From a virus (lineage: Duplodnaviria; Caudoviricetes): DNA of 63,009 nt. Numbering within the stretch: the first letter of the stretch is position 1; every line of letters starts with the position of its first letter. Under the pieces are notes generated by a model. The model ran no database searches and was not told where the DNA came from. It worked only from the letters and a program-made list of their open reading frames with translations. The stretch is from positions 1-63,009 of IMG/VR virus record IMGVR_UViG_3300042514_001623, one strand, 5' to 3'. The position numbers and the translations under genes were made by a program. Shown piece after piece: positions 1-63,009 of this stretch.

Positions 1-127
1 GCATCTGGCGCGGCATCCTCGTGAAGAAGATGGAGCACACCATCGCCTTCAACGCCGGCTCGAAGTTCCAGTACGTGCCGGTGGCCAACCGCCTGACCGC
101 GACGGAAGCCGAGGGCACGGTGGCCGC
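1..127. repeat. Terminal direct repeat, copy 1 (identical to 62883-63009); circular-assembly overlap
   Basis: GCATCTGGCGCGG...GGTGGCCGC is identical at both contig ends; the capsid ORF reads in frame across the junction. Confidence 0.95.
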
Positions 128-395
128 AGGCCTGAGCACCACGCACCGCGTTGAACGCGCGGTGCTGCTGGGCGCGCAGGCCCTGGCGCGCGCCGAGGGC
201 TCCTCGAACAGTGGCGTGCAGGCCGCCATCATCGAGAACAAGTACAACGCCGGCCGCAACTACGAGTACATGGGCGAGTTCATGGGCGGCGAGGCGAAGT
301 TCCGCTTCGCCTTCCCGAACGCCGCCGGTGACGCGGAAGCGACCGACAACGGCGTGTTCGTCATCGACTCGGTGAGCCGCATCGTCGGCAACTGA
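1..395 (+). CDS. Major capsid protein, 3' part (ORF starts at 61982 and wraps through the junction; ~431 aa)
   Basis: In frame with ATG 61982 after removing the 127-nt overlap; follows portal and scaffold. Confidence 0.85.
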   Translation, partial: IWRGILVKKMEHTIAFNAGSKFQYVPVANRLTATEAEGTVAAGLSTTHRVERAVLLGAQALARAEGSSNSGVQAAIIENKYNAGRNYEYMGEFMGGEAKFRFAFPNAAGDAEATDNGVFVIDSVSRIVGN

Positions 396-462
396 TCCCC
401 CGCAACCCTGAACGGCTGGCGCTCCGGCGCCGGCCATCCTCCTCTTTCCGAAGGAAATCACC

Positions 463-918
463 ATGCCTCAGTACAAGGCCAACGGCCTCTCCAACAACGC
501 TGCGCACATGCAGGCTTTCGGCAACGCCGTGCTCGAACACGACACGACCGTGCTGCCCGCTGCGCTGGCCCTCAACGACACCGTGGACCTCCTGCGCGTG
601 GCCGGCGGCACCAAGCTCATCGAGCTCTGGAAGACCAACGGCGACTGCGACACGGGCACGACGCTGCAGTACAGCCTGGGCTACCGCCGCGCCAACAGCG
701 ATGGCGTCATCACCCCGGTGGCCAACTACTTCGGCGCAGCCCTCACGGACCTGCAAGCCGCGGTGACTGGCACCAACCCGACGCGCTACGCCTTCGCGCC
801 CATCACGTTCGATGAGGACGTGTTCATCACCGCGACCATCACGGCCGCGGCTGCGGGCCAGTCGGGCAACCCGCGCATCGACGTGTTCGCGCACGGCATC
901 GCCCGCGGCATCAAGTGA
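463..918 (+). CDS. Probable capsid decoration/cement protein (151 aa)
   Basis: RBS AAGGA; directly after MCP; beta-rich composition; followed by terminators. Confidence 0.6.
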   Translation: MPQYKANGLSNNAAHMQAFGNAVLEHDTTVLPAALALNDTVDLLRVAGGTKLIELWKTNGDCDTGTTLQYSLGYRRANSDGVITPVANYFGAALTDLQAAVTGTNPTRYAFAPITFDEDVFITATITAAAAGQSGNPRIDVFAHGIARGIK

Positions 919-943
919 CGCGCTGACACCTCGTGTCTCCTGG

Positions 944-992
944 CGGGCGAAAGCCCGTTTTTCGGCCCCGGGCTCACCCCCGGGGTTTTTTT
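944..992 (+). terminator. Two tandem intrinsic terminators
   Basis: CGGGC-GAAA-GCCCG-T5 (944-962) and CCCCGGG-N6-CCCGGGG-T7 (966-992). Confidence 0.8.
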
Positions 993-1006
993 CTTGGAGC
1001 GAGCCA

Positions 1007-1375
1007 ATGAGCAACCTTTCCGTGCGGTACGTGGGCCAGAAGACCCAGCGCGCCGATACCGTGGCCGGCACCGGCCTGACGTGGTACGGCCACGGCGACA
1101 TCCAAAGCGTGCCGCTGGCCGCCTGGGACAAGCTCAAGCGCCACCCGGACGTGTGGGAACTGGTGGACACCACCACCGAAGCCCCGAAGACCGAGGGCAC
1201 CCTGGGCGCCGCATCTGGTGCCCTCGTCGGCAACGAGGACACCTCGGACCCCGAAACCCCGCCAGCCGACCGTGACGCCATCGTGGCGCAACTGGAAGCC
1301 CGCGGCATCAAGTTCGACAAGCGGATCAAGGACGTGACCAAGCTGGCCGCGCTGCTGACCGCCGAGGAGGCCTGA
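1007..1375 (+). CDS. Hypothetical virion-module protein (122 aa)
   Basis: GGAG RBS before ATG 1007; phage-like codon use; packed in operon. Confidence 0.7.
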   Translation: MSNLSVRYVGQKTQRADTVAGTGLTWYGHGDIQSVPLAAWDKLKRHPDVWELVDTTTEAPKTEGTLGAASGALVGNEDTSDPETPPADRDAIVAQLEARGIKFDKRIKDVTKLAALLTAEEA

Positions 1376-1376
1376 C

Positions 1377-2084
1377 ATGGGCACGCTTACCGGCCAGCAG
1401 ATCATCGACCGCGCGTGGATCATCTTGCAGGACACCAACGGCGCCACCGGCGTGCGGTGGCCCGCCACGGAGCAGATCCTGTGGGTGAACGACGGTCAAC
1501 GCGAGGTGGTGATGAACCTGCCGAGCGCCTACGTCAAGACGACCATCGCAGCGCTTCAGGCCGGTACGCGGCAGACCCTGGCGGGCCTGGGCTTCACGGA
1601 CGGCATCCAGTTTATGAAGATGCCGCGCAACTACGCCTCAGACGGCACCACGCCAGGCCGCGCCGTGACCATCAAGCCCATGCTGTGGCTGGATGAGCAG
1701 CGGCCGAACTGGCACAGCGACCCGGCGGCCCCGGCGATTCACTGCTTCTTCGATCCGGCAGACCCCAAGACCTTCTACGTGTGGCCGCCCGCGAACGGCA
1801 CCGGCAGGGGCGAGGTGGTCTATGCGGCGTCGCCGGCCGAACTGGCTTCGCTCAGCAACACCATCGTGCTGGACGACATCTACGCCAACGCCTTGCAGTA
1901 CTACGTGCTTTTCCGCAGCTTCAGCAAGAACGCGACCTACACCAAGGCCCCGCAGCTTGCCGCGCAGTACTACCAGCTGTTCCTGCAGGCCCTGGGCATC
2001 AAGGACGCGCGAGTGAAGGCGCTGGACGCGAACCTGCAGATGGCCGCTGACGGCGCCGGTGTGGCCGGCTCGCAGGCGAACTGA
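1377..2084 (+). CDS. Head-tail adaptor-like protein (DUF6682-like)
   Basis: IIDRAWIILQD...RW...W.NDGQREV motif typical of podovirus adaptors; position. Confidence 0.65.
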   Translation: MGTLTGQQIIDRAWIILQDTNGATGVRWPATEQILWVNDGQREVVMNLPSAYVKTTIAALQAGTRQTLAGLGFTDGIQFMKMPRNYASDGTTPGRAVTIKPMLWLDEQRPNWHSDPAAPAIHCFFDPADPKTFYVWPPANGTGRGEVVYAASPAELASLSNTIVLDDIYANALQYYVLFRSFSKNATYTKAPQLAAQYYQLFLQALGIKDARVKALDANLQMAADGAGVAGSQAN

Positions 2085-2093
2085 GGGTAGCCC

Positions 2094-3734
2094 GTGCTGA
2101 TCGCCGCGTGGTCCAACTTCCTCGGCTGCAACCGCAAGGTGCACCCCAAGCGCTTGCCCGAGGGGGTGGGCGCCAACGCGGTGAACCTGCGGCTGGGCTT
2201 CGCTGACCTGCGCGCGTGGCGCGAGGCCAGCACGGTGGTGACGACCGGCGGCGCGACGCCCCTCATCAGCGCCTACCGCATGAACCGCGCGACCGTGAGC
2301 GACACGAGCGCATGGATTCAGTGGACCACGGACGTGGACGTGGTGCGCAGCCTGAACCCGAACGACAGCACCGAGGAGATCTACTACACCGGCGACGGCG
2401 TGCCCAAGCGCACCGACAACGTGCTCGGCCTGCCGGCAGCACCCGGGCCGGCAGCCTCACGCACGCTGGGCATCCCCAAGCCCACGGCAGCGCTGACTGC
2501 CACGGTGTTGGTACCGGGCAGCGGCACCGACCAGACCCGGGTGTACGTCGACCTGTTCCGCAACGACCAAGGCCGGGCCAGCGCCCCGGGCGTGCCGCGC
2601 TCGATCGTGTGCAAGCCCGACGCCACGGTAACGCTGGACGGCTTCGACACGGTGCCCAGCGGCTACCCGGACGTGACCCTGCGCGACATCTACGTGAGCG
2701 TGGACGGCAGCGAGTACCGACGCTGCAACCAGATTGCGGTGGCTACCACCAGCGTGGTGGACACGGGCGCGCGTGGCGAGGTGATGGAAAGCGGCGGCAG
2801 CACCAGCAAACCCGCGTGGGAGATGCCCCCGAGCGGCCTGAAAGGGCTGATCGAGCTCTACAACGGCATGCTCGGCGGGTTCGTCGGCAAGCAGTTCATG
2901 GTGTGCGAGCCTGGCAAGCCCTGGGCGTGGCCGGTGGAGTACCAGGACACGGTGTTTGACGACATCGTGGGCACCGGCAAGTGGGGCCAGAACTGGGTGT
3001 TGCTGACGACCTCCACGCCCGTGGTGCTGCGCGGCGGCCCGTTGCTGTTCGACAAGCAGCCGGTGCAGTTCTTCCAGGCCTGCGTGAGCAAGCGCAGCGT
3101 GGTGAGCATGGGCAACGGCGTGTGCTGGGCCTCGCCGCGGGGCTTGTGCTTCATCGGCGACAGCGGCGTGCGCGTGCTGACCGAAGACATCCTGAGCCCC
3201 GAGCAGTGGGAGGCGCTAAACCCTTCCAGCATCACCGGCGCGCGCATTGAAGGTGGCATGTACTACGGCGCCTACAACGACGGCACGGCCAAGGCCTTCA
3301 TGCTCGACCCGAACAACCCGCGCGGGATCATCTTCCTGACCCAGGGCGCGCGGGGCGTGTTCTACGACCCCATCAGCGACCGGCTGTACTTGCAGGACAC
3401 CGGCAACGTCATCAGGCGCTGGAACCACCCGAGCGCGGCGCTGCTGACGGGCACCTTCCTCACCGAAGTGAAGCGGCACCCGCAGCCCACCAACCCGGGC
3501 TTTGCCATGATCGTCGCGGACGAGCCGGTGAGCGTGGCGTTCAAGCTCTATGCCGCGGTGCTGCAGGCCGACAAGACCACGGTGTGGACGGAGATGTTCA
3601 GCCGCACGGTGACCAGCGGCGAGCCGTTCAGCCTGCCCGCGGGATACATGGCGCAGGACTTCCAAGTGGAAGTGCAGACCACCGGCCCGGTGCAGGGCGT
3701 GCTGCTGGCCGAAGACGTGGCGGATCTCCCCTGA
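2094..3734 (+). CDS. Tail nozzle/stabilisation-type virion protein (546 aa)
   Basis: Size, position after adaptor, beta-propeller-like sequence (PWAWP, CVSKRSVV, SP.GL motifs). Confidence 0.6.
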   Translation: MLIAAWSNFLGCNRKVHPKRLPEGVGANAVNLRLGFADLRAWREASTVVTTGGATPLISAYRMNRATVSDTSAWIQWTTDVDVVRSLNPNDSTEEIYYTGDGVPKRTDNVLGLPAAPGPAASRTLGIPKPTAALTATVLVPGSGTDQTRVYVDLFRNDQGRASAPGVPRSIVCKPDATVTLDGFDTVPSGYPDVTLRDIYVSVDGSEYRRCNQIAVATTSVVDTGARGEVMESGGSTSKPAWEMPPSGLKGLIELYNGMLGGFVGKQFMVCEPGKPWAWPVEYQDTVFDDIVGTGKWGQNWVLLTTSTPVVLRGGPLLFDKQPVQFFQACVSKRSVVSMGNGVCWASPRGLCFIGDSGVRVLTEDILSPEQWEALNPSSITGARIEGGMYYGAYNDGTAKAFMLDPNNPRGIIFLTQGARGVFYDPISDRLYLQDTGNVIRRWNHPSAALLTGTFLTEVKRHPQPTNPGFAMIVADEPVSVAFKLYAAVLQADKTTVWTEMFSRTVTSGEPFSLPAGYMAQDFQVEVQTTGPVQGVLLAEDVADLP

Positions 3735-3735
3735 C

Positions 3736-6261
3736 ATGGCGCGCGTGCCCAACATCCGAGGCACGGACAGCGTGCCCTCGGGGCCGCTGGCGTGGCTGAA
3801 GGACTGGCTGGAGAGCGTGCGCACCTGGGTTCGCATGCGCGACCCGGCCGAGCCCAGCGTGGGCGACCCGCTGGACAAGTTCACGACCCGCGGCGAGCTC
3901 ATCGCCTGGGGCGCGGTGACGCGCAACGCGGACGGCAGTTTCAGCGGTACCGGCGCCGGCGGCAGCACGACGATCATCCTGCCGCCTGGCGTTGAAGGTG
4001 GCGGCGGCGACCCCTACGTGCCCGACCTGACCCCGCCGCCGACGCCTACCGGCCTGGTGGTGTCGGCCGGCATTACCAACGTCTACATCGAGTTGGACGC
4101 GCCGACCTACACGGTGGGCCATGGCCACGCGCAGACCAACATCTACGGGGCCATCTGGGCCGAGGGCGATACCGAGCCGACCTTCAGCGACCCACGCACC
4201 AAGCTGATCGACAACATCGTGGGCCCGGGGACGATCCACGCCTACGCCAGCAACCCGGCCACGCGGTGGTGCATCTGGATCAAGTTCCAGTCGGTGGACG
4301 GCGTGGAGTCGACGGCGCCTGCCGGCGGCACGCACGGCGCGCAGGCCACCACCGGGCAGGACGTGGCCGCGCTGTTGGAGATCCTGACCGGCCAGATCAC
4401 GGCGAGCCAGCTGTTCACCGACCTTGCAACGCCGATCCTGAGCCTGCAGGAGCGCCTGGACGATGCGGCATCGGACGCGCTGGCGGCCATGCTGAGCGTG
4501 CACGAAGAGCAGCAGAGCAGGGCGGCGGCGCTGCTGGACGAGGCGCGCGACCGCGGCACGGCGCTGACGGAGACGCGGCGCGTCATCAACGAGGGCGACG
4601 CGCAACTGGCGCAGAGCATCACGACCCTGACGGCCACGGTGGGCGGCAACCAGGCCGCGGTGCTGGCGGCGCTGCAGGTGGAGCAACTCACCCGGGCGAG
4701 CGCCATTGAGGCTGAAGCCGCGCTGCGCGAATCCCTGGCGGCGCAGGTCAACGACCCGGCCACGGGCCTGCCGGCCACGCGCGCCACGCTGCTGACCGAC
4801 TACAGCACGACCGCGAACATGAACGCGGCCATTGCCAGCAGCGCGAGCAGCCTCACGGCGGCTTTCTCGGCGGCCGACACCACGACCCTGGCCGCAGCCA
4901 ACGCCTTCACCTACAGCCGGGCGGCCATCGACGGCGCCATCAGCACGAGCGCCACGAGCATCACGGCGGCCTACACCGCGGCGGATGCGAGCACGCTGGC
5001 GAGCGCCAACGCCTTCACCTACTCGCGCGCCACCATCGACGGCGCGATTGCGGCCAGCACGGCCACGGTCAACGCGCGGCTGGACAGCTTCGCCGGCACC
5101 GGATCCACGGTGGAGGTGGCCTACAGCGCGCAGGCCAGCAGCCTCACCGGCTTGGCAGGCCAGTACACGGTCAAGATCGACCTGAACGGCTACGTGAGCG
5201 GGTTCGGGCTGGCCAGCACGGCGGTTGGGGCGACGCCTTTCAGCCAGTTCATCGTGCGGGCCGACAGCTTCAGCATCGCCAGCCCGAGCGGGCCCGGCAT
5301 CACGCCTATCGTGCCTTTTATCGTGCGCACGACGCCGGGCACGGTCAACGGCGTGTCCTACCCGGCCGGGGTCTACATCGACGCGGCCTACATCCTTGAC
5401 CTGACCGCCGCGGTGGCCCGGCTGGGCAACGCCTGGATTGACGACGCGAAGGTGGCCAACCTGAGCGCGGCCAAGCTCACTGCGGGCGACGGCACGATCG
5501 GCGGCGACCTCAAGAGCTCGGCGTTCACCAGCGGGAGCGTAGGCTGGCGCATCCGGCCCAGCGGCGTGGCCGAGTTCAACAACGTGACCGTGCGCGGCGC
5601 GGTGTTTGCCAGTTCGGGCACCTTCGCCGGCTCTCTGGTGGCGGCCACGGGCACGTTCGCCGGCAGCTTGAGCGCGGCGACTGGCACCTTCTCGGGCAGC
5701 CTGAGCGCAGCCAGCGGCACGTTCACCGGGGCCCTGAGCGGCGCGACGGGCACCTACACCGGCACCCTGACCGTGGGCACGGCCGCGCGCAGCGGCACGA
5801 CCATGACCGGCCTAGGGTTCAAAGCAGACGGCGCAGACGGCACCGGGTGCTGGGGCAACGCCACCACGAACCTCACCTTCGATGGCACGGCCATGAAGAT
5901 GAACGGCGCGTGGATCACGGCCGCGAACCTGAACCTCGGGTCCTTCACGCTCACGGTGGACGACTCGGCGGTGACGGCATCGGGCCCGAGCCCGGTGGAC
6001 GTGTCGCAGGCCGTGACCGTGACGGCAACGGGTGGCACTGGGCCAATCACCTACTCCTGGCGGATGGTGCAGGACGGCGCCATCGCCAACGGGCCGGTGG
6101 AGCTCTACTTCAGCGGCAACGTCTTCGCCGCGTCCATCACCGTGGGTGCCCGCGCGACCAACACCGGCTCGCAGATCACCGGCTACGCCATCTGCACAGC
6201 CCGCGACGCGAACGGCCGCACGGCCGAGGCGGCGGTTTTTTTGTCGGCGACCTGCGTATGA
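3736..6261 (+). CDS. Tail fibre/host-specificity protein with DUF1983-like domain
   Basis: QYTVKIDLNGYVSGFGL...FIVRADSFSI motif of lambda-J-like C-terminal domain; coiled-coil and internal repeats. Confidence 0.7.
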   Translation: MARVPNIRGTDSVPSGPLAWLKDWLESVRTWVRMRDPAEPSVGDPLDKFTTRGELIAWGAVTRNADGSFSGTGAGGSTTIILPPGVEGGGGDPYVPDLTPPPTPTGLVVSAGITNVYIELDAPTYTVGHGHAQTNIYGAIWAEGDTEPTFSDPRTKLIDNIVGPGTIHAYASNPATRWCIWIKFQSVDGVESTAPAGGTHGAQATTGQDVAALLEILTGQITASQLFTDLATPILSLQERLDDAASDALAAMLSVHEEQQSRAAALLDEARDRGTALTETRRVINEGDAQLAQSITTLTATVGGNQAAVLAALQVEQLTRASAIEAEAALRESLAAQVNDPATGLPATRATLLTDYSTTANMNAAIASSASSLTAAFSAADTTTLAAANAFTYSRAAIDGAISTSATSITAAYTAADASTLASANAFTYSRATIDGAIAASTATVNARLDSFAGTGSTVEVAYSAQASSLTGLAGQYTVKIDLNGYVSGFGLASTAVGATPFSQFIVRADSFSIASPSGPGITPIVPFIVRTTPGTVNGVSYPAGVYIDAAYILDLTAAVARLGNAWIDDAKVANLSAAKLTAGDGTIGGDLKSSAFTSGSVGWRIRPSGVAEFNNVTVRGAVFASSGTFAGSLVAATGTFAGSLSAATGTFSGSLSAASGTFTGALSGATGTYTGTLTVGTAARSGTTMTGLGFKADGADGTGCWGNATTNLTFDGTAMKMNGAWITAANLNLGSFTLTVDDSAVTASGPSPVDVSQAVTVTATGGTGPITYSWRMVQDGAIANGPVELYFSGNVFAASITVGARATNTGSQITGYAICTARDANGRTAEAAVFLSATCV
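4870..5060 (+). repeat. Two copies of a 36-aa (108-nt) coding repeat
   Basis: AADTTTLAAANAFTYSRAAIDGAI / AADASTLASANAFTYSRATIDGAI; GCCAACGCCTTCACCTAC at 4897 and 5005. Confidence 0.8.
5614..5770 (+). repeat. About five copies of an 11-aa (33-nt) coding repeat (S/T)GTFxGxLxAA
   Basis: SGTFAGSLVAA-TGTFAGSLSAA-TGTFSGSLSAA-SGTFTGALSGA-TGTYTGTL. Confidence 0.85.
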
Positions 6262-6782
6262 AGACCTGGGCCAAGATCGAAGGCGGCTACATCGTGGCCG
6301 TGGCCAGCGCCGCGCGGCAGCCGGTGGGGCAGTGGGAAGAACTGCCCACGGGTGCGTGGCCCGGCTGGCAGGCCCGGCCCAGCCCGGCGCACAAGCCCCG
6401 GCGCGTCGGGAATTTGGTGGCCTGGGAAGACCCGCGGACCTTGGAGCAGGCCCGCGAGCAAAGGCTGGCACAGATCCAAGCCGAGCGCGACGCTGTGCTG
6501 TTTGGCGGTTTCCAGTGGGACGGCAGCACGTTCGACTCGAACGCCGACAGCCAATCGCGCCTGATGGGGCTTCGCGTGGACGCCATGTTGCCCACGTTCA
6601 CGCCACGCGGTTGGCGGCTGGCCGACAACACCTGGCGCACGCTCAGCGCCGCCGATGCGGCTGGCATCTGGGTGGCGCTCACCGAGCACATGGAGGCCCA
6701 GTTCCGGCGCTTTGAGGCGCGCGAGGCCGCCATCAACGCAGCAACAACCGTGGCGGCAGTGGATGCCGTGACCTGGGAGTAA
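6258..6782 (+). CDS. Tail-fibre assembly/DUF4376-like protein (174 aa)
   Basis: ATGA overlap with upstream gene; ERD...GF.WDG..FDS...SQ..L...W.LADN motif. Confidence 0.75.
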   Translation: MKTWAKIEGGYIVAVASAARQPVGQWEELPTGAWPGWQARPSPAHKPRRVGNLVAWEDPRTLEQAREQRLAQIQAERDAVLFGGFQWDGSTFDSNADSQSRLMGLRVDAMLPTFTPRGWRLADNTWRTLSAADAAGIWVALTEHMEAQFRRFEAREAAINAATTVAAVDAVTWE

Positions 6783-6785
6783 GAC

Positions 6786-7850
6786 ATGGCTTGGTACTCG
6801 ACCGGCACCGTGAACGTGACCAACGGCAGCGCGGCCCTCGTGGGCGTGGGCACGGCCTGGCTGGATGCGGTGCAACCCGGCTGGGCCTTCTTCGGCCCCG
6901 ATGGGCGGCCGTATCAGGTGCTGACGGTCAACAGCAACACCAGTATCACGCTGGCAAAGAACTACACCGGCACCACGTTGACCGGGCAGGCCTACGACCT
7001 GATCCCCACGCAGGGCTTCGTGCGGACCCTGGCGCAGCGCGTGTCAGACCTGATTGCCACCTACGCGGGCTTCGTGACCACGCGCCTTGCGGGCCTGTTC
7101 GGCGCTGGCAGCGTGAGCGCCCCGGGCGTGGCGCGCGAGGGGGACACCAACACGGGCATCTACTGGCCGGCGGATGACGAGGTGGCCGTGGCAACGGGTG
7201 GAGTGCAGCGCGTGCGCGTGGACTCCGCAGGCCGGGTAGGCATCGGGGGCTCGCCCACGACCAACCGCCTGGAGGTGTACCACGCCACCAACGGCATCGG
7301 CTTCCGGCTGCGCAACACGAACACGAACGTGGAACTGGCCGCGCGCACCGACGCGGACACAGCGGGTATTGACGCCGGCAACGCGACCGGCGGCATGACC
7401 TTCTCAATCAACACGACCGAGCGCTTGCGGATCGGCGCAGCCGGCAACGTGGGCATTGGCACTGCAAGCCCATCCGCGCGCCTGCACATCGACACGACCA
7501 CCAGCGGCTCGGGGCTGATCGTCGGGCAACTGAACCAGACAGGCTCGCAGGTGAATATCGGCATCGGCTTCCGCACGGCGGGCTTGCCTTTCCTGGGCAC
7601 CAACACAGCGTCCAATCCTTTGGAGATTGGCACACGCTCTGCCGCGTCCGTCGTTTTCGTGAGCGACGACATCGAGCGCATGCGGATCGACGCAGCGGGC
7701 AACTGGCTGCTGCGCAACCCCCCATCGACCCCGCCGGCCCTTGCGACGAACGGCGACCTGACGCTGAACCCCACCAGCAACACCAACGTCCGCATCAGCT
7801 ACCGGGGCAGCGATGGCGTAACCCGCGTGGGCGACATCCCGCTGGCTTGA
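6786..7850 (+). CDS. Tail fibre protein (354 aa)
   Basis: MAWYSTGTVNVTNGS..VG.GT.W N-terminal anchor; G.VGIG / ERMRID..GN fibre repeats. Confidence 0.8.
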   Translation: MAWYSTGTVNVTNGSAALVGVGTAWLDAVQPGWAFFGPDGRPYQVLTVNSNTSITLAKNYTGTTLTGQAYDLIPTQGFVRTLAQRVSDLIATYAGFVTTRLAGLFGAGSVSAPGVAREGDTNTGIYWPADDEVAVATGGVQRVRVDSAGRVGIGGSPTTNRLEVYHATNGIGFRLRNTNTNVELAARTDADTAGIDAGNATGGMTFSINTTERLRIGAAGNVGIGTASPSARLHIDTTTSGSGLIVGQLNQTGSQVNIGIGFRTAGLPFLGTNTASNPLEIGTRSAASVVFVSDDIERMRIDAAGNWLLRNPPSTPPALATNGDLTLNPTSNTNVRISYRGSDGVTRVGDIPLA

Positions 7851-7904
7851 CGGCAAATCTTGGGAGCAACATCCCGCCCGCAACCCTGACCGAGAGCGCA
7901 GCCC

Positions 7905-9773
7905 ATGAGCACTGCTGACCCCTACGCGGCCCTTGCCCGACTGCCCGGCAGCACTTTTCGGAAAGAGGTGATTCCGGCCTACTCGTCCGGTGACGTGTAC
8001 GCGCCCGAGTCGACCACGCTGGGCATCGACACCTCAATCTTCAGCGGCGACCGCGCGCAGTTCCAGAGCAAGTACAACTGGCCGGAAGACCTGGGTGATG
8101 GCCGCTACGCGCTGACCTTCCAGGCCCCCGGCGGCCACAAGTACGACACCCTTCGGGCGACCTACAAGCTCGACCCGGCCACGGGCGAGTACGTCATGGA
8201 GAGCGCGCCGGTGAGCACCCGGCAGGTTTCCAGCAGCCAGAACATGCGCGATGCGGCCGAGAAGGGCATCCCCTTCGTTGCGGCCGTGCTGGGCGGGGCC
8301 TACGGTCTTTCGCAGCTTGCAGGCGCGGGTGCGACAGCCGGCGCTACGGGCAAGTCGGGTCTGGACGCCTACATGCTGACCGGCGCCTCGGAGATGTCCA
8401 CCGTGGGCGGCGCGGCAGCCGGTGGCGGCGGGGCGGGTGCGGTGGGCTCCGGTTCGCTGGCCTCGGCCATCGCAGCGCCTATGGAAGCCGGTCTGCTGAG
8501 CACTGGCGGCGCGGCCACGGCCGGCCCCACCGCAGCCGGCACCACGGCCGCAACACCAACCCTGGCCAGCGCCGCGTCATCGGCAGGCCCGGCCACCATG
8601 GCCAACACTTTCGGGAGCACCGGCATGAGCGGTTTCGGCGACTGGATTCAACTCGGCGGGCTGGTGAACAGCATCGTCAACAAGCCCAAGGCCCCGGACA
8701 CGAGCGGCCTGAACGAGGCTGCACGGGCGAACGCGGGCATTGCCGACCGGCAGCAAGGCCTGGCCGAAAAGCAGTACGCCGACTCGCTGGCCCTGTTCAA
8801 CGAGTTCAAGCCCTTCCTCGTGCAGCAGATGCAGACCTCTGCCAGCGAGCAGCAGAAGAGCATCGGCCGCAGCGACGACCAGTGGAACAGCTACCTGACC
8901 ACGTACCGGCCGCTGGAACTGCAGATGGCCGAGAAGTCGGCCAACTGGGCCAGCGAGCCACGCATGCGCGCAGAAGCCGAGCGCGCTGGCGCCGAGGTGC
9001 AAGGCCAGTTCGACCGAGCGCGCACGATCACCAGCCGCAACCTGAGCATGGCCGGCGCCAGCCCCGAGAAGATCGCGGCGCTGGAAGCCGCCGGCCGGCT
9101 GGAAGAGGCCAAGGCAGTGGGCGGCGCGCAGGGCGAGACGCGGCGCGCGGTGGAGAAGGAGGGCATGGCCTATCTGGACAACGTGGCCCGCTTCGGCCGC
9201 GGCATGCCCAGCACCGGCCTGGCGGCGGCAGGGCTGGCCGGTAGCCAAGGCGCGCAGGCCACGGGCGGTTACGGCACGCTGGCGAATGCGCAGACGCAGC
9301 CCGCCGCCGCAGCGAACCCGCTATTCAACAGCGCCGTGAGCGCGAACAACAGTTCGGGCAGCCTGTTCGACCGGCTTTCGGGCACGCAGGCCGACGCCAA
9401 CCTGCAGAGCTACAACCAGACCATGGGCACGCTGGCCGGGCTGAACCAGTGGGCCAACAGCGGCAGCAGCTGGTTCACGAGCAGCAAGAAGACCAAGAAC
9501 GTCGGCGGCGACGTGAAGGGGGCTGCTGACAAGGTGGAGAAATCCGGCGCCAAGCACTGGGCCTACAAGGATGGCGAGGGCGACGGCAACACCAAGGCTC
9601 GCATCGGGCCCATGGCTGAAGACCTCGCTGCGGTGGCGCCCGAGGTGAGCGACGGCAAGCGCGTGGACGCGATTTCCCTGGCCGGGCTGCACCACGCTGC
9701 CATCGGCGAGCTCACCCGCGAGGTGAAGGCCCTGAAGCGCCGCCTGACCCTGGCTGACGCCGCAACCGCCTGA
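7905..9773 (+). CDS. Probable internal virion/ejection protein with C-terminal peptidase S74 (ICA)-like domain
   Basis: Ala/Gly-rich helical body; C-terminal SSKKTK.V...W.YK...IGPMAEDL...coiled coil. Confidence 0.6.
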   Translation: MSTADPYAALARLPGSTFRKEVIPAYSSGDVYAPESTTLGIDTSIFSGDRAQFQSKYNWPEDLGDGRYALTFQAPGGHKYDTLRATYKLDPATGEYVMESAPVSTRQVSSSQNMRDAAEKGIPFVAAVLGGAYGLSQLAGAGATAGATGKSGLDAYMLTGASEMSTVGGAAAGGGGAGAVGSGSLASAIAAPMEAGLLSTGGAATAGPTAAGTTAATPTLASAASSAGPATMANTFGSTGMSGFGDWIQLGGLVNSIVNKPKAPDTSGLNEAARANAGIADRQQGLAEKQYADSLALFNEFKPFLVQQMQTSASEQQKSIGRSDDQWNSYLTTYRPLELQMAEKSANWASEPRMRAEAERAGAEVQGQFDRARTITSRNLSMAGASPEKIAALEAAGRLEEAKAVGGAQGETRRAVEKEGMAYLDNVARFGRGMPSTGLAAAGLAGSQGAQATGGYGTLANAQTQPAAAANPLFNSAVSANNSSGSLFDRLSGTQADANLQSYNQTMGTLAGLNQWANSGSSWFTSSKKTKNVGGDVKGAADKVEKSGAKHWAYKDGEGDGNTKARIGPMAEDLAAVAPEVSDGKRVDAISLAGLHHAAIGELTREVKALKRRLTLADAATA

Positions 9774-9784
9774 AGGACCGCAGC

Positions 9785-11047
9785 ATGAACCGAATGATGA
9801 CCCTGGGCGATGTCATCGACGCCGGCAACAAGGGCCGCGACGACCGCCAGCGCCAAGAGCAGTACCAGCGCGGGCTGAAGCAGCAGCAGATCGGCGACGG
9901 CGCCAACGCGCGAGCCAGCGAGGTGTTCCGCGCGGCCATGGATGGCGGTGAGGACCGCGACATCGCCATGTTGCGCGCCAGCGAGGCCTACGGCCAGCAG
10001 TTTGCCGAGGCCGGGCAGTGGCAGGACTACCTGAAGCACGAGGCCGCGGTGCACCCGCAGCGCCTGCGCGTGCGCGCCAAGGCCTTGCAGCAGTTCCAGA
10101 TGGACAAGAACCCCGAAAAGCTGCTGCGCACGGTGTACGCGACGGTCCCTGACGGCAACGACATCGAGGCGATTGAGAACCTGCCAGGCGGCGCCCCGGT
10201 GGACCGCGGCACGGCACCCACGGCGGCCAAGACTGCGCCCATGACGCTGGGGCAGGTGCAAGGCAAGTTCGACACCGAGGTGATGAACCCGTTGGGCGTG
10301 AAGGCCGAAGCGCCGCCGCCGGTGGTGAACCCTGGCACGCCAGGCGACGGCCGGCTGGGCGCCCCGAGCGGCCCCGCGGCGCTGCGCGTGCGCCTGAAGA
10401 ACGGCGAAGTGCGGCCGGTGGATCTCAACGGCTTCCTGAAGGGCGTGCAGCAGTCGCTGCAAGACCCGGTGAAGTCGGCCGAGAAGGAGATCGAACTGAA
10501 CTTCTTGCGCGCGCAGGAGGCCATCAAGGCCGCCCGTGCCGAAGGGCTGGAGCGCGTGAAGGGCGAAGAGACGCGCAAGACAGAGAAGGTCAAAGGCACG
10601 TTTCAGGCTGACCGCGACGCGCGGCAGGCCGCCGACCGGCGCACGCTGGCCGACATCAACAACACGGCCGACCTCGAACGCACGCGCATCACCGCGGCAG
10701 CAACCACGGGGGCTGCCGGCATCCGCGCCGGCGGCGGCAAGGACGATGACGACGGCGAGATCAAGACCCTGGCGCAGGCCAACCGCGCGGTGGAGACGGC
10801 GCGCAACGCGCTGAACCAGGCCACGACGGCCGCCAGCAAGATCCGGCTCGATGGCATGGACGGCCTGAGCCTGAGCGGCGAGGAACGCGCCGCGCGCGTG
10901 GACGCCGACCCGCAGGTGAAAGCCGCCCGCGCAGAATACGAGCGCGCTCTGGCCGTGCGCAACGACCTCGCATCCGGCAAGAAGCCCGCCGCAGGCACCA
11001 AGCGCCCCGCCGACGCCCGCCTCAACCAGTTCCAGGTGATTCGCTGA
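9785..11047 (+). CDS. Probable internal virion/ejection protein (420 aa)
   Basis: Helical, charged; lies between ejection-like gene and giant protein. Confidence 0.6.
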   Translation: MNRMMTLGDVIDAGNKGRDDRQRQEQYQRGLKQQQIGDGANARASEVFRAAMDGGEDRDIAMLRASEAYGQQFAEAGQWQDYLKHEAAVHPQRLRVRAKALQQFQMDKNPEKLLRTVYATVPDGNDIEAIENLPGGAPVDRGTAPTAAKTAPMTLGQVQGKFDTEVMNPLGVKAEAPPPVVNPGTPGDGRLGAPSGPAALRVRLKNGEVRPVDLNGFLKGVQQSLQDPVKSAEKEIELNFLRAQEAIKAARAEGLERVKGEETRKTEKVKGTFQADRDARQAADRRTLADINNTADLERTRITAAATTGAAGIRAGGGKDDDDGEIKTLAQANRAVETARNALNQATTAASKIRLDGMDGLSLSGEERAARVDADPQVKAARAEYERALAVRNDLASGKKPAAGTKRPADARLNQFQVIR

Positions 11048-14000
11048 TGACGATGACCACGTTCAAGGTCCGCGGGCCTGATGGCCAGATCCTCAACATC
11101 CGCGGCCCTGCCGATGCGACCGACGAGGAACTGCAGGCGGTTGCGGCGGCGAACTGGACGCCTTCGCGCGTGGGCACCGAGCGCGGCCGCGCCACGCTGG
11201 CGCAAGCCAAGCCCCTGAGCTACCTGCCCGACCCGCTGGAGCCGGCATCGCCGAACGCCACGGCCGACATGCTCAACGCCGGGGTCGACGCCGGTGCACC
11301 GCAGACCGAAGCCGGCGGCAGCGTGCTCGATCGGCCGCGCGACCCGCTGGCCCAGGGCTTCCGCGCCGCCAGCCAGCAGCAGCGCACCCTGGCCGACACC
11401 GCCGCCACGGCCAAGAATGACCGCTTCTTGAGCGCGCGGGCCAGCGAGGCCACGCCGATGCAGAAGCAGGCCATGGCCCTGGACGAGTCCGGCGCCGGTG
11501 GCATCAAGCGCGGTGCCATCGCCGGTGGCGCGCAACTTGGGCAGATCGGCCTGGGCGCCATGCGCCTGGTGGGCGACCTGACCGGCTCCGAAACCATCGA
11601 AGGCATCGCTGCGGCGGGCAGCAGGGCCGCCGAAGGCACGTCCATGGCCTCGATGCAGGGCCTGGAAGGCGGCGAGAAGCTGGCCGCGCAGGTGACGAGC
11701 TCGATCATCAACTCGGCGCCGGCCCTGGCGCTGGGCGTCATCGGCGGGCCGGCGCTCACCACGCTGTTCGCGCAGAGCACCCTGGCCGAATACAACGCTG
11801 GCCGCAACGCGGGCTTTGATCCCGGCGAGTCGCTGGGCCGCGGCATCATCATGGGCATTGGTGAAGCCGCTGGCGAGCGTTTCGGCCTGTCCGAGCAGAT
11901 CGCGCTGCTGAAGGGCGCGGCCAAGGGCTTGCCGCAAGGCGAGGTTGCGCGGCTGTTCGGCAACATGCTGGTCAAGGAAATCCCGGGCGAGCAGTTGACA
12001 ACGCTGGTGCAGACCCTGGCGGACAAGATCGGCCCGGCGGCGCTGAACCCCGATGCCACGCTGGCGGACTATCTGGAAGCCGCGGCCGACACGCTGAAGG
12101 TGACGGTGGGGCAGTCCCTGGTGATGGGCGGCGGCCCGGCCGCAGTCACGACCGCGCGCAACACCTTCCGCGCGGCAGACCAGGCCGCAGCAGGCCCCGA
12201 GGCGCAGGCCGCGCAGGAGATCAACGCGGCAGCAGCCTCGTTCGAGGGCTTCTTCAAGCCCGCCGACACGGCCGCCATGCCCACCCAGGCCCGTGCCGAG
12301 AGCGTCAAGCGCTTCGATGAACTGGCCGCGGCGTTCGGGCTGGACCCCAAGGCCGCAGCGCGCGTGCGCGAGCAGGCCGGCGCCATGCCCACCGCGCAGG
12401 TGCCGGGCTTCCTGGCCCGCGTCACGCAGGCGCTGAACAAGCGCGGGTTCTTCCGCCAGCCGGTGGACGAGACGGGCGTGCAGGAACTGCGCACTCGCAT
12501 CGAGCCGGCGCTGGCGCCCGCAGGCACCAACGCAGCGACGGAGAGGCCCGCTGTCGAACAGCCTGACGTGGCAGGAACTGCCGGAGTGGCTGCTGGAGCC
12601 GGTGATGCAGGGGCACCTGCTGCTGTGGGAAGCGGCGTGGCTGTGGGACCACTGCCTGATGCAGACGGAGGAGTTCAGCCCGCTGCCGCCGCAACTGTTC
12701 CCAGCAGCGGAGAAGCTGGCCCTGCTGGAGATGGAGGCGCTGCCGGGCCTGCACTGACCCTGCTGCCCATCGACGCCGACGCGGCGCTGGCGAACATGGA
12801 GCGCCAGAGCGCGCAGGACTACGCCGACACCAAGGCCGCCGGCCGCATGCCCGAGCAGCCCGACTTCGAGCCGCGCGAGAGCACCGACATCCTGAACCCG
12901 AAGGGCGCAGCCTGGGCGGCCAAGGTGGGCGCGAACAAGCGCCTGAAAGAGCTCGGCGACGGCTACCGCCTGGCGCGCGTGAGCACGGGCTGGGTTATCA
13001 AGCCCGTGGCTCCCGTCAATACAATCGACACCGCATCGGCGCCCGCCGGCCCTATCGCGCAAGCGCCCGGGTCGCAGTCCGCTTCAGGGGCACCAGAAGC
13101 TGCCGGCGCCGATGCACTCATCAATGCAGCAGTCGAACCCCAAGCCCCGGAATCGTCAGCGACGACGCAGCCGAGGCCGCAAACACTCAATCTGGACGCC
13201 GTATCGGACAAAGGCCTTCTCAACGCATCTCTTGCTGACGCCGAGTTGCTTGCCAGCGTTGCCAAGACTGAGCCCGCTGGCAACAAGTTGCTTGGCTCTC
13301 TCAATGTCGAAACTAAGAGGCTTGTGCTCTCGGCCGTGAGCCGACTTGTCAACGACCGCGAGATTTTCAAGCGCGTTGTTGAGCTTGTCCCCGTCGAGGT
13401 GATGAACGTCCTTACCGGCAATAGCAGCGGGGCCGATGGCGGCAGCGACTACCGCGCGGTGCTCAAGAACTTGGCGGCCGTTGACGCTGAAAACCCGATA
13501 CCCGTCCTCGTTGACGCTGCCGACACGTTTGTTCGTGTCACGGCAAACGCTGCTGCAGAAAAGCTTGCGATGTCCAATGGTGCCGGCGCGGCTGCGCCTG
13601 ACCGCGACTCCGCATTGAGCGCAGTTGAAGTGGACGCAGGCTCTTTGCCGCCAAGCGAATTGGCAGGACGTGTTGCAGAAGAAAACGCCAGATGGCGTTC
13701 GCGCGATGCGGGAGTCAGTTCTGAGGACGGCAGCACCGCATTGGCTACACTGGACGATAGGCAAGTCAATTCTCCAACCAGGATTGATGAGCTAGGGTCG
13801 TCATCGGATGCAACCAATGACGGCCCGCCTACTGTACGTGCATCCAGAGCAAGCGCAAAGCCGCAGGGCGTGGCTGCCGAACAGTCGCCAGCCGAAGCGC
13901 CTGCCCCCGCCGACGCGGCCCCGCCCCCCGGCTACGAGGCCATCGAGCACACCACCGGCAAGGGCAAGGTTCTGCGCGGCGTGGTGGTGAAGGGCATCAA

Positions 14001-17000
14001 GGGCGAGGATGCCCTGAAGCTGGACGGCGGCACCTTCAAGAAGGACGGCGGCTACTTCGTGCGCGAGAAGCACTGGGGCCGGTTGCCTCCCGTGGTCGCC
14101 GGCAACGACCGCGGGGAATCTGCGCCTGCTGATGCGCCAGCCAGTGCAAGTACAGATGCACAGCCGGCCGCTGCGGTCGACAAGGCGAAGAAGGACCAGA
14201 AGGCTGAGTTTGACCGTATCCGCGCAGAGATTGCGGCCAAGAAGGCCCCCGCCCCCGTCGACACGTCACCAGGACGTGCACAGAAACCGGCGGAAAGTGA
14301 ACAGGTTGCGCCGAGCCTGGGCAAGGCGCTGCAGACGGCCATGGGCAAATCCGGCTGGGCCGCAGAAGACAAGGGCGAGGGCAACACGTTCTGGAGCAAG
14401 CGCCAGGGCCAAGAGCGCTACACCGCGCGCTGGGACCGTGAGCAGGGCCGCGTGGAAGTCACGGCACTGGAAGCCGGCGGCGTTGAGACGCAGATTGCCT
14501 TCTTCGAGGCAACCGACGCCCAAGATGCAGCGCGGCGAGCGGACAAGGCAGTCGCTGATGACTTGGCCGAAATCGCAGCGCGCAATGGCTCCGCTTCTTC
14601 CCCCGCGCCCGAGAAAACAACGCCTGCCACCGAGGTGAGTTCTTCACCGGCAGAGCCCGAAGTCACCTCGTCGCAGCAGCCGCTGAGCGACGCCGAGCAG
14701 AAGGAACTGGACCGCATGCTGGGCCTGAACGCATCGGTCGGGTTCAAGGACATGGGCGGCCACTGGATGGCCGAGGCCACCGGCAACAGCCTGCGCATGC
14801 CGGTGCGGGCCCGCGGGTCTAGCAAGGACGCGGCGCGAAGGAACCTGCTGCAGGCCGTGCGCCAAGCGCGCGAGGAGCAGCAGGCCACCGCGGCCCCGAG
14901 TGCGGCGGCCGCGCCTACCCCAAGACCCGTGCAAACGACGGCCAGCCGCGTAGCCGATGCTCGGGCCATCGGAGCCCAGGCCTACGCAGAGGACGCCGAC
15001 CGCGTGCCGCCGCAAGCCTTCACGACCGCAGAAAAGCGGGCGTGGCTGGATGGCTACGACAACGCGCCGCCGCGGGCGTCCGCAGCACCGGCCCCCGCCC
15101 CCGCCGCCGCCGACCCCACCCTGGACGACGAACTGAACGACGCCCTGGGCAAGCTGGGCGACGTGCTGGGCGACGTGTTCGGCGCCAAGAAGAACATCAC
15201 CGGCCCGCAGTACGGCGCTGCCGACCTGCTGCCGGCTCTGTCCAAGGTGGTTGAACTGCTGGTGCGCAAGGGCTTCAAGAGCTTCGCCCAGGCCGCTGGC
15301 AAGGCCGCGGCGCTGATGCGCGCCAACGAGAAGACCGCGGCGCACGTCGACGCCATCACCCCGCGCCAGTGGAAGGCCGCCTACAACGCCATCGCCGAAG
15401 GCACCGAGGGCACCGACACTGAGGAAGCCCTGTCTGCGATGACGGCCGAGCAGGTCAAGGCCATCGTCAGCCCGGCCATTCCGCCAGCAGCGGAATCCGC
15501 GCCGGCGCCGGAAGCGCAGAATCAGGCCAAGGAGCCCGCCAATGGAAATGCACCACGCCAACTGGATCGCCCAGGCCAACGAGCACTGGAAGGAGCACCA
15601 GCCGACCCGGTACAAGCGCCTGATGCAGGCGGGCGAACTGGGCAAGGCGCTGAAGGAAGCGGCAGCGCAGACGGCGACCGAGTTCCAGGCGCTGAAGGAG
15701 CAGGGGCTGGACGCCCTGGCGGCGTGGGAGATGGTGCGGGAGCGCTACCTGTTCCCGGCCGAGGAGCCGGGCGCAAGCCCCGCGGAGAGCCCAAGCCAAG
15801 GGTACGGCGCGATGCGCGACCTGACGCAGACCCTGGGCTCTTTGGGGATGGAGCCGGACCCGATCCGCAAGGACTGACCGCGCCCAACGTGGCGCCGCCG
15901 GCCCCGCCGGCATTCACGCCCACGGACTTCGAGATTGCCGACGACCTGGCGCTCGGCGAGGGCGGCCAGAAAGCCAAGTACCGCGGCAACGTCGAAGCCA
16001 TCCGCCTGCTGCGCGACCTTGAGGCCACTGGCCGCACCGCCACGCCGGCCGAGCAGCGTGTGCTGGCGCGCTACGTGGGCTGGGGCGGCATCGCGCAGGC
16101 CTTCGATGCGGGCAACAAGGACTGGACGCGCGAGTACGCCGAGCTTAAGGAACTGCTGACCCCGGAAGAGTGGGCCACGGCCAACGAGAGCACCCAGTAC
16201 GCGCACTACACCTCGCGCGAGATCATCGGCGGCATCTACGAGGCGCTGGCCCGCATGGGCTTCACCGGCGGCAAGATCCTTGAGCCTGGCAGCGGCGTGG
16301 GGAACTTCGTCGGGCTGATGCCGGCGGGCCTGCGCACTTCAAGCCGCTTCACCGGCGTGGAGCGCGAGGCCATCGCTGTGGGCATCGCCAAGCAGCTGTA
16401 CCCGCGCCAGAACATCCAGCGCGCCGACTTCACCGAGTTCATCGGCAACGATGGCTTCTTCGACCTGGCCATCGGCAACCCGCCTTTCGCGCGCAACCCG
16501 CTGACCGACAAATCGGGCCGCAAGCACCTCACGGGCTTGTCGGTGCACAACTACTTCTTCGCCAAGGCCGTGGACATGCTGCGCGAGGGCGGCATCCTGG
16601 CGCAGGTGGTGTCCAACAGCTTCTTGGACGCCAAGCGCGACACCGCGCGCCGCTACATCGCCGATCGCACCGAGTTCCTGGGCGCCATCCGCCTGCCCAA
16701 CAACGCCTTCGCCAAGAACGCGAACACCGAAGTCACGACCGACATCGTGTTTCTGCGCAAGCTGCCCGAAAGCGAGTGGGGCAGCCGCAGCGGCAAGGAG
16801 AACCGCGACCGCTGGCTGGACACGCAGAACATCACCGACCCGAACGGCGGCGATGACATCCCGGTGAACCGCTACTTCGCCGAGAACCCCGAGATGATGC
16901 TGGGCCAGATGGGCCGCTACGGCACCATGTACGGGCCCGGCCAGCCGGCCCTGGTGGCCAAGCCCGGCCAGGACACGGCCGCACTGCTGCGCGCTGCCAT

Positions 17001-20000
17001 CGCGCGCCTGCCCGAGGGCGTCTACACCCCGCCGGCCGTGGCCAACACCGCCGCCATGGGCGACGCGGCCATCGTGGCGCTGCGCAACCCCAAGGTGCAG
17101 GAGGGCGGCCACTACGTCGAAGGCGACAAGCTGTACCGCCGCCTGCAGGACGTGGCCGGCGAGGCCCGCGCGGTTGAACTGACCCCGGACACCCAGTGGA
17201 CCGAGAAGACCAAGCTGGGCGAGGAAGGCTTTGCGCGCATCAAGGCGCTGGCAGGCCTGCGGCAGACCCTGCGCGACCTGCTGGCGGCCGAACTGGCCGA
17301 CGCCAAGGACATCGAGGCGCTGCGCACGCGCCTGAACACGGAGTACGACGCCTACGCCAAGCGGCACGGCCTCATCAACGACCGGCCCAGCGCCCGGGTG
17401 TTCGATGACGACCCCGACTACCCGCTGCTGGCTTCGCTGGAGCACGGCTTCACGCCGGGCATCGGCGCTGCGGCCGCGCGGAAGATGGGCGTCAAGCCCA
17501 TGCTGGCCACGGCCAAGAAGGGCCCGATCTTCAAGGCCCGGGTGATCGAGAAGCGCACCGCGCCGACCCGCGCCAGCAGCCCGGCCGACGCCCTGAACAT
17601 CAGCATGGCCGAGCGCGGCCGCATCGACGCGGCCTACATCGGTGAACTGCTGGGGATCAGCGGCGAGGAAGCGCTGCGCGACATGAGCCAGGGCGCCAAG
17701 CCGCTGCTGTTCATGGACCCGGCCAGCAACGAGTACGTGCTGCGCGACGCCTACCTCTCCGGCAACGTGCGCGCCAAACTCGCGCAGGCCCGCCAGGCCG
17801 GGATGATGGCCAACGCCCGCGCGCTCGAAGAAGTGCAGCCGCCCGACGTGAGCGCCGGCGAGATTTCGGTGCGCGTGGGCTCGCCTTGGGTGCCGACGCC
17901 GGTGTACGAGGCTTTCGCGCGCCACCTGTTCGGCGACGGCACCTCGGCCAAGTTCATCTACGTGAAGGCCAACTCTTCCTTCATGGACGCCATATCGGGC
18001 GAATCCGACGTGGCTTCCAGCGCCACCTGGGGCACGCCCAGCTACCCGGGCCCGCAGATCCTGACCTCGCTGATGAACAACCGCGAGATCAAGGTGATGT
18101 TCAAGGACGCGGACGGCAGCCTGAAGGTCGACCGCGAAGCCACCGATGCGGCGAACCAGAAGGCCACCGAGATCAAGCAGGCCTTCAGCGACTGGGTGTT
18201 CAGCGACCCGGAGCGCGCTGACGTGCTGACCAAGGCCTACAACGAGGCCAACAACAACTACGTGACGCGCGCCTTCGACGGTGGCTACATGCAGTTCCCG
18301 GGCAAGGTGCCCGACAGCATCATCAAGTTCCGCCGCCACCAGCGCAACGCCATCGCGCGCATCGTGCAGGACCGCACCGCGCTGCTGGACCATGTGGTGG
18401 GCGCCGGCAAGACCTTCACCGTGATCTCCGCGGCGATGGAGCTCAAGCGCACCGGGCTGGCGAACAAGCCTCTCATCATGGTGCCGAACCACTTGGTGAA
18501 GCAGTGGGCGGCCGACTTCTACCGCCTGTACCCCGGCGCCAACATCCTCACGGCCACCAAAAAGGACTTCGAGAAGACCAACCGCCGCCGCTTCCTGGCC
18601 AAAATCGCCACGGGCAACTGGGATGCCGTCATCATGGCGCACTCATCGTTCGGCTTCATCAAGCCGGCGCCCGAGTTCGAGGCCCAGTTCAACGAGCAGC
18701 AGGTCAAGAACGTGATGGACACCATCGACGCGGTGAACGCGGGCGATGCTGACGAGGGCACCAAGAAGCGCACGGTCAAGCAACTGGCCGCGTTGAAAGA
18801 GCGGCTGGAGAACCGCATCGACGCGCTGCGCCAGAAGCCGATCGACGCGCTGCTGGACTTCAAGGAAATCGGGGTCGATCAGCTGTTCGTGGACGAGGCG
18901 CACTTGTTCAAGAACCTGATGTTCACGACCAAGATGCAGAACGTGCGCGGCCTGGGCGACTCGGCCGGCTCGCAGCGCGCCTACGACCTGTTCATCAAGA
19001 CGAACCAGCTGTACGCGCAGAACGGCCGCGGCCAGGGCGTGGTCTTCGCCACCGGCACGCCGGTGTCCAACTCGCTGGCCGAGATGTATCACATGATGCG
19101 GTACCTGATGCCGCAGGCCCTGCAGGAGGGCGGCTTCGAGTCGTTCGACGCCTGGGCCAACACCTTCGCATCCGTCGAACAGGTGTGGATGCAGAAGATC
19201 TCGGCCAACGGCTTCAAGGCCGACAACCGCATGAGCACCTTCGTGAACACACACGAACTGCTCAAGATGTTCGATCAGGTTGCGGACACCGTGACCATGG
19301 ACGACATCAAGAAGGCCTACGCCGAAGAGAACGACGGCCGCGAGTTCCCCCTGCCCAAGCTGAAGACCGGCCGCCGCCAGCCGGTGTCCCTGGACAAGAG
19401 CCAGGCGCAGGAGGACTACATGGCCGCGGTGGCGGCCCGTGCCCAGGCCATTGAGGGCAAGCGCACCAATGAGAAGGGCATGGACAACGCCCTGAAGATC
19501 ATGGGCGACGCGCGCAAGGCCGCCATGGACATCCGGCTGGTGGATGTCACCATCACCGAGCGCGAGAAGGGCGGCCGCATCGACCGCGCCGCCGACGAGA
19601 TCGCAGCGCGCTACCGCCAGTACGGCGACGTGAAGGGCACGCAACTTGTTTTCTCGGACCTGGGCACGCCGATCAAGCACGCCCGCGAGGAAATGAAGGA
19701 GTGGGAGGCGCTGCAGGCCCGCATCCAGAAGGGCGTGGACCCGGAAACCGTGACCGCGGCGAACTTTGGCAACGAGGCCGCCATGAAGGTGGTGGAGGAC
19801 GCCGAAGACGCGCAGCGCGAGATGGACGAGAAGGGCGCCGACTGGCTGGACGCCGTGAAGGCGGCCTTGCGCGGTTTCTCGGTGTACGACGACCTGCGCG
19901 CAGCGCTGGTGGAGCGGGGCATTCCCGACAGCGAGATCGCCTTCATCCACGACTACAACACCGACGACCAGAAACTCAGCCTGTTCCGCAAGATGAACGC

Positions 20001-23000
20001 GGGCGACATGCGCGTGCTCATCGGCTCCACGCCCAAGCTGGGCGCCGGCACCAACGTGCAGGACCGCCTGGTGGCGCTGCACCACCTTGACGTGCCTTGG
20101 AAGCCCAGCGACGTGGAGCAGCGCGAGGGCCGGATCATCCGCCAGGGCAACAAGCTCATGGACACGGTGCCCGGCTTCGAGGTGGAGATCCTGGCCTACG
20201 TGACCAAGGACACCCTGGACATGCGCATGTGGCAGGTTCAGGAGACGAAGCTGAAAATGATTAATCAGCTTCGCACGCGCCAGATCAGCCGCGAGATCGA
20301 CAACGCTTTCGAGGACATGGAAATGTCCGCGGGCGAGATGCAGGCCGCCGCCACCGGCAACATGGACCTGCTGAAGGAGATCCAGCTTCGCACCGACGTG
20401 AAGAAGCTAGAGCAGGCCAAGCGCAGTTTCGACGCCACGCGCAACGATCTCGTGTCGCGCCGCCGGCGCGCAGACGAGGCGGTGGCCACCCTGCCGGCCA
20501 AGATTGCCCGCGCCGAGAAGATGGCCGAGGCATCCAAGGCCTACACCGACGCGCAGAAGGCGCAGGCCGAGCGTTTCTCGGTGACGGTCAACGGCAAGGC
20601 CTACACCGACGCCCGCGAGGCTGGCGCGGTGCTGCAGGCCTTCGTGGACGCCAAGCAGTTCACCAAGAAGGGCACCGACATCGTTCTGACGCCTGAGCAG
20701 TACCAGGCCATGGACGAGGACGAGCGTTCGGCCAGCAACGGCTGGCAAGAGCGCCCGGTGCCGCTGAAGGTGGAAATGGACGGCAAGACCTACACGGCGC
20801 GCGCTGCGCTGGGTGAGGCTTTCGCCGACCTGCGCGGCGACGTGAACGACGCGCCGCTATGGCAGGTGGACGGGCAGACCTACATCCGCCGCACCAAGGC
20901 CGCCGCGGCCATCGCGCAGCGCGTGGCCGACAGCATGGCCGAGATGACCGAGGCCGAGGTGGGCCGCATCGGCCCCTTCACCGTCACGGTGGAAGGCCAG
21001 CCGCCCAGCGCCTACGCCACGGGCACGACGGGCCTGGAGGTGGTGATTCGCGCGCCTGGCGGTGTGGAGGCGAGCACGACGCTGAACTTCAAGGACATCG
21101 CCAGCGAGGACGACGCCCGCAAGGCGGCAACCGGCGTCATCAACGCGGCCATGAGCCTTGCCAGCGGTGGCCAGCAGCAGGTGTTGTGGCTGCGCAGTGA
21201 CTTGGAGCGACAGCAGCGCGTGCTGGCCGACTTGGCCACGGCCAAGGTGGCGGCCGATTTCCCGCAGCAGGACAAACTGGAAGCAGCCCGCGCGGCGCAC
21301 AAGGAAGTGCTGGCGCGACTGGCGGCCAAGCCCGAGCAGCCTGCAGCGCCCGAGGCCGATGAGGCCGCCGGCGACACCGCACTCAGCCGCGGCGCTGGCC
21401 GCGGTGTGGCCATGGCCGACGCCGAAGCGGCCCGCGACGCCCTGCTGCGCGCGATGCCCAAGGCGCCGCGCATCACCCTGCTGGAACGTGTCGACCAAGC
21501 CCCGGCAAGCCTGCTGAGCAAGATCAGCAGCGCTGGCGCGAGTGCCGACGTGGAGGGCGCCTTCCACGAGGGCGAGGTGTTCATCTTCCCGGGCAACATC
21601 GACAGCCTGGAGCGCCTGCAGTTCGTCATGGCGCACCACGAGTTGCGGCACTACGGGCTGCGCTCGCTGATGCCCAACCAGAACCGCCGCGGCCCGCTGC
21701 TGCTGGCCATCTACAACACCAACCCCGAGATCCGCCGGCAGGCCGACGACAAGATGGCCGCCGGCCTGGCTGGCAGCAAGGTGCTGGCGGTGGAGGAAGC
21801 CCTGGCCGACATGCCGGTGGAGCAGATGCAGGCGCTGAAGGGCGGCCCGCGGCTGCTGGCGGCGCTGCGCGACGTGCTGCGCAAGCTGGCCGAGGTGTTC
21901 CGCAGCCTGGGCTGGGTGCGCGTGGCCGATGCCCTGGAGCCGGCGACGTGGACCGATGCTGACGTGGTGGCCCTGGTGCGCCGGGCTGAAGCGGTGAGCC
22001 GCACGGGTGGGCCGCTGTTCCGGGTGGGGGATACGGCTTTCAGCCGCAGCCCGAGCGTCGCCACCAAGGCCTTGACCGCCGCCCTGTCCAAGCCCGGCGC
22101 CGCGCTGCGCGACGTGCGCCTGCCCGCCGGGTACGTGGTGGGCGACTGGTTCGGCAACAGCCTGGGCCGCCTCCACTGGTGGCACAAGACCGTGGGCACG
22201 CCCTACAACCTGGCAGAGCGTGAGCGCAGCTTCCGGCCGGTGTTCGAGTCGATCCAGAACTTCATGGACGACATCAGCCACTACGCCACCGAGGCGGCCA
22301 ACCTCGCGCCGAGCATCCTGCCCAAGCTGGAGAGCATCACCGACATCCTGAAAGCCCCGCTGCCGCCGGCCGACGTGAAGGCCTTGGCCGCGCCGGTGTT
22401 CGAGGGCACGCTGGGCTGGGGCCGCGACTTGGACGGCAAGCCGGTGCGCATGGTGGATCTTGAGGCGAAGGCCGCACAGCTGAGCGCCGAGGACAAGGCG
22501 CAGGAGATGCTGCGCCGCCGGCTGCTGAACCCGCGCGTGCTGAAGATGTGGCAAGGCCTGCCGCTGGAGCAGTTCGAGGCGGCTGTGGAGACGCGCTACC
22601 AGAACGAGGTGCTCAAGCCCGGTGTGGTGTGGTCCGATGGCGAGCTGCGCACGATGTTCGGTCTGAGCCCGCGCCAGATTGCGCTGTACCGCGAGTTCCG
22701 CAGCGCCACCGACAAGAGCCTGGACGATCTCACCATCACCACCATGCTGCGCGTGGGTGGCGAGGAAGTGGCGGACCTGCGCGAGCAGGTGCTGGCTGAG
22801 CCCGACCTGATGACGGCGGCCGAGCTCATCCGCGACCGGCTGTTCGACCTGGCAGAGCAGCAGCCCGAGAACGCCGACGCGATGAACGCGCGTGGCAACG
22901 GCATCATCGACATCGCCGACCGGGTGGAAGACCTGAAGGACCGCGGCTACGCGCCGCTTTCGCGTTTCGGGCAGTACACCCTGGACGTGGTGACGCCGGA

Positions 23001-24990
23001 TGGCGTGCGCCAGTTCTTCGGCATGTACGAGAGCCGCAGCGAGCGCGCCAAGGCCGTGCGCCTGATGCGTGAGAACTTCCCCGATGCCGACATCAAGCAG
23101 GGCACCACCTCGGAGGAGGAGTTCAAGCTGTTCGCGGGTGTCACGCCCGAGACGCTGGAACTGTTCGGCGACAAGCTGGGCCTGAGCGACGAAGTGGCCA
23201 AGAGCAGCCTGTTCCAGAAGTGGCTGCAGGTGGCCAAGGCCAACCGATCGGGCATGAAGCGGCTGATCCACCGCAAGGGCGTGCCTGGCTTCAGCGAGGA
23301 CGTGGGCCGCGTGCTGGCCTCGTTCATCTACTCCAACGCGCGCCAGGCTTCCAGCAACCTGCACGCTGGCGCGGCCGAGCGGGCCATCGAGGAGATCCCG
23401 CAGAGCAAGGGCCAGTTGAAGGACTACGCCGTTCGCCTGAACGAGTACGTCAAGAACCCGCAGGAGGAGGCGCAGGCGCTGCGCTCCGTGCTGTTCGCGC
23501 AGTTCCTGGGCGGCAGCATCGCTTCGGCCATCGTCAACGCCACGCAGCCGTTCATGGTGACGCTGCCCTACCTGACCCAGTTCGGCGGGGTGGGCAAGGC
23601 CGGTGCGCGCATGGCCGCGGCGCTGAAAGACGTGGGCCGGCGCGAGTTCCCCAAGGACAAGGGCCTGACGGAGGCGCTGAACCGCGCGGCCGAGGACGGC
23701 ATCGTGGCGCCGCAGGAGGTGTTCTTCCTGCAGGCGCAGGCCAGCGGCAAGGCACAGCTTCAGTCCGGCGACGGCACGCTGCTGGGCAACGCCGGGGCGC
23801 GCGTGAACAACGGGATCTCGCGCCTGACCCTGGCGTGGGGAAAGCCGTTCAGCTTCGCGGAGTTGTTCAACCGGCGCCTGACCTTCATCGCGGCGTACCG
23901 CACGGCGCAAGAGGAGGGGATGTCGCGGCCCTACGAGTTCGCCATCAAGGCGGTGCGCGAGACGCAGTTCCTCTACAACAAGGGCAACCGGCCGCGCTGG
24001 GCCCGTGGGGCGGTGGGTGCGCTGCTGTTCACGTTCAAGACCTACAGCGTCAGCATGGTGGAGCACCTGGCGCGCAACGCCAAGACCCCGCAGGGCCGCC
24101 GCGCGCTGCTGGCCGCGCTGGTGATGATCGCCATGATGGCGGGCCTGGATGGCCTGCCGTTCATGGAAGACGTGGAGGACGTGATCGACGGCGTGATGCA
24201 GCGGGTGTTCGACAAGAATTTCTCGCTGCGCTTTGAGCGCAACCAGTGGATCGCGCGGCAACTGATCGCCCTGGTGGGTGAAGACCTGGGCCAGCCGGTG
24301 GCCGATTTCCTGGCCAAGGGCGTCACCGGCCTGCCCGGGGCGCCGTTCGACGTGTCCGGCCGCCTGGGCCTGCACAACATCATCCCGGGCACTGGCGTGT
24401 TCCTGAAGAAGGACAGCTACGCCCGCGACGTGGCCGACGTGGCCGGCGCGGCTGGCAGTTTCGTGGCGCGGATGTTCGACGCCATCGGCAAGGCCGCCGA
24501 GGGCCGCATGAAGGAGGCCCTGGTGCTGGCTTCGCCCATCGCCGTGCAGAACGCGGTGAAGGGCGGGATGATGGCGCAGACCGGCATGTACCCGGACACG
24601 CGCGAGAACATGGTGGTCAAGACCACCCTGGCCGATGCCGGGTTCAAGGCCGCGGGCTTCCAGCCCAAGGTGGTGCAGAAGGCGCAGCAGGTGGCCGGGG
24701 AGAGCGCCCGAGCCGTGGCCCTGGTGCGCCAGGTGGAAACAGAGATCGTCACCGCCATGGCGAAAGCCCTGGCCCGTTCCGATCCCGCCGGATTGCGCGA
24801 GGCGCTGGAACGGCTAGATTCGTGGAACCGGAAGAACCCCGGCTCGCCCATTCGCATCACCCCGAGCCAAGTGCGCGAGCGCTTGAAGAGCATGACCACC
24901 GAGAAGTCTGTTCGCCTGTTGAAGTCTGCGCCGCGCGAGATGCGGCCGGGCTTGGCCGAGCGCTTCCAGCAGCTGGAGCCGCAGGAATGA
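11047..24990 (+). CDS. Giant DarB-like polyvalent virion protein: N6-adenine methyltransferase + SNF2-type helicase + HExxH domain + PLxRFG domain (4647 aa)
   Basis: LEPGSGVG (~16280), NPPF (~16477), VGAGKT (~18400), DEAH (18892), QREGRIIRQGN (~20120), HELRH (~21637), PLSRFG (~22954). Confidence 0.85.
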   Translation: MTMTTFKVRGPDGQILNIRGPADATDEELQAVAAANWTPSRVGTERGRATLAQAKPLSYLPDPLEPASPNATADMLNAGVDAGAPQTEAGGSVLDRPRDPLAQGFRAASQQQRTLADTAATAKNDRFLSARASEATPMQKQAMALDESGAGGIKRGAIAGGAQLGQIGLGAMRLVGDLTGSETIEGIAAAGSRAAEGTSMASMQGLEGGEKLAAQVTSSIINSAPALALGVIGGPALTTLFAQSTLAEYNAGRNAGFDPGESLGRGIIMGIGEAAGERFGLSEQIALLKGAAKGLPQGEVARLFGNMLVKEIPGEQLTTLVQTLADKIGPAALNPDATLADYLEAAADTLKVTVGQSLVMGGGPAAVTTARNTFRAADQAAAGPEAQAAQEINAAAASFEGFFKPADTAAMPTQARAESVKRFDELAAAFGLDPKAAARVREQAGAMPTAQVPGFLARVTQALNKRGFFRQPVDETGVQELRTRIEPALAPAGTNAATERPAVEQPDVAGTAGVAAGAGDAGAPAAVGSGVAVGPLPDADGGVQPAAAATVPSSGEAGPAGDGGAAGPALTLLPIDADAALANMERQSAQDYADTKAAGRMPEQPDFEPRESTDILNPKGAAWAAKVGANKRLKELGDGYRLARVSTGWVIKPVAPVNTIDTASAPAGPIAQAPGSQSASGAPEAAGADALINAAVEPQAPESSATTQPRPQTLNLDAVSDKGLLNASLADAELLASVAKTEPAGNKLLGSLNVETKRLVLSAVSRLVNDREIFKRVVELVPVEVMNVLTGNSSGADGGSDYRAVLKNLAAVDAENPIPVLVDAADTFVRVTANAAAEKLAMSNGAGAAAPDRDSALSAVEVDAGSLPPSELAGRVAEENARWRSRDAGVSSEDGSTALATLDDRQVNSPTRIDELGSSSDATNDGPPTVRASRASAKPQGVAAEQSPAEAPAPADAAPPPGYEAIEHTTGKGKVLRGVVVKGIKGEDALKLDGGTFKKDGGYFVREKHWGRLPPVVAGNDRGESAPADAPASASTDAQPAAAVDKAKKDQKAEFDRIRAEIAAKKAPAPVDTSPGRAQKPAESEQVAPSLGKALQTAMGKSGWAAEDKGEGNTFWSKRQGQERYTARWDREQGRVEVTALEAGGVETQIAFFEATDAQDAARRADKAVADDLAEIAARNGSASSPAPEKTTPATEVSSSPAEPEVTSSQQPLSDAEQKELDRMLGLNASVGFKDMGGHWMAEATGNSLRMPVRARGSSKDAARRNLLQAVRQAREEQQATAAPSAAAAPTPRPVQTTASRVADARAIGAQAYAEDADRVPPQAFTTAEKRAWLDGYDNAPPRASAAPAPAPAAADPTLDDELNDALGKLGDVLGDVFGAKKNITGPQYGAADLLPALSKVVELLVRKGFKSFAQAAGKAAALMRANEKTAAHVDAITPRQWKAAYNAIAEGTEGTDTEEALSAMTAEQVKAIVSPAIPPAAESAPAPEAQNQAKEPANGNAPRQLDRPGQRALEGAPADPVQAPDAGGRTGQGAEGSGSADGDRVPGAEGAGAGRPGGVGDGAGALPVPGRGAGRKPRGEPKPRVRRDARPDADPGLFGDGAGPDPQGLTAPNVAPPAPPAFTPTDFEIADDLALGEGGQKAKYRGNVEAIRLLRDLEATGRTATPAEQRVLARYVGWGGIAQAFDAGNKDWTREYAELKELLTPEEWATANESTQYAHYTSREIIGGIYEALARMGFTGGKILEPGSGVGNFVGLMPAGLRTSSRFTGVEREAIAVGIAKQLYPRQNIQRADFTEFIGNDGFFDLAIGNPPFARNPLTDKSGRKHLTGLSVHNYFFAKAVDMLREGGILAQVVSNSFLDAKRDTARRYIADRTEFLGAIRLPNNAFAKNANTEVTTDIVFLRKLPESEWGSRSGKENRDRWLDTQNITDPNGGDDIPVNRYFAENPEMMLGQMGRYGTMYGPGQPALVAKPGQDTAALLRAAIARLPEGVYTPPAVANTAAMGDAAIVALRNPKVQEGGHYVEGDKLYRRLQDVAGEARAVELTPDTQWTEKTKLGEEGFARIKALAGLRQTLRDLLAAELADAKDIEALRTRLNTEYDAYAKRHGLINDRPSARVFDDDPDYPLLASLEHGFTPGIGAAAARKMGVKPMLATAKKGPIFKARVIEKRTAPTRASSPADALNISMAERGRIDAAYIGELLGISGEEALRDMSQGAKPLLFMDPASNEYVLRDAYLSGNVRAKLAQARQAGMMANARALEEVQPPDVSAGEISVRVGSPWVPTPVYEAFARHLFGDGTSAKFIYVKANSSFMDAISGESDVASSATWGTPSYPGPQILTSLMNNREIKVMFKDADGSLKVDREATDAANQKATEIKQAFSDWVFSDPERADVLTKAYNEANNNYVTRAFDGGYMQFPGKVPDSIIKFRRHQRNAIARIVQDRTALLDHVVGAGKTFTVISAAMELKRTGLANKPLIMVPNHLVKQWAADFYRLYPGANILTATKKDFEKTNRRRFLAKIATGNWDAVIMAHSSFGFIKPAPEFEAQFNEQQVKNVMDTIDAVNAGDADEGTKKRTVKQLAALKERLENRIDALRQKPIDALLDFKEIGVDQLFVDEAHLFKNLMFTTKMQNVRGLGDSAGSQRAYDLFIKTNQLYAQNGRGQGVVFATGTPVSNSLAEMYHMMRYLMPQALQEGGFESFDAWANTFASVEQVWMQKISANGFKADNRMSTFVNTHELLKMFDQVADTVTMDDIKKAYAEENDGREFPLPKLKTGRRQPVSLDKSQAQEDYMAAVAARAQAIEGKRTNEKGMDNALKIMGDARKAAMDIRLVDVTITEREKGGRIDRAADEIAARYRQYGDVKGTQLVFSDLGTPIKHAREEMKEWEALQARIQKGVDPETVTAANFGNEAAMKVVEDAEDAQREMDEKGADWLDAVKAALRGFSVYDDLRAALVERGIPDSEIAFIHDYNTDDQKLSLFRKMNAGDMRVLIGSTPKLGAGTNVQDRLVALHHLDVPWKPSDVEQREGRIIRQGNKLMDTVPGFEVEILAYVTKDTLDMRMWQVQETKLKMINQLRTRQISREIDNAFEDMEMSAGEMQAAATGNMDLLKEIQLRTDVKKLEQAKRSFDATRNDLVSRRRRADEAVATLPAKIARAEKMAEASKAYTDAQKAQAERFSVTVNGKAYTDAREAGAVLQAFVDAKQFTKKGTDIVLTPEQYQAMDEDERSASNGWQERPVPLKVEMDGKTYTARAALGEAFADLRGDVNDAPLWQVDGQTYIRRTKAAAAIAQRVADSMAEMTEAEVGRIGPFTVTVEGQPPSAYATGTTGLEVVIRAPGGVEASTTLNFKDIASEDDARKAATGVINAAMSLASGGQQQVLWLRSDLERQQRVLADLATAKVAADFPQQDKLEAARAAHKEVLARLAAKPEQPAAPEADEAAGDTALSRGAGRGVAMADAEAARDALLRAMPKAPRITLLERVDQAPASLLSKISSAGASADVEGAFHEGEVFIFPGNIDSLERLQFVMAHHELRHYGLRSLMPNQNRRGPLLLAIYNTNPEIRRQADDKMAAGLAGSKVLAVEEALADMPVEQMQALKGGPRLLAALRDVLRKLAEVFRSLGWVRVADALEPATWTDADVVALVRRAEAVSRTGGPLFRVGDTAFSRSPSVATKALTAALSKPGAALRDVRLPAGYVVGDWFGNSLGRLHWWHKTVGTPYNLAERERSFRPVFESIQNFMDDISHYATEAANLAPSILPKLESITDILKAPLPPADVKALAAPVFEGTLGWGRDLDGKPVRMVDLEAKAAQLSAEDKAQEMLRRRLLNPRVLKMWQGLPLEQFEAAVETRYQNEVLKPGVVWSDGELRTMFGLSPRQIALYREFRSATDKSLDDLTITTMLRVGGEEVADLREQVLAEPDLMTAAELIRDRLFDLAEQQPENADAMNARGNGIIDIADRVEDLKDRGYAPLSRFGQYTLDVVTPDGVRQFFGMYESRSERAKAVRLMRENFPDADIKQGTTSEEEFKLFAGVTPETLELFGDKLGLSDEVAKSSLFQKWLQVAKANRSGMKRLIHRKGVPGFSEDVGRVLASFIYSNARQASSNLHAGAAERAIEEIPQSKGQLKDYAVRLNEYVKNPQEEAQALRSVLFAQFLGGSIASAIVNATQPFMVTLPYLTQFGGVGKAGARMAAALKDVGRREFPKDKGLTEALNRAAEDGIVAPQEVFFLQAQASGKAQLQSGDGTLLGNAGARVNNGISRLTLAWGKPFSFAELFNRRLTFIAAYRTAQEEGMSRPYEFAIKAVRETQFLYNKGNRPRWARGAVGALLFTFKTYSVSMVEHLARNAKTPQGRRALLAALVMIAMMAGLDGLPFMEDVEDVIDGVMQRVFDKNFSLRFERNQWIARQLIALVGEDLGQPVADFLAKGVTGLPGAPFDVSGRLGLHNIIPGTGVFLKKDSYARDVADVAGAAGSFVARMFDAIGKAAEGRMKEALVLASPIAVQNAVKGGMMAQTGMYPDTRENMVVKTTLADAGFKAAGFQPKVVQKAQQVAGESARAVALVRQVETEIVTAMAKALARSDPAGLREALERLDSWNRKNPGSPIRITPSQVRERLKSMTTEKSVRLLKSAPREMRPGLAERFQQLEPQE
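12551..12757 (+). CDS. Putative overprinted small ORF in +1 frame of the giant gene (68 aa from CTG, or 50 aa from ATG 12605)
   Basis: +1 frame uses CTG/GAG/CCG codons (WQELPEWLLEPVMQGHLLLWEAAWLWDHCL...) while the main frame switches to GCT/GGA; GGAGAGG at 12540 and GGAG at 12595. Confidence 0.5.
   Translation: MSNSLTWQELPEWLLEPVMQGHLLLWEAAWLWDHCLMQTEEFSPLPPQLFPAAEKLALLEMEALPGLH
13156..13764 (-). CDS. HNH homing endonuclease (Zn-finger + HNH + HTH), nested antisense inside the giant gene
   Basis: CxxC...FC...C repeats, GYRV...EHR, VHHLDGDKLNNALENL; GGAGA RBS 6 nt before TTG. Confidence 0.85.
   Translation of the reverse strand: MPIVQCSQCGAAVLRTDSRIARTPSGVFFCNTSCQFAWRQRACVHFNCAQCGVAVRRSRAGTIGHRKLFCSSVCRDTNKRVGSVNEDGYRVFSVNGRQVLEHRAVVAAAIGPAAIAGKDVHHLDGDKLNNALENLAVVDKSAHGREHKPLSFDIERAKQLVASGLSLGNAGKQLGVSKRCVEKAFVRYGVQIECLRPRLRRR
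13831..13859 (-). promoter_or_regulatory. Putative sigma70 promoter for the nested HNH gene
   Basis: Minus strand TTTGCG/TTGCGC - 16/17 nt - TACAGT, ~65 nt upstream of the HNH start. Confidence 0.4.
15542..15877 (+). CDS. Overprinted ORF in +1 frame of the giant gene (111 aa; TnpV-like)
   Basis: AAGGAG 7 nt before ATG; protein-like HWKEHQPTRYKRLMQAGEL...AWEMVRERYLFP; main frame here is low-complexity G/A/P/R. Confidence 0.65.
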   Translation: MEMHHANWIAQANEHWKEHQPTRYKRLMQAGELGKALKEAAAQTATEFQALKEQGLDALAAWEMVRERYLFPAEEPGASPAESPSQGYGAMRDLTQTLGSLGMEPDPIRKD

Positions 24991-25103
24991 ACAACCTCGG
25001 CGGCTGGTCCGTGCTCGCCGGGCTTCTTACGCTGGCCTGGACCCTGGGCCCGTGGGGCCTGCTGATCGTGGCCGCCCTGGCCGCGCTGTTCAGCAGGCCC
25101 TGA
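24987..25103 (+). CDS. Small hydrophobic membrane peptide (38 aa)
   Basis: ATGA overlap with giant gene stop; almost entirely hydrophobic. Confidence 0.5.
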   Translation: MNNLGGWSVLAGLLTLAWTLGPWGLLIVAALAALFSRP

Positions 25104-25222
25104 CCTTCGCGCCGGCGCAACGCCGGCACCGCACCCGCTGACTGCCCGCTTGCCCTGGAAACAGGGCCGGCGGCGCAGCCACGTCTACCCCCGGCGCAAG
25201 CCGACACCCGAGGAGCGCGCCC

Positions 25223-25486
25223 ATGCCGGCACGACTGCTACGCCCCGACCTCCTGACACACGCCCTGGTAGGCAACGTCATCACAACCGCCTGCTTGCCG
25301 CTAGGACGGCCCGTGGCCCTGGCCGTGTGCCTGCTGGCCGCCATCGGCCGCGAGATCTACGCCTGGCGCAAGCGCGGTTGGCGCATGAGCCGCGAAGACG
25401 CCAAGGAGCACGCGCTGGACATCGGCGCAACCATGGCCGGGGGTTTCCTGGCCGCAACCGCCTTCACCATGGGGAGCAAGGCATGA
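25223..25486 (+). CDS. Small membrane protein (87 aa)
   Basis: GAGGAG RBS; hydrophobic helices; D..H...G / E...D pattern. Confidence 0.6.
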   Translation: MPARLLRPDLLTHALVGNVITTACLPLGRPVALAVCLLAAIGREIYAWRKRGWRMSREDAKEHALDIGATMAGGFLAATAFTMGSKA

Positions 25487-25701
25487 AGCTGAAACCGATC
25501 CCGAACTGGCGCCAGTCCTGGCGCATGCTGAGTGTGCAGGTGGCCGCGGCCGCCGTGGCCTGGGGCAGCCTGCCCACCGAGATGCAGACCGCGGTGCTCA
25601 CCGCGCTGGGTGTCGGCCCCGAGCGCGTGCCCGCGGTGCTGGGCGCGCTGTTCCTGCTGGGCCGGCTGATCGACCAACCCAAGACGCGGGAGGGCGAGTG
25701 A
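25483..25701 (+). CDS. Putative holin (72 aa)
   Basis: LIPNWRQSWRMLSVQ-type N-terminus, two TM segments, immediately before endolysin. Confidence 0.7.
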   Translation: MKLKPIPNWRQSWRMLSVQVAAAAVAWGSLPTEMQTAVLTALGVGPERVPAVLGALFLLGRLIDQPKTREGE

Positions 25702-26090
25702 TGGACGCCCGCAGCGAGAAGAACCTGCAGGGCGTGCACCCTGACCTGGCGCGCGTGGTGCGCATCGCATGGGAGCGCATGGACGGCCGCGCCGACAAAC
25801 TGCGCTTCATCGCCATCGAGGGCCTGCGCACCAAGAAGCGCCAGGCCGAACTGATGGCCGCCGGTGCGTCGCAGACCATGAACGGCCGGCACCTGACCGG
25901 GCACGCCGTCGACCTGATGGCCACCGTGGCCGGCGCCGCGCGCTGGGACTGGCCGCTGTACGCAACGCTGGGCGCGCACGTCAAGGCCGTGGCGGCCGAG
26001 CTCGGCGTGCCGATCACCTGGGGGGGTGACTGGGCGCGTTTGCGCGACGGTCCTCACTTCGAGTTGTCGCGCAAGGAGTACCCGGCGTGA
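25701..26090 (+). CDS. Endolysin, peptidase M15 family (L-Ala-D-Glu type)
   Basis: GVHPDL, EGLRT..RQ..L, H..GHAVD, WGGDW...DGPHFEL. Confidence 0.9.
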   Translation: MDARSEKNLQGVHPDLARVVRIAWERMDGRADKLRFIAIEGLRTKKRQAELMAAGASQTMNGRHLTGHAVDLMATVAGAARWDWPLYATLGAHVKAVAAELGVPITWGGDWARLRDGPHFELSRKEYPA

Positions 26091-26116
26091 GCACGGCCGC
26101 TGTTTTGGCCCCGCCG

Positions 26117-26614
26117 TCAGATGGTGCAGTGCCCGTGCAAAGCGCGTTTCGCGGACAAGTAGGCGTGATGCGCTTCTTCGGCAGTCCTAAACGTACCAAG
26201 CCTGATCGTCACGCCATTCTGGACGATAGAGGAGCGGAACCCGCTTCCATGAGGATGCGCGCCAAGCAGACCAGAACTGCTGCCGGATTTAGCCCGGCGC
26301 TGATTCTCTCCGTTCTGAGACTTGGTGGCTTCGCGCAGATTGGCAATCCGGTTGTCGTCGCGGACTCCGTTGATGTGGTCAACGAAGGTGCGCGGCCACT
26401 CACCATAAACGTAAAGCCAAGCCAAACGGTGGGCTGCGTAATTGGTCTTTCCGAACATGATCGTGCGATAGCCGCTGGCGCGAACGTACCCGCACGGTTG
26501 GCCGGTTGTGACGCCCCGTACTGGCGCAATCCAGGTGAAAGCGCCGGTGTCGGGGTTGTAGCGCACCGTGCGACGAAGCTCGTCGGCGGTCAACCTAGAA
26601 TTGAAATTGCTCAT
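26117..26614 (-). CDS. HNH endonuclease with AP2-like C-terminus
   Basis: YNPDTGAFTW, AHRLAWLY..G.WP, DHINGVRDDNRIANLR, LGTF.T.EEA; AAGGAG RBS. Confidence 0.92.
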   Translation of the reverse strand: MSNFNSRLTADELRRTVRYNPDTGAFTWIAPVRGVTTGQPCGYVRASGYRTIMFGKTNYAAHRLAWLYVYGEWPRTFVDHINGVRDDNRIANLREATKSQNGENQRRAKSGSSSGLLGAHPHGSGFRSSIVQNGVTIRLGTFRTAEEAHHAYLSAKRALHGHCTI

Positions 26615-26700
26615 GCCATTCGCTCCTTACAGCGGTGGGGTGGGAAGTGGCAGGGTTGGCTGGCAGGCCAACTCTGCTGCGCCTATTTTAGGCGCGCGCC

Positions 26701-27024
26701 ATGAACACTGTTGCAGTGGCCTTCGTAGCCGGCGCGGTCATTTCAGGTGTCGCGGCATTCCAGGTCCAAGCCTGGCGGTGGGGCGCGGCCGACGCGGCCC
26801 GGCTGGAAGCCCAGGCCGAGGCCCAGCGCCTGCAGGCCCGGGTGGCCGATGAAGCCGCAGCACGTCACGAGGCCGAGAAGGCCGCCATTGCGGCGCAGCG
26901 CCGCACCATCACCAAGGAGGTGGTCAAACTCACCGAGCGTGAGTCAATGCAGGCGCAATGTCTGGACGCTGCTGCTTTGGAGCTTGTCAGGCAGGCCGCT
27001 TCGCCTGAGCCCGCCAAGCCTTGA
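26701..27024 (+). CDS. i-spanin (Rz-like)
   Basis: N-terminal TM, coiled coil, C-terminal Cys; in lysis cassette. Confidence 0.75.
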   Translation: MNTVAVAFVAGAVISGVAAFQVQAWRWGAADAARLEAQAEAQRLQARVADEAAARHEAEKAAIAAQRRTITKEVVKLTERESMQAQCLDAAALELVRQAASPEPAKP

Positions 27025-27649
27025 ATGCGGCGTTGTCGCATGCAATCTCTGGTGGGCAGCCTAGCCGATTCACACGACCATAAACCGTGGGGCGAGCGAC
27101 GCCATTCTGTTTTGCCAAGTCGGAAAGACAAACCTCGCCGCCGCCAGTTTTAACCATAACGCTGGACCGCCTGTTTGCCGACTGCTCTGCAGGAGTCGCC
27201 CAACGGCAATTACCTGGGAAGTATCCCTTGTTGTTGTCGATCCGATCAAGGCTGTGCAAAACGCTGGGCGGATTCCCCACGTCTCTCAAAAAAGCCTCAA
27301 AGCTGTTTACCCACTCATCGCAGACCGTAATGCCGCGCGCGCCGTACCTAGCGTATGACTGCGACTCTGGAGAGAGGCAGCGCGTTTTCATTGAAAGCCA
27401 CGCCGTGTATGGCTTCGTCTTGGTCAAACCGTGTGATGTGCGCGACCTGTTGCGTTCGGCTGCCGCCTCTGACGCCAAGCATCCACAGGACTTTGTACCT
27501 TTGGCACTCGCAAGATTAGCTGCAGAAACCTTGTGCTCTCGCCCGCAATCGCATTTGCAGATCCAAGCGACTTTGCCAGTCGCTGTGCGGTCAGGTGCTA
27601 CTGCGGTAAGTCGACCGAACTTCTGGCCGGATAGGTCTTTGATTGGCAT
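26987..27649 (-). CDS. HNH-type homing endonuclease (GQKFGRL/YGARGI type)
   Basis: DLSGQKFGRL, W.CKCDCG, SCGC, W.SMK.RC, YGARGI.VC.EW, SLDRIDNNKGY.P.NCRWAT. Confidence 0.9.
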   Translation of the reverse strand: MPIKDLSGQKFGRLTAVAPDRTATGKVAWICKCDCGREHKVSAANLASAKGTKSCGCLASEAAAERNRSRTSHGLTKTKPYTAWLSMKTRCLSPESQSYARYGARGITVCDEWVNSFEAFLRDVGNPPSVLHSLDRIDNNKGYFPGNCRWATPAEQSANRRSSVMVKTGGGEVCLSDLAKQNGVARPTVYGRVNRLGCPPEIACDNAAFKAWRAQAKRPA

Positions 27650-27655
27650 CTAATG

Positions 27656-27684
27656 ATTCTAAAGGCTGTGCAACACCATGACAA
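27656..27684 (-). promoter_or_regulatory. Putative sigma70 promoter giving a leaderless HNH mRNA
   Basis: Minus strand TTGTCA-17-TAGAAT ending 6 nt before ATG at 27649. Confidence 0.5.
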
Positions 27685-27929
27685 CCCGCCACGCAATAAT
27701 GCTCCTGCTTTCTGGCTTGCTGCCGGCTTGCGCCTCGTTGAAGCCGCCGCCCGCGGCACCGACCCTGCCGGCCAGCCTGCGCCAGCCTTGCCCGCCTCTG
27801 CCGCTGCCCGCTGATGGGAGCGGCGCCGCGGTGCTGCGCACGATGGTGGAGTGGGGGGCGATGTACCGCGAGTGCGCCGACCGCCATGCAGCGGTGGTGA
27901 GGGCGGCGCAGCCAACCCACCCCGAGTAA
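27678..27929 (+). CDS. o-spanin (Rz1-like lipoprotein)
   Basis: Lipobox LLPAC, Pro-rich, L..PC..L, Y.EC..RH. Confidence 0.8.
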   Translation: MTTRHAIMLLLSGLLPACASLKPPPAAPTLPASLRQPCPPLPLPADGSGAAVLRTMVEWGAMYRECADRHAAVVRAAQPTHPE

Positions 27930-28031
27930 GCCGCTGACACGGTACGGCACGATCTCGGGCTCTTGGCCCTCTGCTTTGGCCACGGCTGCATCCAGCAGCG
28001 CCCCGGTGAGGGTGGAGGTGTTGTGCTTCAT
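27930..28031 (-). pseudogene. N-terminal remnant of a NinX/DUF2591-like gene
   Basis: MKHNTSTLTGALLDAAVAKAEG, after which the frame runs into the antisense strand of the o-spanin. Confidence 0.45.
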
Positions 28032-28372
28032 GCGCGGACCCCGATAGCAGCCATGAATGCCGCGTGATGCGACTGCTGCAGGCGCCTGACGTGCGGGCTG
28101 GGGTCGGCGTAGAAGATGGGGCCGCTGGCCGAGTCGTACACGTTGCGCCCCGCATGGTCCTGCACCCACACGCGGTCGGCCTGGAACGCCAGCGGGTCAT
28201 CCAGCATGGCTTGGCGCCGCAGCACCTCGGTGCCCGTCAGGATCTCGTGCTGACGCAGCACCGCGATGCCCGAAAGCGGCGCAGCCACCAGCGGCACCAC
28301 TGGCATCAGCACCCCGCTGCGGATGATGGCCGGGGCGGCGAGGAAGGTCTTGAGTAGGTTGCGGCGGTTCAC
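28028..28372 (-). CDS. Hypothetical protein with twin-arginine-like N-terminus (114 aa)
   Basis: AGGAGG RBS; MNRRNLLK..LAAPAIIR. Confidence 0.65.
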   Translation of the reverse strand: MNRRNLLKTFLAAPAIIRSGVLMPVVPLVAAPLSGIAVLRQHEILTGTEVLRRQAMLDDPLAFQADRVWVQDHAGRNVYDSASGPIFYADPSPHVRRLQQSHHAAFMAAIGVRA

Positions 28373-28449
28373 GGGGCCTCCTGGGGAGATTCTGAGGGAG
28401 ATTGTTGGGGAATAGAGGGGAATACCGGGGCTGCGGCGGCGTCATCCAC

Positions 28450-29766
28450 CTATGCAGCGCGCCCCTTCGTGCCCTTGGGCTCCCCGGCCGCACTGGTTCG
28501 AGTCCAATCGCGCCTACCAACATCCGGCCCCGTCTTCTCCTCGGAAGACGGGGTTTTTTGTTGCCCGGACGCCAGGGCCTGGGGAGATTCCAGGGGGATT
28601 TCCTGCCCGGTCATGGCCGCCGCCAGGCGCTGCCGTTCGCTGCCGCCGTCGTTTTCGGGAATCCAGCGCGCGTAGGTGTCCAGCAGCATCTTGACGCTGT
28701 GCCCGGCCTGCGCCGCGATGTACCCGGGCTTGATGCCCCGCATCAGCGCCACCGTGCAGTAGGTGTGCCGGGTGCAGTACGGCCGGCGCCGGCGCACGCC
28801 CAGCAGCTTCAGCGTGGGAACCCAGTAGTGCTCGCGCTGGCTGCGTTCATCGTGCCAGGGCCTGCCCGTCACCGGGTTCTCGAAGATGTCCACCTCGCGG
28901 CCCTCGGTGTCGCGCTTCATGGCGGTGTAGGGCTTCATGGCCTTCAGCGCGTCCAGGGCCGGCGGCACGAGATCCACGTCGCGCACGGTGTGCGTCTTCG
29001 ATCCCTCGCGCTCGGAACCCATGAACGTGCGCACGCGCTGCACCCGGGCCGTGGCCGCGTTCCAGTCGATGTCTTCCCAGCGCAGGGCGATGATCTCCTC
29101 GGGCCGCATGCCGGTGAAGAACGCAAAGGCGAAGTAGGCCCACACGCGGATGTCGTAGCGCTTGCGCATGCTGGACAGGATGGCGTCGCGCTCCGCGATG
29201 GTCAGCGGGTCGGGCAGCTTCTTGACCACGCGGCGGTTCGTGATGTCGGCCAGCGGGTTCTCCAGCGCCTTCGGGCCGCGGAACTCCATGGCGAAGACCC
29301 CCCGCAGCGGGATCATGTAGTTGTTGAACAACCGCGCCGAGGACCACGGGTAGCTGCCGATCTTCACGCTCAGCACCTTGTGGGTCAGTTCGGCCAGCGG
29401 CTTGTCGGCGCCCAGCACCTGCTTCCACACCTTCAGGGCGTTGCGGTACTGCGCGCGGGTGGCCGGTGCGAGCTCGCCCTGGGCCTTCAGCCAGTCGTCG
29501 GCCAGCGCGCCGAAGGTCAGCGCAGCGGCGGGCGCGGCGGCGGCGCGCGGCGAGTCGGGGAAGAACTCGGCCAGGTCGAACGTGCCGGCCGCGATGCGCG
29601 CCCGGATGGCCGCGATGACGCGGTGGGCGTGCTTGATGTTGGGCCCCGTGGGCAACATCGGCACGCCGTTGGTGGTGAGGGTTTCGCGCATGCTCACGCC
29701 GGCGACGGTGAACGCCAGCCGGATGCTCTTGGCGCGGATCTCTACGCCGCTGCCGCCACGGCCCAT
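28450..29766 (-). CDS. int: Tyrosine integrase with N-terminal arm-binding domain
   Basis: TGMRPEE, K(T), YCTRHTY, AGHS..M....Y catalytic pattern. Confidence 0.93.
   Translation of the reverse strand: MGRGGSGVEIRAKSIRLAFTVAGVSMRETLTTNGVPMLPTGPNIKHAHRVIAAIRARIAAGTFDLAEFFPDSPRAAAAPAAALTFGALADDWLKAQGELAPATRAQYRNALKVWKQVLGADKPLAELTHKVLSVKIGSYPWSSARLFNNYMIPLRGVFAMEFRGPKALENPLADITNRRVVKKLPDPLTIAERDAILSSMRKRYDIRVWAYFAFAFFTGMRPEEIIALRWEDIDWNAATARVQRVRTFMGSEREGSKTHTVRDVDLVPPALDALKAMKPYTAMKRDTEGREVDIFENPVTGRPWHDERSQREHYWVPTLKLLGVRRRRPYCTRHTYCTVALMRGIKPGYIAAQAGHSVKMLLDTYARWIPENDGGSERQRLAAAMTGQEIPLESPQALASGQQKTPSSEEKTGPDVGRRDWTRTSAAGEPKGTKGRAA
28494..28519 (+). other. attP core: 3' end (T-arm, acceptor strand, CCA) of a tRNA, probably tRNA-Val(GAC)
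   Basis: TGGTTCGAGTCCAATCGCGCCTACCA; no tRNA 5' half upstream; adjacent to and inside int. Confidence 0.8.
28528..28559 (+). terminator. Intrinsic terminator after the attP tRNA fragment
   Basis: CCCCGTCTTC-N6-GAAGACGGGG-T6. Confidence 0.8.
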
Positions 29767-29966
29767 TCGTGGTATCCCTTCATGCTGATTAGGATGCGGC
29801 CGTCAGGGGCGCGCTTCCAGTGTGTGTGTTCAAGCCACACGCCGTCTTCGATCTTGCGGCGGATGGCCTTCTCGGAGTATCCGGTGCACGCGGATGCAAG
29901 GGTGATCGTGACCCATTGCGCCGGCGCCACCAGCACCGGCCGGGTTTCGGTGGGCTGGTTCATCAA
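29742..29966 (-). CDS. xis: Excisionase
   Basis: TGYSEKAIRRKIEDGVW...W.RAPDGRILI; directly upstream of int. Confidence 0.85.
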   Translation of the reverse strand: MMNQPTETRPVLVAPAQWVTITLASACTGYSEKAIRRKIEDGVWLEHTHWKRAPDGRILISMKGYHEWAVAAAA

Positions 29967-30634
29967 TCCTCCTGCGCCTCAGTGCTGCGCAGCGTTTTCA
30001 GGCGCTGCTCGATGTCTCGCCCGGCCTCGTCGCGGCCCACGGCGTGCCGGCTGCGGTAGCGCAAGAACTCGCGCATCTGCGCCGTGAAGGTTTCGGTCTT
30101 GCGGTCCATGACGCCCATCAGGGACAAGCCAAAGCGGTTGGTCGACTCCACCGCGCCCAGGCGCAACGGGCGCTTGCCCGTGCCAGCGCATGCGGTGCAC
30201 AGCACCATCGGCACGCCGAACCCGCCGGTGAAGCCGCGCCCGGTGCAGTGCTTGCAGTTCGGGCAGATCCACATATCCAGGGCCCGCGCGGCGATCAGGC
30301 GCACCTCGCGGTCCTCGGCCGTGAGGTGGGTCCGCGCGGCGTGCTGCAGGGCAAAGACCATCAGCGCGTCCATCGTGCTGCGCAGGCTTTTCAGCCGGTT
30401 CATGCTGATGGCGTGCGCCGTGGAAAGGCTGGCCGCGGCGAGCTCGCGCTGGTTCAGGAAGTCCCACTCCATGCGCAGGCGGTACAGCCGCGCTCCCAGG
30501 CCGTCAGACGTCCACCCCGACGCGATGAGCATGTCCACGTCGCCGAAGCGATCGGGCGTCACCTCAAGGTGTGAGCTCTCCGTGGCGCGGCTGTACTTTT
30601 CGCCGATGTCGGGGCGGTCTTCAGGTAGGGTCAT
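29963..30634 (-). CDS. Antiterminator Q-like protein with CxxCxGxG Zn finger (223 aa)
   Basis: CKHCTGRG and CTACAGTG; distal end of the nin-like operon. Confidence 0.55.
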   Translation of the reverse strand: MTLPEDRPDIGEKYSRATESSHLEVTPDRFGDVDMLIASGWTSDGLGARLYRLRMEWDFLNQRELAAASLSTAHAISMNRLKSLRSTMDALMVFALQHAARTHLTAEDREVRLIAARALDMWICPNCKHCTGRGFTGGFGVPMVLCTACAGTGKRPLRLGAVESTNRFGLSLMGVMDRKTETFTAQMREFLRYRSRHAVGRDEAGRDIEQRLKTLRSTEAQED

Positions 30635-30660
30635 GCTGCGGGTGGGGTGGGGTTGCTGGG

Positions 30661-31197
30661 TCAGAACGCGGCGATGAGCTCGTGCAGCGCGCGGCTGTAG
30701 CTCTCCATGGCCGCCAGTTGGGCATTCATGCGGCCCTGTTCCTCGGCGGGCAGGCTGGCGAAGACCGGGCCCTTGCCGAACGTGCTCAGCTTGACGATGC
30801 GCTCGTCCAGTTCTGCGGCCTCGGCGCGCACGCGGTCGCGGTGGTCGGCCGGCACGCTGGCCAGCTTCTCCTTCAGGGCGTAGCCCAGCAGCGGCCACAG
30901 TTCCTGCTTCGCGTTCTCGAACGCCACCTTTTCCCCGATGGCCGCGTCGTCGTTCTCGGGTGACACCGCCACAGAGGGCCGGCCAGTGACGGCAAAGCCG
31001 TTCGGCGTGGTGATGACGCACCACCGCAGCACCTGCCCGCACGGTGCGACGTGCCTGACGAACTCGTGCATGGTGATGGCTCTGGCGAGGTCAGCCGGCG
31101 TGACGCGCGGCGCGGTCAGGCCCTTGGCTTTGATCTCCTGCTCGATGGCGTTGTCGTCGGTGCGGGGGGATTCGATGCGGTTCATGGGGAGGTTCAT
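30661..31197 (-). CDS. Phage Gp49/Gp66-family domain fused to a crAss001_48/T4-Y16Q-like helical domain
   Basis: APRVTP...CVI...NGF.VTG....SPEN.D..IG..A...A...LW.L.GY.L, then RV..E..EL..RI.KL..F...F..L...EQ.....Q...M..Y...L...I. Confidence 0.75.
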   Translation of the reverse strand: MNLPMNRIESPRTDDNAIEQEIKAKGLTAPRVTPADLARAITMHEFVRHVAPCGQVLRWCVITTPNGFAVTGRPSVAVSPENDDAAIGEKVAFENAKQELWPLLGYALKEKLASVPADHRDRVRAEAAELDERIVKLSTFGKGPVFASLPAEEQGRMNAQLAAMESYSRALHELIAAF

Positions 31198-31243
31198 CCT
31201 TCGATCAATGCCGCAGCGCGGCGGGTGGGGGAAGTGGTGGCCT

Positions 31244-31696
31244 TCACACGAGGCCTTTCTGGCGCAGACGCACCAGGGAACGTAGGTGGCCCTCGAACCA
31301 CGCTAGGCGCACGTCGGCAGCGCTGATGCCGCCCGGGGCCTTGGCCTGGCCGTCGACCACGGCATCGCAGGCGGTGCAGCAGTACGCGCCGCACAGGTCC
31401 AGGGCCTTGATCGACCTGCCCTTGCCGGCGGCGCCCAGCGGGGCGTGGCTCCAGATGGTCTTGTCGGGGTCGAAGGTGCACGCGCCGGGGATGCGCACGG
31501 TGCAGTCCTCGCCGCGGGCGCTGTCTCGGATGGCCTGCTGCTTGCGGTCGGGTGTCTTCGGCTCGACCTTCGTGCTGGCCGGCGTCGCGGCCATGGCCAG
31601 GGCCAGCAGCCCGCTACCCCGCGCGATGGGGCGCGGCGCCAGGTTCAGGCTCTCCACGGTCTTGACCGGGCGGGGCGGGTGCTTGCGGGTCAGCAT
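31244..31696 (-). CDS. DUF1364/YbcO-like nuclease-fold protein
   Basis: SARGEDCTVRIPG.C, H....GKG..IK..D..GAY.C..C...VDG. Confidence 0.75.
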   Translation of the reverse strand: MLTRKHPPRPVKTVESLNLAPRPIARGSGLLALAMAATPASTKVEPKTPDRKQQAIRDSARGEDCTVRIPGACTFDPDKTIWSHAPLGAAGKGRSIKALDLCGAYCCTACDAVVDGQAKAPGGISAADVRLAWFEGHLRSLVRLRQKGLV

Positions 31697-31929
31697 GCGT
31701 ACACCTCCACCCAATCAAGCTGCCGCGGATCTCGCGCAGGCACCGGCCGGGCTTCCACGAACCGCACGCGCCGAGACTTGGCGCGCGGCTTGCCGTCCTT
31801 GCGCAGTACCTGCGGCAGCACACGGGGCAGGCCCAGGCGTTGCGCGCAAACAGGCCCCACCGGGCCGGCGTCGATGCGCCCGGCCTCCTTCTTGATGCGC
31901 TGGTGGCAGCGCACGCACACGAGGGGCAT
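31690..31929 (-). CDS. Small Zn-binding hypothetical protein
   Basis: CVRC...GPVC motif; coupled starts and stops. Confidence 0.55.
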   Translation of the reverse strand: MPLVCVRCHQRIKKEAGRIDAGPVGPVCAQRLGLPRVLPQVLRKDGKPRAKSRRVRFVEARPVPARDPRQLDWVEVYAC

Positions 31930-32129
31930 CACCGCTTGCCCTCCTTCACGCGCCACGCATCGCTGCCACGCTCGCGTGCATCGCGCAGGCGCTCGGCGGC
32001 CTCCGCATCGCGGGGCTTGCCAGCAGCAGGTGCACACAGTTCTGCGGCGATGCGGGGCCGGTAGCCACCAAGCCACGCGCGCATCTCGGGCGTGAAGAAC
32101 AAGAACCCCGGCTGCTCCCATGGCTTCAT
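31929..32129 (-). CDS. Hypothetical protein (66 aa)
   Basis: Overlapping start and stop with neighbours. Confidence 0.5.
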   Translation of the reverse strand: MKPWEQPGFLFFTPEMRAWLGGYRPRIAAELCAPAAGKPRDAEAAERLRDARERGSDAWRVKEGKR

Positions 32130-32344
32130 CCCTGCCACTCCCAAGCCAGCGGCCGAATACCGTGCGCGCCCCTGCGCTCCCCGTGGCCGTTGGGCTTCAG
32201 CAGGCCGTGGTTGTGGAATGACGCGACCCAGTTCCTTGCGCCTTCAGGGTGCGTGTCCAGCGTTTCCGCCAGGTCGGCAACTGTGAACCGGCGTAGGCGC
32301 TTCATGGCAGCGGCCACCTTGGCCCCGTTGCTCTTGCCGGCCAT
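32126..32344 (-). CDS. Small winged-helix-like protein
   Basis: FTVADLAETL......RNW....HGLL. Confidence 0.55.
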   Translation of the reverse strand: MAGKSNGAKVAAAMKRLRRFTVADLAETLDTHPEGARNWVASFHNHGLLKPNGHGERRGAHGIRPLAWEWQG

Positions 32345-32829
32345 CACAACGTGCACCCTGGGTGCAACTCACGCTTCTTGGACACGTAAGCGGCATGGGC
32401 TTCTTCTGGCGTGTTGAACGTACCAATGTGAATCCGCACGCCCTTAGACATGATCGTCGCCGCCCATTTGCCGTGCCTTGGCGAAGCTCCTAGCAAACCG
32501 CATTTGTTGTTTGAAAGGGCCCGTCTTAAGTTTTGGCAGTTGATTGCTTTTGGCACGTCCCGCAAATTGCAGAATCGGTTATCCAGTGGGTTCCCGTTGA
32601 TGTGGTCCACGAAACCGGAAGGCCAACTGCCAGTCACATAGAGGAACGCCAGCCGATGCACCTGGCAAGGCGCACCTTCTAGGCGAATCACCCTGTAGCC
32701 ATCGCTTCTTAGGTTGCCTGCCAAGTCGCCAGCGCGTGCCGACCCTCTGCGAACCTTCCACCGGAATTCGCCAGTGTCTTGGTTGTATTCAAGAAGCTCT
32801 TTGAGAAGCGATTGAGTCAATGTGCTCAT
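32344..32829 (-). CDS. HNH endonuclease with AP2-like C-terminus
   Basis: YNQDTGEFRW, HRLAFLYVTG.WP, DHINGNPLDNRFCNLR; lower GC. Confidence 0.92.
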   Translation of the reverse strand: MSTLTQSLLKELLEYNQDTGEFRWKVRRGSARAGDLAGNLRSDGYRVIRLEGAPCQVHRLAFLYVTGSWPSGFVDHINGNPLDNRFCNLRDVPKAINCQNLRRALSNNKCGLLGASPRHGKWAATIMSKGVRIHIGTFNTPEEAHAAYVSKKRELHPGCTL

Positions 32830-32832
32830 TGA

Positions 32833-33111
32833 TTAAACCCACCCAGCCTTTCCAGCCAGCACAGCGGCTTCCACGTAGGTGACGCCCAGCCGCGTGGTGA
32901 GCGTGCGGCGCTGGTCCTCGATGGTCTTCTCGGTCTTGCCCCGCTTCCCGGCGATCACCTTGTTGCTGTGGCCCTTGGCCAGCAGCACCAGAACTTCCAC
33001 CTCTGCGGCCGTGAGGCACGACAGCCGCGCCTCGGCCTGCGCGCGGATTTCCTCCAGCGGCGTGGTGATGGGCACGGTGTGGCCGGCGGGCTTGGCTTGA
33101 AACCGGCTCAT
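32833..33111 (-). CDS. LuxR/GerE-type HTH protein (92 aa)
   Basis: LTAAEVEVLVLLAKGHSNKVIA....TEKTIE......RLG. Confidence 0.75.
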   Translation of the reverse strand: MSRFQAKPAGHTVPITTPLEEIRAQAEARLSCLTAAEVEVLVLLAKGHSNKVIAGKRGKTEKTIEDQRRTLTTRLGVTYVEAAVLAGKAGWV

Positions 33112-33527
33112 CGCTTGAACACCAGCATGGCCGCGTCTCTGCCGTGTTCGTTCGTGCGGCCCTGCCAGCCCGTCAGCTTGGCGAACGGCACCGCTTCCAG
33201 CTTTGGCCCCTTGTCCTTGGGGCTCACGGCTTTGTAGGCGCAGCCCAGCATGGACAGCCACTCAGCCCACACGCTGCAATCCCGCTTGATGCTGCCGGCG
33301 CCTTGCTGCTTTTTGTCCGCGCGCTTGCCGAAGTAGCCGGTGCGCAGGCGCGCGTCTTCGTACACCACGGAGTGCAGCACGCCCTCGTTGTGCATGAGCT
33401 GCACGCGGAGCATCGCGGCCACGATGCCCATGCTGTTCACCTCTTCCAGCCGGCCCGTGGTTTTGTCCCACAAGGCAAAGCCGGTGGTGACGCCGGGGTC
33501 GATGCCTACGATCAGGTAGCCGCTCAC
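33108..33527 (-). CDS. RuvC-like (RNase H fold) Holliday junction resolvase
   Basis: VGIDPGVTTGFA, V.E, H.RDAA. Confidence 0.7.
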   Translation of the reverse strand: MSGYLIVGIDPGVTTGFALWDKTTGRLEEVNSMGIVAAMLRVQLMHNEGVLHSVVYEDARLRTGYFGKRADKKQQGAGSIKRDCSVWAEWLSMLGCAYKAVSPKDKGPKLEAVPFAKLTGWQGRTNEHGRDAAMLVFKR

Positions 33528-34006
33528 GCCTGCACCTCCTGCCCCTTCTTCGCGCGCACCGGGCGCACGCCCGTAGAGCCCTCGGGCCAGTCGCGGCCCA
33601 GCGATGTCCTGCTCCACCGCACCCCGCGCAGGTCGCCGAAGGCATGGGCGTAGTCGATGACTTCCACCATCTCGGCGATGGTCATGTCGCTGGTGCTCTT
33701 GCCCCGGCTCAACGACACAAGGCCGTTGCACTCAAGGTCGCGCACCACGCGCTGCCCGTGGATCGTGGCCGTGATGAGGTCTTTCCAGCCCTCCTCATCA
33801 AACCGGCCGCCGTCCCACTCGACTTGCTGGCTCAGGTCTTTCAGGCAGGACCACATCAGCCGGTTCTGCGCCAGGCTGCGGCTGTCCGTCTTGATCGTGA
33901 CGATCAGGTACTTGCCGGCGGCCAGCAGCGGCTTGATCTGCGCCCACAAGGCCAGCAAGGCGCGGTGCGCGGCGGCAAGCTCGCGGAGTTCGACGGTCCA
34001 CTTCAC
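33524..34006 (-). CDS. ninB: NinB/Orf-family recombination protein
   Basis: RSLAQNRLMW..L.D.S.QV.W, STS.M...EM. Confidence 0.85.
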   Translation of the reverse strand: MKWTVELRELAAAHRALLALWAQIKPLLAAGKYLIVTIKTDSRSLAQNRLMWSCLKDLSQQVEWDGGRFDEEGWKDLITATIHGQRVVRDLECNGLVSLSRGKSTSDMTIAEMVEVIDYAHAFGDLRGVRWSRTSLGRDWPEGSTGVRPVRAKKGQEVQA

Positions 34007-34094
34007 AGCGTGCCCCCTGCCGGCCGGCGCGTCGCGTGCGTAGGTGAGGTAGTAGCGCTCATAGAGAAACAGCCAAATGCTTTCTTCGTTGGTG

Positions 34095-34235
34095 CCGTTT
34101 GGTGGACGGACCCAGCCTGCCGGATGAGTCCTTCACTACGTGCCGTCTGGAGCCACATAGACCCGGTAGCCGCTCGACGCTGGGGCGCTGCCTTCGCCAC
34201 CCCGCCCCTCTGCTTCCGCGTCTTGCCCCCGGTAG
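34095..34235 (-). ncRNA. Candidate structured RNA between primase and ninB
   Basis: Minus-strand stems GGGGCG/CGCCCC and GGACTCA/TGGGTCC, plus a GGTGG/CCACC long-range pair; no convincing CDS. Confidence 0.35.
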
Positions 34236-34295
34236 AGGTGTCGTGTCCCGCGCGCCGGTGTCTGCTTGGCGTCCGCGCGGGGCATCGAGGCCCGC

Positions 34296-35207
34296 TCACG
34301 GCACAGGCTCCATCACGTAGCGGGCCTGGGCCAGCACCGCGCGTTCCAGCTTCCGCGGCGAGCCTTCGCCAAGTTCCTTGAGGAAATCAGCCCAGTCGCT
34401 GCCTTCAATGCCCGTGGGGTAGGCCACACCGCAGCCGATCAACTCGGCCGCGTTGCGCGCCTTGTCCAGGCCGGGGTTGAAGCCGCGGCGGGCCAGCGTG
34501 GCGTGGTCGTTGTCGGCGCCGATCACCACGCTGCCCGACAGCTTCAAGCGCCCCACCACCGGCAGCAGGTTGCCGGCGTCAAAGGCCACCACCACGCGCG
34601 CCTGGCGCATGCTCTGAAACACCGCAAGGCCGGTGGCCAAGCCCTCGCACACCACGGTGACGGCCGGGCGCTGGCGATCCAGCACCAGGCACCCCGCCTT
34701 GACAGGCGCACCCGGCCAGAAACGCTTGGCGCCGTCTGCGGTGATGGTCTGCACGCTGATGAGCCATTCACCCAGCCACACAGGCACCACCAGCAGCCCG
34801 TCGTGCGTGCGCAGGCTCGCGCAGCCCAGCGGGCTCAGGCCCTTGTCGGCGATGTACTTGTGCGGCCGGTTCAGCGGGCGCGCAGCAGCCCAGAACGTGC
34901 GGGCGCTGCGCATGGCCTGCAGTCGGTGCGCGCGCTCGCGCTCGCGCTGCTGGCGTGTCTGCTCGGCCATGCGCGCCACAGCAGCCGCATCGACCTTCGC
35001 GTGTTCGTCCTTCCAGTGGCCCAGCGCCTCGCCGCCGCCGCTGCCCCAATCACCCCAGGAGCCATGGCCATCCGGGTGCAGCACAAACCAGCCGTTGCGC
35101 TTGCCTGGCTTGCTTTCGGTCGGGCAGCGGCGGATGACGCCATCGGCCTTGATGTCGCTGCTGCGCGGGCGCAGGCCAGCGAAGCGGAGTGCCTGCTCAA
35201 AGCTCAT
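34296..35207 (-). CDS. TOPRIM-domain DNA primase (303 aa)
   Basis: CEGLATG, VAFDAGNL, ADND, DWAD; coupled to helicase. Confidence 0.88.
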   Translation of the reverse strand: MSFEQALRFAGLRPRSSDIKADGVIRRCPTESKPGKRNGWFVLHPDGHGSWGDWGSGGGEALGHWKDEHAKVDAAAVARMAEQTRQQRERERAHRLQAMRSARTFWAAARPLNRPHKYIADKGLSPLGCASLRTHDGLLVVPVWLGEWLISVQTITADGAKRFWPGAPVKAGCLVLDRQRPAVTVVCEGLATGLAVFQSMRQARVVVAFDAGNLLPVVGRLKLSGSVVIGADNDHATLARRGFNPGLDKARNAAELIGCGVAYPTGIEGSDWADFLKELGEGSPRKLERAVLAQARYVMEPVP

Positions 35208-36703
35208 GCCGGCACCGCCTCGCGCTGCGCGGCCTTCTGGCGGCCCTTGGCCCAGCGGATCTGGTTCGCCCGGATGCGATTGCGGACCTCGGCCGTGCAC
35301 GGCTCGGGCGTCGTCGTCTCGACGCGCGCCTTGGCGAACGTGCCAGTAAGCTCGTGGTACATGGCCTGCGCCTTGCGCTGCGCGCGCTCCATGTCCTGCG
35401 TGCCTTCCAGCACGTAAGACACGATCTGCGGCCACAGCTTCTTGCGCAGCAGGCCCTGGTCGCCGTGAGCGATGAGTTCCTTCAGCGTGCCAGGCACATG
35501 CTGCACCGCGGCCTTCTTCGGGTACTCGTGGCCGCAGTTCGGGCAGAACGGCATCGGCCGGTGCAGGTGGCCGCAGCTTCCGCACTTGACCGGCTCGGCC
35601 TCAACCTTCTTCTCGGCCTTCTTCTTGTCCTTGGGCTTGCCGTCGTCCAGTTCGGCTAAGCCGTTGTCGAAGAACTCTTCGGTGTCAGCCCAAAACCGGG
35701 CCATGTTCCCTGAGTGGCACAGCACCAGGCAGTCCGTCTTGTTGTCCGCGATGCGAAGGCCGCGGCCCAGCAGCTGGATGTGCTCGGCCAAGCTCTTGCG
35801 CAGGGGCCGGGCCATGATGATGCAGCCCACGTCAGGCACGTCGAACCCACGCGAGGCAGCAGTGACAGTGATGAGGCCGCGAATGCTGCTGTCAGGCTTT
35901 CGGAACTCCAGCGTGACATCCGCGCGGTCTTCGTCCTTGTCCTTGTAGGTGTAGCTGGCCACGTTGATGCCCGCGGCCAGAAACTGGCGCTGCAGTTCCT
36001 CAACGTGCGTGGTGTCTACCGCGCTGCAAATGAACTTGCGGCTCTCGCCGTGCTTCAGGTACTCGGCCACCACGTCGCCCACCACTTCCAGCGCCTTCTT
36101 GCTGGCCTGGGTGTCGTCCCACTCGCCGGTGGACTTCACCGCGACGCCACTCATGTCGGGCTCGACGCACGAGAAAACGCGGTACGGGGAAAGCCACTTC
36201 TGGTCTATCAGTTCGCGCGTGGTCGTCACGTTGATGACGACATCGAACCACTTGCCCAGGCCCTTGGTAAAAGGCGTGGCGGTCAAGCCGATCACCACCG
36301 ACTCGTCTTGCTGCAGGCGGGCCTTGTGGCATGCGTGCAGAACGTGCGCCTCATCGAACACGTCCACTTGCGTTTCTGGCCAGCGGCGGCGGGCCAGCGT
36401 CTGCACGCTGCACAACTGCAGCGGCATCGACGGGCGGAACCGGACGTGGCCGCCCTGGATGACGCCGTGGTCAAGCCCGTAGCGGTCGAAGGTGTCGCTG
36501 GTCTGCTGGATCAGGGAGAGCCGGTCCACCACGAACGCGGCGCGGTTCCCCTTCTCCTTCACCATCTCCATGAGGGCCGACGCCAGCACGGTCTTGCCGC
36601 CGCCGGTGGGGGCCACGATGAGGATGCGCTTATGGCCCTGACGCACTGCATCGCGCGCAAGGTCGAACGCGCGCGCCTGGTAATCGCGGAGAGAGACTTT
36701 CAT
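35204..36703 (-). CDS. SF2 DEAH helicase with C-terminal Zn ribbon
   Basis: LRDYQ, PTGGGKT, DEAH, TAT, GFDVP, Q..GRGLR, CxxC/CxxC. Confidence 0.93.
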   Translation of the reverse strand: MKVSLRDYQARAFDLARDAVRQGHKRILIVAPTGGGKTVLASALMEMVKEKGNRAAFVVDRLSLIQQTSDTFDRYGLDHGVIQGGHVRFRPSMPLQLCSVQTLARRRWPETQVDVFDEAHVLHACHKARLQQDESVVIGLTATPFTKGLGKWFDVVINVTTTRELIDQKWLSPYRVFSCVEPDMSGVAVKSTGEWDDTQASKKALEVVGDVVAEYLKHGESRKFICSAVDTTHVEELQRQFLAAGINVASYTYKDKDEDRADVTLEFRKPDSSIRGLITVTAASRGFDVPDVGCIIMARPLRKSLAEHIQLLGRGLRIADNKTDCLVLCHSGNMARFWADTEEFFDNGLAELDDGKPKDKKKAEKKVEAEPVKCGSCGHLHRPMPFCPNCGHEYPKKAAVQHVPGTLKELIAHGDQGLLRKKLWPQIVSYVLEGTQDMERAQRKAQAMYHELTGTFAKARVETTTPEPCTAEVRNRIRANQIRWAKGRQKAAQREAVPA

Positions 36704-37536
36704 GCGGCCACCTTCTGCTGGCGGGCCACTGCCTCAACGGCGGCGGCGATCTTGGACGGGTCTTCCTGGCCCACGGCCTTGCCGCAGCGCATCAGTTGCC
36801 GCATCACCCACTTCTCGCGGTCGGTCGATTCCTTGGCGCGGTCCATCGCTTCGGACTGCTGGCGCACCGCGTGGTCGTAGGCGCGGCGCCACTTGATGGC
36901 CTCGGCCTTCAGGTCGTCGGCTTCGGCCGCCTTTACTTCGCCGGTCAGCGCCTCGATCTCGCGCAGCGCCTCTTCCAGGGCCGCCACCGTGTCAAGGTCG
37001 CCGTGCGCCTCTTCGGCCTGGCGCGCGGCTTCGGCCTCTTGTGCCGTCTGCTGCTTCAGCACCTTGGCGCCGGCGGCTTCAAGGCGAGCACTGACCCGTG
37101 CACCGTCCTTCAGGTCGCGTTCGCGCTTGGCGGCGAGCTCTGCTTCAAAGACCTGCTCGGGCACAGCGGCCAGCCGTTGCGCGCGGCTGGACAGGTCGTA
37201 GCTGATGCCCGCCTCGGCCAGCGCAGGTGCCCTCGTTTGAGGTGCCCTCGTCGCCAACGAGGGCACCTCCTTGGGCGTGTGCTGGTTGATGCCAAGCCCG
37301 GCTGCGCCGCGGTTCAGCCCGCCCTCGGCCTTCTGCGCCGTGATGAGTTCACCCAGCCGGCGCTCGGCGCGAATGCGGATCTCGGCCGCCTGCGCCTGCA
37401 AGGTCTGGTCCTTCGCCATGCGCCCGTAGGCCTGCATCGCGGCGGCCTTGTCGGCCCATTCCTTCACCTCGTCCACGCGCACGCACTCGGCGATGGCGTA
37501 GCAGGCGGCTTCGTACTTGATGAGTGCTTGCGTCAT
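36700..37536 (-). CDS. Hypothetical DNA-binding/coiled-coil protein (278 aa)
   Basis: VDEVK...DKA.A...Y, AERRLGE.., LAEAGIS..LSSR.Q.LA motif. Confidence 0.7.
   Translation of the reverse strand: MTQALIKYEAACYAIAECVRVDEVKEWADKAAAMQAYGRMAKDQTLQAQAAEIRIRAERRLGELITAQKAEGGLNRGAAGLGINQHTPKEVPSLATRAPQTRAPALAEAGISYDLSSRAQRLAAVPEQVFEAELAAKRERDLKDGARVSARLEAAGAKVLKQQTAQEAEAARQAEEAHGDLDTVAALEEALREIEALTGEVKAAEADDLKAEAIKWRRAYDHAVRQQSEAMDRAKESTDREKWVMRQLMRCGKAVGQEDPSKIAAAVEAVARQQKVAA
37225..37268. repeat. 12-bp motif AGGTGCCCTCGT: two direct copies and one inverted copy
   Basis: 37225-37236, 37240-37251, inverted 37257-37268. Confidence 0.85.
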
Positions 37537-37823
37537 GGGGTTTGAAAGCTGAAGCGCTCGCAGCGCTGGAGAAGGTCAGGAACAGGCGCGTGCCTGGGCG
37601 AGGTGTGGGGAAGCCAGCCCTGCGCGGCAGCGAAGCACGCACCGGAGCGCTGCAGGTGCTCGCACTCCAGGCACACGCGCCGGTCGTCGCGGTCGTCGTC
37701 GCGGTCTGCCAAGCGGTCGGCCAGCTTCTCGGCCGCGCGCTCGCTCAAGCCGCGGCGCTGAAACATGGCGATGCGGAAGGCCATGCGCGCGATCTGCTTG
37801 TCGTTCAGGGCAGGGCGCGTCAT
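37533..37823 (-). CDS. Hypothetical protein with Cys cluster (96 aa)
   Basis: R...F..RGL....AE.LA....RD...DDRR.C.EC. Confidence 0.7.
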   Translation of the reverse strand: MTRPALNDKQIARMAFRIAMFQRRGLSERAAEKLADRLADRDDDRDDRRVCLECEHLQRSGACFAAAQGWLPHTSPRHAPVPDLLQRCERFSFQTP

Positions 37824-38071
37824 GCCGAGTCCTCCGGCATGTCATCCAGAAGCGGAGGATTGCCACGCGAGGTGTTCATCACGAGACTGGCCCTGCGATA
37901 TTCCTTCTGAGCCCAGGCGCGGAGGATCTCGTTGACCTTCTTGGTACGGTCCTTCCCTTCGTCGGTGCACACGGCATCGAGCACGGCAAGAACCTCCACG
38001 GGGACCATCGGACGGACTTCGGCCTCAAGACGGTTCGGGTTCGCAGGACGACTCAGCAGGGGTTCACTCAT
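37820..38071 (-). CDS. Putative CII-position regulator (RHH-like)
   Basis: Position downstream of cro; LAVLDAV....G..R...V.EIL..W. Confidence 0.5.
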   Translation of the reverse strand: MSEPLLSRPANPNRLEAEVRPMVPVEVLAVLDAVCTDEGKDRTKKVNEILRAWAQKEYRRASLVMNTSRGNPPLLDDMPEDSA

Positions 38072-38226
38072 GGGCGACGACACTCAGTTGCAGGTGCATG
38101 CGATGGCAGCGGCCTCGCTGGCGTACTGGCTGGGCAAGATCCGCGAGGCCGTGGCGCTGGAGTACCAACGCAAGGCGCTCGAAGTGCTGGGCAGGGATGC
38201 CCGCGTGGGGCGGAGGCCGTGAGGCA

Positions 38227-38547
38227 TCAGGCGGCCACCCGCGCAACGTCAAGGCAAGGGCGGCCCCAAATGGCCGGGCCGCGCAACTGGTTGCAACTCG
38301 CGCAAACGGGCACGACGTGAAGCGGGCGCGAGTAATCGCGGTGGTCGTACCGCGTAGCTGGCTTTCCGCAATCCACACACGTCTGTCCCACAGCGCGGGG
38401 AACCTTGCCGGCCTTTACAGCGCGCAGCAGCTTGGACGATGCAGACTGGCGGATGCGCGCGTGCTCGCTACTGCACGGGTAGCACATCAGGCAGGACTTG
38501 TGACGGCGCAGCACTTCGCAGCCGCAGTGAAAACACTTGCGCGTCAT
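38227..38547 (-). CDS. Zn-finger/HNH-like protein (106 aa)
   Basis: CxxC motifs; AV..G......C..CG.....DH.DYS.PL.V...C..C. Confidence 0.7.
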   Translation of the reverse strand: MTRKCFHCGCEVLRRHKSCLMCYPCSSEHARIRQSASSKLLRAVKAGKVPRAVGQTCVDCGKPATRYDHRDYSRPLHVVPVCASCNQLRGPAIWGRPCLDVARVAA

Positions 38548-38750
38548 GCAGCTACCTCAAGCGCAGCCGATATGTGCGGCGCGAACTTGCGGACCGTCTC
38601 GATGCCAGGGTTCTCAGTCGTGCCGAGCTTGATCTTGTAGATCGTCGTGGCCGGCACCCCTGAAAGCCGTTCGAGCACTTCCAGTTGCTTCAGGGAAAGC
38701 GGCGCAAGTGCGCTCCGCACTTGGTCAATGCTTGGGAAGTCGATGTCCAT
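38544..38750 (-). CDS. Cro-like HTH (XRE) regulator
   Basis: L...SGVP..TI.KI..G.T.NP...T; divergent from the cI-like gene. Confidence 0.8.
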   Translation of the reverse strand: MDIDFPSIDQVRSALAPLSLKQLEVLERLSGVPATTIYKIKLGTTENPGIETVRKFAPHISAALEVAA

Positions 38751-38757
38751 GGCCGAC

Positions 38758-38826
38758 ACGTTACCGGATGCGGTAACGCTCTGTCAACCACATTCGGTAT
38801 CAGCGCCGGCTTACCGTGTGGGGATG
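38758..38826. promoter_or_regulatory. OR-like switch: leftward promoter and TTACCG-N4-CGGTAA operators
   Basis: Perfect palindrome GTTACCG-GATG-CGGTAAC 38760-38777; degenerate copies ~38785 and ~38811; minus strand TTGACA-18-TAACGT. Confidence 0.75.
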
Positions 38827-39225
38827 GAAGACGACATCAAGTTGGTAGTGCGCGACAACGTGCGCCGCTTGCTTGGCCTCGCTGATGACGAGTCAGGCGT
38901 CGCCAAGCTGATGAAGAAGGGGCTATCGAATGGCAACGCCCAGCGCATCCTGGGCGGCGAGACGAGCTTTGGCGTTGACCTGCTGGCCAAGGTCGCGGGA
39001 GCGTTTGGGCTGCAGGCTTGGCAGCTGTGCGTCCCTGGGCTTGACCCTGAGAAGCGCCCGGTGCTACACGCCCCGTCCGCGCGGTGGCCGTTCCGGGGCG
39101 TAGATCAGGAGGCGATAGCCAGCCTGGTTGGCTTGCAGGCCCAGATGGTGGAGCAGGGCCTACTGGTGGCGCTGGCTGCGGCAGGCGCTCCGTCAAGGAA
39201 ACAGCCGACGCAGGCCGCAGCATGA
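38824..39225 (+). CDS. CI-like repressor (HTH; no S24 peptidase domain; 133 aa)
   Basis: N.RRL...GLS.....RIL.G.TS..VD.L.KVA.AFGL..WQL; divergent from cro. Confidence 0.7.
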   Translation: MEDDIKLVVRDNVRRLLGLADDESGVAKLMKKGLSNGNAQRILGGETSFGVDLLAKVAGAFGLQAWQLCVPGLDPEKRPVLHAPSARWPFRGVDQEAIASLVGLQAQMVEQGLLVALAAAGAPSRKQPTQAAA

Positions 39226-39429
39226 CCAACGTTTACACGTTGCGCCATGACCCCGCTGGGCGTATCTGCAAACGAGATGAATCGCCCCTTGTTCGGGTGG
39301 AGTGCATCCGCCGGCAGTGGGGAATCTTCTGATGCCGGCGGTGATGACGTGGCGCGAGGGCGGAGAAATCTAGGCCGGCGCAGTGCTGGCCGGGCGAGCC
39401 CGGCGCTACCCGGGCAAGGGAGAGAACCG

Positions 39430-39657
39430 ATGAACAAAATTGTTGTCATGCTTCTGGCGCTCGCTGCAAGCTCAATGCTTGCTGGCCCATCCGCAGCGCA
39501 AGGCACCTTCAAAGGCTACAGGTGCACGCAGGACTGCTCCGGCCACAAGGCCGGCTACGAGTGGGCCGCGAAGAAGGGGATCACCAACAAGCGCGACTGC
39601 ACCGGCAACTCGCAGTCCTTTATCGAAGGCTGCTGGGCGTGGGTTGAGGGTAAGTAG
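39430..39657 (+). CDS. Small exported Cys-rich protein (75 aa)
   Basis: Sec signal peptide; CTQDCSGHKAGYEWA...C.GNS.SF.EGC. Confidence 0.75.
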   Translation: MNKIVVMLLALAASSMLAGPSAAQGTFKGYRCTQDCSGHKAGYEWAAKKGITNKRDCTGNSQSFIEGCWAWVEGK

Positions 39658-39957
39658 GTGGGCGTCGAAGCAAACGACCGGATTTCGTTCGTTGCTGAGG
39701 CGACCGCGTACAAGCACGTCATGGTTTGCGCTGCGGAAGCGCTGACAGCCGTGCTACCCCTTCTCGAAGATCGGCAGCGATCTGCTGTGCTGTCGATGCT
39801 GGAAGCGCGGCTGGCGCACTTGCGGGGCGAGTTCGCGGCTGTGGTGCTGCCGGATATTCACCCGGTGGAATCGGACGCCTGGACTCAAGAAGCGCTTGAA
39901 GCCTTGGATCGAGCGGAAGCCGCTTTCCGCGGTTTGGTTCATCTGCCGCTGAAGTGA
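39658..39957 (+). CDS. Hypothetical protein (99 aa)
   Basis: ORF between exported protein and terminator. Confidence 0.5.
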   Translation: MGVEANDRISFVAEATAYKHVMVCAAEALTAVLPLLEDRQRSAVLSMLEARLAHLRGEFAAVVLPDIHPVESDAWTQEALEALDRAEAAFRGLVHLPLK

Positions 39958-39978
39958 TCTCGCCCATCAACCTCTCCC

Positions 39979-40001
39979 AGCCCGCCGCGCGCGGGCTTTT
40001 T
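39979..40001 (+). terminator. Intrinsic terminator closing the immunity operon
   Basis: AGCCCGC-N5-GCGGGCT-TTTT. Confidence 0.75.
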
Positions 40002-40045
40002 GCTGCCCCTCGATTTAGGGGCCGGGCTGCATCGTAGCAAAAACA

Positions 40046-40088
40046 TTACCGAAATCGGTTGACTGCTGATTACCTGATTCGGTAAACT
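40046..40088 (+). promoter_or_regulatory. OL-like promoter with two operators
   Basis: TTACCG-AAAT-CGGTTG (40046-61), TTACCT-GATT-CGGTAA (40070-85); TTGACT-18-TAAACT. Confidence 0.78.
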
Positions 40089-40122
40089 GCGTCTCACGCC
40101 ATCCCGGCGTTGGAGACGCGAA

Positions 40123-40425
40123 GTGCAAACGACTTTTGCCCCGCCTGCGGTCCAAGCTGACCTGCAGGCCATCGTTGACGGCATCAAGGCCCGCCACGCT
40201 GCGGAGCGGGCCCGTCAGCGCGCCCACTACATCCCGATGGCCGCCGAGGCGGTGGCCGACAAGCGCGCCCGGCTGCAGGCTGCGCTGACCGAAGCGCAGC
40301 AGGGCTTCGACCCGGCCTACCCGGAGTGCGACTACTACACCGAGTACACGCGGCAGGCGGCCAAGGCCGCGAACATCGCGTACTGCACCCGTGAGCTGGC
40401 GAAGCTGGGCGAGGTGGCAGCGTGA
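40123..40425 (+). CDS. Hypothetical early protein
   Basis: GGAG RBS; first gene after promoter. Confidence 0.65.
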   Translation: MQTTFAPPAVQADLQAIVDGIKARHAAERARQRAHYIPMAAEAVADKRARLQAALTEAQQGFDPAYPECDYYTEYTRQAAKAANIAYCTRELAKLGEVAA

Positions 40426-40709
40426 GCGCCCTGCTGGACTCCCTGCTGACGCCGGCCCAGCGCGCCGACGTTGCCAGCGAAGACGCCAAGCGCATGCCGG
40501 TGTGGATTTCCATGACCGAGCACGAGCGCCGCACGACGCTGGCCGCGATGCAGGCCTACGGCGGCAGCTTCGTGCAGGCGCTGGCCTGCGCGTGGCGCAT
40601 CGCGGACACGGTGAACAGCGTGCGCCTTGGTGCCGCGATGGCCGACTACGTGCGCCAGTACGGCCCCGGCTCTCCGGTGTACGCGATGGCCGATCGGGGG
40701 CGCGCATGA
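40422..40709 (+). CDS. Hypothetical early protein
   Basis: GTGA overlap; M..YGGSFV..LA.A...AD..N motif. Confidence 0.7.
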   Translation: MSALLDSLLTPAQRADVASEDAKRMPVWISMTEHERRTTLAAMQAYGGSFVQALACAWRIADTVNSVRLGAAMADYVRQYGPGSPVYAMADRGRA

Positions 40710-40888
40710 GCCCCGCCGAGATCAAGGCCAGCAACGAGGAAGCCGAGGCCTTCGCCGCCTACACCGCCCGCACGCACAACGCCGTGGACCGTGCCTTGGC
40801 CTGCGCTGGCCGGTGGGCCGTTGCCATCGTGGCCGGTGCGTGGCTGGGCGTGCACGCAATCAACGTCATCGCGGAGGCTCTGCAATGA
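40706..40888 (+). CDS. Small membrane protein
   Basis: ATGA overlaps; C-terminal TM. Confidence 0.55.
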   Translation: MSPAEIKASNEEAEAFAAYTARTHNAVDRALACAGRWAVAIVAGAWLGVHAINVIAEALQ

Positions 40889-41157
40889 GGCGCGCTGTTG
40901 ACCCCGCACAGCTGATGGCCGCGTTCGACTGCAACGTCGAACCCTGGCACATGCCGCACATGACCCGCGCGCTGACCGCGCAGCACTTGGACGCCAAGCA
41001 GCGCGAGCGCGAGACGGCCACCACCCCGCTGGGCGAGTTGCTGCTGGCCTCTGGCGCCGTCGAGGGGCCATTCCGCAAGCCGCACCCCCTTACCCGCTGG
41101 CGCCTGATCGGCCGCCGCATCTCCACCGCCCTGGCCGCACTGGCGCGGGCACTTTGA
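40885..41157 (+). CDS. Hypothetical protein
   Basis: GGAGG RBS, ATGA overlap. Confidence 0.55.
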   Translation: MRRAVDPAQLMAAFDCNVEPWHMPHMTRALTAQHLDAKQRERETATTPLGELLLASGAVEGPFRKPHPLTRWRLIGRRISTALAALARAL

Positions 41158-41167
41158 AGGAAACCCT

Positions 41168-42028
41168 GTGAACGCTGTCACCGAGATTAAACACGAGGCC
41201 AGCGCGCTGAGCGCTGCGCCAGAAGCCCCCGCCACCCGCGCGCTGAGCGTGATCGAGCACGCCGTGCGCAGCGGCGCCACGCCCGACCAATTGGAGCGCC
41301 TGCTGGACCTGCAGGTGCGCGCCGACAACCACCAACTCGAACTGATGCGCGAGCGGCGCCGCATGGACGAGGAAGACCGCAAAGCCGCCGCGCTGCTGGC
41401 CTTCCGCCGCGACTTCGCCGCCTTCCGTGGCGAGAACATCATCATCCCCAAGAACGGCTTTGCAGACCGCGCCAAGGCGGGCAGTTTCAACTTCGCCCGG
41501 TTCGGCGACGTGATGCAGATGTTGTCCCCCGCGCTGTCCAAGCACGGGTTCAGCATCCGCCACAACGAGGTGTTCGGGTCCAAGCCCTGGGTGACCGATG
41601 GCGTGGAAAGCACGGTGCCGTGGGTCTACGTCACCTGCTACCTCGAACACCGCGACGGACACAGCGAGCGCCTGGACCTTGAAGGCCCGCCGGGTGATGC
41701 AACGGCGAATACGCCGGCGCAGAACATGCAACTCACGGGCAGCTACCTGAAGCGTCAGGCCACGCTGGCCATCACCGGCACGGCCACGGCCGACGAGGAC
41801 GACGAGAACAAGCTGAAGGGCGAAGGCAAGGCCGGCGCCCAGCAGCCGGACGCTGATGCGCTGGAGGCCCTGCTGGCCACCGGCCGCGATGAGTCCCTGA
41901 AGGGCATGGCCGCGCTGACCGCGTGGTGGGGCTCGCTGAACGCCCGGCAACGCGCCGACCTGAGCCCCGACTTCCCCGGCCTGCGCAAGGCCGCCCAGGC
42001 CGCCGATCAGCAGGGGGGTGCCAAGTGA
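41168..42028 (+). CDS. ERF-family ssDNA annealing protein
   Basis: P.LSKHG, V...L.H..GHSE, Q.....SY.KR.....ITG.A..DEDD. Confidence 0.85.
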   Translation: MNAVTEIKHEASALSAAPEAPATRALSVIEHAVRSGATPDQLERLLDLQVRADNHQLELMRERRRMDEEDRKAAALLAFRRDFAAFRGENIIIPKNGFADRAKAGSFNFARFGDVMQMLSPALSKHGFSIRHNEVFGSKPWVTDGVESTVPWVYVTCYLEHRDGHSERLDLEGPPGDATANTPAQNMQLTGSYLKRQATLAITGTATADEDDENKLKGEGKAGAQQPDADALEALLATGRDESLKGMAALTAWWGSLNARQRADLSPDFPGLRKAAQAADQQGGAK

Positions 42029-42921
42029 GCAACCTCATTGTTCGCTGCAGCAGCATCGGCCGGCTGATGGCCGCGCCGACGAGCGCTGACCTTGACCCGG
42101 CCTTGGTGGACGACGAGGTGCGCCGCATCCTGGCGCTGAAGAAGCGCACCGACGAGGAAACCTCGGTGCTGGACGAGGTGCGCCGCAAGAGCCTGAGCGC
42201 TGGCGGCAAGACGCACGTTCGGGAACTGGTGCGCGAAGCGGTGTACGGCTTTGAGCCGGCCGAGATCGCCACGCGGCCCATCCTGAAGGGCAGGGCGGTT
42301 GAGCAGGCCTGCATCGAGATGCTGGCCCGCCTGACCGGCCGCCCGCTGGTGAAGAACACCGAGCGCCGCACCAATGGCCTGATCTCGGGCGAGTGCGACA
42401 TCTTCGACGCCCCGCTGCGCCACGGCCGCGACGTGAAGGCCCCGTACAGCATGGAGAGCATGCCGATCGTGCTGGCCGACTGCTACGACAGTGGCTACGA
42501 GTGGCAGATGCAGGGCTATGAAATCCTGTGGGACGCCGACACCTGGAGCGTGGACTACGTGCTGGTGGACACGCCCGAGGAACTGATCGGGCTGGAGCCG
42601 GCGGCGCTGCACTACGTGAGCCACATCCCCGAGGCGCTGCGCTGGACGACGTGGACCGTCAAGCGCGACCGCGCGCTGCAGTCGCTGATCGAGGACAAGG
42701 TGCTGGCTGCGCGCCGGTACTACCGCCAGGTGCTCAACGAGTTCGACAGAACCCACGGAGTGCGCACTGACAAAACCGACGAAACCCCTATTTCGTCAGT
42801 TTCGTCAGTTGCCCCCGAGGGGGTTCCCGACAAATCGCGCCCCGACATGGACGCCCCCTGGGACTTGCCCACGGCGCCCGTGGAGCGCCCGCGCGCTGCG
42901 CTGGCACCGGCTGACTTCTGA
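42025..42921 (+). CDS. Lambda-exonuclease/YqaJ-like exonuclease
   Basis: RCSSIG.LM, KG...E, GECDI, DVK, YEWQMQGY. Confidence 0.8.
   Translation: MSNLIVRCSSIGRLMAAPTSADLDPALVDDEVRRILALKKRTDEETSVLDEVRRKSLSAGGKTHVRELVREAVYGFEPAEIATRPILKGRAVEQACIEMLARLTGRPLVKNTERRTNGLISGECDIFDAPLRHGRDVKAPYSMESMPIVLADCYDSGYEWQMQGYEILWDADTWSVDYVLVDTPEELIGLEPAALHYVSHIPEALRWTTWTVKRDRALQSLIEDKVLAARRYYRQVLNEFDRTHGVRTDKTDETPISSVSSVAPEGVPDKSRPDMDAPWDLPTAPVERPRAALAPADF
42766..42809. repeat. Imperfect 19-bp inverted repeat built from CTGACGAAA units
   Basis: ACTGACAAAACCGACGAAA-CCCCTA-TTTCGTCAGTTTCGTCAGT. Confidence 0.8.
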
Positions 42922-42948
42922 CCCTTCCCCAACGCCAGAAAGGCACCT

Positions 42949-43305
42949 ATGAGCGACAAACCCGACACCACCCGCGCCGCCACCAACGTCCCCGAGTTCT
43001 TCGGCGAATTGGACGGCGGCCAGTTCGAGCACATGACTTCCGTTGCCCTGTCCGAAGTGGCCGCGGCGGTGGTCGACCGCGAGAAGAAGGGCGAGGTGAC
43101 GATCACCATGAAGTTCGAGCACATCAAGGGCACGCCCCAGGTGCGCATCGAGCACACCACCAAGTTCACGCGCCCGACGATGAGCGGCAAGCGCAGCGAA
43201 GAAGCCAAGGGCGCCACCGTGATGCACGTCGGCCGCTACGGCAAGTTGTCGATCACGCAGGCCTCGCTGGTGCCCAAGGCCGAGCAGACCCGCATCCCCG
43301 ACTGA
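42949..43305 (+). CDS. Conserved phage protein, usual partner of DUF2303 (YfdP-like)
   Basis: F..ELDGG.F......ALSEVA.AVV...KKG.V; adjacent to DUF2303 gene. Confidence 0.7.
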   Translation: MSDKPDTTRAATNVPEFFGELDGGQFEHMTSVALSEVAAAVVDREKKGEVTITMKFEHIKGTPQVRIEHTTKFTRPTMSGKRSEEAKGATVMHVGRYGKLSITQASLVPKAEQTRIPD

Positions 43306-43330
43306 ACACCCCAACACCCGAGACACACCC

Positions 43331-44146
43331 ATGTTCACCAAAGACGCCATCGAGAAACTGTCCGAAGCCGAAGCCATCAGCGCAGCCAACAGGGAGGTGA
43401 CGGCTTCAAACGTCGTTGCCCTGCCGAGCGACTTCGAGTTGCGCGACCTGGAGGCCAAGGCCCCGCACCGCCGCCGCGCCCGCGGCACGATGACCACCAG
43501 CACGGTGGCCGACTTCGCGGGCTACACCGAAACCCACGCCGAAGACGGCGCTACCGTGTTCGTGAACCAAGACGACATGAGCGCCACGGCTGTGCTGAAC
43601 CTGGGCACGCCGCTGGAGCCCGGCCATGCCGACAACCGCGCGAAGCTGCAGCCCAAGAAGACCGCCGCCTACATCGCGCTGCAGGCAGTGGCGAACGGCC
43701 GCGCCATCACCCAGCAGGCCGTGGCTGAGTTCATGGAGGACTGGCCCGGTGAACTGGAGTTCTTCAACGCGCAGTCCGACAAGTTGACCCCGAGCCAAGC
43801 CATCACGGCAGTGCGCAGGATCACCATTGAAGGCCTGAACCGCGTGGAGAGCGCCACGCAGCAGTTGAGCGCCGAGCGCAGCACCTTCGAGCGCATCGAG
43901 GCCAAGGGCACGGACCTGATTCCGACCACGATCTACTTCCGCTGCTGCCCCTACGTGGACTTCGCATCGCGCCTGTTCGTGCTGCGCCTGGGCATCGTCA
44001 CTGGCGCCAAAGACCCGGCCATCACGTTGCGCGTGCAGAACGCGGAGAAGCACGCCGAGGAGATGGCCGCCGAGCTCGCCAGCCTGGTGCGCGGTGCGGT
44101 GAAGGACACGCCGGTGCTGCTGGGCAGCTACAGCCCGAGCGCATGA
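43331..44146 (+). CDS. DUF2303/YfdQ-family protein
   Basis: LE...P.R.R.RG, A.AVLNLGT...PGHADN.A, Q...AEF.EDW. Confidence 0.82.
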   Translation: MFTKDAIEKLSEAEAISAANREVTASNVVALPSDFELRDLEAKAPHRRRARGTMTTSTVADFAGYTETHAEDGATVFVNQDDMSATAVLNLGTPLEPGHADNRAKLQPKKTAAYIALQAVANGRAITQQAVAEFMEDWPGELEFFNAQSDKLTPSQAITAVRRITIEGLNRVESATQQLSAERSTFERIEAKGTDLIPTTIYFRCCPYVDFASRLFVLRLGIVTGAKDPAITLRVQNAEKHAEEMAAELASLVRGAVKDTPVLLGSYSPSA

Positions 44147-44346
44147 GCGACGCGATTGAGGGCTTCCGGGCCCTTGACGACCACCGCAAGGCACTGCGCG
44201 CCAAGTACGGCGTGAACTGCCCGCAGTGCGCCGTGAAGCGGCCCCGGGCCCACCCCTCAATCCTTCTGCCGCAGCAGCGGTGCCGTGTGGACGGCTACCG
44301 CGACCCGCGGCCGGAGCTCACGAACGAACAGTGGAGCAGCACATGA
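44143..44346 (+). CDS. Small Cys-containing hypothetical protein
   Basis: YGV.CP.C...RP...P.ILLPQQRC.V.GY.DPRP. Confidence 0.7.
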   Translation: MSDAIEGFRALDDHRKALRAKYGVNCPQCAVKRPRAHPSILLPQQRCRVDGYRDPRPELTNEQWSST

Positions 44347-44870
44347 AGATGGCAAAGGCCAGCGAGGCCGACATGCAGATGGCATCAGAGCTTGCCAACG
44401 CGCTTGAAGCACTGAGCAGCCGCTGGGGCGCGACGATGCCGGAAAAGATCGACAGGGCCGCGCCTGACGCCAATGAAGCCTTTTCCGTCGATGACCCTGA
44501 CCACTGCCGCCGGGTGTGCGAATACCTCATCGCGCTGACGCGCAGCGCCTCCCTGTGCCGCGTGGTGTGGGGCATGGACGTGCTGCTGGACCCGCGCAAC
44601 AAGATCGTGGACCCCGACGCTGACACCCTGGAGCACCACCCGGAAACGGTTGCCTGCAGGGCTGCCACCCTGCCAAAGCCGCTGGCCGACTGGGACGAAG
44701 ACAAGGGCGCCGTGCTGTGGTGGAGGTTCCCGGTCGAGGAACCACCGTACTGCGGGCACCCCAACTGCGACGACTGGCCCGGCTATCACACGCACTGGAC
44801 GCCGCTGATCGTGCCTGACGCGCCGGCCGCCGCCAAAACAACCCAGATCACCGAGGACACCCATGCTTGA
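44343..44870 (+). CDS. Hypothetical protein
   Basis: C-terminal W.ED.G.VLWW.FP.EEPPY.G.P...WPGYHTHWT phage motif. Confidence 0.7.
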   Translation: MKMAKASEADMQMASELANALEALSSRWGATMPEKIDRAAPDANEAFSVDDPDHCRRVCEYLIALTRSASLCRVVWGMDVLLDPRNKIVDPDADTLEHHPETVACRAATLPKPLADWDEDKGAVLWWRFPVEEPPYCGHPNCDDWPGYHTHWTPLIVPDAPAAAKTTQITEDTHA

Positions 44871-46113
44871 CTTCCCCAACATCGAAGCCCCGGCCGCCGC
44901 GCCGGCCCCGCGCACCGAGGTTGCCACCGCCGCAGCCCAGGCCCTGGACCTTGCCAAGATCGACCTGGCCGCCGTGGTGCGCCAGCAGTTCGGCGACTGG
45001 CGCGCGGCCACGGCCCAGCTGAAGGCCGACAACGCCAAGACCGTGCTGGACCTGACCACGCAGAGCCGGGTGGACGAAGCCCGGTCCCTGCGCGAGCGCA
45101 CGATCAACAAGCCCATCGCCGAAGCCCGCAAGACCTGCAAGGCGCTGAAATCGACCCTGGCCAGCGCAAGCAAGGTGGCCGGCGACGAGGTGGACGCCCT
45201 GGTGCTGGCCTACGAGGAAGCCGCGGCGCCCATCACCAAGCAGATTGACGAGGCGCAGGCCCGGTTCGACGCTGCCAAGGCCGAGAAAGAGCGCCTGGAG
45301 CGCGAGGCCCAGGAGCGCCACGCCGCGCGCCTGCAGGTGATCGCCGGCTACCTGCTGCGCTGCCAAGAGGTGGGCATGACGGCTGAGCGCATCGCCCTCG
45401 GCATCAAGACCTTGGCCGACAGCGACGTGAGCGACACCGACGCCGCCCGAGCCGAAGCGCTGGCCGGCGCCAAGGCACGCGCGCTGGAGCAGATGGGCAC
45501 GCTGCACGCCCAGGCCGTGGCCCGGGAAGCCGAGGCAGCGCGGCAGGAGGCCATCCGCGTGGAGAACGAGCGCCGGGCCGCCGAGCTTGCCGAGCAGGAG
45601 CGCCGCATTGCCGCCGAAGCCGCCGCCATCCGCAAGGCCGCCGAGGAACTGGCCGCGCGTGAGGCCGCGGCACGGGCTGCGGAGGCCGCTGCCAAGCAAG
45701 CCGAGAACGACCGGCTGGCCGCCTTGGACCTGAAGCGCGCCGCCGAGCTTCAAGCGGAGTTCGAGGCCAGCTGCGCAGCCGCCACGGCGCGCGAGAAGGC
45801 CGCCCAAGAGCGCTACATCGAAGACCGCCAAGCCGACCCGATCCGCGCCGACGACCCCGACGCTGCCCCGCACACCACGGCAGCCGAGATGGGCGGCGAC
45901 CGCGCCGACCCGGGCGAGGCCGTGGGGCTGGCCGAGGTGAACCCGGAGCCGGCAACTGTCAAGGAATCCTTGACAGCTGAGCCCACGCCCGCCGACACCC
46001 TGCGCGCCCTGGCCGCCGAAGCCCGCGCGAGCCGCGTCCCCACGAACCCCAAGATGGGCCCGGAGTGGTGGGCCCGCTGGTTCGCCGCCGTCGATGCGCT
46101 GGAGGTGGCGTGA
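44863..46113 (+). CDS. Long coiled-coil hypothetical protein (416 aa)
   Basis: GAGGA RBS; Ala/Glu/Arg-rich. Confidence 0.75.
   Translation: MLDFPNIEAPAAAPAPRTEVATAAAQALDLAKIDLAAVVRQQFGDWRAATAQLKADNAKTVLDLTTQSRVDEARSLRERTINKPIAEARKTCKALKSTLASASKVAGDEVDALVLAYEEAAAPITKQIDEAQARFDAAKAEKERLEREAQERHAARLQVIAGYLLRCQEVGMTAERIALGIKTLADSDVSDTDAARAEALAGAKARALEQMGTLHAQAVAREAEAARQEAIRVENERRAAELAEQERRIAAEAAAIRKAAEELAAREAAARAAEAAAKQAENDRLAALDLKRAAELQAEFEASCAAATAREKAAQERYIEDRQADPIRADDPDAAPHTTAAEMGGDRADPGEAVGLAEVNPEPATVKESLTAEPTPADTLRALAAEARASRVPTNPKMGPEWWARWFAAVDALEVA
45956..45976. repeat. Perfect 10-bp palindrome inside CDS
   Basis: CTGTCAAGGA-A-TCCTTGACAG. Confidence 0.8.
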
Positions 46114-46550
46114 TGGGCCTGCGCTGCACCAAATGCGGCCGGCGCGGGCACGTCATGGAGCGCTGCACCGTTGACCTGCAAGCCGCCGCCCGCGAAGCTT
46201 GCGCGGCCATCCTGCGGGTCGCGCGTCAGTACCCGCAGGGGATTGAGCGCCGCACGCTGCTGGACGAGGCCGGCATCAAGCATGACCGGGGATTCAAGAT
46301 TCTCATAGCCCTGCGCAAATCGGGCGAGGTGGTCAAGCGGCAGACCGTAGACCGGCAGACGCTGTTCACCGCAGCCGAGCACGAAGCCGAGATGCTGGCC
46401 CATGTGGAGGCAGCAGCGAAGACCGCAGCAAACAAGGCCCCCGGCCGCCAGTGGCCCGAGGGCAACACATGGACCCCGCCAGCGCCGCGAATCCCCAGCG
46501 TGTGGCACCTGGCGCAGATGGCCGCCAACGAAGATCGGAGGGCTGCATGA
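46113..46550 (+). CDS. Hypothetical protein with Zn-knuckle (CxxCxxxGHxxxxC)
   Basis: CTKCGRRGHVMERC; GGAGG RBS. Confidence 0.65.
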   Translation: MGLRCTKCGRRGHVMERCTVDLQAAAREACAAILRVARQYPQGIERRTLLDEAGIKHDRGFKILIALRKSGEVVKRQTVDRQTLFTAAEHEAEMLAHVEAAAKTAANKAPGRQWPEGNTWTPPAPRIPSVWHLAQMAANEDRRAA

Positions 46551-46861
46551 GCATCAAAGCACTGCGCGAGGCGCTGGCTGCGCCCGACAACTGGTTTGCG
46601 CGCGCGACATGGACACCGGCCGACTTTGACGATGCAGGCTACAGCGCTGCGCCGCGCGCCTACATCGCCGCAGCCTGCACCGCCGCCCCGGCTCTGCTGG
46701 CACGGTGCGATGAGCTGGCGGAGGCCGCACGGCAGGCGCTGGAGGCGCTTGAAGACGCACGCCACCACATGAGCGCATCGGGCGCATTCACTGAGATTCA
46801 ACTGGCCGCGCAAGACGCACTGCGCGTCGCCCTCAACAGCACACAGGAGAGCGCCAAGTGA
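46547..46861 (+). CDS. Hypothetical protein
   Basis: GGAGG RBS, ATGA overlap; YIAAA....P.LL motif. Confidence 0.65.
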   Translation: MSIKALREALAAPDNWFARATWTPADFDDAGYSAAPRAYIAAACTAAPALLARCDELAEAARQALEALEDARHHMSASGAFTEIQLAAQDALRVALNSTQESAK

Positions 46862-47058
46862 GCACACCACGCGACGACCGCCCCGCATACATGGCCGCCA
46901 TGCTGAGCGGCAACCACGTTCAGGCGCTGGCGATCGAGCGCCGCCACGGCTTGGACGGTTACCCGCCCGACCTGGTGAGCGTGGGCCTCAAGGCTGCTGC
47001 TGAAGGCCGCGATGCGCTGGAAGCCGTCGAAGCCCACATTGAGGAGAGCGCATCATGA
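46858..47058 (+). CDS. Hypothetical protein
   Basis: AGGAG RBS, GTGA overlap. Confidence 0.65.
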   Translation: MSTPRDDRPAYMAAMLSGNHVQALAIERRHGLDGYPPDLVSVGLKAAAEGRDALEAVEAHIEESAS

Positions 47059-47804
47059 GCACCAAGACCGAGGCCGGGCCGGTGGCGCCGGTTTGCTATT
47101 GCCCTCCTGAGCTGCTGCTGAAGCTAGACGACGAGGATTATCGCGCTGGATGGATGGCGCGCGTGAAAAGCGCGCCGAATGCCGTGTTCAGCGTCCCCCT
47201 CTACGCCCACCCGCCCGCACAAGAGCATCCCAACCTAGCGTGCAAGTCAGTGCAAAAGCGCCTTGCTACGCAGTGGGGCTACGTGCCCGCACAAGAGCAG
47301 CCGGCGCCCGGTGGAATGCCGAACGGCTACGAGGCCATGACTACCTGCTACAAGCGGTACGTCTCGCCTGCGCAGTACGCCGCCTTCTCGCCCGGGGTGC
47401 AGAAGTGGTATCGGCCTTTCTGGACTGCCACCCACCCCACGCCAGCCGAGCGCGCAGAGCAGCCACAAGCCGAGCAGGAACTGCGCGAGCTGCTGGCTGT
47501 GCGTGTGGCCGGTGCGCTGCTGTACGCCGACGATGGCGAATTGCAGGACGCCAGCGAACTGCCGGCCATCGACTTCAAGCGGGACGCCCCGGGCGAGATT
47601 GCTCGCAAGCTGACAGACCGGGGCCTGAAGCGCCTGACGCGCGCAGAGCAGCCCCCGCGCGATGCCGTGCAGCAGGGGCTGACGGATGAGCAGATTGATG
47701 CACTGTGGCGCCAGGCCGCATCCGCAGACGGATTCACTACGGCGCAGTTCGTGCGCGAGTTCGCCCGCGCCATCGAGCGCGCCACCCTGAAAGGCCAGCC
47801 ATGA
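47055..47804 (+). CDS. Mosaic hypothetical protein (249 aa)
   Basis: PLYAHP, LYADDGELQD, LTDEQI...FARAIE phage modules. Confidence 0.7.
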   Translation: MSTKTEAGPVAPVCYCPPELLLKLDDEDYRAGWMARVKSAPNAVFSVPLYAHPPAQEHPNLACKSVQKRLATQWGYVPAQEQPAPGGMPNGYEAMTTCYKRYVSPAQYAAFSPGVQKWYRPFWTATHPTPAERAEQPQAEQELRELLAVRVAGALLYADDGELQDASELPAIDFKRDAPGEIARKLTDRGLKRLTRAEQPPRDAVQQGLTDEQIDALWRQAASADGFTTAQFVREFARAIERATLKGQP

Positions 47805-48103
47805 GCGGCGGGGACAGTGCGGGTCGGGGGGTGTTGAGCGAGGGGCTAGGCCTGGCTCCGGAGCGCCTGAGCGAAGACCGCGCACGCACGCTTATTGAGG
47901 CATGGCTGGACGAGCACGCCCAAGGATACCCGGACTACTCGCTGTGCGAAGACGGCGACGATGCCTGGGCCTTCTGGATCGCCGAGAAGGACACCACCAG
48001 TTACCTGCATTCCGATGGCCGCGTGGAGTGGTACGGCACCGGGTGGCCGGAGATCTACCAGTACGACGGCGACTCCGGCCTGTGGTCGTCGGCAAGGGCC
48101 TAA
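47801..48103 (+). CDS. Cassette A ORF, hypothetical (100 aa)
   Basis: Reads across a degenerate R' (GCTAGGC 47845); stop in GCCTAAC. Confidence 0.65.
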   Translation: MSGGDSAGRGVLSEGLGLAPERLSEDRARTLIEAWLDEHAQGYPDYSLCEDGDDAWAFWIAEKDTTSYLHSDGRVEWYGTGWPEIYQYDGDSGLWSSARA

Positions 48104-48116
48104 CGGACAGTTAGGC
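48098..48116 (+). repeat. Collapsed mini-attC (R''-5 nt-R')
   Basis: GCCTAAC-GGACA-GTTAGGC. Confidence 0.65.
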
Positions 48117-48137
48117 ATCACTGCAACGAGGAACACG

Positions 48138-48338
48138 ATGAAGAAACTACAACTTACCCCGTGGTTCAAGGCGGCGACACAGAAGCCAGTCCGTCGCGGC
48201 TGGTACGACTTCTATGACGGACTTTGGGGCCAGCATGTGCGCGCCATGTGGAACGGCACCTACTGGGTTTGGCAGGAAGGCACCCGCATCGACCCATACC
48301 CGTGCGACAAGTGGCGCGGGGTTTCGGGTGATGCCTAA
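48138..48338 (+). CDS. Cassette B ORF, Trp-rich hypothetical (66 aa)
   Basis: GAGGA RBS; LTPWF...KPVR.G.Y...W.G..W...WRG; stop in GCCTAAC. Confidence 0.7.
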   Translation: MKKLQLTPWFKAATQKPVRRGWYDFYDGLWGQHVRAMWNGTYWVWQEGTRIDPYPCDKWRGVSGDA

Positions 48339-48441
48339 CGCGCGAGCTAACCGGCCCGCAGAGGGCCAGAGGAGTGACAGGTGAGCACAGACGATACGAG
48401 CCCCGCTACTGCGGGTCCGGTGGTTCAGCGCGGTGTTAGGC
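48333..48441 (+). repeat. attC-like site (109 bp)
   Basis: GCCTAAC...CCGGCCCGCAG / CTGCGGGTCCGG...GTTAGGC with bulged bases. Confidence 0.8.
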
Positions 48442-48743
48442 CCTGCGCGTGGTGGCGCGAGAGCATTTACGCGGAATGCTGGCCGTGCGTGACCGTAGAC
48501 GAAAAGGAGGCCGAGTTCTGGCGCTCCGAAGGGCTGACGGTTGTTGAGCTGGGTGACGTGGCCGCAGAACGCGCAGAGTCGGCGCGGCTTCGCCACCTCC
48601 TGAATCTGGCGCGCGACGACTACAACACTGCGGCGCAGCGGCTGCAAGACATTGGCGACTACGCGCACGACCACAGCACCGGCCCAGCAGTGCCGGATGC
48701 GCTGTGGGAAGTGTGCTCAATGGCCTACGGTTCAGGGGCCTAA
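48381..48743 (+). CDS. Cassette C ORF, hypothetical (120 aa), starting inside the upstream attC
   Basis: GAGGAG RBS and GTG in the attC loop; stop in GCCTAAC. Confidence 0.7.
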   Translation: MSTDDTSPATAGPVVQRGVRPCAWWRESIYAECWPCVTVDEKEAEFWRSEGLTVVELGDVAAERAESARLRHLLNLARDDYNTAAQRLQDIGDYAHDHSTGPAVPDALWEVCSMAYGSGA

Positions 48744-48860
48744 CGTTCGAGTTCACCCGGACTCCAACAGCGCGAGGATCACAAATTGAATGAGAAAGCC
48801 ACAAATTCCGATGAGAGCCGGCCCGCTGTTGGTGGTCCGGGGTGCAACGAGGGGTTAGGC
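48738..48860 (+). repeat. attC-like site (123 bp)
   Basis: GCCTAAC...CCCGGACTCCAACAGCG / CGCTGTTGGTGGTCCGGG...GTTAGGC. Confidence 0.8.
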
Positions 48861-49178
48861 CCGCTGCCAACCATCCGGCCCGGTGAAACAGACGCGGAGT
48901 TTGTGGCGCAGATTGAGGCCACGCACTGCCGGCCGCTGACGCCACCGGAGCGGATGCCGCAATACATCCGCGACGAGTTGCCTGATGAACTGGCAGCCCA
49001 TCGTTTGCAGGCGTGGGCAGATGCGCGCGTGGCCGCAGAGCGCGCGAGATTCCTGCGCCTCATTGCGCGGCACTGCGAAGACGCCTGCGTGGCCGCCGTA
49101 CTCGAAGACTCAGTGCGCCTCGGGTTGGATGTGGGGCCTAACGTCGGAAATCAGGCGGACCCGGAGGCGAAGCCGTAG
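48786..49178 (+). CDS. Cassette D ORF, hypothetical (130 aa), starting in one attC and ending in the next
   Basis: GAGGA RBS and TTG in the attC loop; reads through GCCTAAC at 49136. Confidence 0.6.
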   Translation: MNEKATNSDESRPAVGGPGCNEGLGPLPTIRPGETDAEFVAQIEATHCRPLTPPERMPQYIRDELPDELAAHRLQAWADARVAAERARFLRLIARHCEDACVAAVLEDSVRLGLDVGPNVGNQADPEAKP

Positions 49179-49205
49179 GGGCTCGCCTGCATTGACCAGT
49201 TAGGC
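49136..49205 (+). repeat. attC-like site (70 bp)
   Basis: GCCTAAC...CAGGCG..CCC...GGC-GAA-GCC...GGG..CGCCTG...GTTAGGC. Confidence 0.8.
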
Positions 49206-49233
49206 CACGGCTCCGAAGCGAAAGGACAAAAGC

Positions 49234-49515
49234 ATGCAAGCGTTGAGCGACCTGATAACTGCGGCAGTGCAACTGGCCGGCGCAGATGACACCGTGAGCC
49301 ACGGCGCGCGGCTGTGGCACAGCGAAGGCGGCCGGCGCTGCCCGCTTGGCTGGGAGGACTGCTCGCAGGCGGTGTACATGGACCTGAAGACCGGCGAGTA
49401 CGACTATGGCGATCCTGGCGGCCCTGGGCATGCGGACTGCGAACGCAACTGCGCTCACGGCATGTTGCCTGCGCCGGAAGACGAGAACGAAGGCCCGTAT
49501 GCCTTGGTGGCCTAA
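49234..49515 (+). CDS. Cassette E ORF, Cys/His-rich hypothetical (93 aa)
   Basis: AAGGA RBS; W.S.GGR.CP....CSQ.VY......YDYG..GGP...C; stop in GCCTAAC. Confidence 0.72.
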   Translation: MQALSDLITAAVQLAGADDTVSHGARLWHSEGGRRCPLGWEDCSQAVYMDLKTGEYDYGDPGGPGHADCERNCAHGMLPAPEDENEGPYALVA

Positions 49516-49614
49516 CGTTGGAGCTGAACGGGCACCAACGGCAGGCACAGATTAACCCGGAGCGCGCCACGGCAACCCTGCCGTTGGGGCTCCGATTCGA
49601 GCGACGAGTTAGGC
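49510..49614 (+). repeat. attC-like site (105 bp)
   Basis: GCCTAAC...CCAACGGCAGG / CCTGCCGTTGG...GTTAGGC. Confidence 0.8.
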
Positions 49615-49640
49615 CACGCTGTGGCCGGAGCGAGAAAACG

Positions 49641-49871
49641 ATGGCAAAGCGATTCACCAAGGCGGCACTTGTCGAACAACTGCGCGACCTTGCGGACAAC
49701 GTGCAGCAGACCCGCCACTTTGACGGCGGCAACGGCACCGCGCAGCTTCGCCCGCGCGGATGCGATGAAGCCACCCAAGCGCTGATTGATAAGGCTGTGG
49801 ACTATGGCCGCTGGCGCACGCTCCACAACTTGGCCGCGGACGTGGAGTGCGGGTGTATTGGCGTGGCCTAA
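49641..49871 (+). CDS. Cassette F ORF, hypothetical (76 aa)
   Basis: GGAG RBS; stop in GCCTAAC (49866-72). Confidence 0.68.
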   Translation: MAKRFTKAALVEQLRDLADNVQQTRHFDGGNGTAQLRPRGCDEATQALIDKAVDYGRWRTLHNLAADVECGCIGVA

Positions 49872-49880
49872 CCCGTAGAT

Positions 49881-50246
49881 ATGCCACCTTTCCAAAGTCC
49901 GCGCAGGCCCGCGAGCCGCTGGGCCGCATACAACGCAACGCCAGGCGCGCACAAGCGCCGGAGCGCCGCGCGTGAGGCCGCCAGCATTGCCGGCCCGGCC
50001 CCGGCATACCCGCCGCTGGCCCCGTTGCATGGGGATTGGCTGGGCGGGTCCATAAACGGCAAGACCGTCATCATGCGGCTGATGCGAGATCCGCAGCACC
50101 GTTCTGACCAGTGGGCGGGCGAGATCGACGGCGAGGCGGTGACGGACGCCGCCGGCCTGACGCGGCTGTGGGAACTGCTGAGCAAGCGCTGGCCCAAGGC
50201 GCCGAGCCGGCGCACGCTGGCTGGGTTGGGAAAGCGCGAAGGGTGA
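49881..50246 (+). CDS. Hypothetical protein (121 aa)
   Basis: ORF after the last R'' box. Confidence 0.5.
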   Translation: MPPFQSPRRPASRWAAYNATPGAHKRRSAAREAASIAGPAPAYPPLAPLHGDWLGGSINGKTVIMRLMRDPQHRSDQWAGEIDGEAVTDAAGLTRLWELLSKRWPKAPSRRTLAGLGKREG

Positions 50247-50400
50247 CACCCTCCCCAAGTTGGGTGCAGAATCCCTCCAGCCCGCGCAAGGGCGCCACGT
50301 CATCGGGCCTTCCAGGCCCCACGCTTCCCGGCTGTGCCGGGTGACTGCTGCTAGACAGCACAGACTGGTAGGGCGAACTCGCCCCTAAATTTCCACCATC

Positions 50401-50438
50401 AGCCCGCCCCGGGAAACCGCGGCGGGCTTTGTCGTTCT
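50401..50438 (+). terminator. Terminator-like hairpin before the late module
   Basis: AGCCCGCC...GGCGGGCTTTGTCGTTCT; same flanks as the 60886 hairpin. Confidence 0.55.
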
Positions 50439-50448
50439 GGAAGCGCTT

Positions 50449-50888
50449 ATGACCCCTGCCATCGTGCGCGGCGCCTTCCGCTACGGTGACAGCCGCCCCT
50501 TCGCTCGCCTAGTTACGCTGCTGCGCGGCGGCGACTCGGCGCACTGCGAAGCCGCGTGGCAGTGGGAAGGCTCGCTGCATCGGTGCGTGTCGGCCTCGGG
50601 CTGGACGGCGGCGTGCGCGCCAAGGACATCGAGATGCCGGCCGACAGGTGGCGCATCTACGAGGTGCCTGCGCGCGCAATGCCGCAAGCCTGGGGGCTGC
50701 TGCGGGCGTCGCACGGCTACGACGTGCTGGGCCTGCTGGGCATCCTCTGGCCGATCCTGGGGCATCGCACGCGCCGCTGGTTTTGCAGCGAGGCCGTCGC
50801 CGACATGCTCGGCCTGCCCGAACCTCAACTGTTCGACCTGCGAACCCTCGAATCCGTGTGCGCCTTGATTGGGCGTCGCGTGCAGTAA
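50449..50888 (+). pseudogene. Frameshifted permuted papain-like (NlpC/P60, YiiX-like) protein
   Basis: Frame 1 carries SAHCE...CVSAS; after ~50599 another frame carries LDGGVR.K...YD..G...WFCSE; one-base loss. Confidence 0.7.
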
Positions 50889-50914
50889 CACAACAGCCGT
50901 TTTAGGAGCCACAC

Positions 50915-51391
50915 ATGGCCGCTTTCGTTTTCAACATCGCCCTGGGCCGCGTTGCCGAGCTCTACCGCCGCGTCAAGGGCAACGACCCCGCCAACAGCGC
51001 CCTGGTGCTGGTGGCCATCAACAACGGCGGCACCACCGACGCCACCATGCAGGACTACACCACGCTGTCGGCCTTGCTGGCCGATGCTGGCGTGGCCGAG
51101 GTCACCAACAGCGGCTACAGCCGCAAGGTGCTCACCGACGCCGAGCTGGCATCGGTGCCCGCGCCCGACAGCACGAACAACCGCATCGAGCTGAGTCTGC
51201 CGGCGCAGACCTGGGCCACCATCGGTGCGGGCACGGCCTGGACTGACCTGGTGGTCTGCTACGACCCTGACACCACGACGGGCACCGACGCCGACCTGAT
51301 CCCGCTGACGCTGAGTGACTTCGTGAAGACCCCAGACGGTGGCGACATCCCGATGGCGGCCGGCGTGTTCTTCCGGGGCAGCGCGGCCTGA
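50915..51391 (+). CDS. Probable virion structural protein (158 aa)
   Basis: AGGAG RBS; FVFNIA.GR..E...NDP, E.T..GY.RK.L motif of minor virion proteins. Confidence 0.7.
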   Translation: MAAFVFNIALGRVAELYRRVKGNDPANSALVLVAINNGGTTDATMQDYTTLSALLADAGVAEVTNSGYSRKVLTDAELASVPAPDSTNNRIELSLPAQTWATIGAGTAWTDLVVCYDPDTTTGTDADLIPLTLSDFVKTPDGGDIPMAAGVFFRGSAA

Positions 51392-51403
51392 CGGGTCTGA
51401 GCC

Positions 51404-53002
51404 GTGGCTGTCTCAATCGTTGACGGCACGGCCGCCGCTGCCTGGCTGGCCGCAACCACTCAGCGCGCACAGCTCGAAGCCCTGGCGGCGCCGTGGGGCG
51501 GGTCTGCGGTGACGGCGCGCTTCTTCAGCGCTGGCGGCGACTTGCTGCGCACGCAGACCCTGCCGGCCCTGAGCATCGACACGGTGGCGGCTCCGTACCG
51601 TTTCAACCTCGGCCGCTACGTGGCAGACACCCATGTGGCCGAGGGCACGGCTGCGCGCCTGGATCTTCGCGCGGGCTCTACAGACATCGTGCGGCTGGAC
51701 TGCGGCCTGACGGGCTCGGGCGCCAGCGTAGAGCTTGCAGGGCCGCTGAAAGAGCTTTGCCCGCCCGACCTGGCCGGCGTGGAGTTGCTGGCGGATAGCG
51801 CGCTGCCTGCCGGGCCGCCGAACACGCTGCTGCTGACCGACGACGGGATGATGGCGAATGGCACTTTGCCCCTCGGCTCTCTTGAGTTGGACGGGGCGGT
51901 GTTCGTCGGCCACAACTCGCAAGACGGCCCGCGCGTGGCAAAGCATGTGCTTGCCACCGGCGTGACCACGGTCAGCGACTCGCTGCGCACGGCCATCGGC
52001 AATTCAGACCACTCAGCGCCGTGCGTCGTTGCGCGAAGCGATGGCAGGCTGACGGCCTTCTACTCGCGCCACAACATCGAAAACACCGCGTATCAGCGCA
52101 CCACCGTCAACCCCGGCGACGTGTCGTCTTGGGGCACCGAGGTCAATCTGAACGATGGCGGCGCCATCACCTATCCGAGCGTGATCGTGTGCGGCTCTCG
52201 GTGGCTGCTCACCTTCCGCGTGGACAACTCGTGGCGCTACCGCGTCAGCACTGACGAGGGCGCCACCTGGGGGCCGGGCATCACTGCGGCCACCTACTCG
52301 GGCGACGGCTCGGGCTCGCGGCCTTACCTGCTGCCTGTGTGGAATGCGGCGCAGAGCCGGGTTGACTTCGCCGTCATCGCCCAGGGTGCTGACCGCTTCC
52401 TTGTGCCCTACCTCTGGCACGTCTACGCGACTTTCGACGGCAGCAACGCGCTGACCTTCTTCAAGACCGATGGCACTTCGCTGGGCGCCGCCTTCGATGC
52501 TGCAAACGCCACCGAGATTTACAACGGCGCGCCTGATGGCGTGGACATCGCGTTCCAAATCGTCACGATCAACCCGAGCACCGGCGCGGTCTGGATCATG
52601 GCGCGTCGCATCAACAGCACCACCAGCAGCGACATGCTGCTGTATCGGCAGAACGGCACCGGCTGGCTGGGCCCTTCCACCATCTACAACGCGGGCTATC
52701 CCACAAGCCCAACGCGCACCGACTACGTGCCGGGGGCGGTCTTCCACCCGACCGACCCGACCCGCGTCTTCGGCATCCGGTCAACCGGCTACAGCGGCCC
52801 GAGCCGCTTGGCCGAGTACGCCACCACCGATGGCGGCGCCACATGGGCTTTCGTGCGCGAGATGACTCCGTGGAGCGAAGACAACGTGGAGCTGCTGCGG
52901 CCCCACGCGATTCAGAACGGCACCAAATATCTGGTGGCCTGGGCCAGCGGTCGCTTCACGGAGCTGACCGATTGGGACACATCAATTCTCATGGGAGCCT
53001 GA
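51404..53002 (+). CDS. Virion-associated protein with BNR/Asp-box beta-propeller (sialidase/lyase-like)
   Basis: STDEGATW and TTDGGATW Asp-boxes; DH.AP, YSRHN, TYP motifs. Confidence 0.7.
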   Translation: MAVSIVDGTAAAAWLAATTQRAQLEALAAPWGGSAVTARFFSAGGDLLRTQTLPALSIDTVAAPYRFNLGRYVADTHVAEGTAARLDLRAGSTDIVRLDCGLTGSGASVELAGPLKELCPPDLAGVELLADSALPAGPPNTLLLTDDGMMANGTLPLGSLELDGAVFVGHNSQDGPRVAKHVLATGVTTVSDSLRTAIGNSDHSAPCVVARSDGRLTAFYSRHNIENTAYQRTTVNPGDVSSWGTEVNLNDGGAITYPSVIVCGSRWLLTFRVDNSWRYRVSTDEGATWGPGITAATYSGDGSGSRPYLLPVWNAAQSRVDFAVIAQGADRFLVPYLWHVYATFDGSNALTFFKTDGTSLGAAFDAANATEIYNGAPDGVDIAFQIVTINPSTGAVWIMARRINSTTSSDMLLYRQNGTGWLGPSTIYNAGYPTSPTRTDYVPGAVFHPTDPTRVFGIRSTGYSGPSRLAEYATTDGGATWAFVREMTPWSEDNVELLRPHAIQNGTKYLVAWASGRFTELTDWDTSILMGA

Positions 53003-53003
53003 C

Positions 53004-53411
53004 ATGCTTGGCCCACGCTATCGCTACCGCCTCACCAACTCGCACAACCAGATCGTCACGGTGACGATGCAGGAAACCCGCTTCAAGCGGGACAGCACCG
53101 GGCAGGAGGTGCGCGACTCTGTAGCCACGCCGTTTTCGGCTGTTGCCGTGAGCGGAACGGGGGGCACGCAAACCAGCACGCCCTTCGACAACGGCGCCAC
53201 CGGGACGTTTTGGGATGGCGCTTATCTGGTCATCAGCGCCGTGGCGTCGTTCGCCATCACCAACACTGGCGCGCTGACGGTGTGGCTTGAGCGCAGCCTG
53301 GATGGCGGCACCACCTGGGCCACCAACGGCAGCGCCACGCGCATTCAATCGCGCACGATCACCAACGCTGAAGGCACGTCCACCATCGTGTTTGAAGGTC
53401 TGGTGGAGTAA
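53004..53411 (+). CDS. Hypothetical beta-rich virion protein (135 aa)
   Basis: GGGAG RBS; SLDGGTTW. Confidence 0.65.
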   Translation: MLGPRYRYRLTNSHNQIVTVTMQETRFKRDSTGQEVRDSVATPFSAVAVSGTGGTQTSTPFDNGATGTFWDGAYLVISAVASFAITNTGALTVWLERSLDGGTTWATNGSATRIQSRTITNAEGTSTIVFEGLVE

Positions 53412-53414
53412 GCC

Positions 53415-54851
53415 GTGGCCGTTCGCAGCCGAGTTATCCCGTGGACGCGGCGCCCGCTGCGCCCCGCGCCGCTGCTGAACAAGCACCAGGCGCTGCGCGA
53501 CGGTGCGCCGCTCATCGCGTGGGATGCGGCTGATGGCCTGGTTGACCATCTCGGGCGGGTCTTCTCGGTGGTCGGCACGGTTACGCAGCGCGAGGCTGAC
53601 GGCGGCCCCGAGACTTCGGCCAGCGGCAGCGGCAACCGCCTGGACGCGGCAAATTTCAGCCCGCCGACTGCGGCCTGCACGGTCATCATGGGCGTGCGGG
53701 CGCAGGCCAGCGCGTTTCTGTTCCAGACCCACGCCAGCAGCAACTTCGCGGGCCTGCGGGCGACGATCAACGCCAGCGGTCAACTCGAGTTCACCTTCGG
53801 CCAAGGCGGCGGCACGGGGCCCAGCAACAGGCGCACCTATGTCGTGACGCCCACGCTCACAGCCGGGCAGCTTTACACCTTCGTCATCAGCTTCCGTTCC
53901 ACCACCAGCGGCTACATCAGCATCGACGGCGCGCAGGCTGCGTTTACTGTCACGGGCACAGCTACCGACTACGCCGCAGGCACGGGCGCCGGCATGCTGC
54001 ACGCCATCTACACATCGGGTGCCTACGCCTACGGCACGGGCGCAGGGGCACTTGCGCATTTGGTGGTGCTGCCGCGCTACGTCGAGCCTGAGCTGGGGCA
54101 GTCGCTGGGCCGCAACCCTTGGCAGATCAGGGGGCGCCGCGAGAGCGTTACCTACAACTACAGCGGCGTGCCGGAAATCACCGGCATCACACCCAGCGAA
54201 ACCAGCGTCAGCGTTGCGTGGTCTGGACTGGCCGACGAGTTCCGCATCGACGGGGGCGCGGCCACGGCGCTGCCTGACGGCACCAGCCCCGACACCATCA
54301 CGGGGCTGACGGCAAACCAGCCCTACAGCGCCCCCGGTTTGCAGCTGCGCTTCGAGGGCGGCGCGTGGTCCGATGCGGTGCCGTTCGGCACGACGAACCC
54401 GGCAACGGGCGGCGGTGAGCCCGTTGTTCCTATCCCCCTTCTGGCTGCTGAAGAGACGGACGCAGCCGCCTCGCTGCAGCTGGCTCAGGTCATCCAGGCC
54501 GCGGAAGAGAGCGCCGCGGCATTCAACCTGCTGATGGCGCAGGTGCTGACGCCTGCGCTTGAGGCCGACGAGGCCGTGCAGCTGCTGCAGCCCGGTGCGC
54601 TCGAAGCCGCGCAGGAAACCGACGAGGCCGTGCCCCTGGTGCTTATCAGCCTGGGCGCCATCACAGCAGCCGAAGAGCAAGACCAAGCCGTCGCGCTGCA
54701 GCTCATCTCGCCCATCGCGCTGGGGGTGGCGGTGGAGGCCAGCGCAGCCCTGCAGCTCGGGCCACAAGTCGCCGCTGTCAGCCCGACGCTGTTCAGCCCA
54801 TCGCGGCGCGTCACGATGCGCAGCCCAGCCCGCGCTTTCGGAAGGTACTGA
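53415..54851 (+). CDS. Probable virion protein with lectin-like and Fn3-like parts and acidic AxExDxA repeats
   Basis: GGAG RBS; TITGLTAN.PY; repeated AAEETDAA/ALEADEA/AQETDEA/AEEQDQA. Confidence 0.6.
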   Translation: MAVRSRVIPWTRRPLRPAPLLNKHQALRDGAPLIAWDAADGLVDHLGRVFSVVGTVTQREADGGPETSASGSGNRLDAANFSPPTAACTVIMGVRAQASAFLFQTHASSNFAGLRATINASGQLEFTFGQGGGTGPSNRRTYVVTPTLTAGQLYTFVISFRSTTSGYISIDGAQAAFTVTGTATDYAAGTGAGMLHAIYTSGAYAYGTGAGALAHLVVLPRYVEPELGQSLGRNPWQIRGRRESVTYNYSGVPEITGITPSETSVSVAWSGLADEFRIDGGAATALPDGTSPDTITGLTANQPYSAPGLQLRFEGGAWSDAVPFGTTNPATGGGEPVVPIPLLAAEETDAAASLQLAQVIQAAEESAAAFNLLMAQVLTPALEADEAVQLLQPGALEAAQETDEAVPLVLISLGAITAAEEQDQAVALQLISPIALGVAVEASAALQLGPQVAAVSPTLFSPSRRVTMRSPARAFGRY

Positions 54852-54852
54852 C

Positions 54853-55785
54853 ATGGCCCACCTCGGCGTCATCTTGAAGCAGCCGGGCGAGACGCTTGCT
54901 CATGCCGTGGACTACAGCCTCGTCTTCGGTAATGCCGCGGGCGTGCTGGTTTCCGCCGTGGTCACCGCCGCGTCCGGCATCAGCGTGGCTCAGAGTATTG
55001 CCAGCACGAGCCTGAACCTGATATTCACTGGCGGCACGACAGCCACGGACTACGCCGTCACCATCGTGGCGCAGGTCAACATCGACGGCGTGGCGCAGAC
55101 CGTTGAAGACGAGTTCACAGTGCGCGTGCTGGAAGTGATCCCGTCACTGCTGGCGCCCATTGCCATCAAGCCGTGGATGGCTTGGGCCTCAGACCTGACC
55201 CCAAAAGTGCCCGACGCGCTGCTGCCGTCGATCATGGAGGCCCTGCAGGAGGCCACGCGGCGCCACTTCACCAAGACCCGAGCCTACCGGATCAACGGCA
55301 TCGCGCTGGGTTCAACGGTGGCCGGGCAGTCGGTCTACGTGGTGCCGCTGCCCAGCGGGGTGCAGCTGGTGGGCGTGCCTGACGCCCGGGTGGGCGAAAA
55401 CGACGCCACCGAGATCCAGCGCTATGCCGCAGTTGAGATCCCGCGCGACACCGACCCGACGCCGGACACCCACATTGCCGTGAACGGCACCAACAGCGTG
55501 CTTATCTGGCCGACGCCCACGGTGGCGGGCCAGGCCATCACGATCAACGCGGCCGTGGCGCCGGACGAGACGCTGGAAGGCATCGAGCACCTGCTGTACG
55601 TGGAGCACCAAGAGGCCATCGAGGCCGCGGCCCTGGCCGAGCTCTACGGCGACAAGACCAAACCATGGAGTGACCCCGCCATGGCCCGAGCACTCAACCG
55701 GGAAGGCAAAACCCGCCGGCTGATGCACTCCACCCAGGCCGGACCGCGCAGCGAGCGCATGCGGCTTCGCAGCAATCCCACTTGA
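54853..55785 (+). CDS. Two-domain fibre-adaptor/adaptor-like structural protein (310 aa)
   Basis: KQPGE.L...VDY...GGT..TDY.V N-terminal domain; P.VP......A...A..F..T..W/Y and PWSDP..A C-terminal domain. Confidence 0.6.
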   Translation: MAHLGVILKQPGETLAHAVDYSLVFGNAAGVLVSAVVTAASGISVAQSIASTSLNLIFTGGTTATDYAVTIVAQVNIDGVAQTVEDEFTVRVLEVIPSLLAPIAIKPWMAWASDLTPKVPDALLPSIMEALQEATRRHFTKTRAYRINGIALGSTVAGQSVYVVPLPSGVQLVGVPDARVGENDATEIQRYAAVEIPRDTDPTPDTHIAVNGTNSVLIWPTPTVAGQAITINAAVAPDETLEGIEHLLYVEHQEAIEAAALAELYGDKTKPWSDPAMARALNREGKTRRLMHSTQAGPRSERMRLRSNPT

Positions 55786-55794
55786 AAGCCTCGC

Positions 55795-56088
55795 ATGAGC
55801 ACCACCCCCCACGACGCCCCTGAACAAACAACGAAGCGGGGGAAGGTGGTCTTCGATCCCACGGTCAACTTGGGGCACATCTTGACTTTCTGCGGCTTCA
55901 TGGCCGCCGGCAGCGTGGCCTACCACGACCTCAAGGAAGCCCAGGCCGTGCAGAGCATGCGCGTGGAGATGCTGGCCCGCGAGTTTGAGGCCGAGAAGAA
56001 CCGGACCGGCAACGCCATCTTGGAGATCAAGGGCGACATGAAAGAGATCCGCCGAGGGGTGGATCAACTGCGCGAGCGCAAGCCCTGA
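55795..56088 (+). CDS. Small membrane/coiled-coil protein (97 aa)
   Basis: FDPTVNLGHILT TM segment followed by coiled coil. Confidence 0.7.
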   Translation: MSTTPHDAPEQTTKRGKVVFDPTVNLGHILTFCGFMAAGSVAYHDLKEAQAVQSMRVEMLAREFEAEKNRTGNAILEIKGDMKEIRRGVDQLRERKP

Positions 56089-56104
56089 AGCGCCACGCCT
56101 GACC

Positions 56105-56602
56105 ATGGGAACCCCCAAGACCGTTGACTGGGAGCGCATTGAGGCGGATTACCGCGCCGGTGTGAAATCCCTCCGCGAGATCGCGGCCGCCCATGGCATC
56201 ACCGAGGGCGCCATCCGCAAGCGCGCCAAGCAGCACGGTTGGACCCGCGACCTGAAGGACAAGGTACGCGCCAAGGCTGACGAACCCGGCCTGCGCGTCT
56301 CCGAGCTTGACGAGCACGCTGCCGCTGGTTTCGTCTATGTCATTGGGCTCGACGCGCCCCAGCGCTACTTCAAGATCGGCATGGCGCGCTTTTTCCCGGC
56401 CCGCATGGACGCACACCAGTGCGCCAGCCCGTTTGACCTGTTCGTCGCCTGCGCCTACTTCGTGCCCAACATGCGCGCAGAGGAACAGCGCCTGCATCGG
56501 AGGTTTGCAGAACAGCGCGTCAGGGGCGAGTGGTTCACGCTTTCTGCCGCCGACCTTCAAGAGATCGCCGGGCGGTCCCTTTTGCTTGAGGTGACGGTCT
56601 GA
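56105..56602 (+). CDS. TerS-like HTH fused to a GIY-YIG (T5orf172/MUG113-like) nuclease
   Basis: First ~58 aa paralogous to the next gene; FVYVI...FKIG...R...Q.ASP...E..LH..F...RVRGEWF. Confidence 0.82.
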   Translation: MGTPKTVDWERIEADYRAGVKSLREIAAAHGITEGAIRKRAKQHGWTRDLKDKVRAKADEPGLRVSELDEHAAAGFVYVIGLDAPQRYFKIGMARFFPARMDAHQCASPFDLFVACAYFVPNMRAEEQRLHRRFAEQRVRGEWFTLSAADLQEIAGRSLLLEVTV

Positions 56603-57225
56603 TGGCTCGCAAGCAAGTGGATTGGGAACGTATCGAAACGGATTTCCGTGTCGGCGCCAAGTCCGTGCGCGAGATCGCCGCCGAGCATGGCATCTCTCAC
56701 ACCGCCATCAACAAGCGCGCGAAGGCTGAAGACTGGATCCGCGACCTTCAAGGCAAGGTCAAAGCCAAGGCCGATGCGCTAGTTGCCAAAGCGCTGGTTG
56801 CCAAGGAAGTTTCCGCACATGCGGCGGCAACCGAGAAGGAAACGGTTGAGGTTGAGGCGCAGGTTCAAGCCCGTATCCGCCTGGCGCACCGCGGCGACAT
56901 CACCCGCATGCGCAGCTTGGTGATCCGCCTGCTTGCCGAGTGCGAGGCGGAAGCCGCAGACCCGGACGTGTTCGAGAGCCTGGGCGAGATGCTGCGCAAC
57001 CCCGACGAGCGCGGCCAAGACAAGCTGAACGAGGCCTATCACAAGGCCATCAGCCTTCCCCAGCGCATCAAGGGCGTGAAGGAACTGGCCGAGGCGCTGC
57101 GGGTGCTTGTGGCGATGGAGCGCGAGGCCTACGGCATCGGCGTGGAAGACAAGCCCAAGGCGCCGCTGGAAGGTTTGTCCGACGAAGAGATTGAGGCCCG
57201 CCTGCGTGCTCGCATGCAGCCTTGA
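56602..57225 (+). CDS. terS: Terminase small subunit
   Basis: DWERIE..FR.G..SVREIA..HGISH.AI.KRAK; LER.AYGI; directly before terL. Confidence 0.75.
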   Translation: MARKQVDWERIETDFRVGAKSVREIAAEHGISHTAINKRAKAEDWIRDLQGKVKAKADALVAKALVAKEVSAHAAATEKETVEVEAQVQARIRLAHRGDITRMRSLVIRLLAECEAEAADPDVFESLGEMLRNPDERGQDKLNEAYHKAISLPQRIKGVKELAEALRVLVAMEREAYGIGVEDKPKAPLEGLSDEEIEARLRARMQP

Positions 57226-58669
57226 ACAACTGCCGCAGTCCCGGGCCGCGCGCCTTGAACTGCTGGCACTGCTGGAAGAGAGAGAGCGCCGGGCGCGGCG
57301 CCGCAAGCTCTGGAGCTACTTCCCGGACACCGGACCGCTGCGCCGCGACCTCTACGTGCAGCACATGGAGTTCTTCAAGCTGGGCGCCACGGTGCCGAGC
57401 CGGTGCTTCATGGCCGCCAACCGGGTGGGCAAGACCGAGGGCGGGGGAGGGTACGAAACCACGCTGCACCTGACCGGGCGCTACCCGGACTGGTGGCCTG
57501 GCTACCGCTTCGACAAGCCGATCGACGCATGGGCGGCCGGCGACACGAACGAAACGGTGCGGGACATCATCCAAGACAAGATGGTGGGGCCGGAAAGCGA
57601 CTACGGCACCGGCCTGATCCCCGCCGACGACCTGATCCGCACCGTGCGCAGGCCCAACGGGAACGGGGCGCTGGACTACATCGAGGTGCGCCACATCAGC
57701 GGCGGGGTGTCTCGCCTGGCGTTCAAGAGCTACGAGCAGGGCCGCAAGGCCTTCCAGGGCACCGAGAAAGACCTCATCTGGCTGGACGAGGAGAGCAACG
57801 AGGGCATCCGGGCTGAGTGCGTTATGCGCCTGATGACCACGAACGGGCTGCTGATCGAGACGTTCACCCCGCTGCGGGGCCTGACGCCCAACGTGCTCAA
57901 GTACCTGGGTGAGGATGCCGCCATCCCCGATGGCCGCCGCGGCATCAACGGCGACCGCGGCATCGTGATGGCCGGCTGGGATGACGTGCCACACCTGAGC
58001 GCCGACCAGAAGCGCCGCATGCTGGCCGACGCCGAGCCGCACCTGGTGGAGGCGCGCTCGAAGGGCATCCCGAGCATTGGCAGCGGGGCCATTTATCCCG
58101 TGCCCGAAGAGCAGATCGTGGTGGACGACTTTGCCATCCCCGACCACTGGCCGCGTGCCTACGGCCTGGACGTGGGCTGGAACTGCACCGCGGCCGTGTT
58201 CGGCGCGCTGGACCGCGATTCCGATTGCCTGTACCTCTACAGCCTGCACTACCAGGGCCAGCAGGAGCCCAGCACCCACGTTGCTGGCATCCACGCCCGC
58301 GGGAAGTGGATACCCGGCGTGATCGACCCGGCCAGCCGCGGCCGCAGCCAGAAGGACGGCGAGCAGCTGCTGCAGATCTACCGCGACCTGGGCTTGCCCT
58401 TGATCGAAGCCGACAACTCGCGCGAGTCGGGCCTGTACGAGGTGCACCAGCGGCTGGCCACCGGCCGGCTGAAGGTGTTTCGCAGCCTCAAGCCTTGGCT
58501 GAGCGAGTACCGCATCTACCGGCGCGACGAGCGCGGGAACATCGTCAAAGAGAAAGACCACGCCATGGACGCAACTCGATACCTCGTGGTCAGCGGCATC
58601 CAAGTGGCGCGCGTGAACAACTCCAAGGGCGCGAGCGCCTACCGCCAACTCCGTGGCCTGGAAGACTGA
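57206..58669 (+). CDS. terL: Terminase large subunit (start uncertain)
   Basis: AANRVGKT, FQG...IWLDEE, TFTP, GLDVG, DHAMDATRY. Confidence 0.92.
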   Translation: MLACSLEQLPQSRAARLELLALLEERERRARRRKLWSYFPDTGPLRRDLYVQHMEFFKLGATVPSRCFMAANRVGKTEGGGGYETTLHLTGRYPDWWPGYRFDKPIDAWAAGDTNETVRDIIQDKMVGPESDYGTGLIPADDLIRTVRRPNGNGALDYIEVRHISGGVSRLAFKSYEQGRKAFQGTEKDLIWLDEESNEGIRAECVMRLMTTNGLLIETFTPLRGLTPNVLKYLGEDAAIPDGRRGINGDRGIVMAGWDDVPHLSADQKRRMLADAEPHLVEARSKGIPSIGSGAIYPVPEEQIVVDDFAIPDHWPRAYGLDVGWNCTAAVFGALDRDSDCLYLYSLHYQGQQEPSTHVAGIHARGKWIPGVIDPASRGRSQKDGEQLLQIYRDLGLPLIEADNSRESGLYEVHQRLATGRLKVFRSLKPWLSEYRIYRRDERGNIVKEKDHAMDATRYLVVSGIQVARVNNSKGASAYRQLRGLED

Positions 58670-58680
58670 GAAAGCCCACG

Positions 58681-60771
58681 ATGCAGCTTGAAACCCGCCC
58701 CCTCAAGCCCGTGCGCGAGCACGGTGCCGCCAGCGCCCGCGACGAAGCCAAGGATGGCTACTCGCTCCACGCGCTGGAGGAACTGGTGTCGGACTGCGAG
58801 AGCCAACCCGACTGGCGCGACCGCAGCGACAAGGCCCATGCCTACTACGACATGGGCAAGCAGCTCACGCCCGAGGCCGAGCACAAGATCCGCACCGAGT
58901 GGGGCATCGAGCCGCGCCAGATCAACCTCATCCACGGCGTCGTCAACGGCGTGCTGGGCCAGGAGGCCAAGGCGCGCAGCGACGTGCGCATCGAGGCCGA
59001 CGACGACGATTTTCAGGACGTGGCCGATGTCCTCAGCAAGAAGCACAAGGAGGCCACGCGCGAGGCCAACATCGACATGGCCGTGAGCAACGGCTACGCC
59101 GGCCAGGTCAAGGGCGGCATTGGCTGGGTGGAAGTCAGCCGCGCGGCCGACCCGCTGGACTACCCGTATCGCGTGACCGACGTGCACCGCTCGGAAATCT
59201 GGTGGGACATGCGCGCCACCGACCTGGGCCTGAAGGATGCCCGCTGGCTGGTGCGCAAGCGCTGGATGGACTTGGACGAGGCCATCGCCTGGATGCCCGA
59301 GCACCGCCGCATCCTTGAGCAGGCGCTGAACGGCTGGGATCTCATCGCGCTGCCCGAGGACCACGACAACATCCTGTACCGCAGCTACAGCAACGAGCGC
59401 CGCACGCGCATCCGCCGCGACGAGTGGGCCGACACGCGCCGCCAGCGCATCAAGATGTACGAAGTCTGGTACCGGGTGCCCGCCGAGACGGTGGTGCTGC
59501 ACGTCGGCCCCGGCAAGCGCCTGGCCTACGACGAAACCAACCCGCTGCACATCGAAGCGGTGAGCCGCGGCACGGTCAAGATCAGCCGCGCCATCACCCG
59601 GCAGGTGCGCATGGCCCTGTTCGCTGGCCCGCACCGCCTGCTGGACCAGGGCACGCGCCGCCGGCACTTCCCCTACGTGCCGTTTTTCGCCTTCCGCGAC
59701 GACGAGGACCGCACGCCCTACGGCCTGATCGAAGGGATGATTACCCCGCAGGACGAGTACAACGAGCGCCGCCAGATGATCAACTGGATGCTCAAGGCGC
59801 GGCAACTGGTGGCGGACTCGGACGCGCTGGACGAGGAATACAACAACATCGCCGACATCACCAAGACCATGAACCGCCCGGATATGGTGGCGGTGCTGAA
59901 CCCTGACCGGCGCAACGCCAACGCCTTCCAGATCGCCAACGGCCTGCGCATGGAGCCGTTTCAGGTGGACGTGATGCAGGACAGCAAGGCGCTGATTCAA
60001 GAGGTGCCGCGCGTCTACAGCACCCAACTCGGCCAGGCGCAGCAGGGCGTGACCTCGGGCGTGGCCATCAACAGCCTGACCGAGCAGGGCATCGTCGCCA
60101 TGGGCGAGCTCAACGACAACTACCGCTTCGCCCGCAAGCTGGTGCACGAGCAGGTGCTGGAGATGATCGTTGAAGACCATCTCGATGAAGACCTGAAGGT
60201 GGTCATGGGCGCCGGCCAGAACAAGCGCGTGATCATGCTCAACAGCTGGGATCCGCAGACCGGTGCGCCGATCAACCGCGTGAAGGACGCGCCGGTGAAG
60301 GTGGGCCTGAGCGACGTGCCGACCAGCCCGGCCTTCCGCATGCAGGAGCAGCAGCAGGTGGCCACGATGCTGCAGGCCTTCCGCGGCGACCCGCAGGCCC
60401 TGGCCATCCTGGGCCCGGTGTTCATCGAAGGCAGCAGCCTGAGCAACCGCCAGGCCATTGCCGACGACCTGCGCCGCGCCAAGGGCGTGCCGGTGGCCGG
60501 CGACCGCCAGCAGCAGCAGCAGCAGCAAGCCCAGCAGCAGGAAATGATGGCCCGCACCAAGGCCCTGGAAGACGCGAAGACCGAGGCCGAGGTGGCCAAG
60601 CTGGCCGCCGACGTGCGCGTGGCCGACACCGTGGCGACGTTGAACGCCGCCAAGGCCCGCGAGATCGGGCACACGGTGGCGCGCGACCTGCACAACATCG
60701 ACCGCGAAGAGGCCATGCCAAACCGCGACGCCGACCTAGAGGCCGCGCTGGCCGAGGCCGCGCAGACCTGA
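58681..60771 (+). CDS. Portal protein (P22-like, 696 aa)
   Basis: YYD..Q, N.I...VN.VLG.E, FPYVPF, YGL...M..PQDE.N, SG.AI; after terL. Confidence 0.88.
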   Translation: MQLETRPLKPVREHGAASARDEAKDGYSLHALEELVSDCESQPDWRDRSDKAHAYYDMGKQLTPEAEHKIRTEWGIEPRQINLIHGVVNGVLGQEAKARSDVRIEADDDDFQDVADVLSKKHKEATREANIDMAVSNGYAGQVKGGIGWVEVSRAADPLDYPYRVTDVHRSEIWWDMRATDLGLKDARWLVRKRWMDLDEAIAWMPEHRRILEQALNGWDLIALPEDHDNILYRSYSNERRTRIRRDEWADTRRQRIKMYEVWYRVPAETVVLHVGPGKRLAYDETNPLHIEAVSRGTVKISRAITRQVRMALFAGPHRLLDQGTRRRHFPYVPFFAFRDDEDRTPYGLIEGMITPQDEYNERRQMINWMLKARQLVADSDALDEEYNNIADITKTMNRPDMVAVLNPDRRNANAFQIANGLRMEPFQVDVMQDSKALIQEVPRVYSTQLGQAQQGVTSGVAINSLTEQGIVAMGELNDNYRFARKLVHEQVLEMIVEDHLDEDLKVVMGAGQNKRVIMLNSWDPQTGAPINRVKDAPVKVGLSDVPTSPAFRMQEQQQVATMLQAFRGDPQALAILGPVFIEGSSLSNRQAIADDLRRAKGVPVAGDRQQQQQQQAQQQEMMARTKALEDAKTEAEVAKLAADVRVADTVATLNAAKAREIGHTVARDLHNIDREEAMPNRDADLEAALAEAAQT

Positions 60772-60885
60772 CACCAGTTTCGTCCCTGGCCATGCCCCCC
60801 GCGGCCAGGGAGTAAGAGGGGGAAGTTCCCACCGCCCGGCTTACATCGCGCCGGGTGGATGAGGTATTCAGCGATGGCGAACACG

Positions 60886-60924
60886 AGGCCCGCCCGGAGC
60901 AATCCCGGCGGGCTTTGTCGTTCT
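60886..60924 (+). terminator. Terminator-like hairpin in the portal-scaffold spacer
   Basis: GGCCCGCCCGG-AGCAAT-CCCGGCGGGCTTTGTCGTTCT. Confidence 0.55.
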
Positions 60925-60953
60925 TGGCACCCGGCCGTCAATCGGGATGAGGA

Positions 60954-61949
60954 GTGAGAGTGAACCTGAACGAACTGGAACCCGGAACCCCGGAGTACGA
61001 GGCGGCCCTGGACGCGGCACAAGCCGAAGAAGACGCTGCCAACGACAACGCCGATGGCGCCGCCGCCCCCCAGGGTGACGACGACGATGGCGAGGGAACC
61101 GAAAACGCACCCGCAGCAACCGCTGCCGAGGAACCCGCCGCCGCTGCGCCCGCAGCCGCCACGCCCGAAAAGCCGGCCAACCCTTCCGGGGTGCTGAGCA
61201 AGGATGGGAAGACGGTGCTGAGCTACGCGGTGCTGCAAGCCGCCCGCCGCGATAAAGCCAGCGAGCGCGATGCGCGCCTGGCCGCCGAAGCGGAGGCCGA
61301 GCGCCTGCGCAAGGAGATCGAAGACCTCAGAGCCGGGCGCAAGCCTGCCGCTGAAGCCGCCGACCCCCTGGACGAAGCGCTGGCCGATGCAGCCGAGGAC
61401 TTCCCCGCGCTTACCGCCGTGGCCAAGGTGCTGAAGGAAACCCGTGACGAGCTCGCAGCGCTGAAGGGCGCTGGCAAGACCGCCGCGGCACCTGCAGCCC
61501 AGGAAGCCACCGAGGAAGACGCCGACCCCGTGCAGTCGGCCATCGACGCCGTGCCGGCCCTGGCCACATGGCAAGCCACCGACCCCGAAAAGTTCCGCCG
61601 CGCCCAGCAACTGGACGTGGTGCTTTCGGACTCGCGCAAGTGGGCTGGCAAGCCCATGGCGGAGCGCTTTGCGCACGTCGCGCGCCTGGTGGCCGATGAG
61701 TACGACATCCAGATCGAGGACGAACCCGCCCCTCAACGCACCACCAGAACCACCCCGAACCGGGCCGACCCTCAAGAAGTCATCAGCCGCGCGGCGCGAC
61801 AAACGCCCAACACGCTGAGCGACATGAAGGGCGGTGCTGCCGCGGGCTCCGAAGAACGGCTCGACCGCATGCCACCGCAGCGAATGCTGGCGCGCATGCA
61901 GGAGATGACCGATCAGGAGATCGAGGACCACCTGGCCAAGTTCGGCTGA
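60954..61949 (+). CDS. Capsid scaffolding protein
   Basis: Acidic, Ala-rich, coiled coil; between portal and MCP. Confidence 0.75.
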   Translation: MRVNLNELEPGTPEYEAALDAAQAEEDAANDNADGAAAPQGDDDDGEGTENAPAATAAEEPAAAAPAAATPEKPANPSGVLSKDGKTVLSYAVLQAARRDKASERDARLAAEAEAERLRKEIEDLRAGRKPAAEAADPLDEALADAAEDFPALTAVAKVLKETRDELAALKGAGKTAAAPAAQEATEEDADPVQSAIDAVPALATWQATDPEKFRRAQQLDVVLSDSRKWAGKPMAERFAHVARLVADEYDIQIEDEPAPQRTTRTTPNRADPQEVISRAARQTPNTLSDMKGGAAAGSEERLDRMPPQRMLARMQEMTDQEIEDHLAKFG

Positions 61950-61981
61950 ACCAACCCATCCGAACCTCAAGGAACTGAACC

Positions 61982-63009
61982 ATGTCTGGTACCAACGTCG
62001 CACGCGGCTCGAACCTCGCGCTGCAACAGTATTCCGTGGCCGTCACCGCCCAGGTGATCCGCGCCCCGGGCAACCTCAACGCCCTGACCGGCCCCGCGCC
62101 GAAGCAGAGCGACGCCGAAGCGAACATGAAGCAGCAGACCTCTGCTGACATGCCGTTCGTGCGCATCACCGACCTGTCCACCGACCCGAAGGGCGACAAG
62201 GTGACGGTCGACGCCTTCAACATCGTCGGCGGCAAGCCCATCATGGGCGACCGCAACGCCGAGGGCAAAGGCAAGCGCCTGAGCTCTTCGTCGTTCGACA
62301 TGCTGATCGACCTCGCCACGTTCAACGTGGACGCCGGCGGCAAGATGAGCCGCCAGCGCACCCGCCACGAACTGCGCCGCATCGCCCGCGCGGCCATCGC
62401 CGGCTACTTCCCGCGCCTCATCTGGCAGCGTGCACTGACCCACCTGGCCGGCGCGCGTGGCTTCCAGACGGGTTCCTCGTGGGACATCCCGCTGGCCAGC
62501 GATGAGGACTTCGCCGAGATCATGGTGAACCCGGTGAAGGCGCCGACCTACAACCGGCACCTCGTCATCGACGGCACCAACCTCGTGCAAGGCGGCCTGC
62601 AACTGCAGACCTGCGACAGCGCGGACAAGTGGAGCCTGGCGGCGCTGGACAACCTGGCCCTGTACCTGGAGAGCCTGGACACCAAGCTGCCGCCGCCGCG
62701 CATCACCGGCGACGATCAGGCCTATGACAGCCCCCTCAAGGGCTGCCTGTACCTGAGCCCCGGCCAGTACAACGACCTCATCACCGATGCCAGCGCGGGC
62801 AACAACCTGCGCGCCTTCCAGGCCGCGGTGGAGCAGCGTCAGAAGTGGGCCAAGGGCACGGCGCTGTTCATGGGCGAGTGCGGCATCTGGCGCGGCATCC
62901 TCGTGAAGAAGATGGAGCACACCATCGCCTTCAACGCCGGCTCGAAGTTCCAGTACGTGCCGGTGGCCAACCGCCTGACCGCGACGGAAGCCGAGGGCAC
63001 GGTGGCCGC
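61982..63009 (+). CDS. Major capsid protein (N4-gp56/DUF4043-like), 5' part; continues at 128-395
   Basis: AAGGA RBS; DL....GD.V..D, P.MGD...EG.G, GGKMS.QRT.H.LR, HLAGARG. Confidence 0.88.
   Translation, partial: MSGTNVARGSNLALQQYSVAVTAQVIRAPGNLNALTGPAPKQSDAEANMKQQTSADMPFVRITDLSTDPKGDKVTVDAFNIVGGKPIMGDRNAEGKGKRLSSSSFDMLIDLATFNVDAGGKMSRQRTRHELRRIARAAIAGYFPRLIWQRALTHLAGARGFQTGSSWDIPLASDEDFAEIMVNPVKAPTYNRHLVIDGTNLVQGGLQLQTCDSADKWSLAALDNLALYLESLDTKLPPPRITGDDQAYDSPLKGCLYLSPGQYNDLITDASAGNNLRAFQAAVEQRQKWAKGTALFMGECGIWRGILVKKMEHTIAFNAGSKFQYVPVANRLTATEAEGTVA
62883..63009. repeat. Terminal direct repeat, copy 2
   Basis: Identical to 1-127. Confidence 0.95.

Follow-up and report, generated by a model that had tools for sequence, protein, structure and literature searches.

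Do attC-type recombination sites in a phage carry the translation starts of the genes that follow them, and do site and gene then stay together? The locus that raises this question lies in the accessory-gene region of a 63,009-nt stretch of DNA, referred to here as the window, which is the complete genome of a temperate lake-water phage whose portal is of the P22 type and whose integrase is of the lambda type. The heptamer GCCTAAC/GTTAGGC occurs 11 times in the window (2.99 copies expected; 11 reached in 0 of 100 shuffles), and all copies lie within 48098-49872. They make up five perfect GCCTAAC/GTTAGGC pairs of the attC form RYYYAAC...GTTRRRY and one orphan box, and they delimit five hairpin elements (E1 to E5) that alternate with very small genes in units of 235-405 bp (Table 1). 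With four model-supported attC sites within 1.3 kb and no intI nearby, the region is a cluster of integron attC sites without integron integrase (CALIN), a label given to at least two close attC sites with no intI gene in the vicinity. The best score for an integron integrase (TIGR02249) in the complete 63-kb record was 14.6 bits, compared with a cut-off of 265, and belonged to a gene with Arm-DNA-bind_2 and Phage_integrase domains, a recombinase of the lambda type. The intI gene and attI site of a complete integron were not found beside the array. Genes A to F and four neighbour genes matched no PHROG and no Pfam family at a score above the curated cut-off, Rfam had no family for positions 47000-50500 at E ≤ 1, and a blastn search in distant mode found no match to the region among the INPHARED phage records. 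The elements also do not resemble intrinsic terminators or promoters: no sigma-70-like or terminator-like site in 44000-51500 coincides with any of them. Long antisense ORFs cross the array region.

Table 1. Genes, hairpin elements and boxes of the array (positions in the window; model, attC covariance model R1)
Feature	Position	Strand	Remarks
Gene A, 100 aa	47801..48103	+	ATG overlaps stop of upstream gene 47055-47804 (ATGA)
Remnant right arm	47834..47852	+	Degenerate box GCTAGGC 47845-47851; compared with right-arm consensus
E1, mini-hairpin, 19 bp	48098..48116	.	Two boxes and 5-nt loop; gene A TAA in left box
Gene B, 66 aa	48138..48338	+	Own SD, ATG 22 nt after E1; TAA in E2 left box
E2, attC-type hairpin, 109 nt	48333..48441	- (canonical attC top strand)	Model 45.3 bits minus, 17.7 plus
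Gene C, 120 aa	48381..48743	+	TAA 48741-48743 in E3 left box
E3, attC-type hairpin, 123 nt	48738..48860	-	Model 55.5 bits minus, 17.8 plus
Gene D, 130 aa from TTG	48786..49178	+	TAG 49176-49178; alternative start GTG 48903
E4, attC-type hairpin, 70 nt	49136..49205	-	Start-less loop; model 41.7 bits minus, 11.4 plus
Gene E, 93 aa	49234..49515	+	Own SD, ATG 29 nt after E4; TAA in E5 left box
E5, attC-type hairpin, 105 nt	49510..49614	-	Model 61.1 bits minus, 13.6 plus
Gene F, 76 aa	49641..49871	+	Own SD, ATG 27 nt after E5; TAA in orphan box
Orphan box	49866..49872	-	Lone GTTAGGC on minus strand

The two ends of the array differ. The first 17 codons of gene A are leader-like, MSGGDSAGRGVLSEGLGL, as had been noticed in a preliminary description of this DNA. 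They resemble the ...ADAGRGLSEGLGP leaders of relatives and are read over the degenerate right arm at 47834-47852. This remnant has no left arm and is thus a truncated element, located at the low-coordinate end of the array. At the other end, if the polarity of the attC model is followed, the orphan box lies where a canonical cassette array is expected to begin on its integrase side. Within the array, E1 scored weakly with that model (12.9 and 12.1 bits on the two strands), the body of gene E also occurs behind another short element in viral locus L005, and the loop of E5 has no usable start but contains a leader-like frame, INPERATATLPLGLRFERRVRP, in phase with gene F.

The identity and orientation of the elements were determined with R1, a covariance model derived from 24 attC sites in two integrons whose IntI scored above the cut-off. 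All four larger hairpins matched on the minus strand, in the order E5, E3, E2, E4 (61.1 to 41.7 bits), compared with 11-18 bits on the plus strand and 19.8 bits for the next best score in the window. These four have terminal inverted boxes, are within the ∼50-150 nt of attC hairpins and resemble attC sites located beside intI. Among five bacterial genomes with the motif, four (G001, G002, G004 and G005) have an IntI above the curated cut-off with adjoining arrays. By sequence, the elements belong to the same family as the attC sites of Burkholderiales chromosomal integrons. They share identical boxes and an arm consensus with these sedentary integrons and score 42-61 bits, but differ in that the bacterial arrays have an adjacent intI and their ORFs on the other strand. 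The cassette ORFs of the Burkholderiales integrons ran against the direction of the phage genes in 23/23 intervals when judged by the longest ORF per strand, a crude measure with several small margins that was used because GC3 failed in these arrays of lower G+C content. Since R1 matches the minus strand, phage genes A to F are on the attC bottom strand; the classical arrangement, a gene on the attC top strand with the attC site 3' of it, was not found in the window. Viral coding relative to the attC bottom strand (n = 113) was sense in 58 cases, antisense in 11, ambiguous in 42 and open in neither in 2. None of 65 viral bodies matched the bacterial loci at E ≤ 1e-8, which says little because the loci searched were windows of ≤8 kb around motif matches.

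This polarity bears on where an integrase would cut, since integron integrases recombine attC as a folded bottom strand and cross over at G|TT of R'. The preliminary description had the leaders of genes C and D reading across the crossover point. The model polarity, the opposite cassette ORFs and a duplicated cassette in G004, which runs from left box to left box (the box matching the left box in the window), instead place the canonical integrase crossover in the left box, at GCCTAA/C. The crossover would thus fall in the box that holds the upstream stop codon and not in the box crossed by the leader, and on the same sequence grounds the right-hand GTTAGGC corresponds to R'' read in complement and not to R'. 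With a crossover at the left box, integron rules would make hairpin, leader and body one unit. In the opposite assignment the right-hand GTTAGGC is R', a cassette consists of a body and the hairpin following it, RBS, start and leader come from the upstream cassette, and reordering by an integrase switches N-termini and expression. Natural junctions in the right arm, described below (L005/L006, 11 + 4 pairs and a contig joining the gene A leader to the gene D body), would fit this assignment, as would the recombination of attC top strands with a cut at that position, which is reported to occur at lower frequency (PMC9892861, in the part of the text available). We nevertheless regard it as improbable, given the minus-strand matches of R1, the 23/23 opposite ORFs and the duplication at left boxes in G004; moreover, neither the window nor any of five related viral records (0/5) contained an IntI above the cut-off, and junctions in the left arm are at least as numerous (26 pairs). 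Nothing that we found pointed to a regulated expression switch; the original proposal for the locus was a combinatorial gene-fusion or expression switch.

The starts themselves are as first described. On the plus strand, the loop of E2 contains GAGGAG (48369-48374), a 6-nt spacer and GTG 48381, from which the frame of gene C reads MSTDDTSPATAGPVVQRGVRP..., and the loop of E3 contains GAGGA (48774-48778), a 7-nt spacer and TTG 48786, from which the frame of gene D reads MNEKATNSDESRPAVGGPGCNEGLGP...; both frames cross the right arm into the gene body. As DNA, E2, E3 and E4 are predicted to form long imperfect hairpins closed by the boxes on both strands (z -2.5 to -4.2), and the minimum-energy DNA fold of E5 does not close on its boxes. 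E2 and E3 also fold box-closed as RNA, with the starts in the weakly paired top; in E2, the initiation region had an unpaired probability of 0.66, compared with 0.12 in the arms. Residues 1-21 of gene C are a leader encoded by the E2 loop and right arm, and the body begins at residue 22. The AF2 model of this protein has low confidence (mean pLDDT 66.7) and was used for the disordered leader alone: pLDDT stays below 50 in segments 6-8 and 11-28, which make up most of residues 1-28, and residues 23-30 form the first helix. A search of viral contigs for related loci found no relative of gene C and a protein search found many; these relatives have other VERxVRP-type leaders. Gene D consists of a leader, residues 1-26, and a mosaic body.

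We searched viral sequences for further examples and found the right-arm motif in 64 stretches and the left-arm motif in 113. The viral loci contain 170 unique elements, of which 114 are long and 56 short. Long hairpins (∼90-126 nt) have an SD, 5-8 nt and a start in the apical loop, followed by a hydrophilic leader of 17-27 residues, and short hairpins (50-75 nt) have no initiation region in the loop, the SD and ATG of the next gene lying ∼3-36 nt past the box. A loop SD with a start whose frame stays open for at least 40 codons beyond the box was present in 75/114 long elements and 3/56 short ones. The 75 loop starts were 67 ATG, 6 GTG and 2 TTG, so that genes C and D have starts of rare kinds, and they were split between frame 0 (37) and frame 1 (38). 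Elements of both frames have one common right-arm consensus. In the predicted RNA folds, the initiation region was less paired than the arms in 34/36 cases. The G+C content of the leaders at the three codon positions (0.67/0.49/0.67) is weakly coding-like. In related viral contigs this loop-start architecture occurs far beyond chance.

Frames stay open easily in G+C-rich DNA, as the long antisense ORFs show, and genes C and D could be over-extended ORFs, with true starts past the right box and unused starts in the loops. We addressed this with a strict test on 49 long elements in which the body frame was set independently by GC3. Loop SD+ATGs were in the body frame in 32/40 cases (p = 1.8e-9), a fraction to be read with the filter in mind, which kept 49/114 long elements and requires a frame open from the box, thereby favouring fused cases. 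SD-preceded GTG (6/18) and TTG (4/12) in loops showed no such excess. The opposite strand of the same viral elements contained no SD+ATG in the loops. Bodies behind a loop start rarely had their own SD+start within 60 nt past the box (2/36), compared with 24/29 bodies behind start-less elements (Fisher 7.5e-11). The two results, loop SD+ATGs in the body frame and the scarcity of a separate SD+start in the bodies behind loop starts, make initiation in the hairpin loop very probable, a conclusion based on comparative sequence statistics. The bacterial loci gave a different picture: 25/348 elements passed the strict filter, an in-frame loop SD+start was present in 3/22 long ones, and in 24 aligned loops of the bacterial attC sites, which are 114-131 nt long, no SD+ATG was noticed by eye, without a formal count.

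Genes C and D were then considered individually. The frame of gene C has no ATG, GTG or TTG between the box and 48489, a distance of 16 codons, yet P0017 keeps the gene C stretch CAWWRESIY..CWPC directly after the box. In gene D, an internal GTG at 48903 is preceded by GGAG and 3 nt; the gene call of the window record, P0066, starts there, as does P0068, whereas in P0069 a separate Met precedes it by eight residues. This GTG is a possible second start. The body of gene D also occurs behind a start-less loop. These observations on gene D favour over-extension, but P0065 and P0067 keep LPTIxPGETDAEF upstream of this GTG, and elsewhere a foreign leader regains its frame through a +1 G in the arm. 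Together with the frame statistics and the 16 start-less but conserved codons of gene C, this makes over-extended frames a very improbable explanation. As the preliminary description had stated, gene D also reads through the next box: it crosses GCCTAAC 49136-49142 one base out of phase with the TAA of the E4 left box and stops inside E4, 13 codons further on. A gene D relative in L008 is one base longer at the E4 box and ends at that TAA.

Another reading accepts initiation in the loop but treats the loop ORF as a short coupling ORF, whose translation melts the hairpin so that the ribosome can re-initiate at the body's own start. The E3 loop contains a candidate, an out-of-frame ATG (frame 2) at 48790 that opens a 22-codon ORF ending at TAG 48856-48858 inside the right box, as described for ORF-11 (PMC8876359, excerpts). 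This ATG is 11 nt from the E3 SD compared with 7 nt for the TTG, and the peptide in the TTG frame, MNEKATNSDE..., resembles the ATG-started leaders of relatives. In three related elements the leader ORF is indeed out of frame and stops 33-60 nt beyond the box, within about 11 nt of an SD+start in L254_1997 and L261_13639; these three are cases of coupling, not fusion. The SD-preceded starts of genes C and D and of 75/114 long elements, by contrast, read at least 40 codons without a stop, and a restart signal was missing in 34/36 cases. The short ORF ending near the next start that characterizes the ORF-11 type was not seen for genes C and D, which read 120 and 130 codons. As a general explanation, we therefore find coupling hardly credible.

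We next asked whether leaders and bodies are inherited together. A single unit of ∼370 bp (hand count) distinguishes locus L005 from L006, with a junction inside GGGTTAGGC, so that one body has two leaders. Comparison of related elements yielded 21 pairs with the same upstream gene and a different loop, 4 with the same upstream gene and loop and a different body, 5 with the same loop and body and a different upstream gene, and 11 in which one body stands behind different loops. These pairs, which are non-independent events with junctions mappable to within the conserved arms alone, amount to 26 left-arm and 15 right-arm junction pairs. The body of gene D was found with three leaders, including a second leader in P0065 and the gene A leader in a lake-water contig. 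In another junction, also in one lake-water contig, the end of gene F is joined to the D body via a 21-nt loop with a TAA in the D frame and no start; gene D can thus exist without a loop start. The Logan contigs are short, with arms bridged at the 31-mer level alone, and 0.06 of the sampled words occurred in RNA run X24. The possibility that homologues always keep leader and body together is contradicted by the D body. Hairpin with leader and gene body appear to behave as swappable modules, with natural junctions in both arms. The earlier proposal that the preceding hairpin sets the RBS, start codon and N-terminus of a gene thus stands over evolutionary time, the same body being found with different leaders, but the model polarity speaks against ownership of these signals by the upstream cassette. 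Loci L019 and L062 showed no simple junction.

Strictly self-contained cassettes of reversed orientation, cut at the left box by a host IntI, with the right-arm junctions as rare accidents of no functional role, would account for the model polarity and the duplicated cassette in G004. They would also explain why L005_5644 and L009_2032 have hairpin and body in common from the left box on in different upstream contexts, why the comparison of L251 and L278 is consistent with a left-box unit, and why five pairs share loop and body. Fifteen right-arm junction pairs are difficult to reconcile with rare accidents, however, as are the three leaders of the D body and the comparison of L234_2986 with L267_618, in which identity begins at the SD and the loop parts from the body inside the loop; the action of IntI on these attC sites is, in addition, putative. 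Strict self-containment is in our view quite improbable.

The explanation that we favour, and consider probable on the basis of the sequence comparisons, combines a CALIN whose genes lie on the attC bottom strand, an initiation module in the loop that is fused in frame to the next gene, and both arms as junctions. The anatomy, its recurrence, the frame statistics, the polarity and the natural recombinants are shown by the data above: each gene ends at the TAA inside the left box, GCC-TAA-C, the apical loop of a long hairpin supplies a complete initiation region, the descending arm and right box encode the rest of the leader, and the body behind it has no initiation signals of its own. The array may be transcribed as one message, in which the hairpin would form and expose SD and start at its open top, where a ribosome could load and then melt the 3' arm while translating. 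The arm appears to be conserved as nucleic acid, since one consensus is read as LSEGLG or (L/V)ERGVRP depending on the frame, and the leader would therefore be a tolerated, probably disordered tail. With junctions in both conserved arms, leader modules and bodies re-assort in nature. For right-arm junctions we favour short-homology recombination, for example by a phage annealing protein of the ERF family, a member of which is encoded by this phage; for left-box junctions, a host IntI is possible.

A more far-reaching reading, which we put forward as doubtful, is that the units are distinct, phage-adapted 'reverse cassettes' read from the attC bottom strand, with the site as the 5' initiation module and the R' remnant as the stop. 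With the remnant as stop, a cut-out unit would form a complete translation unit that lacks untranslated ends. The SOS response induces host IntI as well as prophages, and the integrase could shuffle units among co-resident phages. If this reading is correct, the inverted polarity would silence phage cassettes in a host integron and host cassettes in a phage, and both would use a common recombination currency while their gene pools remain separated by strand.

Phage attC sites can be IntI1 substrates (Qi et al. 2023, PMC9892861, in the text available), and the phage CALINs described in the same excerpts resemble the present locus in having an attC array, small genes in the same direction and no nearby intI. 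Here, the genes are on the attC bottom strand, the start is inside the hairpin and the family is abundant, with 170 unique elements in the viral loci compared; the terms 'start codon', 'translation' and 'Burkholderia' were absent in a term search of the available text of that article. In the parts seen of the integron literature, the attC hairpin is a recombination site whose effect on translation of the following cassette is at most a hindrance or a modest aid. ORF-11 of attI1 and small attC ORFs aid this translation (Hanau-Bercot 2002 and Jacquier 2009, as cited in excerpts of PMC8876359), an effect called anecdotal in a passage of PMC11511950. They share with our elements initiation signals in a recombination site and ribosomes that open the hairpin, but are, in the sections of PMC8876359 available, short top-strand ORFs with a stop, for example the TAG of GTTRRRY, followed by re-initiation. 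In two thirds of the long phage elements the bottom-strand ORF runs on in frame and is itself the gene. Signal-less and fused cassettes (aacA4 fusions, gcuF1-blaOXA-28; PMC8876359, same sections) are alike in that N-terminus and expression depend on upstream sequence, but these are products of sporadic attC loss in clinical integrons, whereas here the hairpin is intact and the fusion a family-wide rule. The PeSL of T4-type phages (excerpts of PMC2839356 and PMC4122927) are likewise stem-loop motifs that flank small variable genes and serve as shuffling junctions. They are promoter-terminator motifs, unlike the elements described here, which combine translation signals with integron-type boxes and lack any sigma-70-like or terminator-like site (44000-51500). 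Our search of openly accessible main texts found no account of initiation in attC loops fused to the next gene or of bottom-strand coding in phage arrays; the phage CALINs tabulated in the supplement of PMC9892861 may bear on precedence.

A phage-borne attC family thus carries RBS, start and first codons on the strand opposite to that of bacterial cassettes. If this is true, gene callers and integron annotators that assume a top-strand ORF followed by attC would mis-describe such arrays, and the attC site would be a portable translation module that explains the spacer-free expression of very small phage genes. It would also provide a testable system for the sharing of recombination sites between phages and host integrons, the first question being whether an integrase or short-homology recombination is behind the mosaicism of phage accessory regions.

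Six small plus-strand genes (A to F) occupy 47.8-49.9 kb of the window, with inverted pairs of a left box (GCCTAAC) and a right box (GTTAGGC) between them. All 11 copies of the heptamer in the window lie inside this array, versus 2.99 expected. Elements E2, E3 and E4 each fold into a long imperfect hairpin whose base is formed by the paired boxes. The preliminary description had placed an SD and a start codon for gene C in the E2 loop and for gene D in the E3 loop; SD, spacer and start were re-read, and its coordinates were correct for both. The C and D frames stay open across the right arm and box, giving products of 120 aa and 130 aa. Each consists of a leader encoded by the loop and right arm and a body past the right box. 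Each upstream gene stops at a TAA within the next left box, gene D excepted. Compared with its relative in viral locus L008 (L008 4090-4120), gene D lacks one base just before the E4 left box (window 49120-49178), which puts the box TAA out of frame, so that gene D overruns 13 codons into the E4 hairpin. In phase with gene F, the E5 loop (49510-49641) retains a frame resembling a leader, INPERATATLPLGLRFERRVRP, with ATT at the position of the relatives' ATG and without an SD; gene F has its own SD and ATG eight codons past the E5 right box. From its sequence, this loop looks like a decayed loop start.

Elements, loop starts and recombination genes of the window
Feature	Position	Strand	Details
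E1	48098-48116		19 bp
E2			109 bp
E3			123 bp
E4			70 bp
E5			105 bp
Orphan box	49866		
Gene C start	GAGGAG 48369-48374; GTG 48381	+	E2 loop; 6-nt spacer
Gene D start	GAGGA 48774-48778; TTG 48786	+	E3 loop; 7-nt spacer
Lambda-type tyrosine integrase	28450-29766	-	domain matches (Arm-DNA-bind_2 + Phage_integrase)
ResIII/Helicase_C helicase	35204-36703	-	domain matches
ERF-family annealing protein	41168-42028	+	domain match
DUF2303 protein	43331-44146	+	domain match

Bacterial genomes also carry the right-arm motif, in at least 120 stretches and chiefly in Burkholderiales such as Rubrivivax, Acidovorax and Hydrogenophaga. Four of five motif-bearing bacterial genomes tested encode an integron integrase above the NCBIfam curated cut-off, and in three of these four an element or array adjoins it. 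From two of these integrons, 24 attC sites were used to build a covariance model, which scored E5 at 61.1, E3 at 55.5, E2 at 45.3 and E4 at 41.7 bits, and the rest of the window at no more than 19.8 bits. This match to a model from genuine integrons identifies E2-E5 as members of a bacterial attC family that is already known. A profile search of the whole record found no integron integrase, and the array is therefore a CALIN, an attC cluster lacking the integrase. E1 consists of nothing but two boxes and a 5-nt loop, scores ∼12-13 bits on either strand, and may be a collapsed attC.

The crossover had been assigned to the right-hand GTTAGGC, with the upstream cassette as donor of the start, but three observations reverse this polarity. 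The attC model matches on the minus strand, and the plus strand of the same elements scores just 11-18 bits. In the bacterial integrons, the direction from left arm to right arm (the phage coding direction) points towards intI, and cassette ORFs run opposite to it in 23 of 23 intervals by a crude longest-ORF criterion. In a tandem cassette duplication in bacterial genome G004, identity spans one left box to the next and stops there. Hence, the bottom strand of these attC sites is the sense strand of the phage. On it, the canonical crossover G/TT of R' would correspond to GCCTAA/C, where the upstream gene has its stop codon, and the right-hand box read through by the leader would be the complement of R''. 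On the minus strand, the orphan box is a lone GTTAGGC, as expected at a canonical array start. Under integron rules, the unit of the window would be hairpin, leader, body and TAA (235-405 bp), and self-contained.

Related elements were abundant in IMG/VR contigs, where 64 stretches carry the right-arm motif and 113 the left-arm motif. Of 170 unique elements, 114 are long (80 nt or more) and 56 short. An SD-preceded loop start whose frame continues for 40 codons or more beyond the right box was present in 75 of the long elements (67 ATG, 6 GTG and 2 TTG) and in just 3 of the short ones. The box leaves two frames open, and the 75 starts divide 37 to 38 between them. In a strict test, the body frame was set beforehand by downstream third-position G+C, for which 49 of the 114 long elements qualified. 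Here, 32 of 40 loop SD+ATGs shared the frame of the body (binomial p=1.8e-9 versus one third); in-frame SD-preceded GTG (6/18) or TTG (4/12) showed no excess in this set. Within 60 nt past the box, an SD and start were present for 2 of the 36 bodies that follow a loop start versus 24 of the 29 that follow start-less elements (Fisher 7.5e-11). A smaller first-pass test agreed with these results. Read on the other strand, the loops of these elements contained zero SD+ATGs. Loop starts lie at 0.43 ± 0.09 of element length, and in 34 of 36 RNA folds the arms were more strongly paired than the initiation region. On these patterns, the placement of starts in loops is more than chance.

Gene C is very likely translated from its loop start. 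It lacks an in-frame ATG, GTG or TTG for 16 codons past the box, and the related protein P0017 keeps precisely this stretch (RAWWRLSIYEGCYPC versus CAWWRESIYAECWPC) behind a different leader. Further relatives join the C-terminal module of gene C to other VERxVRP leaders. An AF2 model, with low confidence overall, puts most of residues 1-28 below pLDDT 50 and the beginning of the first helix at residue 23. The C-terminal end (48650-48740) carries the module IGDYAHDHSTGPAVPDALWE(V/I)R.MAY, common to dozens of otherwise unrelated proteins of 68-195 aa (79-98% identity); no Pfam family was found for it. For gene D, translation from the loop start is probable, with less assurance than for gene C. 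Its body follows the window's leader in P0067 and a different one, MKEETQVPAADAGRGLSEGLGP, in P0065, has its own Met in P0069 and, in a contig from the lake-water metagenome run X17, stands in frame behind the leader of gene A. Against the loop start, GTG 48903 is the start both of P0068 and of the gene call in the record itself. A second X17 contig joins the end of gene F to the D body via a 21-nt loop, with a TAA in the D frame and no start.

Comparison of viral contigs revealed recombination junctions in both arms. At the left box, L005_5644 and L009_2032 have a common hairpin and body from the box onward and different genes upstream, and L251 versus L278 shows a pattern consistent with a left-box unit. 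Also in the left arm or left box, three contigs with a common upstream gene diverge directly past CCTAACGT. In the right arm, L005 and L006 are identical save one unit of ∼370 bp, as estimated from the alignment, and the junction falls in GGGTTAGGC, leaving a single body with two different leaders. This and the gene D body bear out, over evolutionary time, the earlier proposal that the N-terminus varies with the preceding hairpin. Common bodies also follow differing loops in L005_5311 versus L019_2241 and in L016 versus L054. Element pairs with a common flank (at least 80% identity) gave 26 left-arm versus 15 right-arm junctions, counted over pairs that are not independent events. The right-arm consensus is identical for frame-0 and frame-1 elements, and its translation is (L/V)ERGVRP or LSEGLG, depending on the frame; as one consensus serves both frames, the arm is kept as nucleic acid, with the leader peptide a by-product. 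In L005_5311, an extra G in the arm brings a frame-1-family leader into frame with a frame-0 body. One L005 gene (3800-4110) fuses part of window gene 47055-47804 (47190-47300) to the middle of the gene D body (48930-49045), and both edges of this piece show up as loose ends in lake-water contigs (48930 and 49044). Mosaic breakpoints thus also lie inside bodies.

We found no promoter-like or terminator-like sites at the elements, which makes a single transcript of the array probable. In each long hairpin, SD and start would be presented in the open apex, where a ribosome could load and unwind the 3' arm while translating the leader as a fusion with the body. The leaders are hydrophilic and rich in A, D, N, T, P and E. 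Three related elements have an out-of-frame leader ORF that stops 33-60 nt beyond the box, in two cases near an SD and start; by analogy, these ORFs would be a coupling mode like ORF-11. The two conserved arms may serve as recombination linkers. Short-homology recombination could yield both kinds of junction, with the phage ERF-family protein as candidate agent, and host IntI could yield those at the left box.

CALINs in phages have been described (PMC9892861), and PMC8876359 reports that small ORFs in attC sites and ORF-11 aid downstream translation, and that cassettes without initiation signals and fused cassettes exist. PMC11511950 calls attC ORFs anecdotal. PeSL are shuffling motifs of T4-type phages (PMC2839356). 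The literature searched held no account of a full-length gene fused in frame to an intact attC whose loop serves as its initiation region, of bottom-strand coding as a rule, or of leader modules and bodies assorting independently, and these three features appear to be new here.

The window is a complete virus record (63,009 bp) with direct terminal repeats and a P22-type portal, and the phage looks temperate by its gene content. Its own recombination module sits just upstream of the attC array. The structural half contains a giant single ORF of 4647 aa (11047-24990, plus strand) with matches to an Eco57I-type methylase (residues ∼1793-1880) and an SNF2/ResIII helicase (∼2426-2623). Downstream of gene 49881-50246, a G+C-rich inverted repeat followed by TTTGTCGTT (50395-50435, plus strand) may end the transcription unit holding the array; it is absent from the list of the terminator scan, which requires five T. 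At least half of the sampled array words (window 47700-50300) were present in 23 metagenome DNA runs labelled lake water or freshwater, from 23 studies. In four runs compared for depth, right arms were deeper than their flanks, as expected for a repeat common to many phages.
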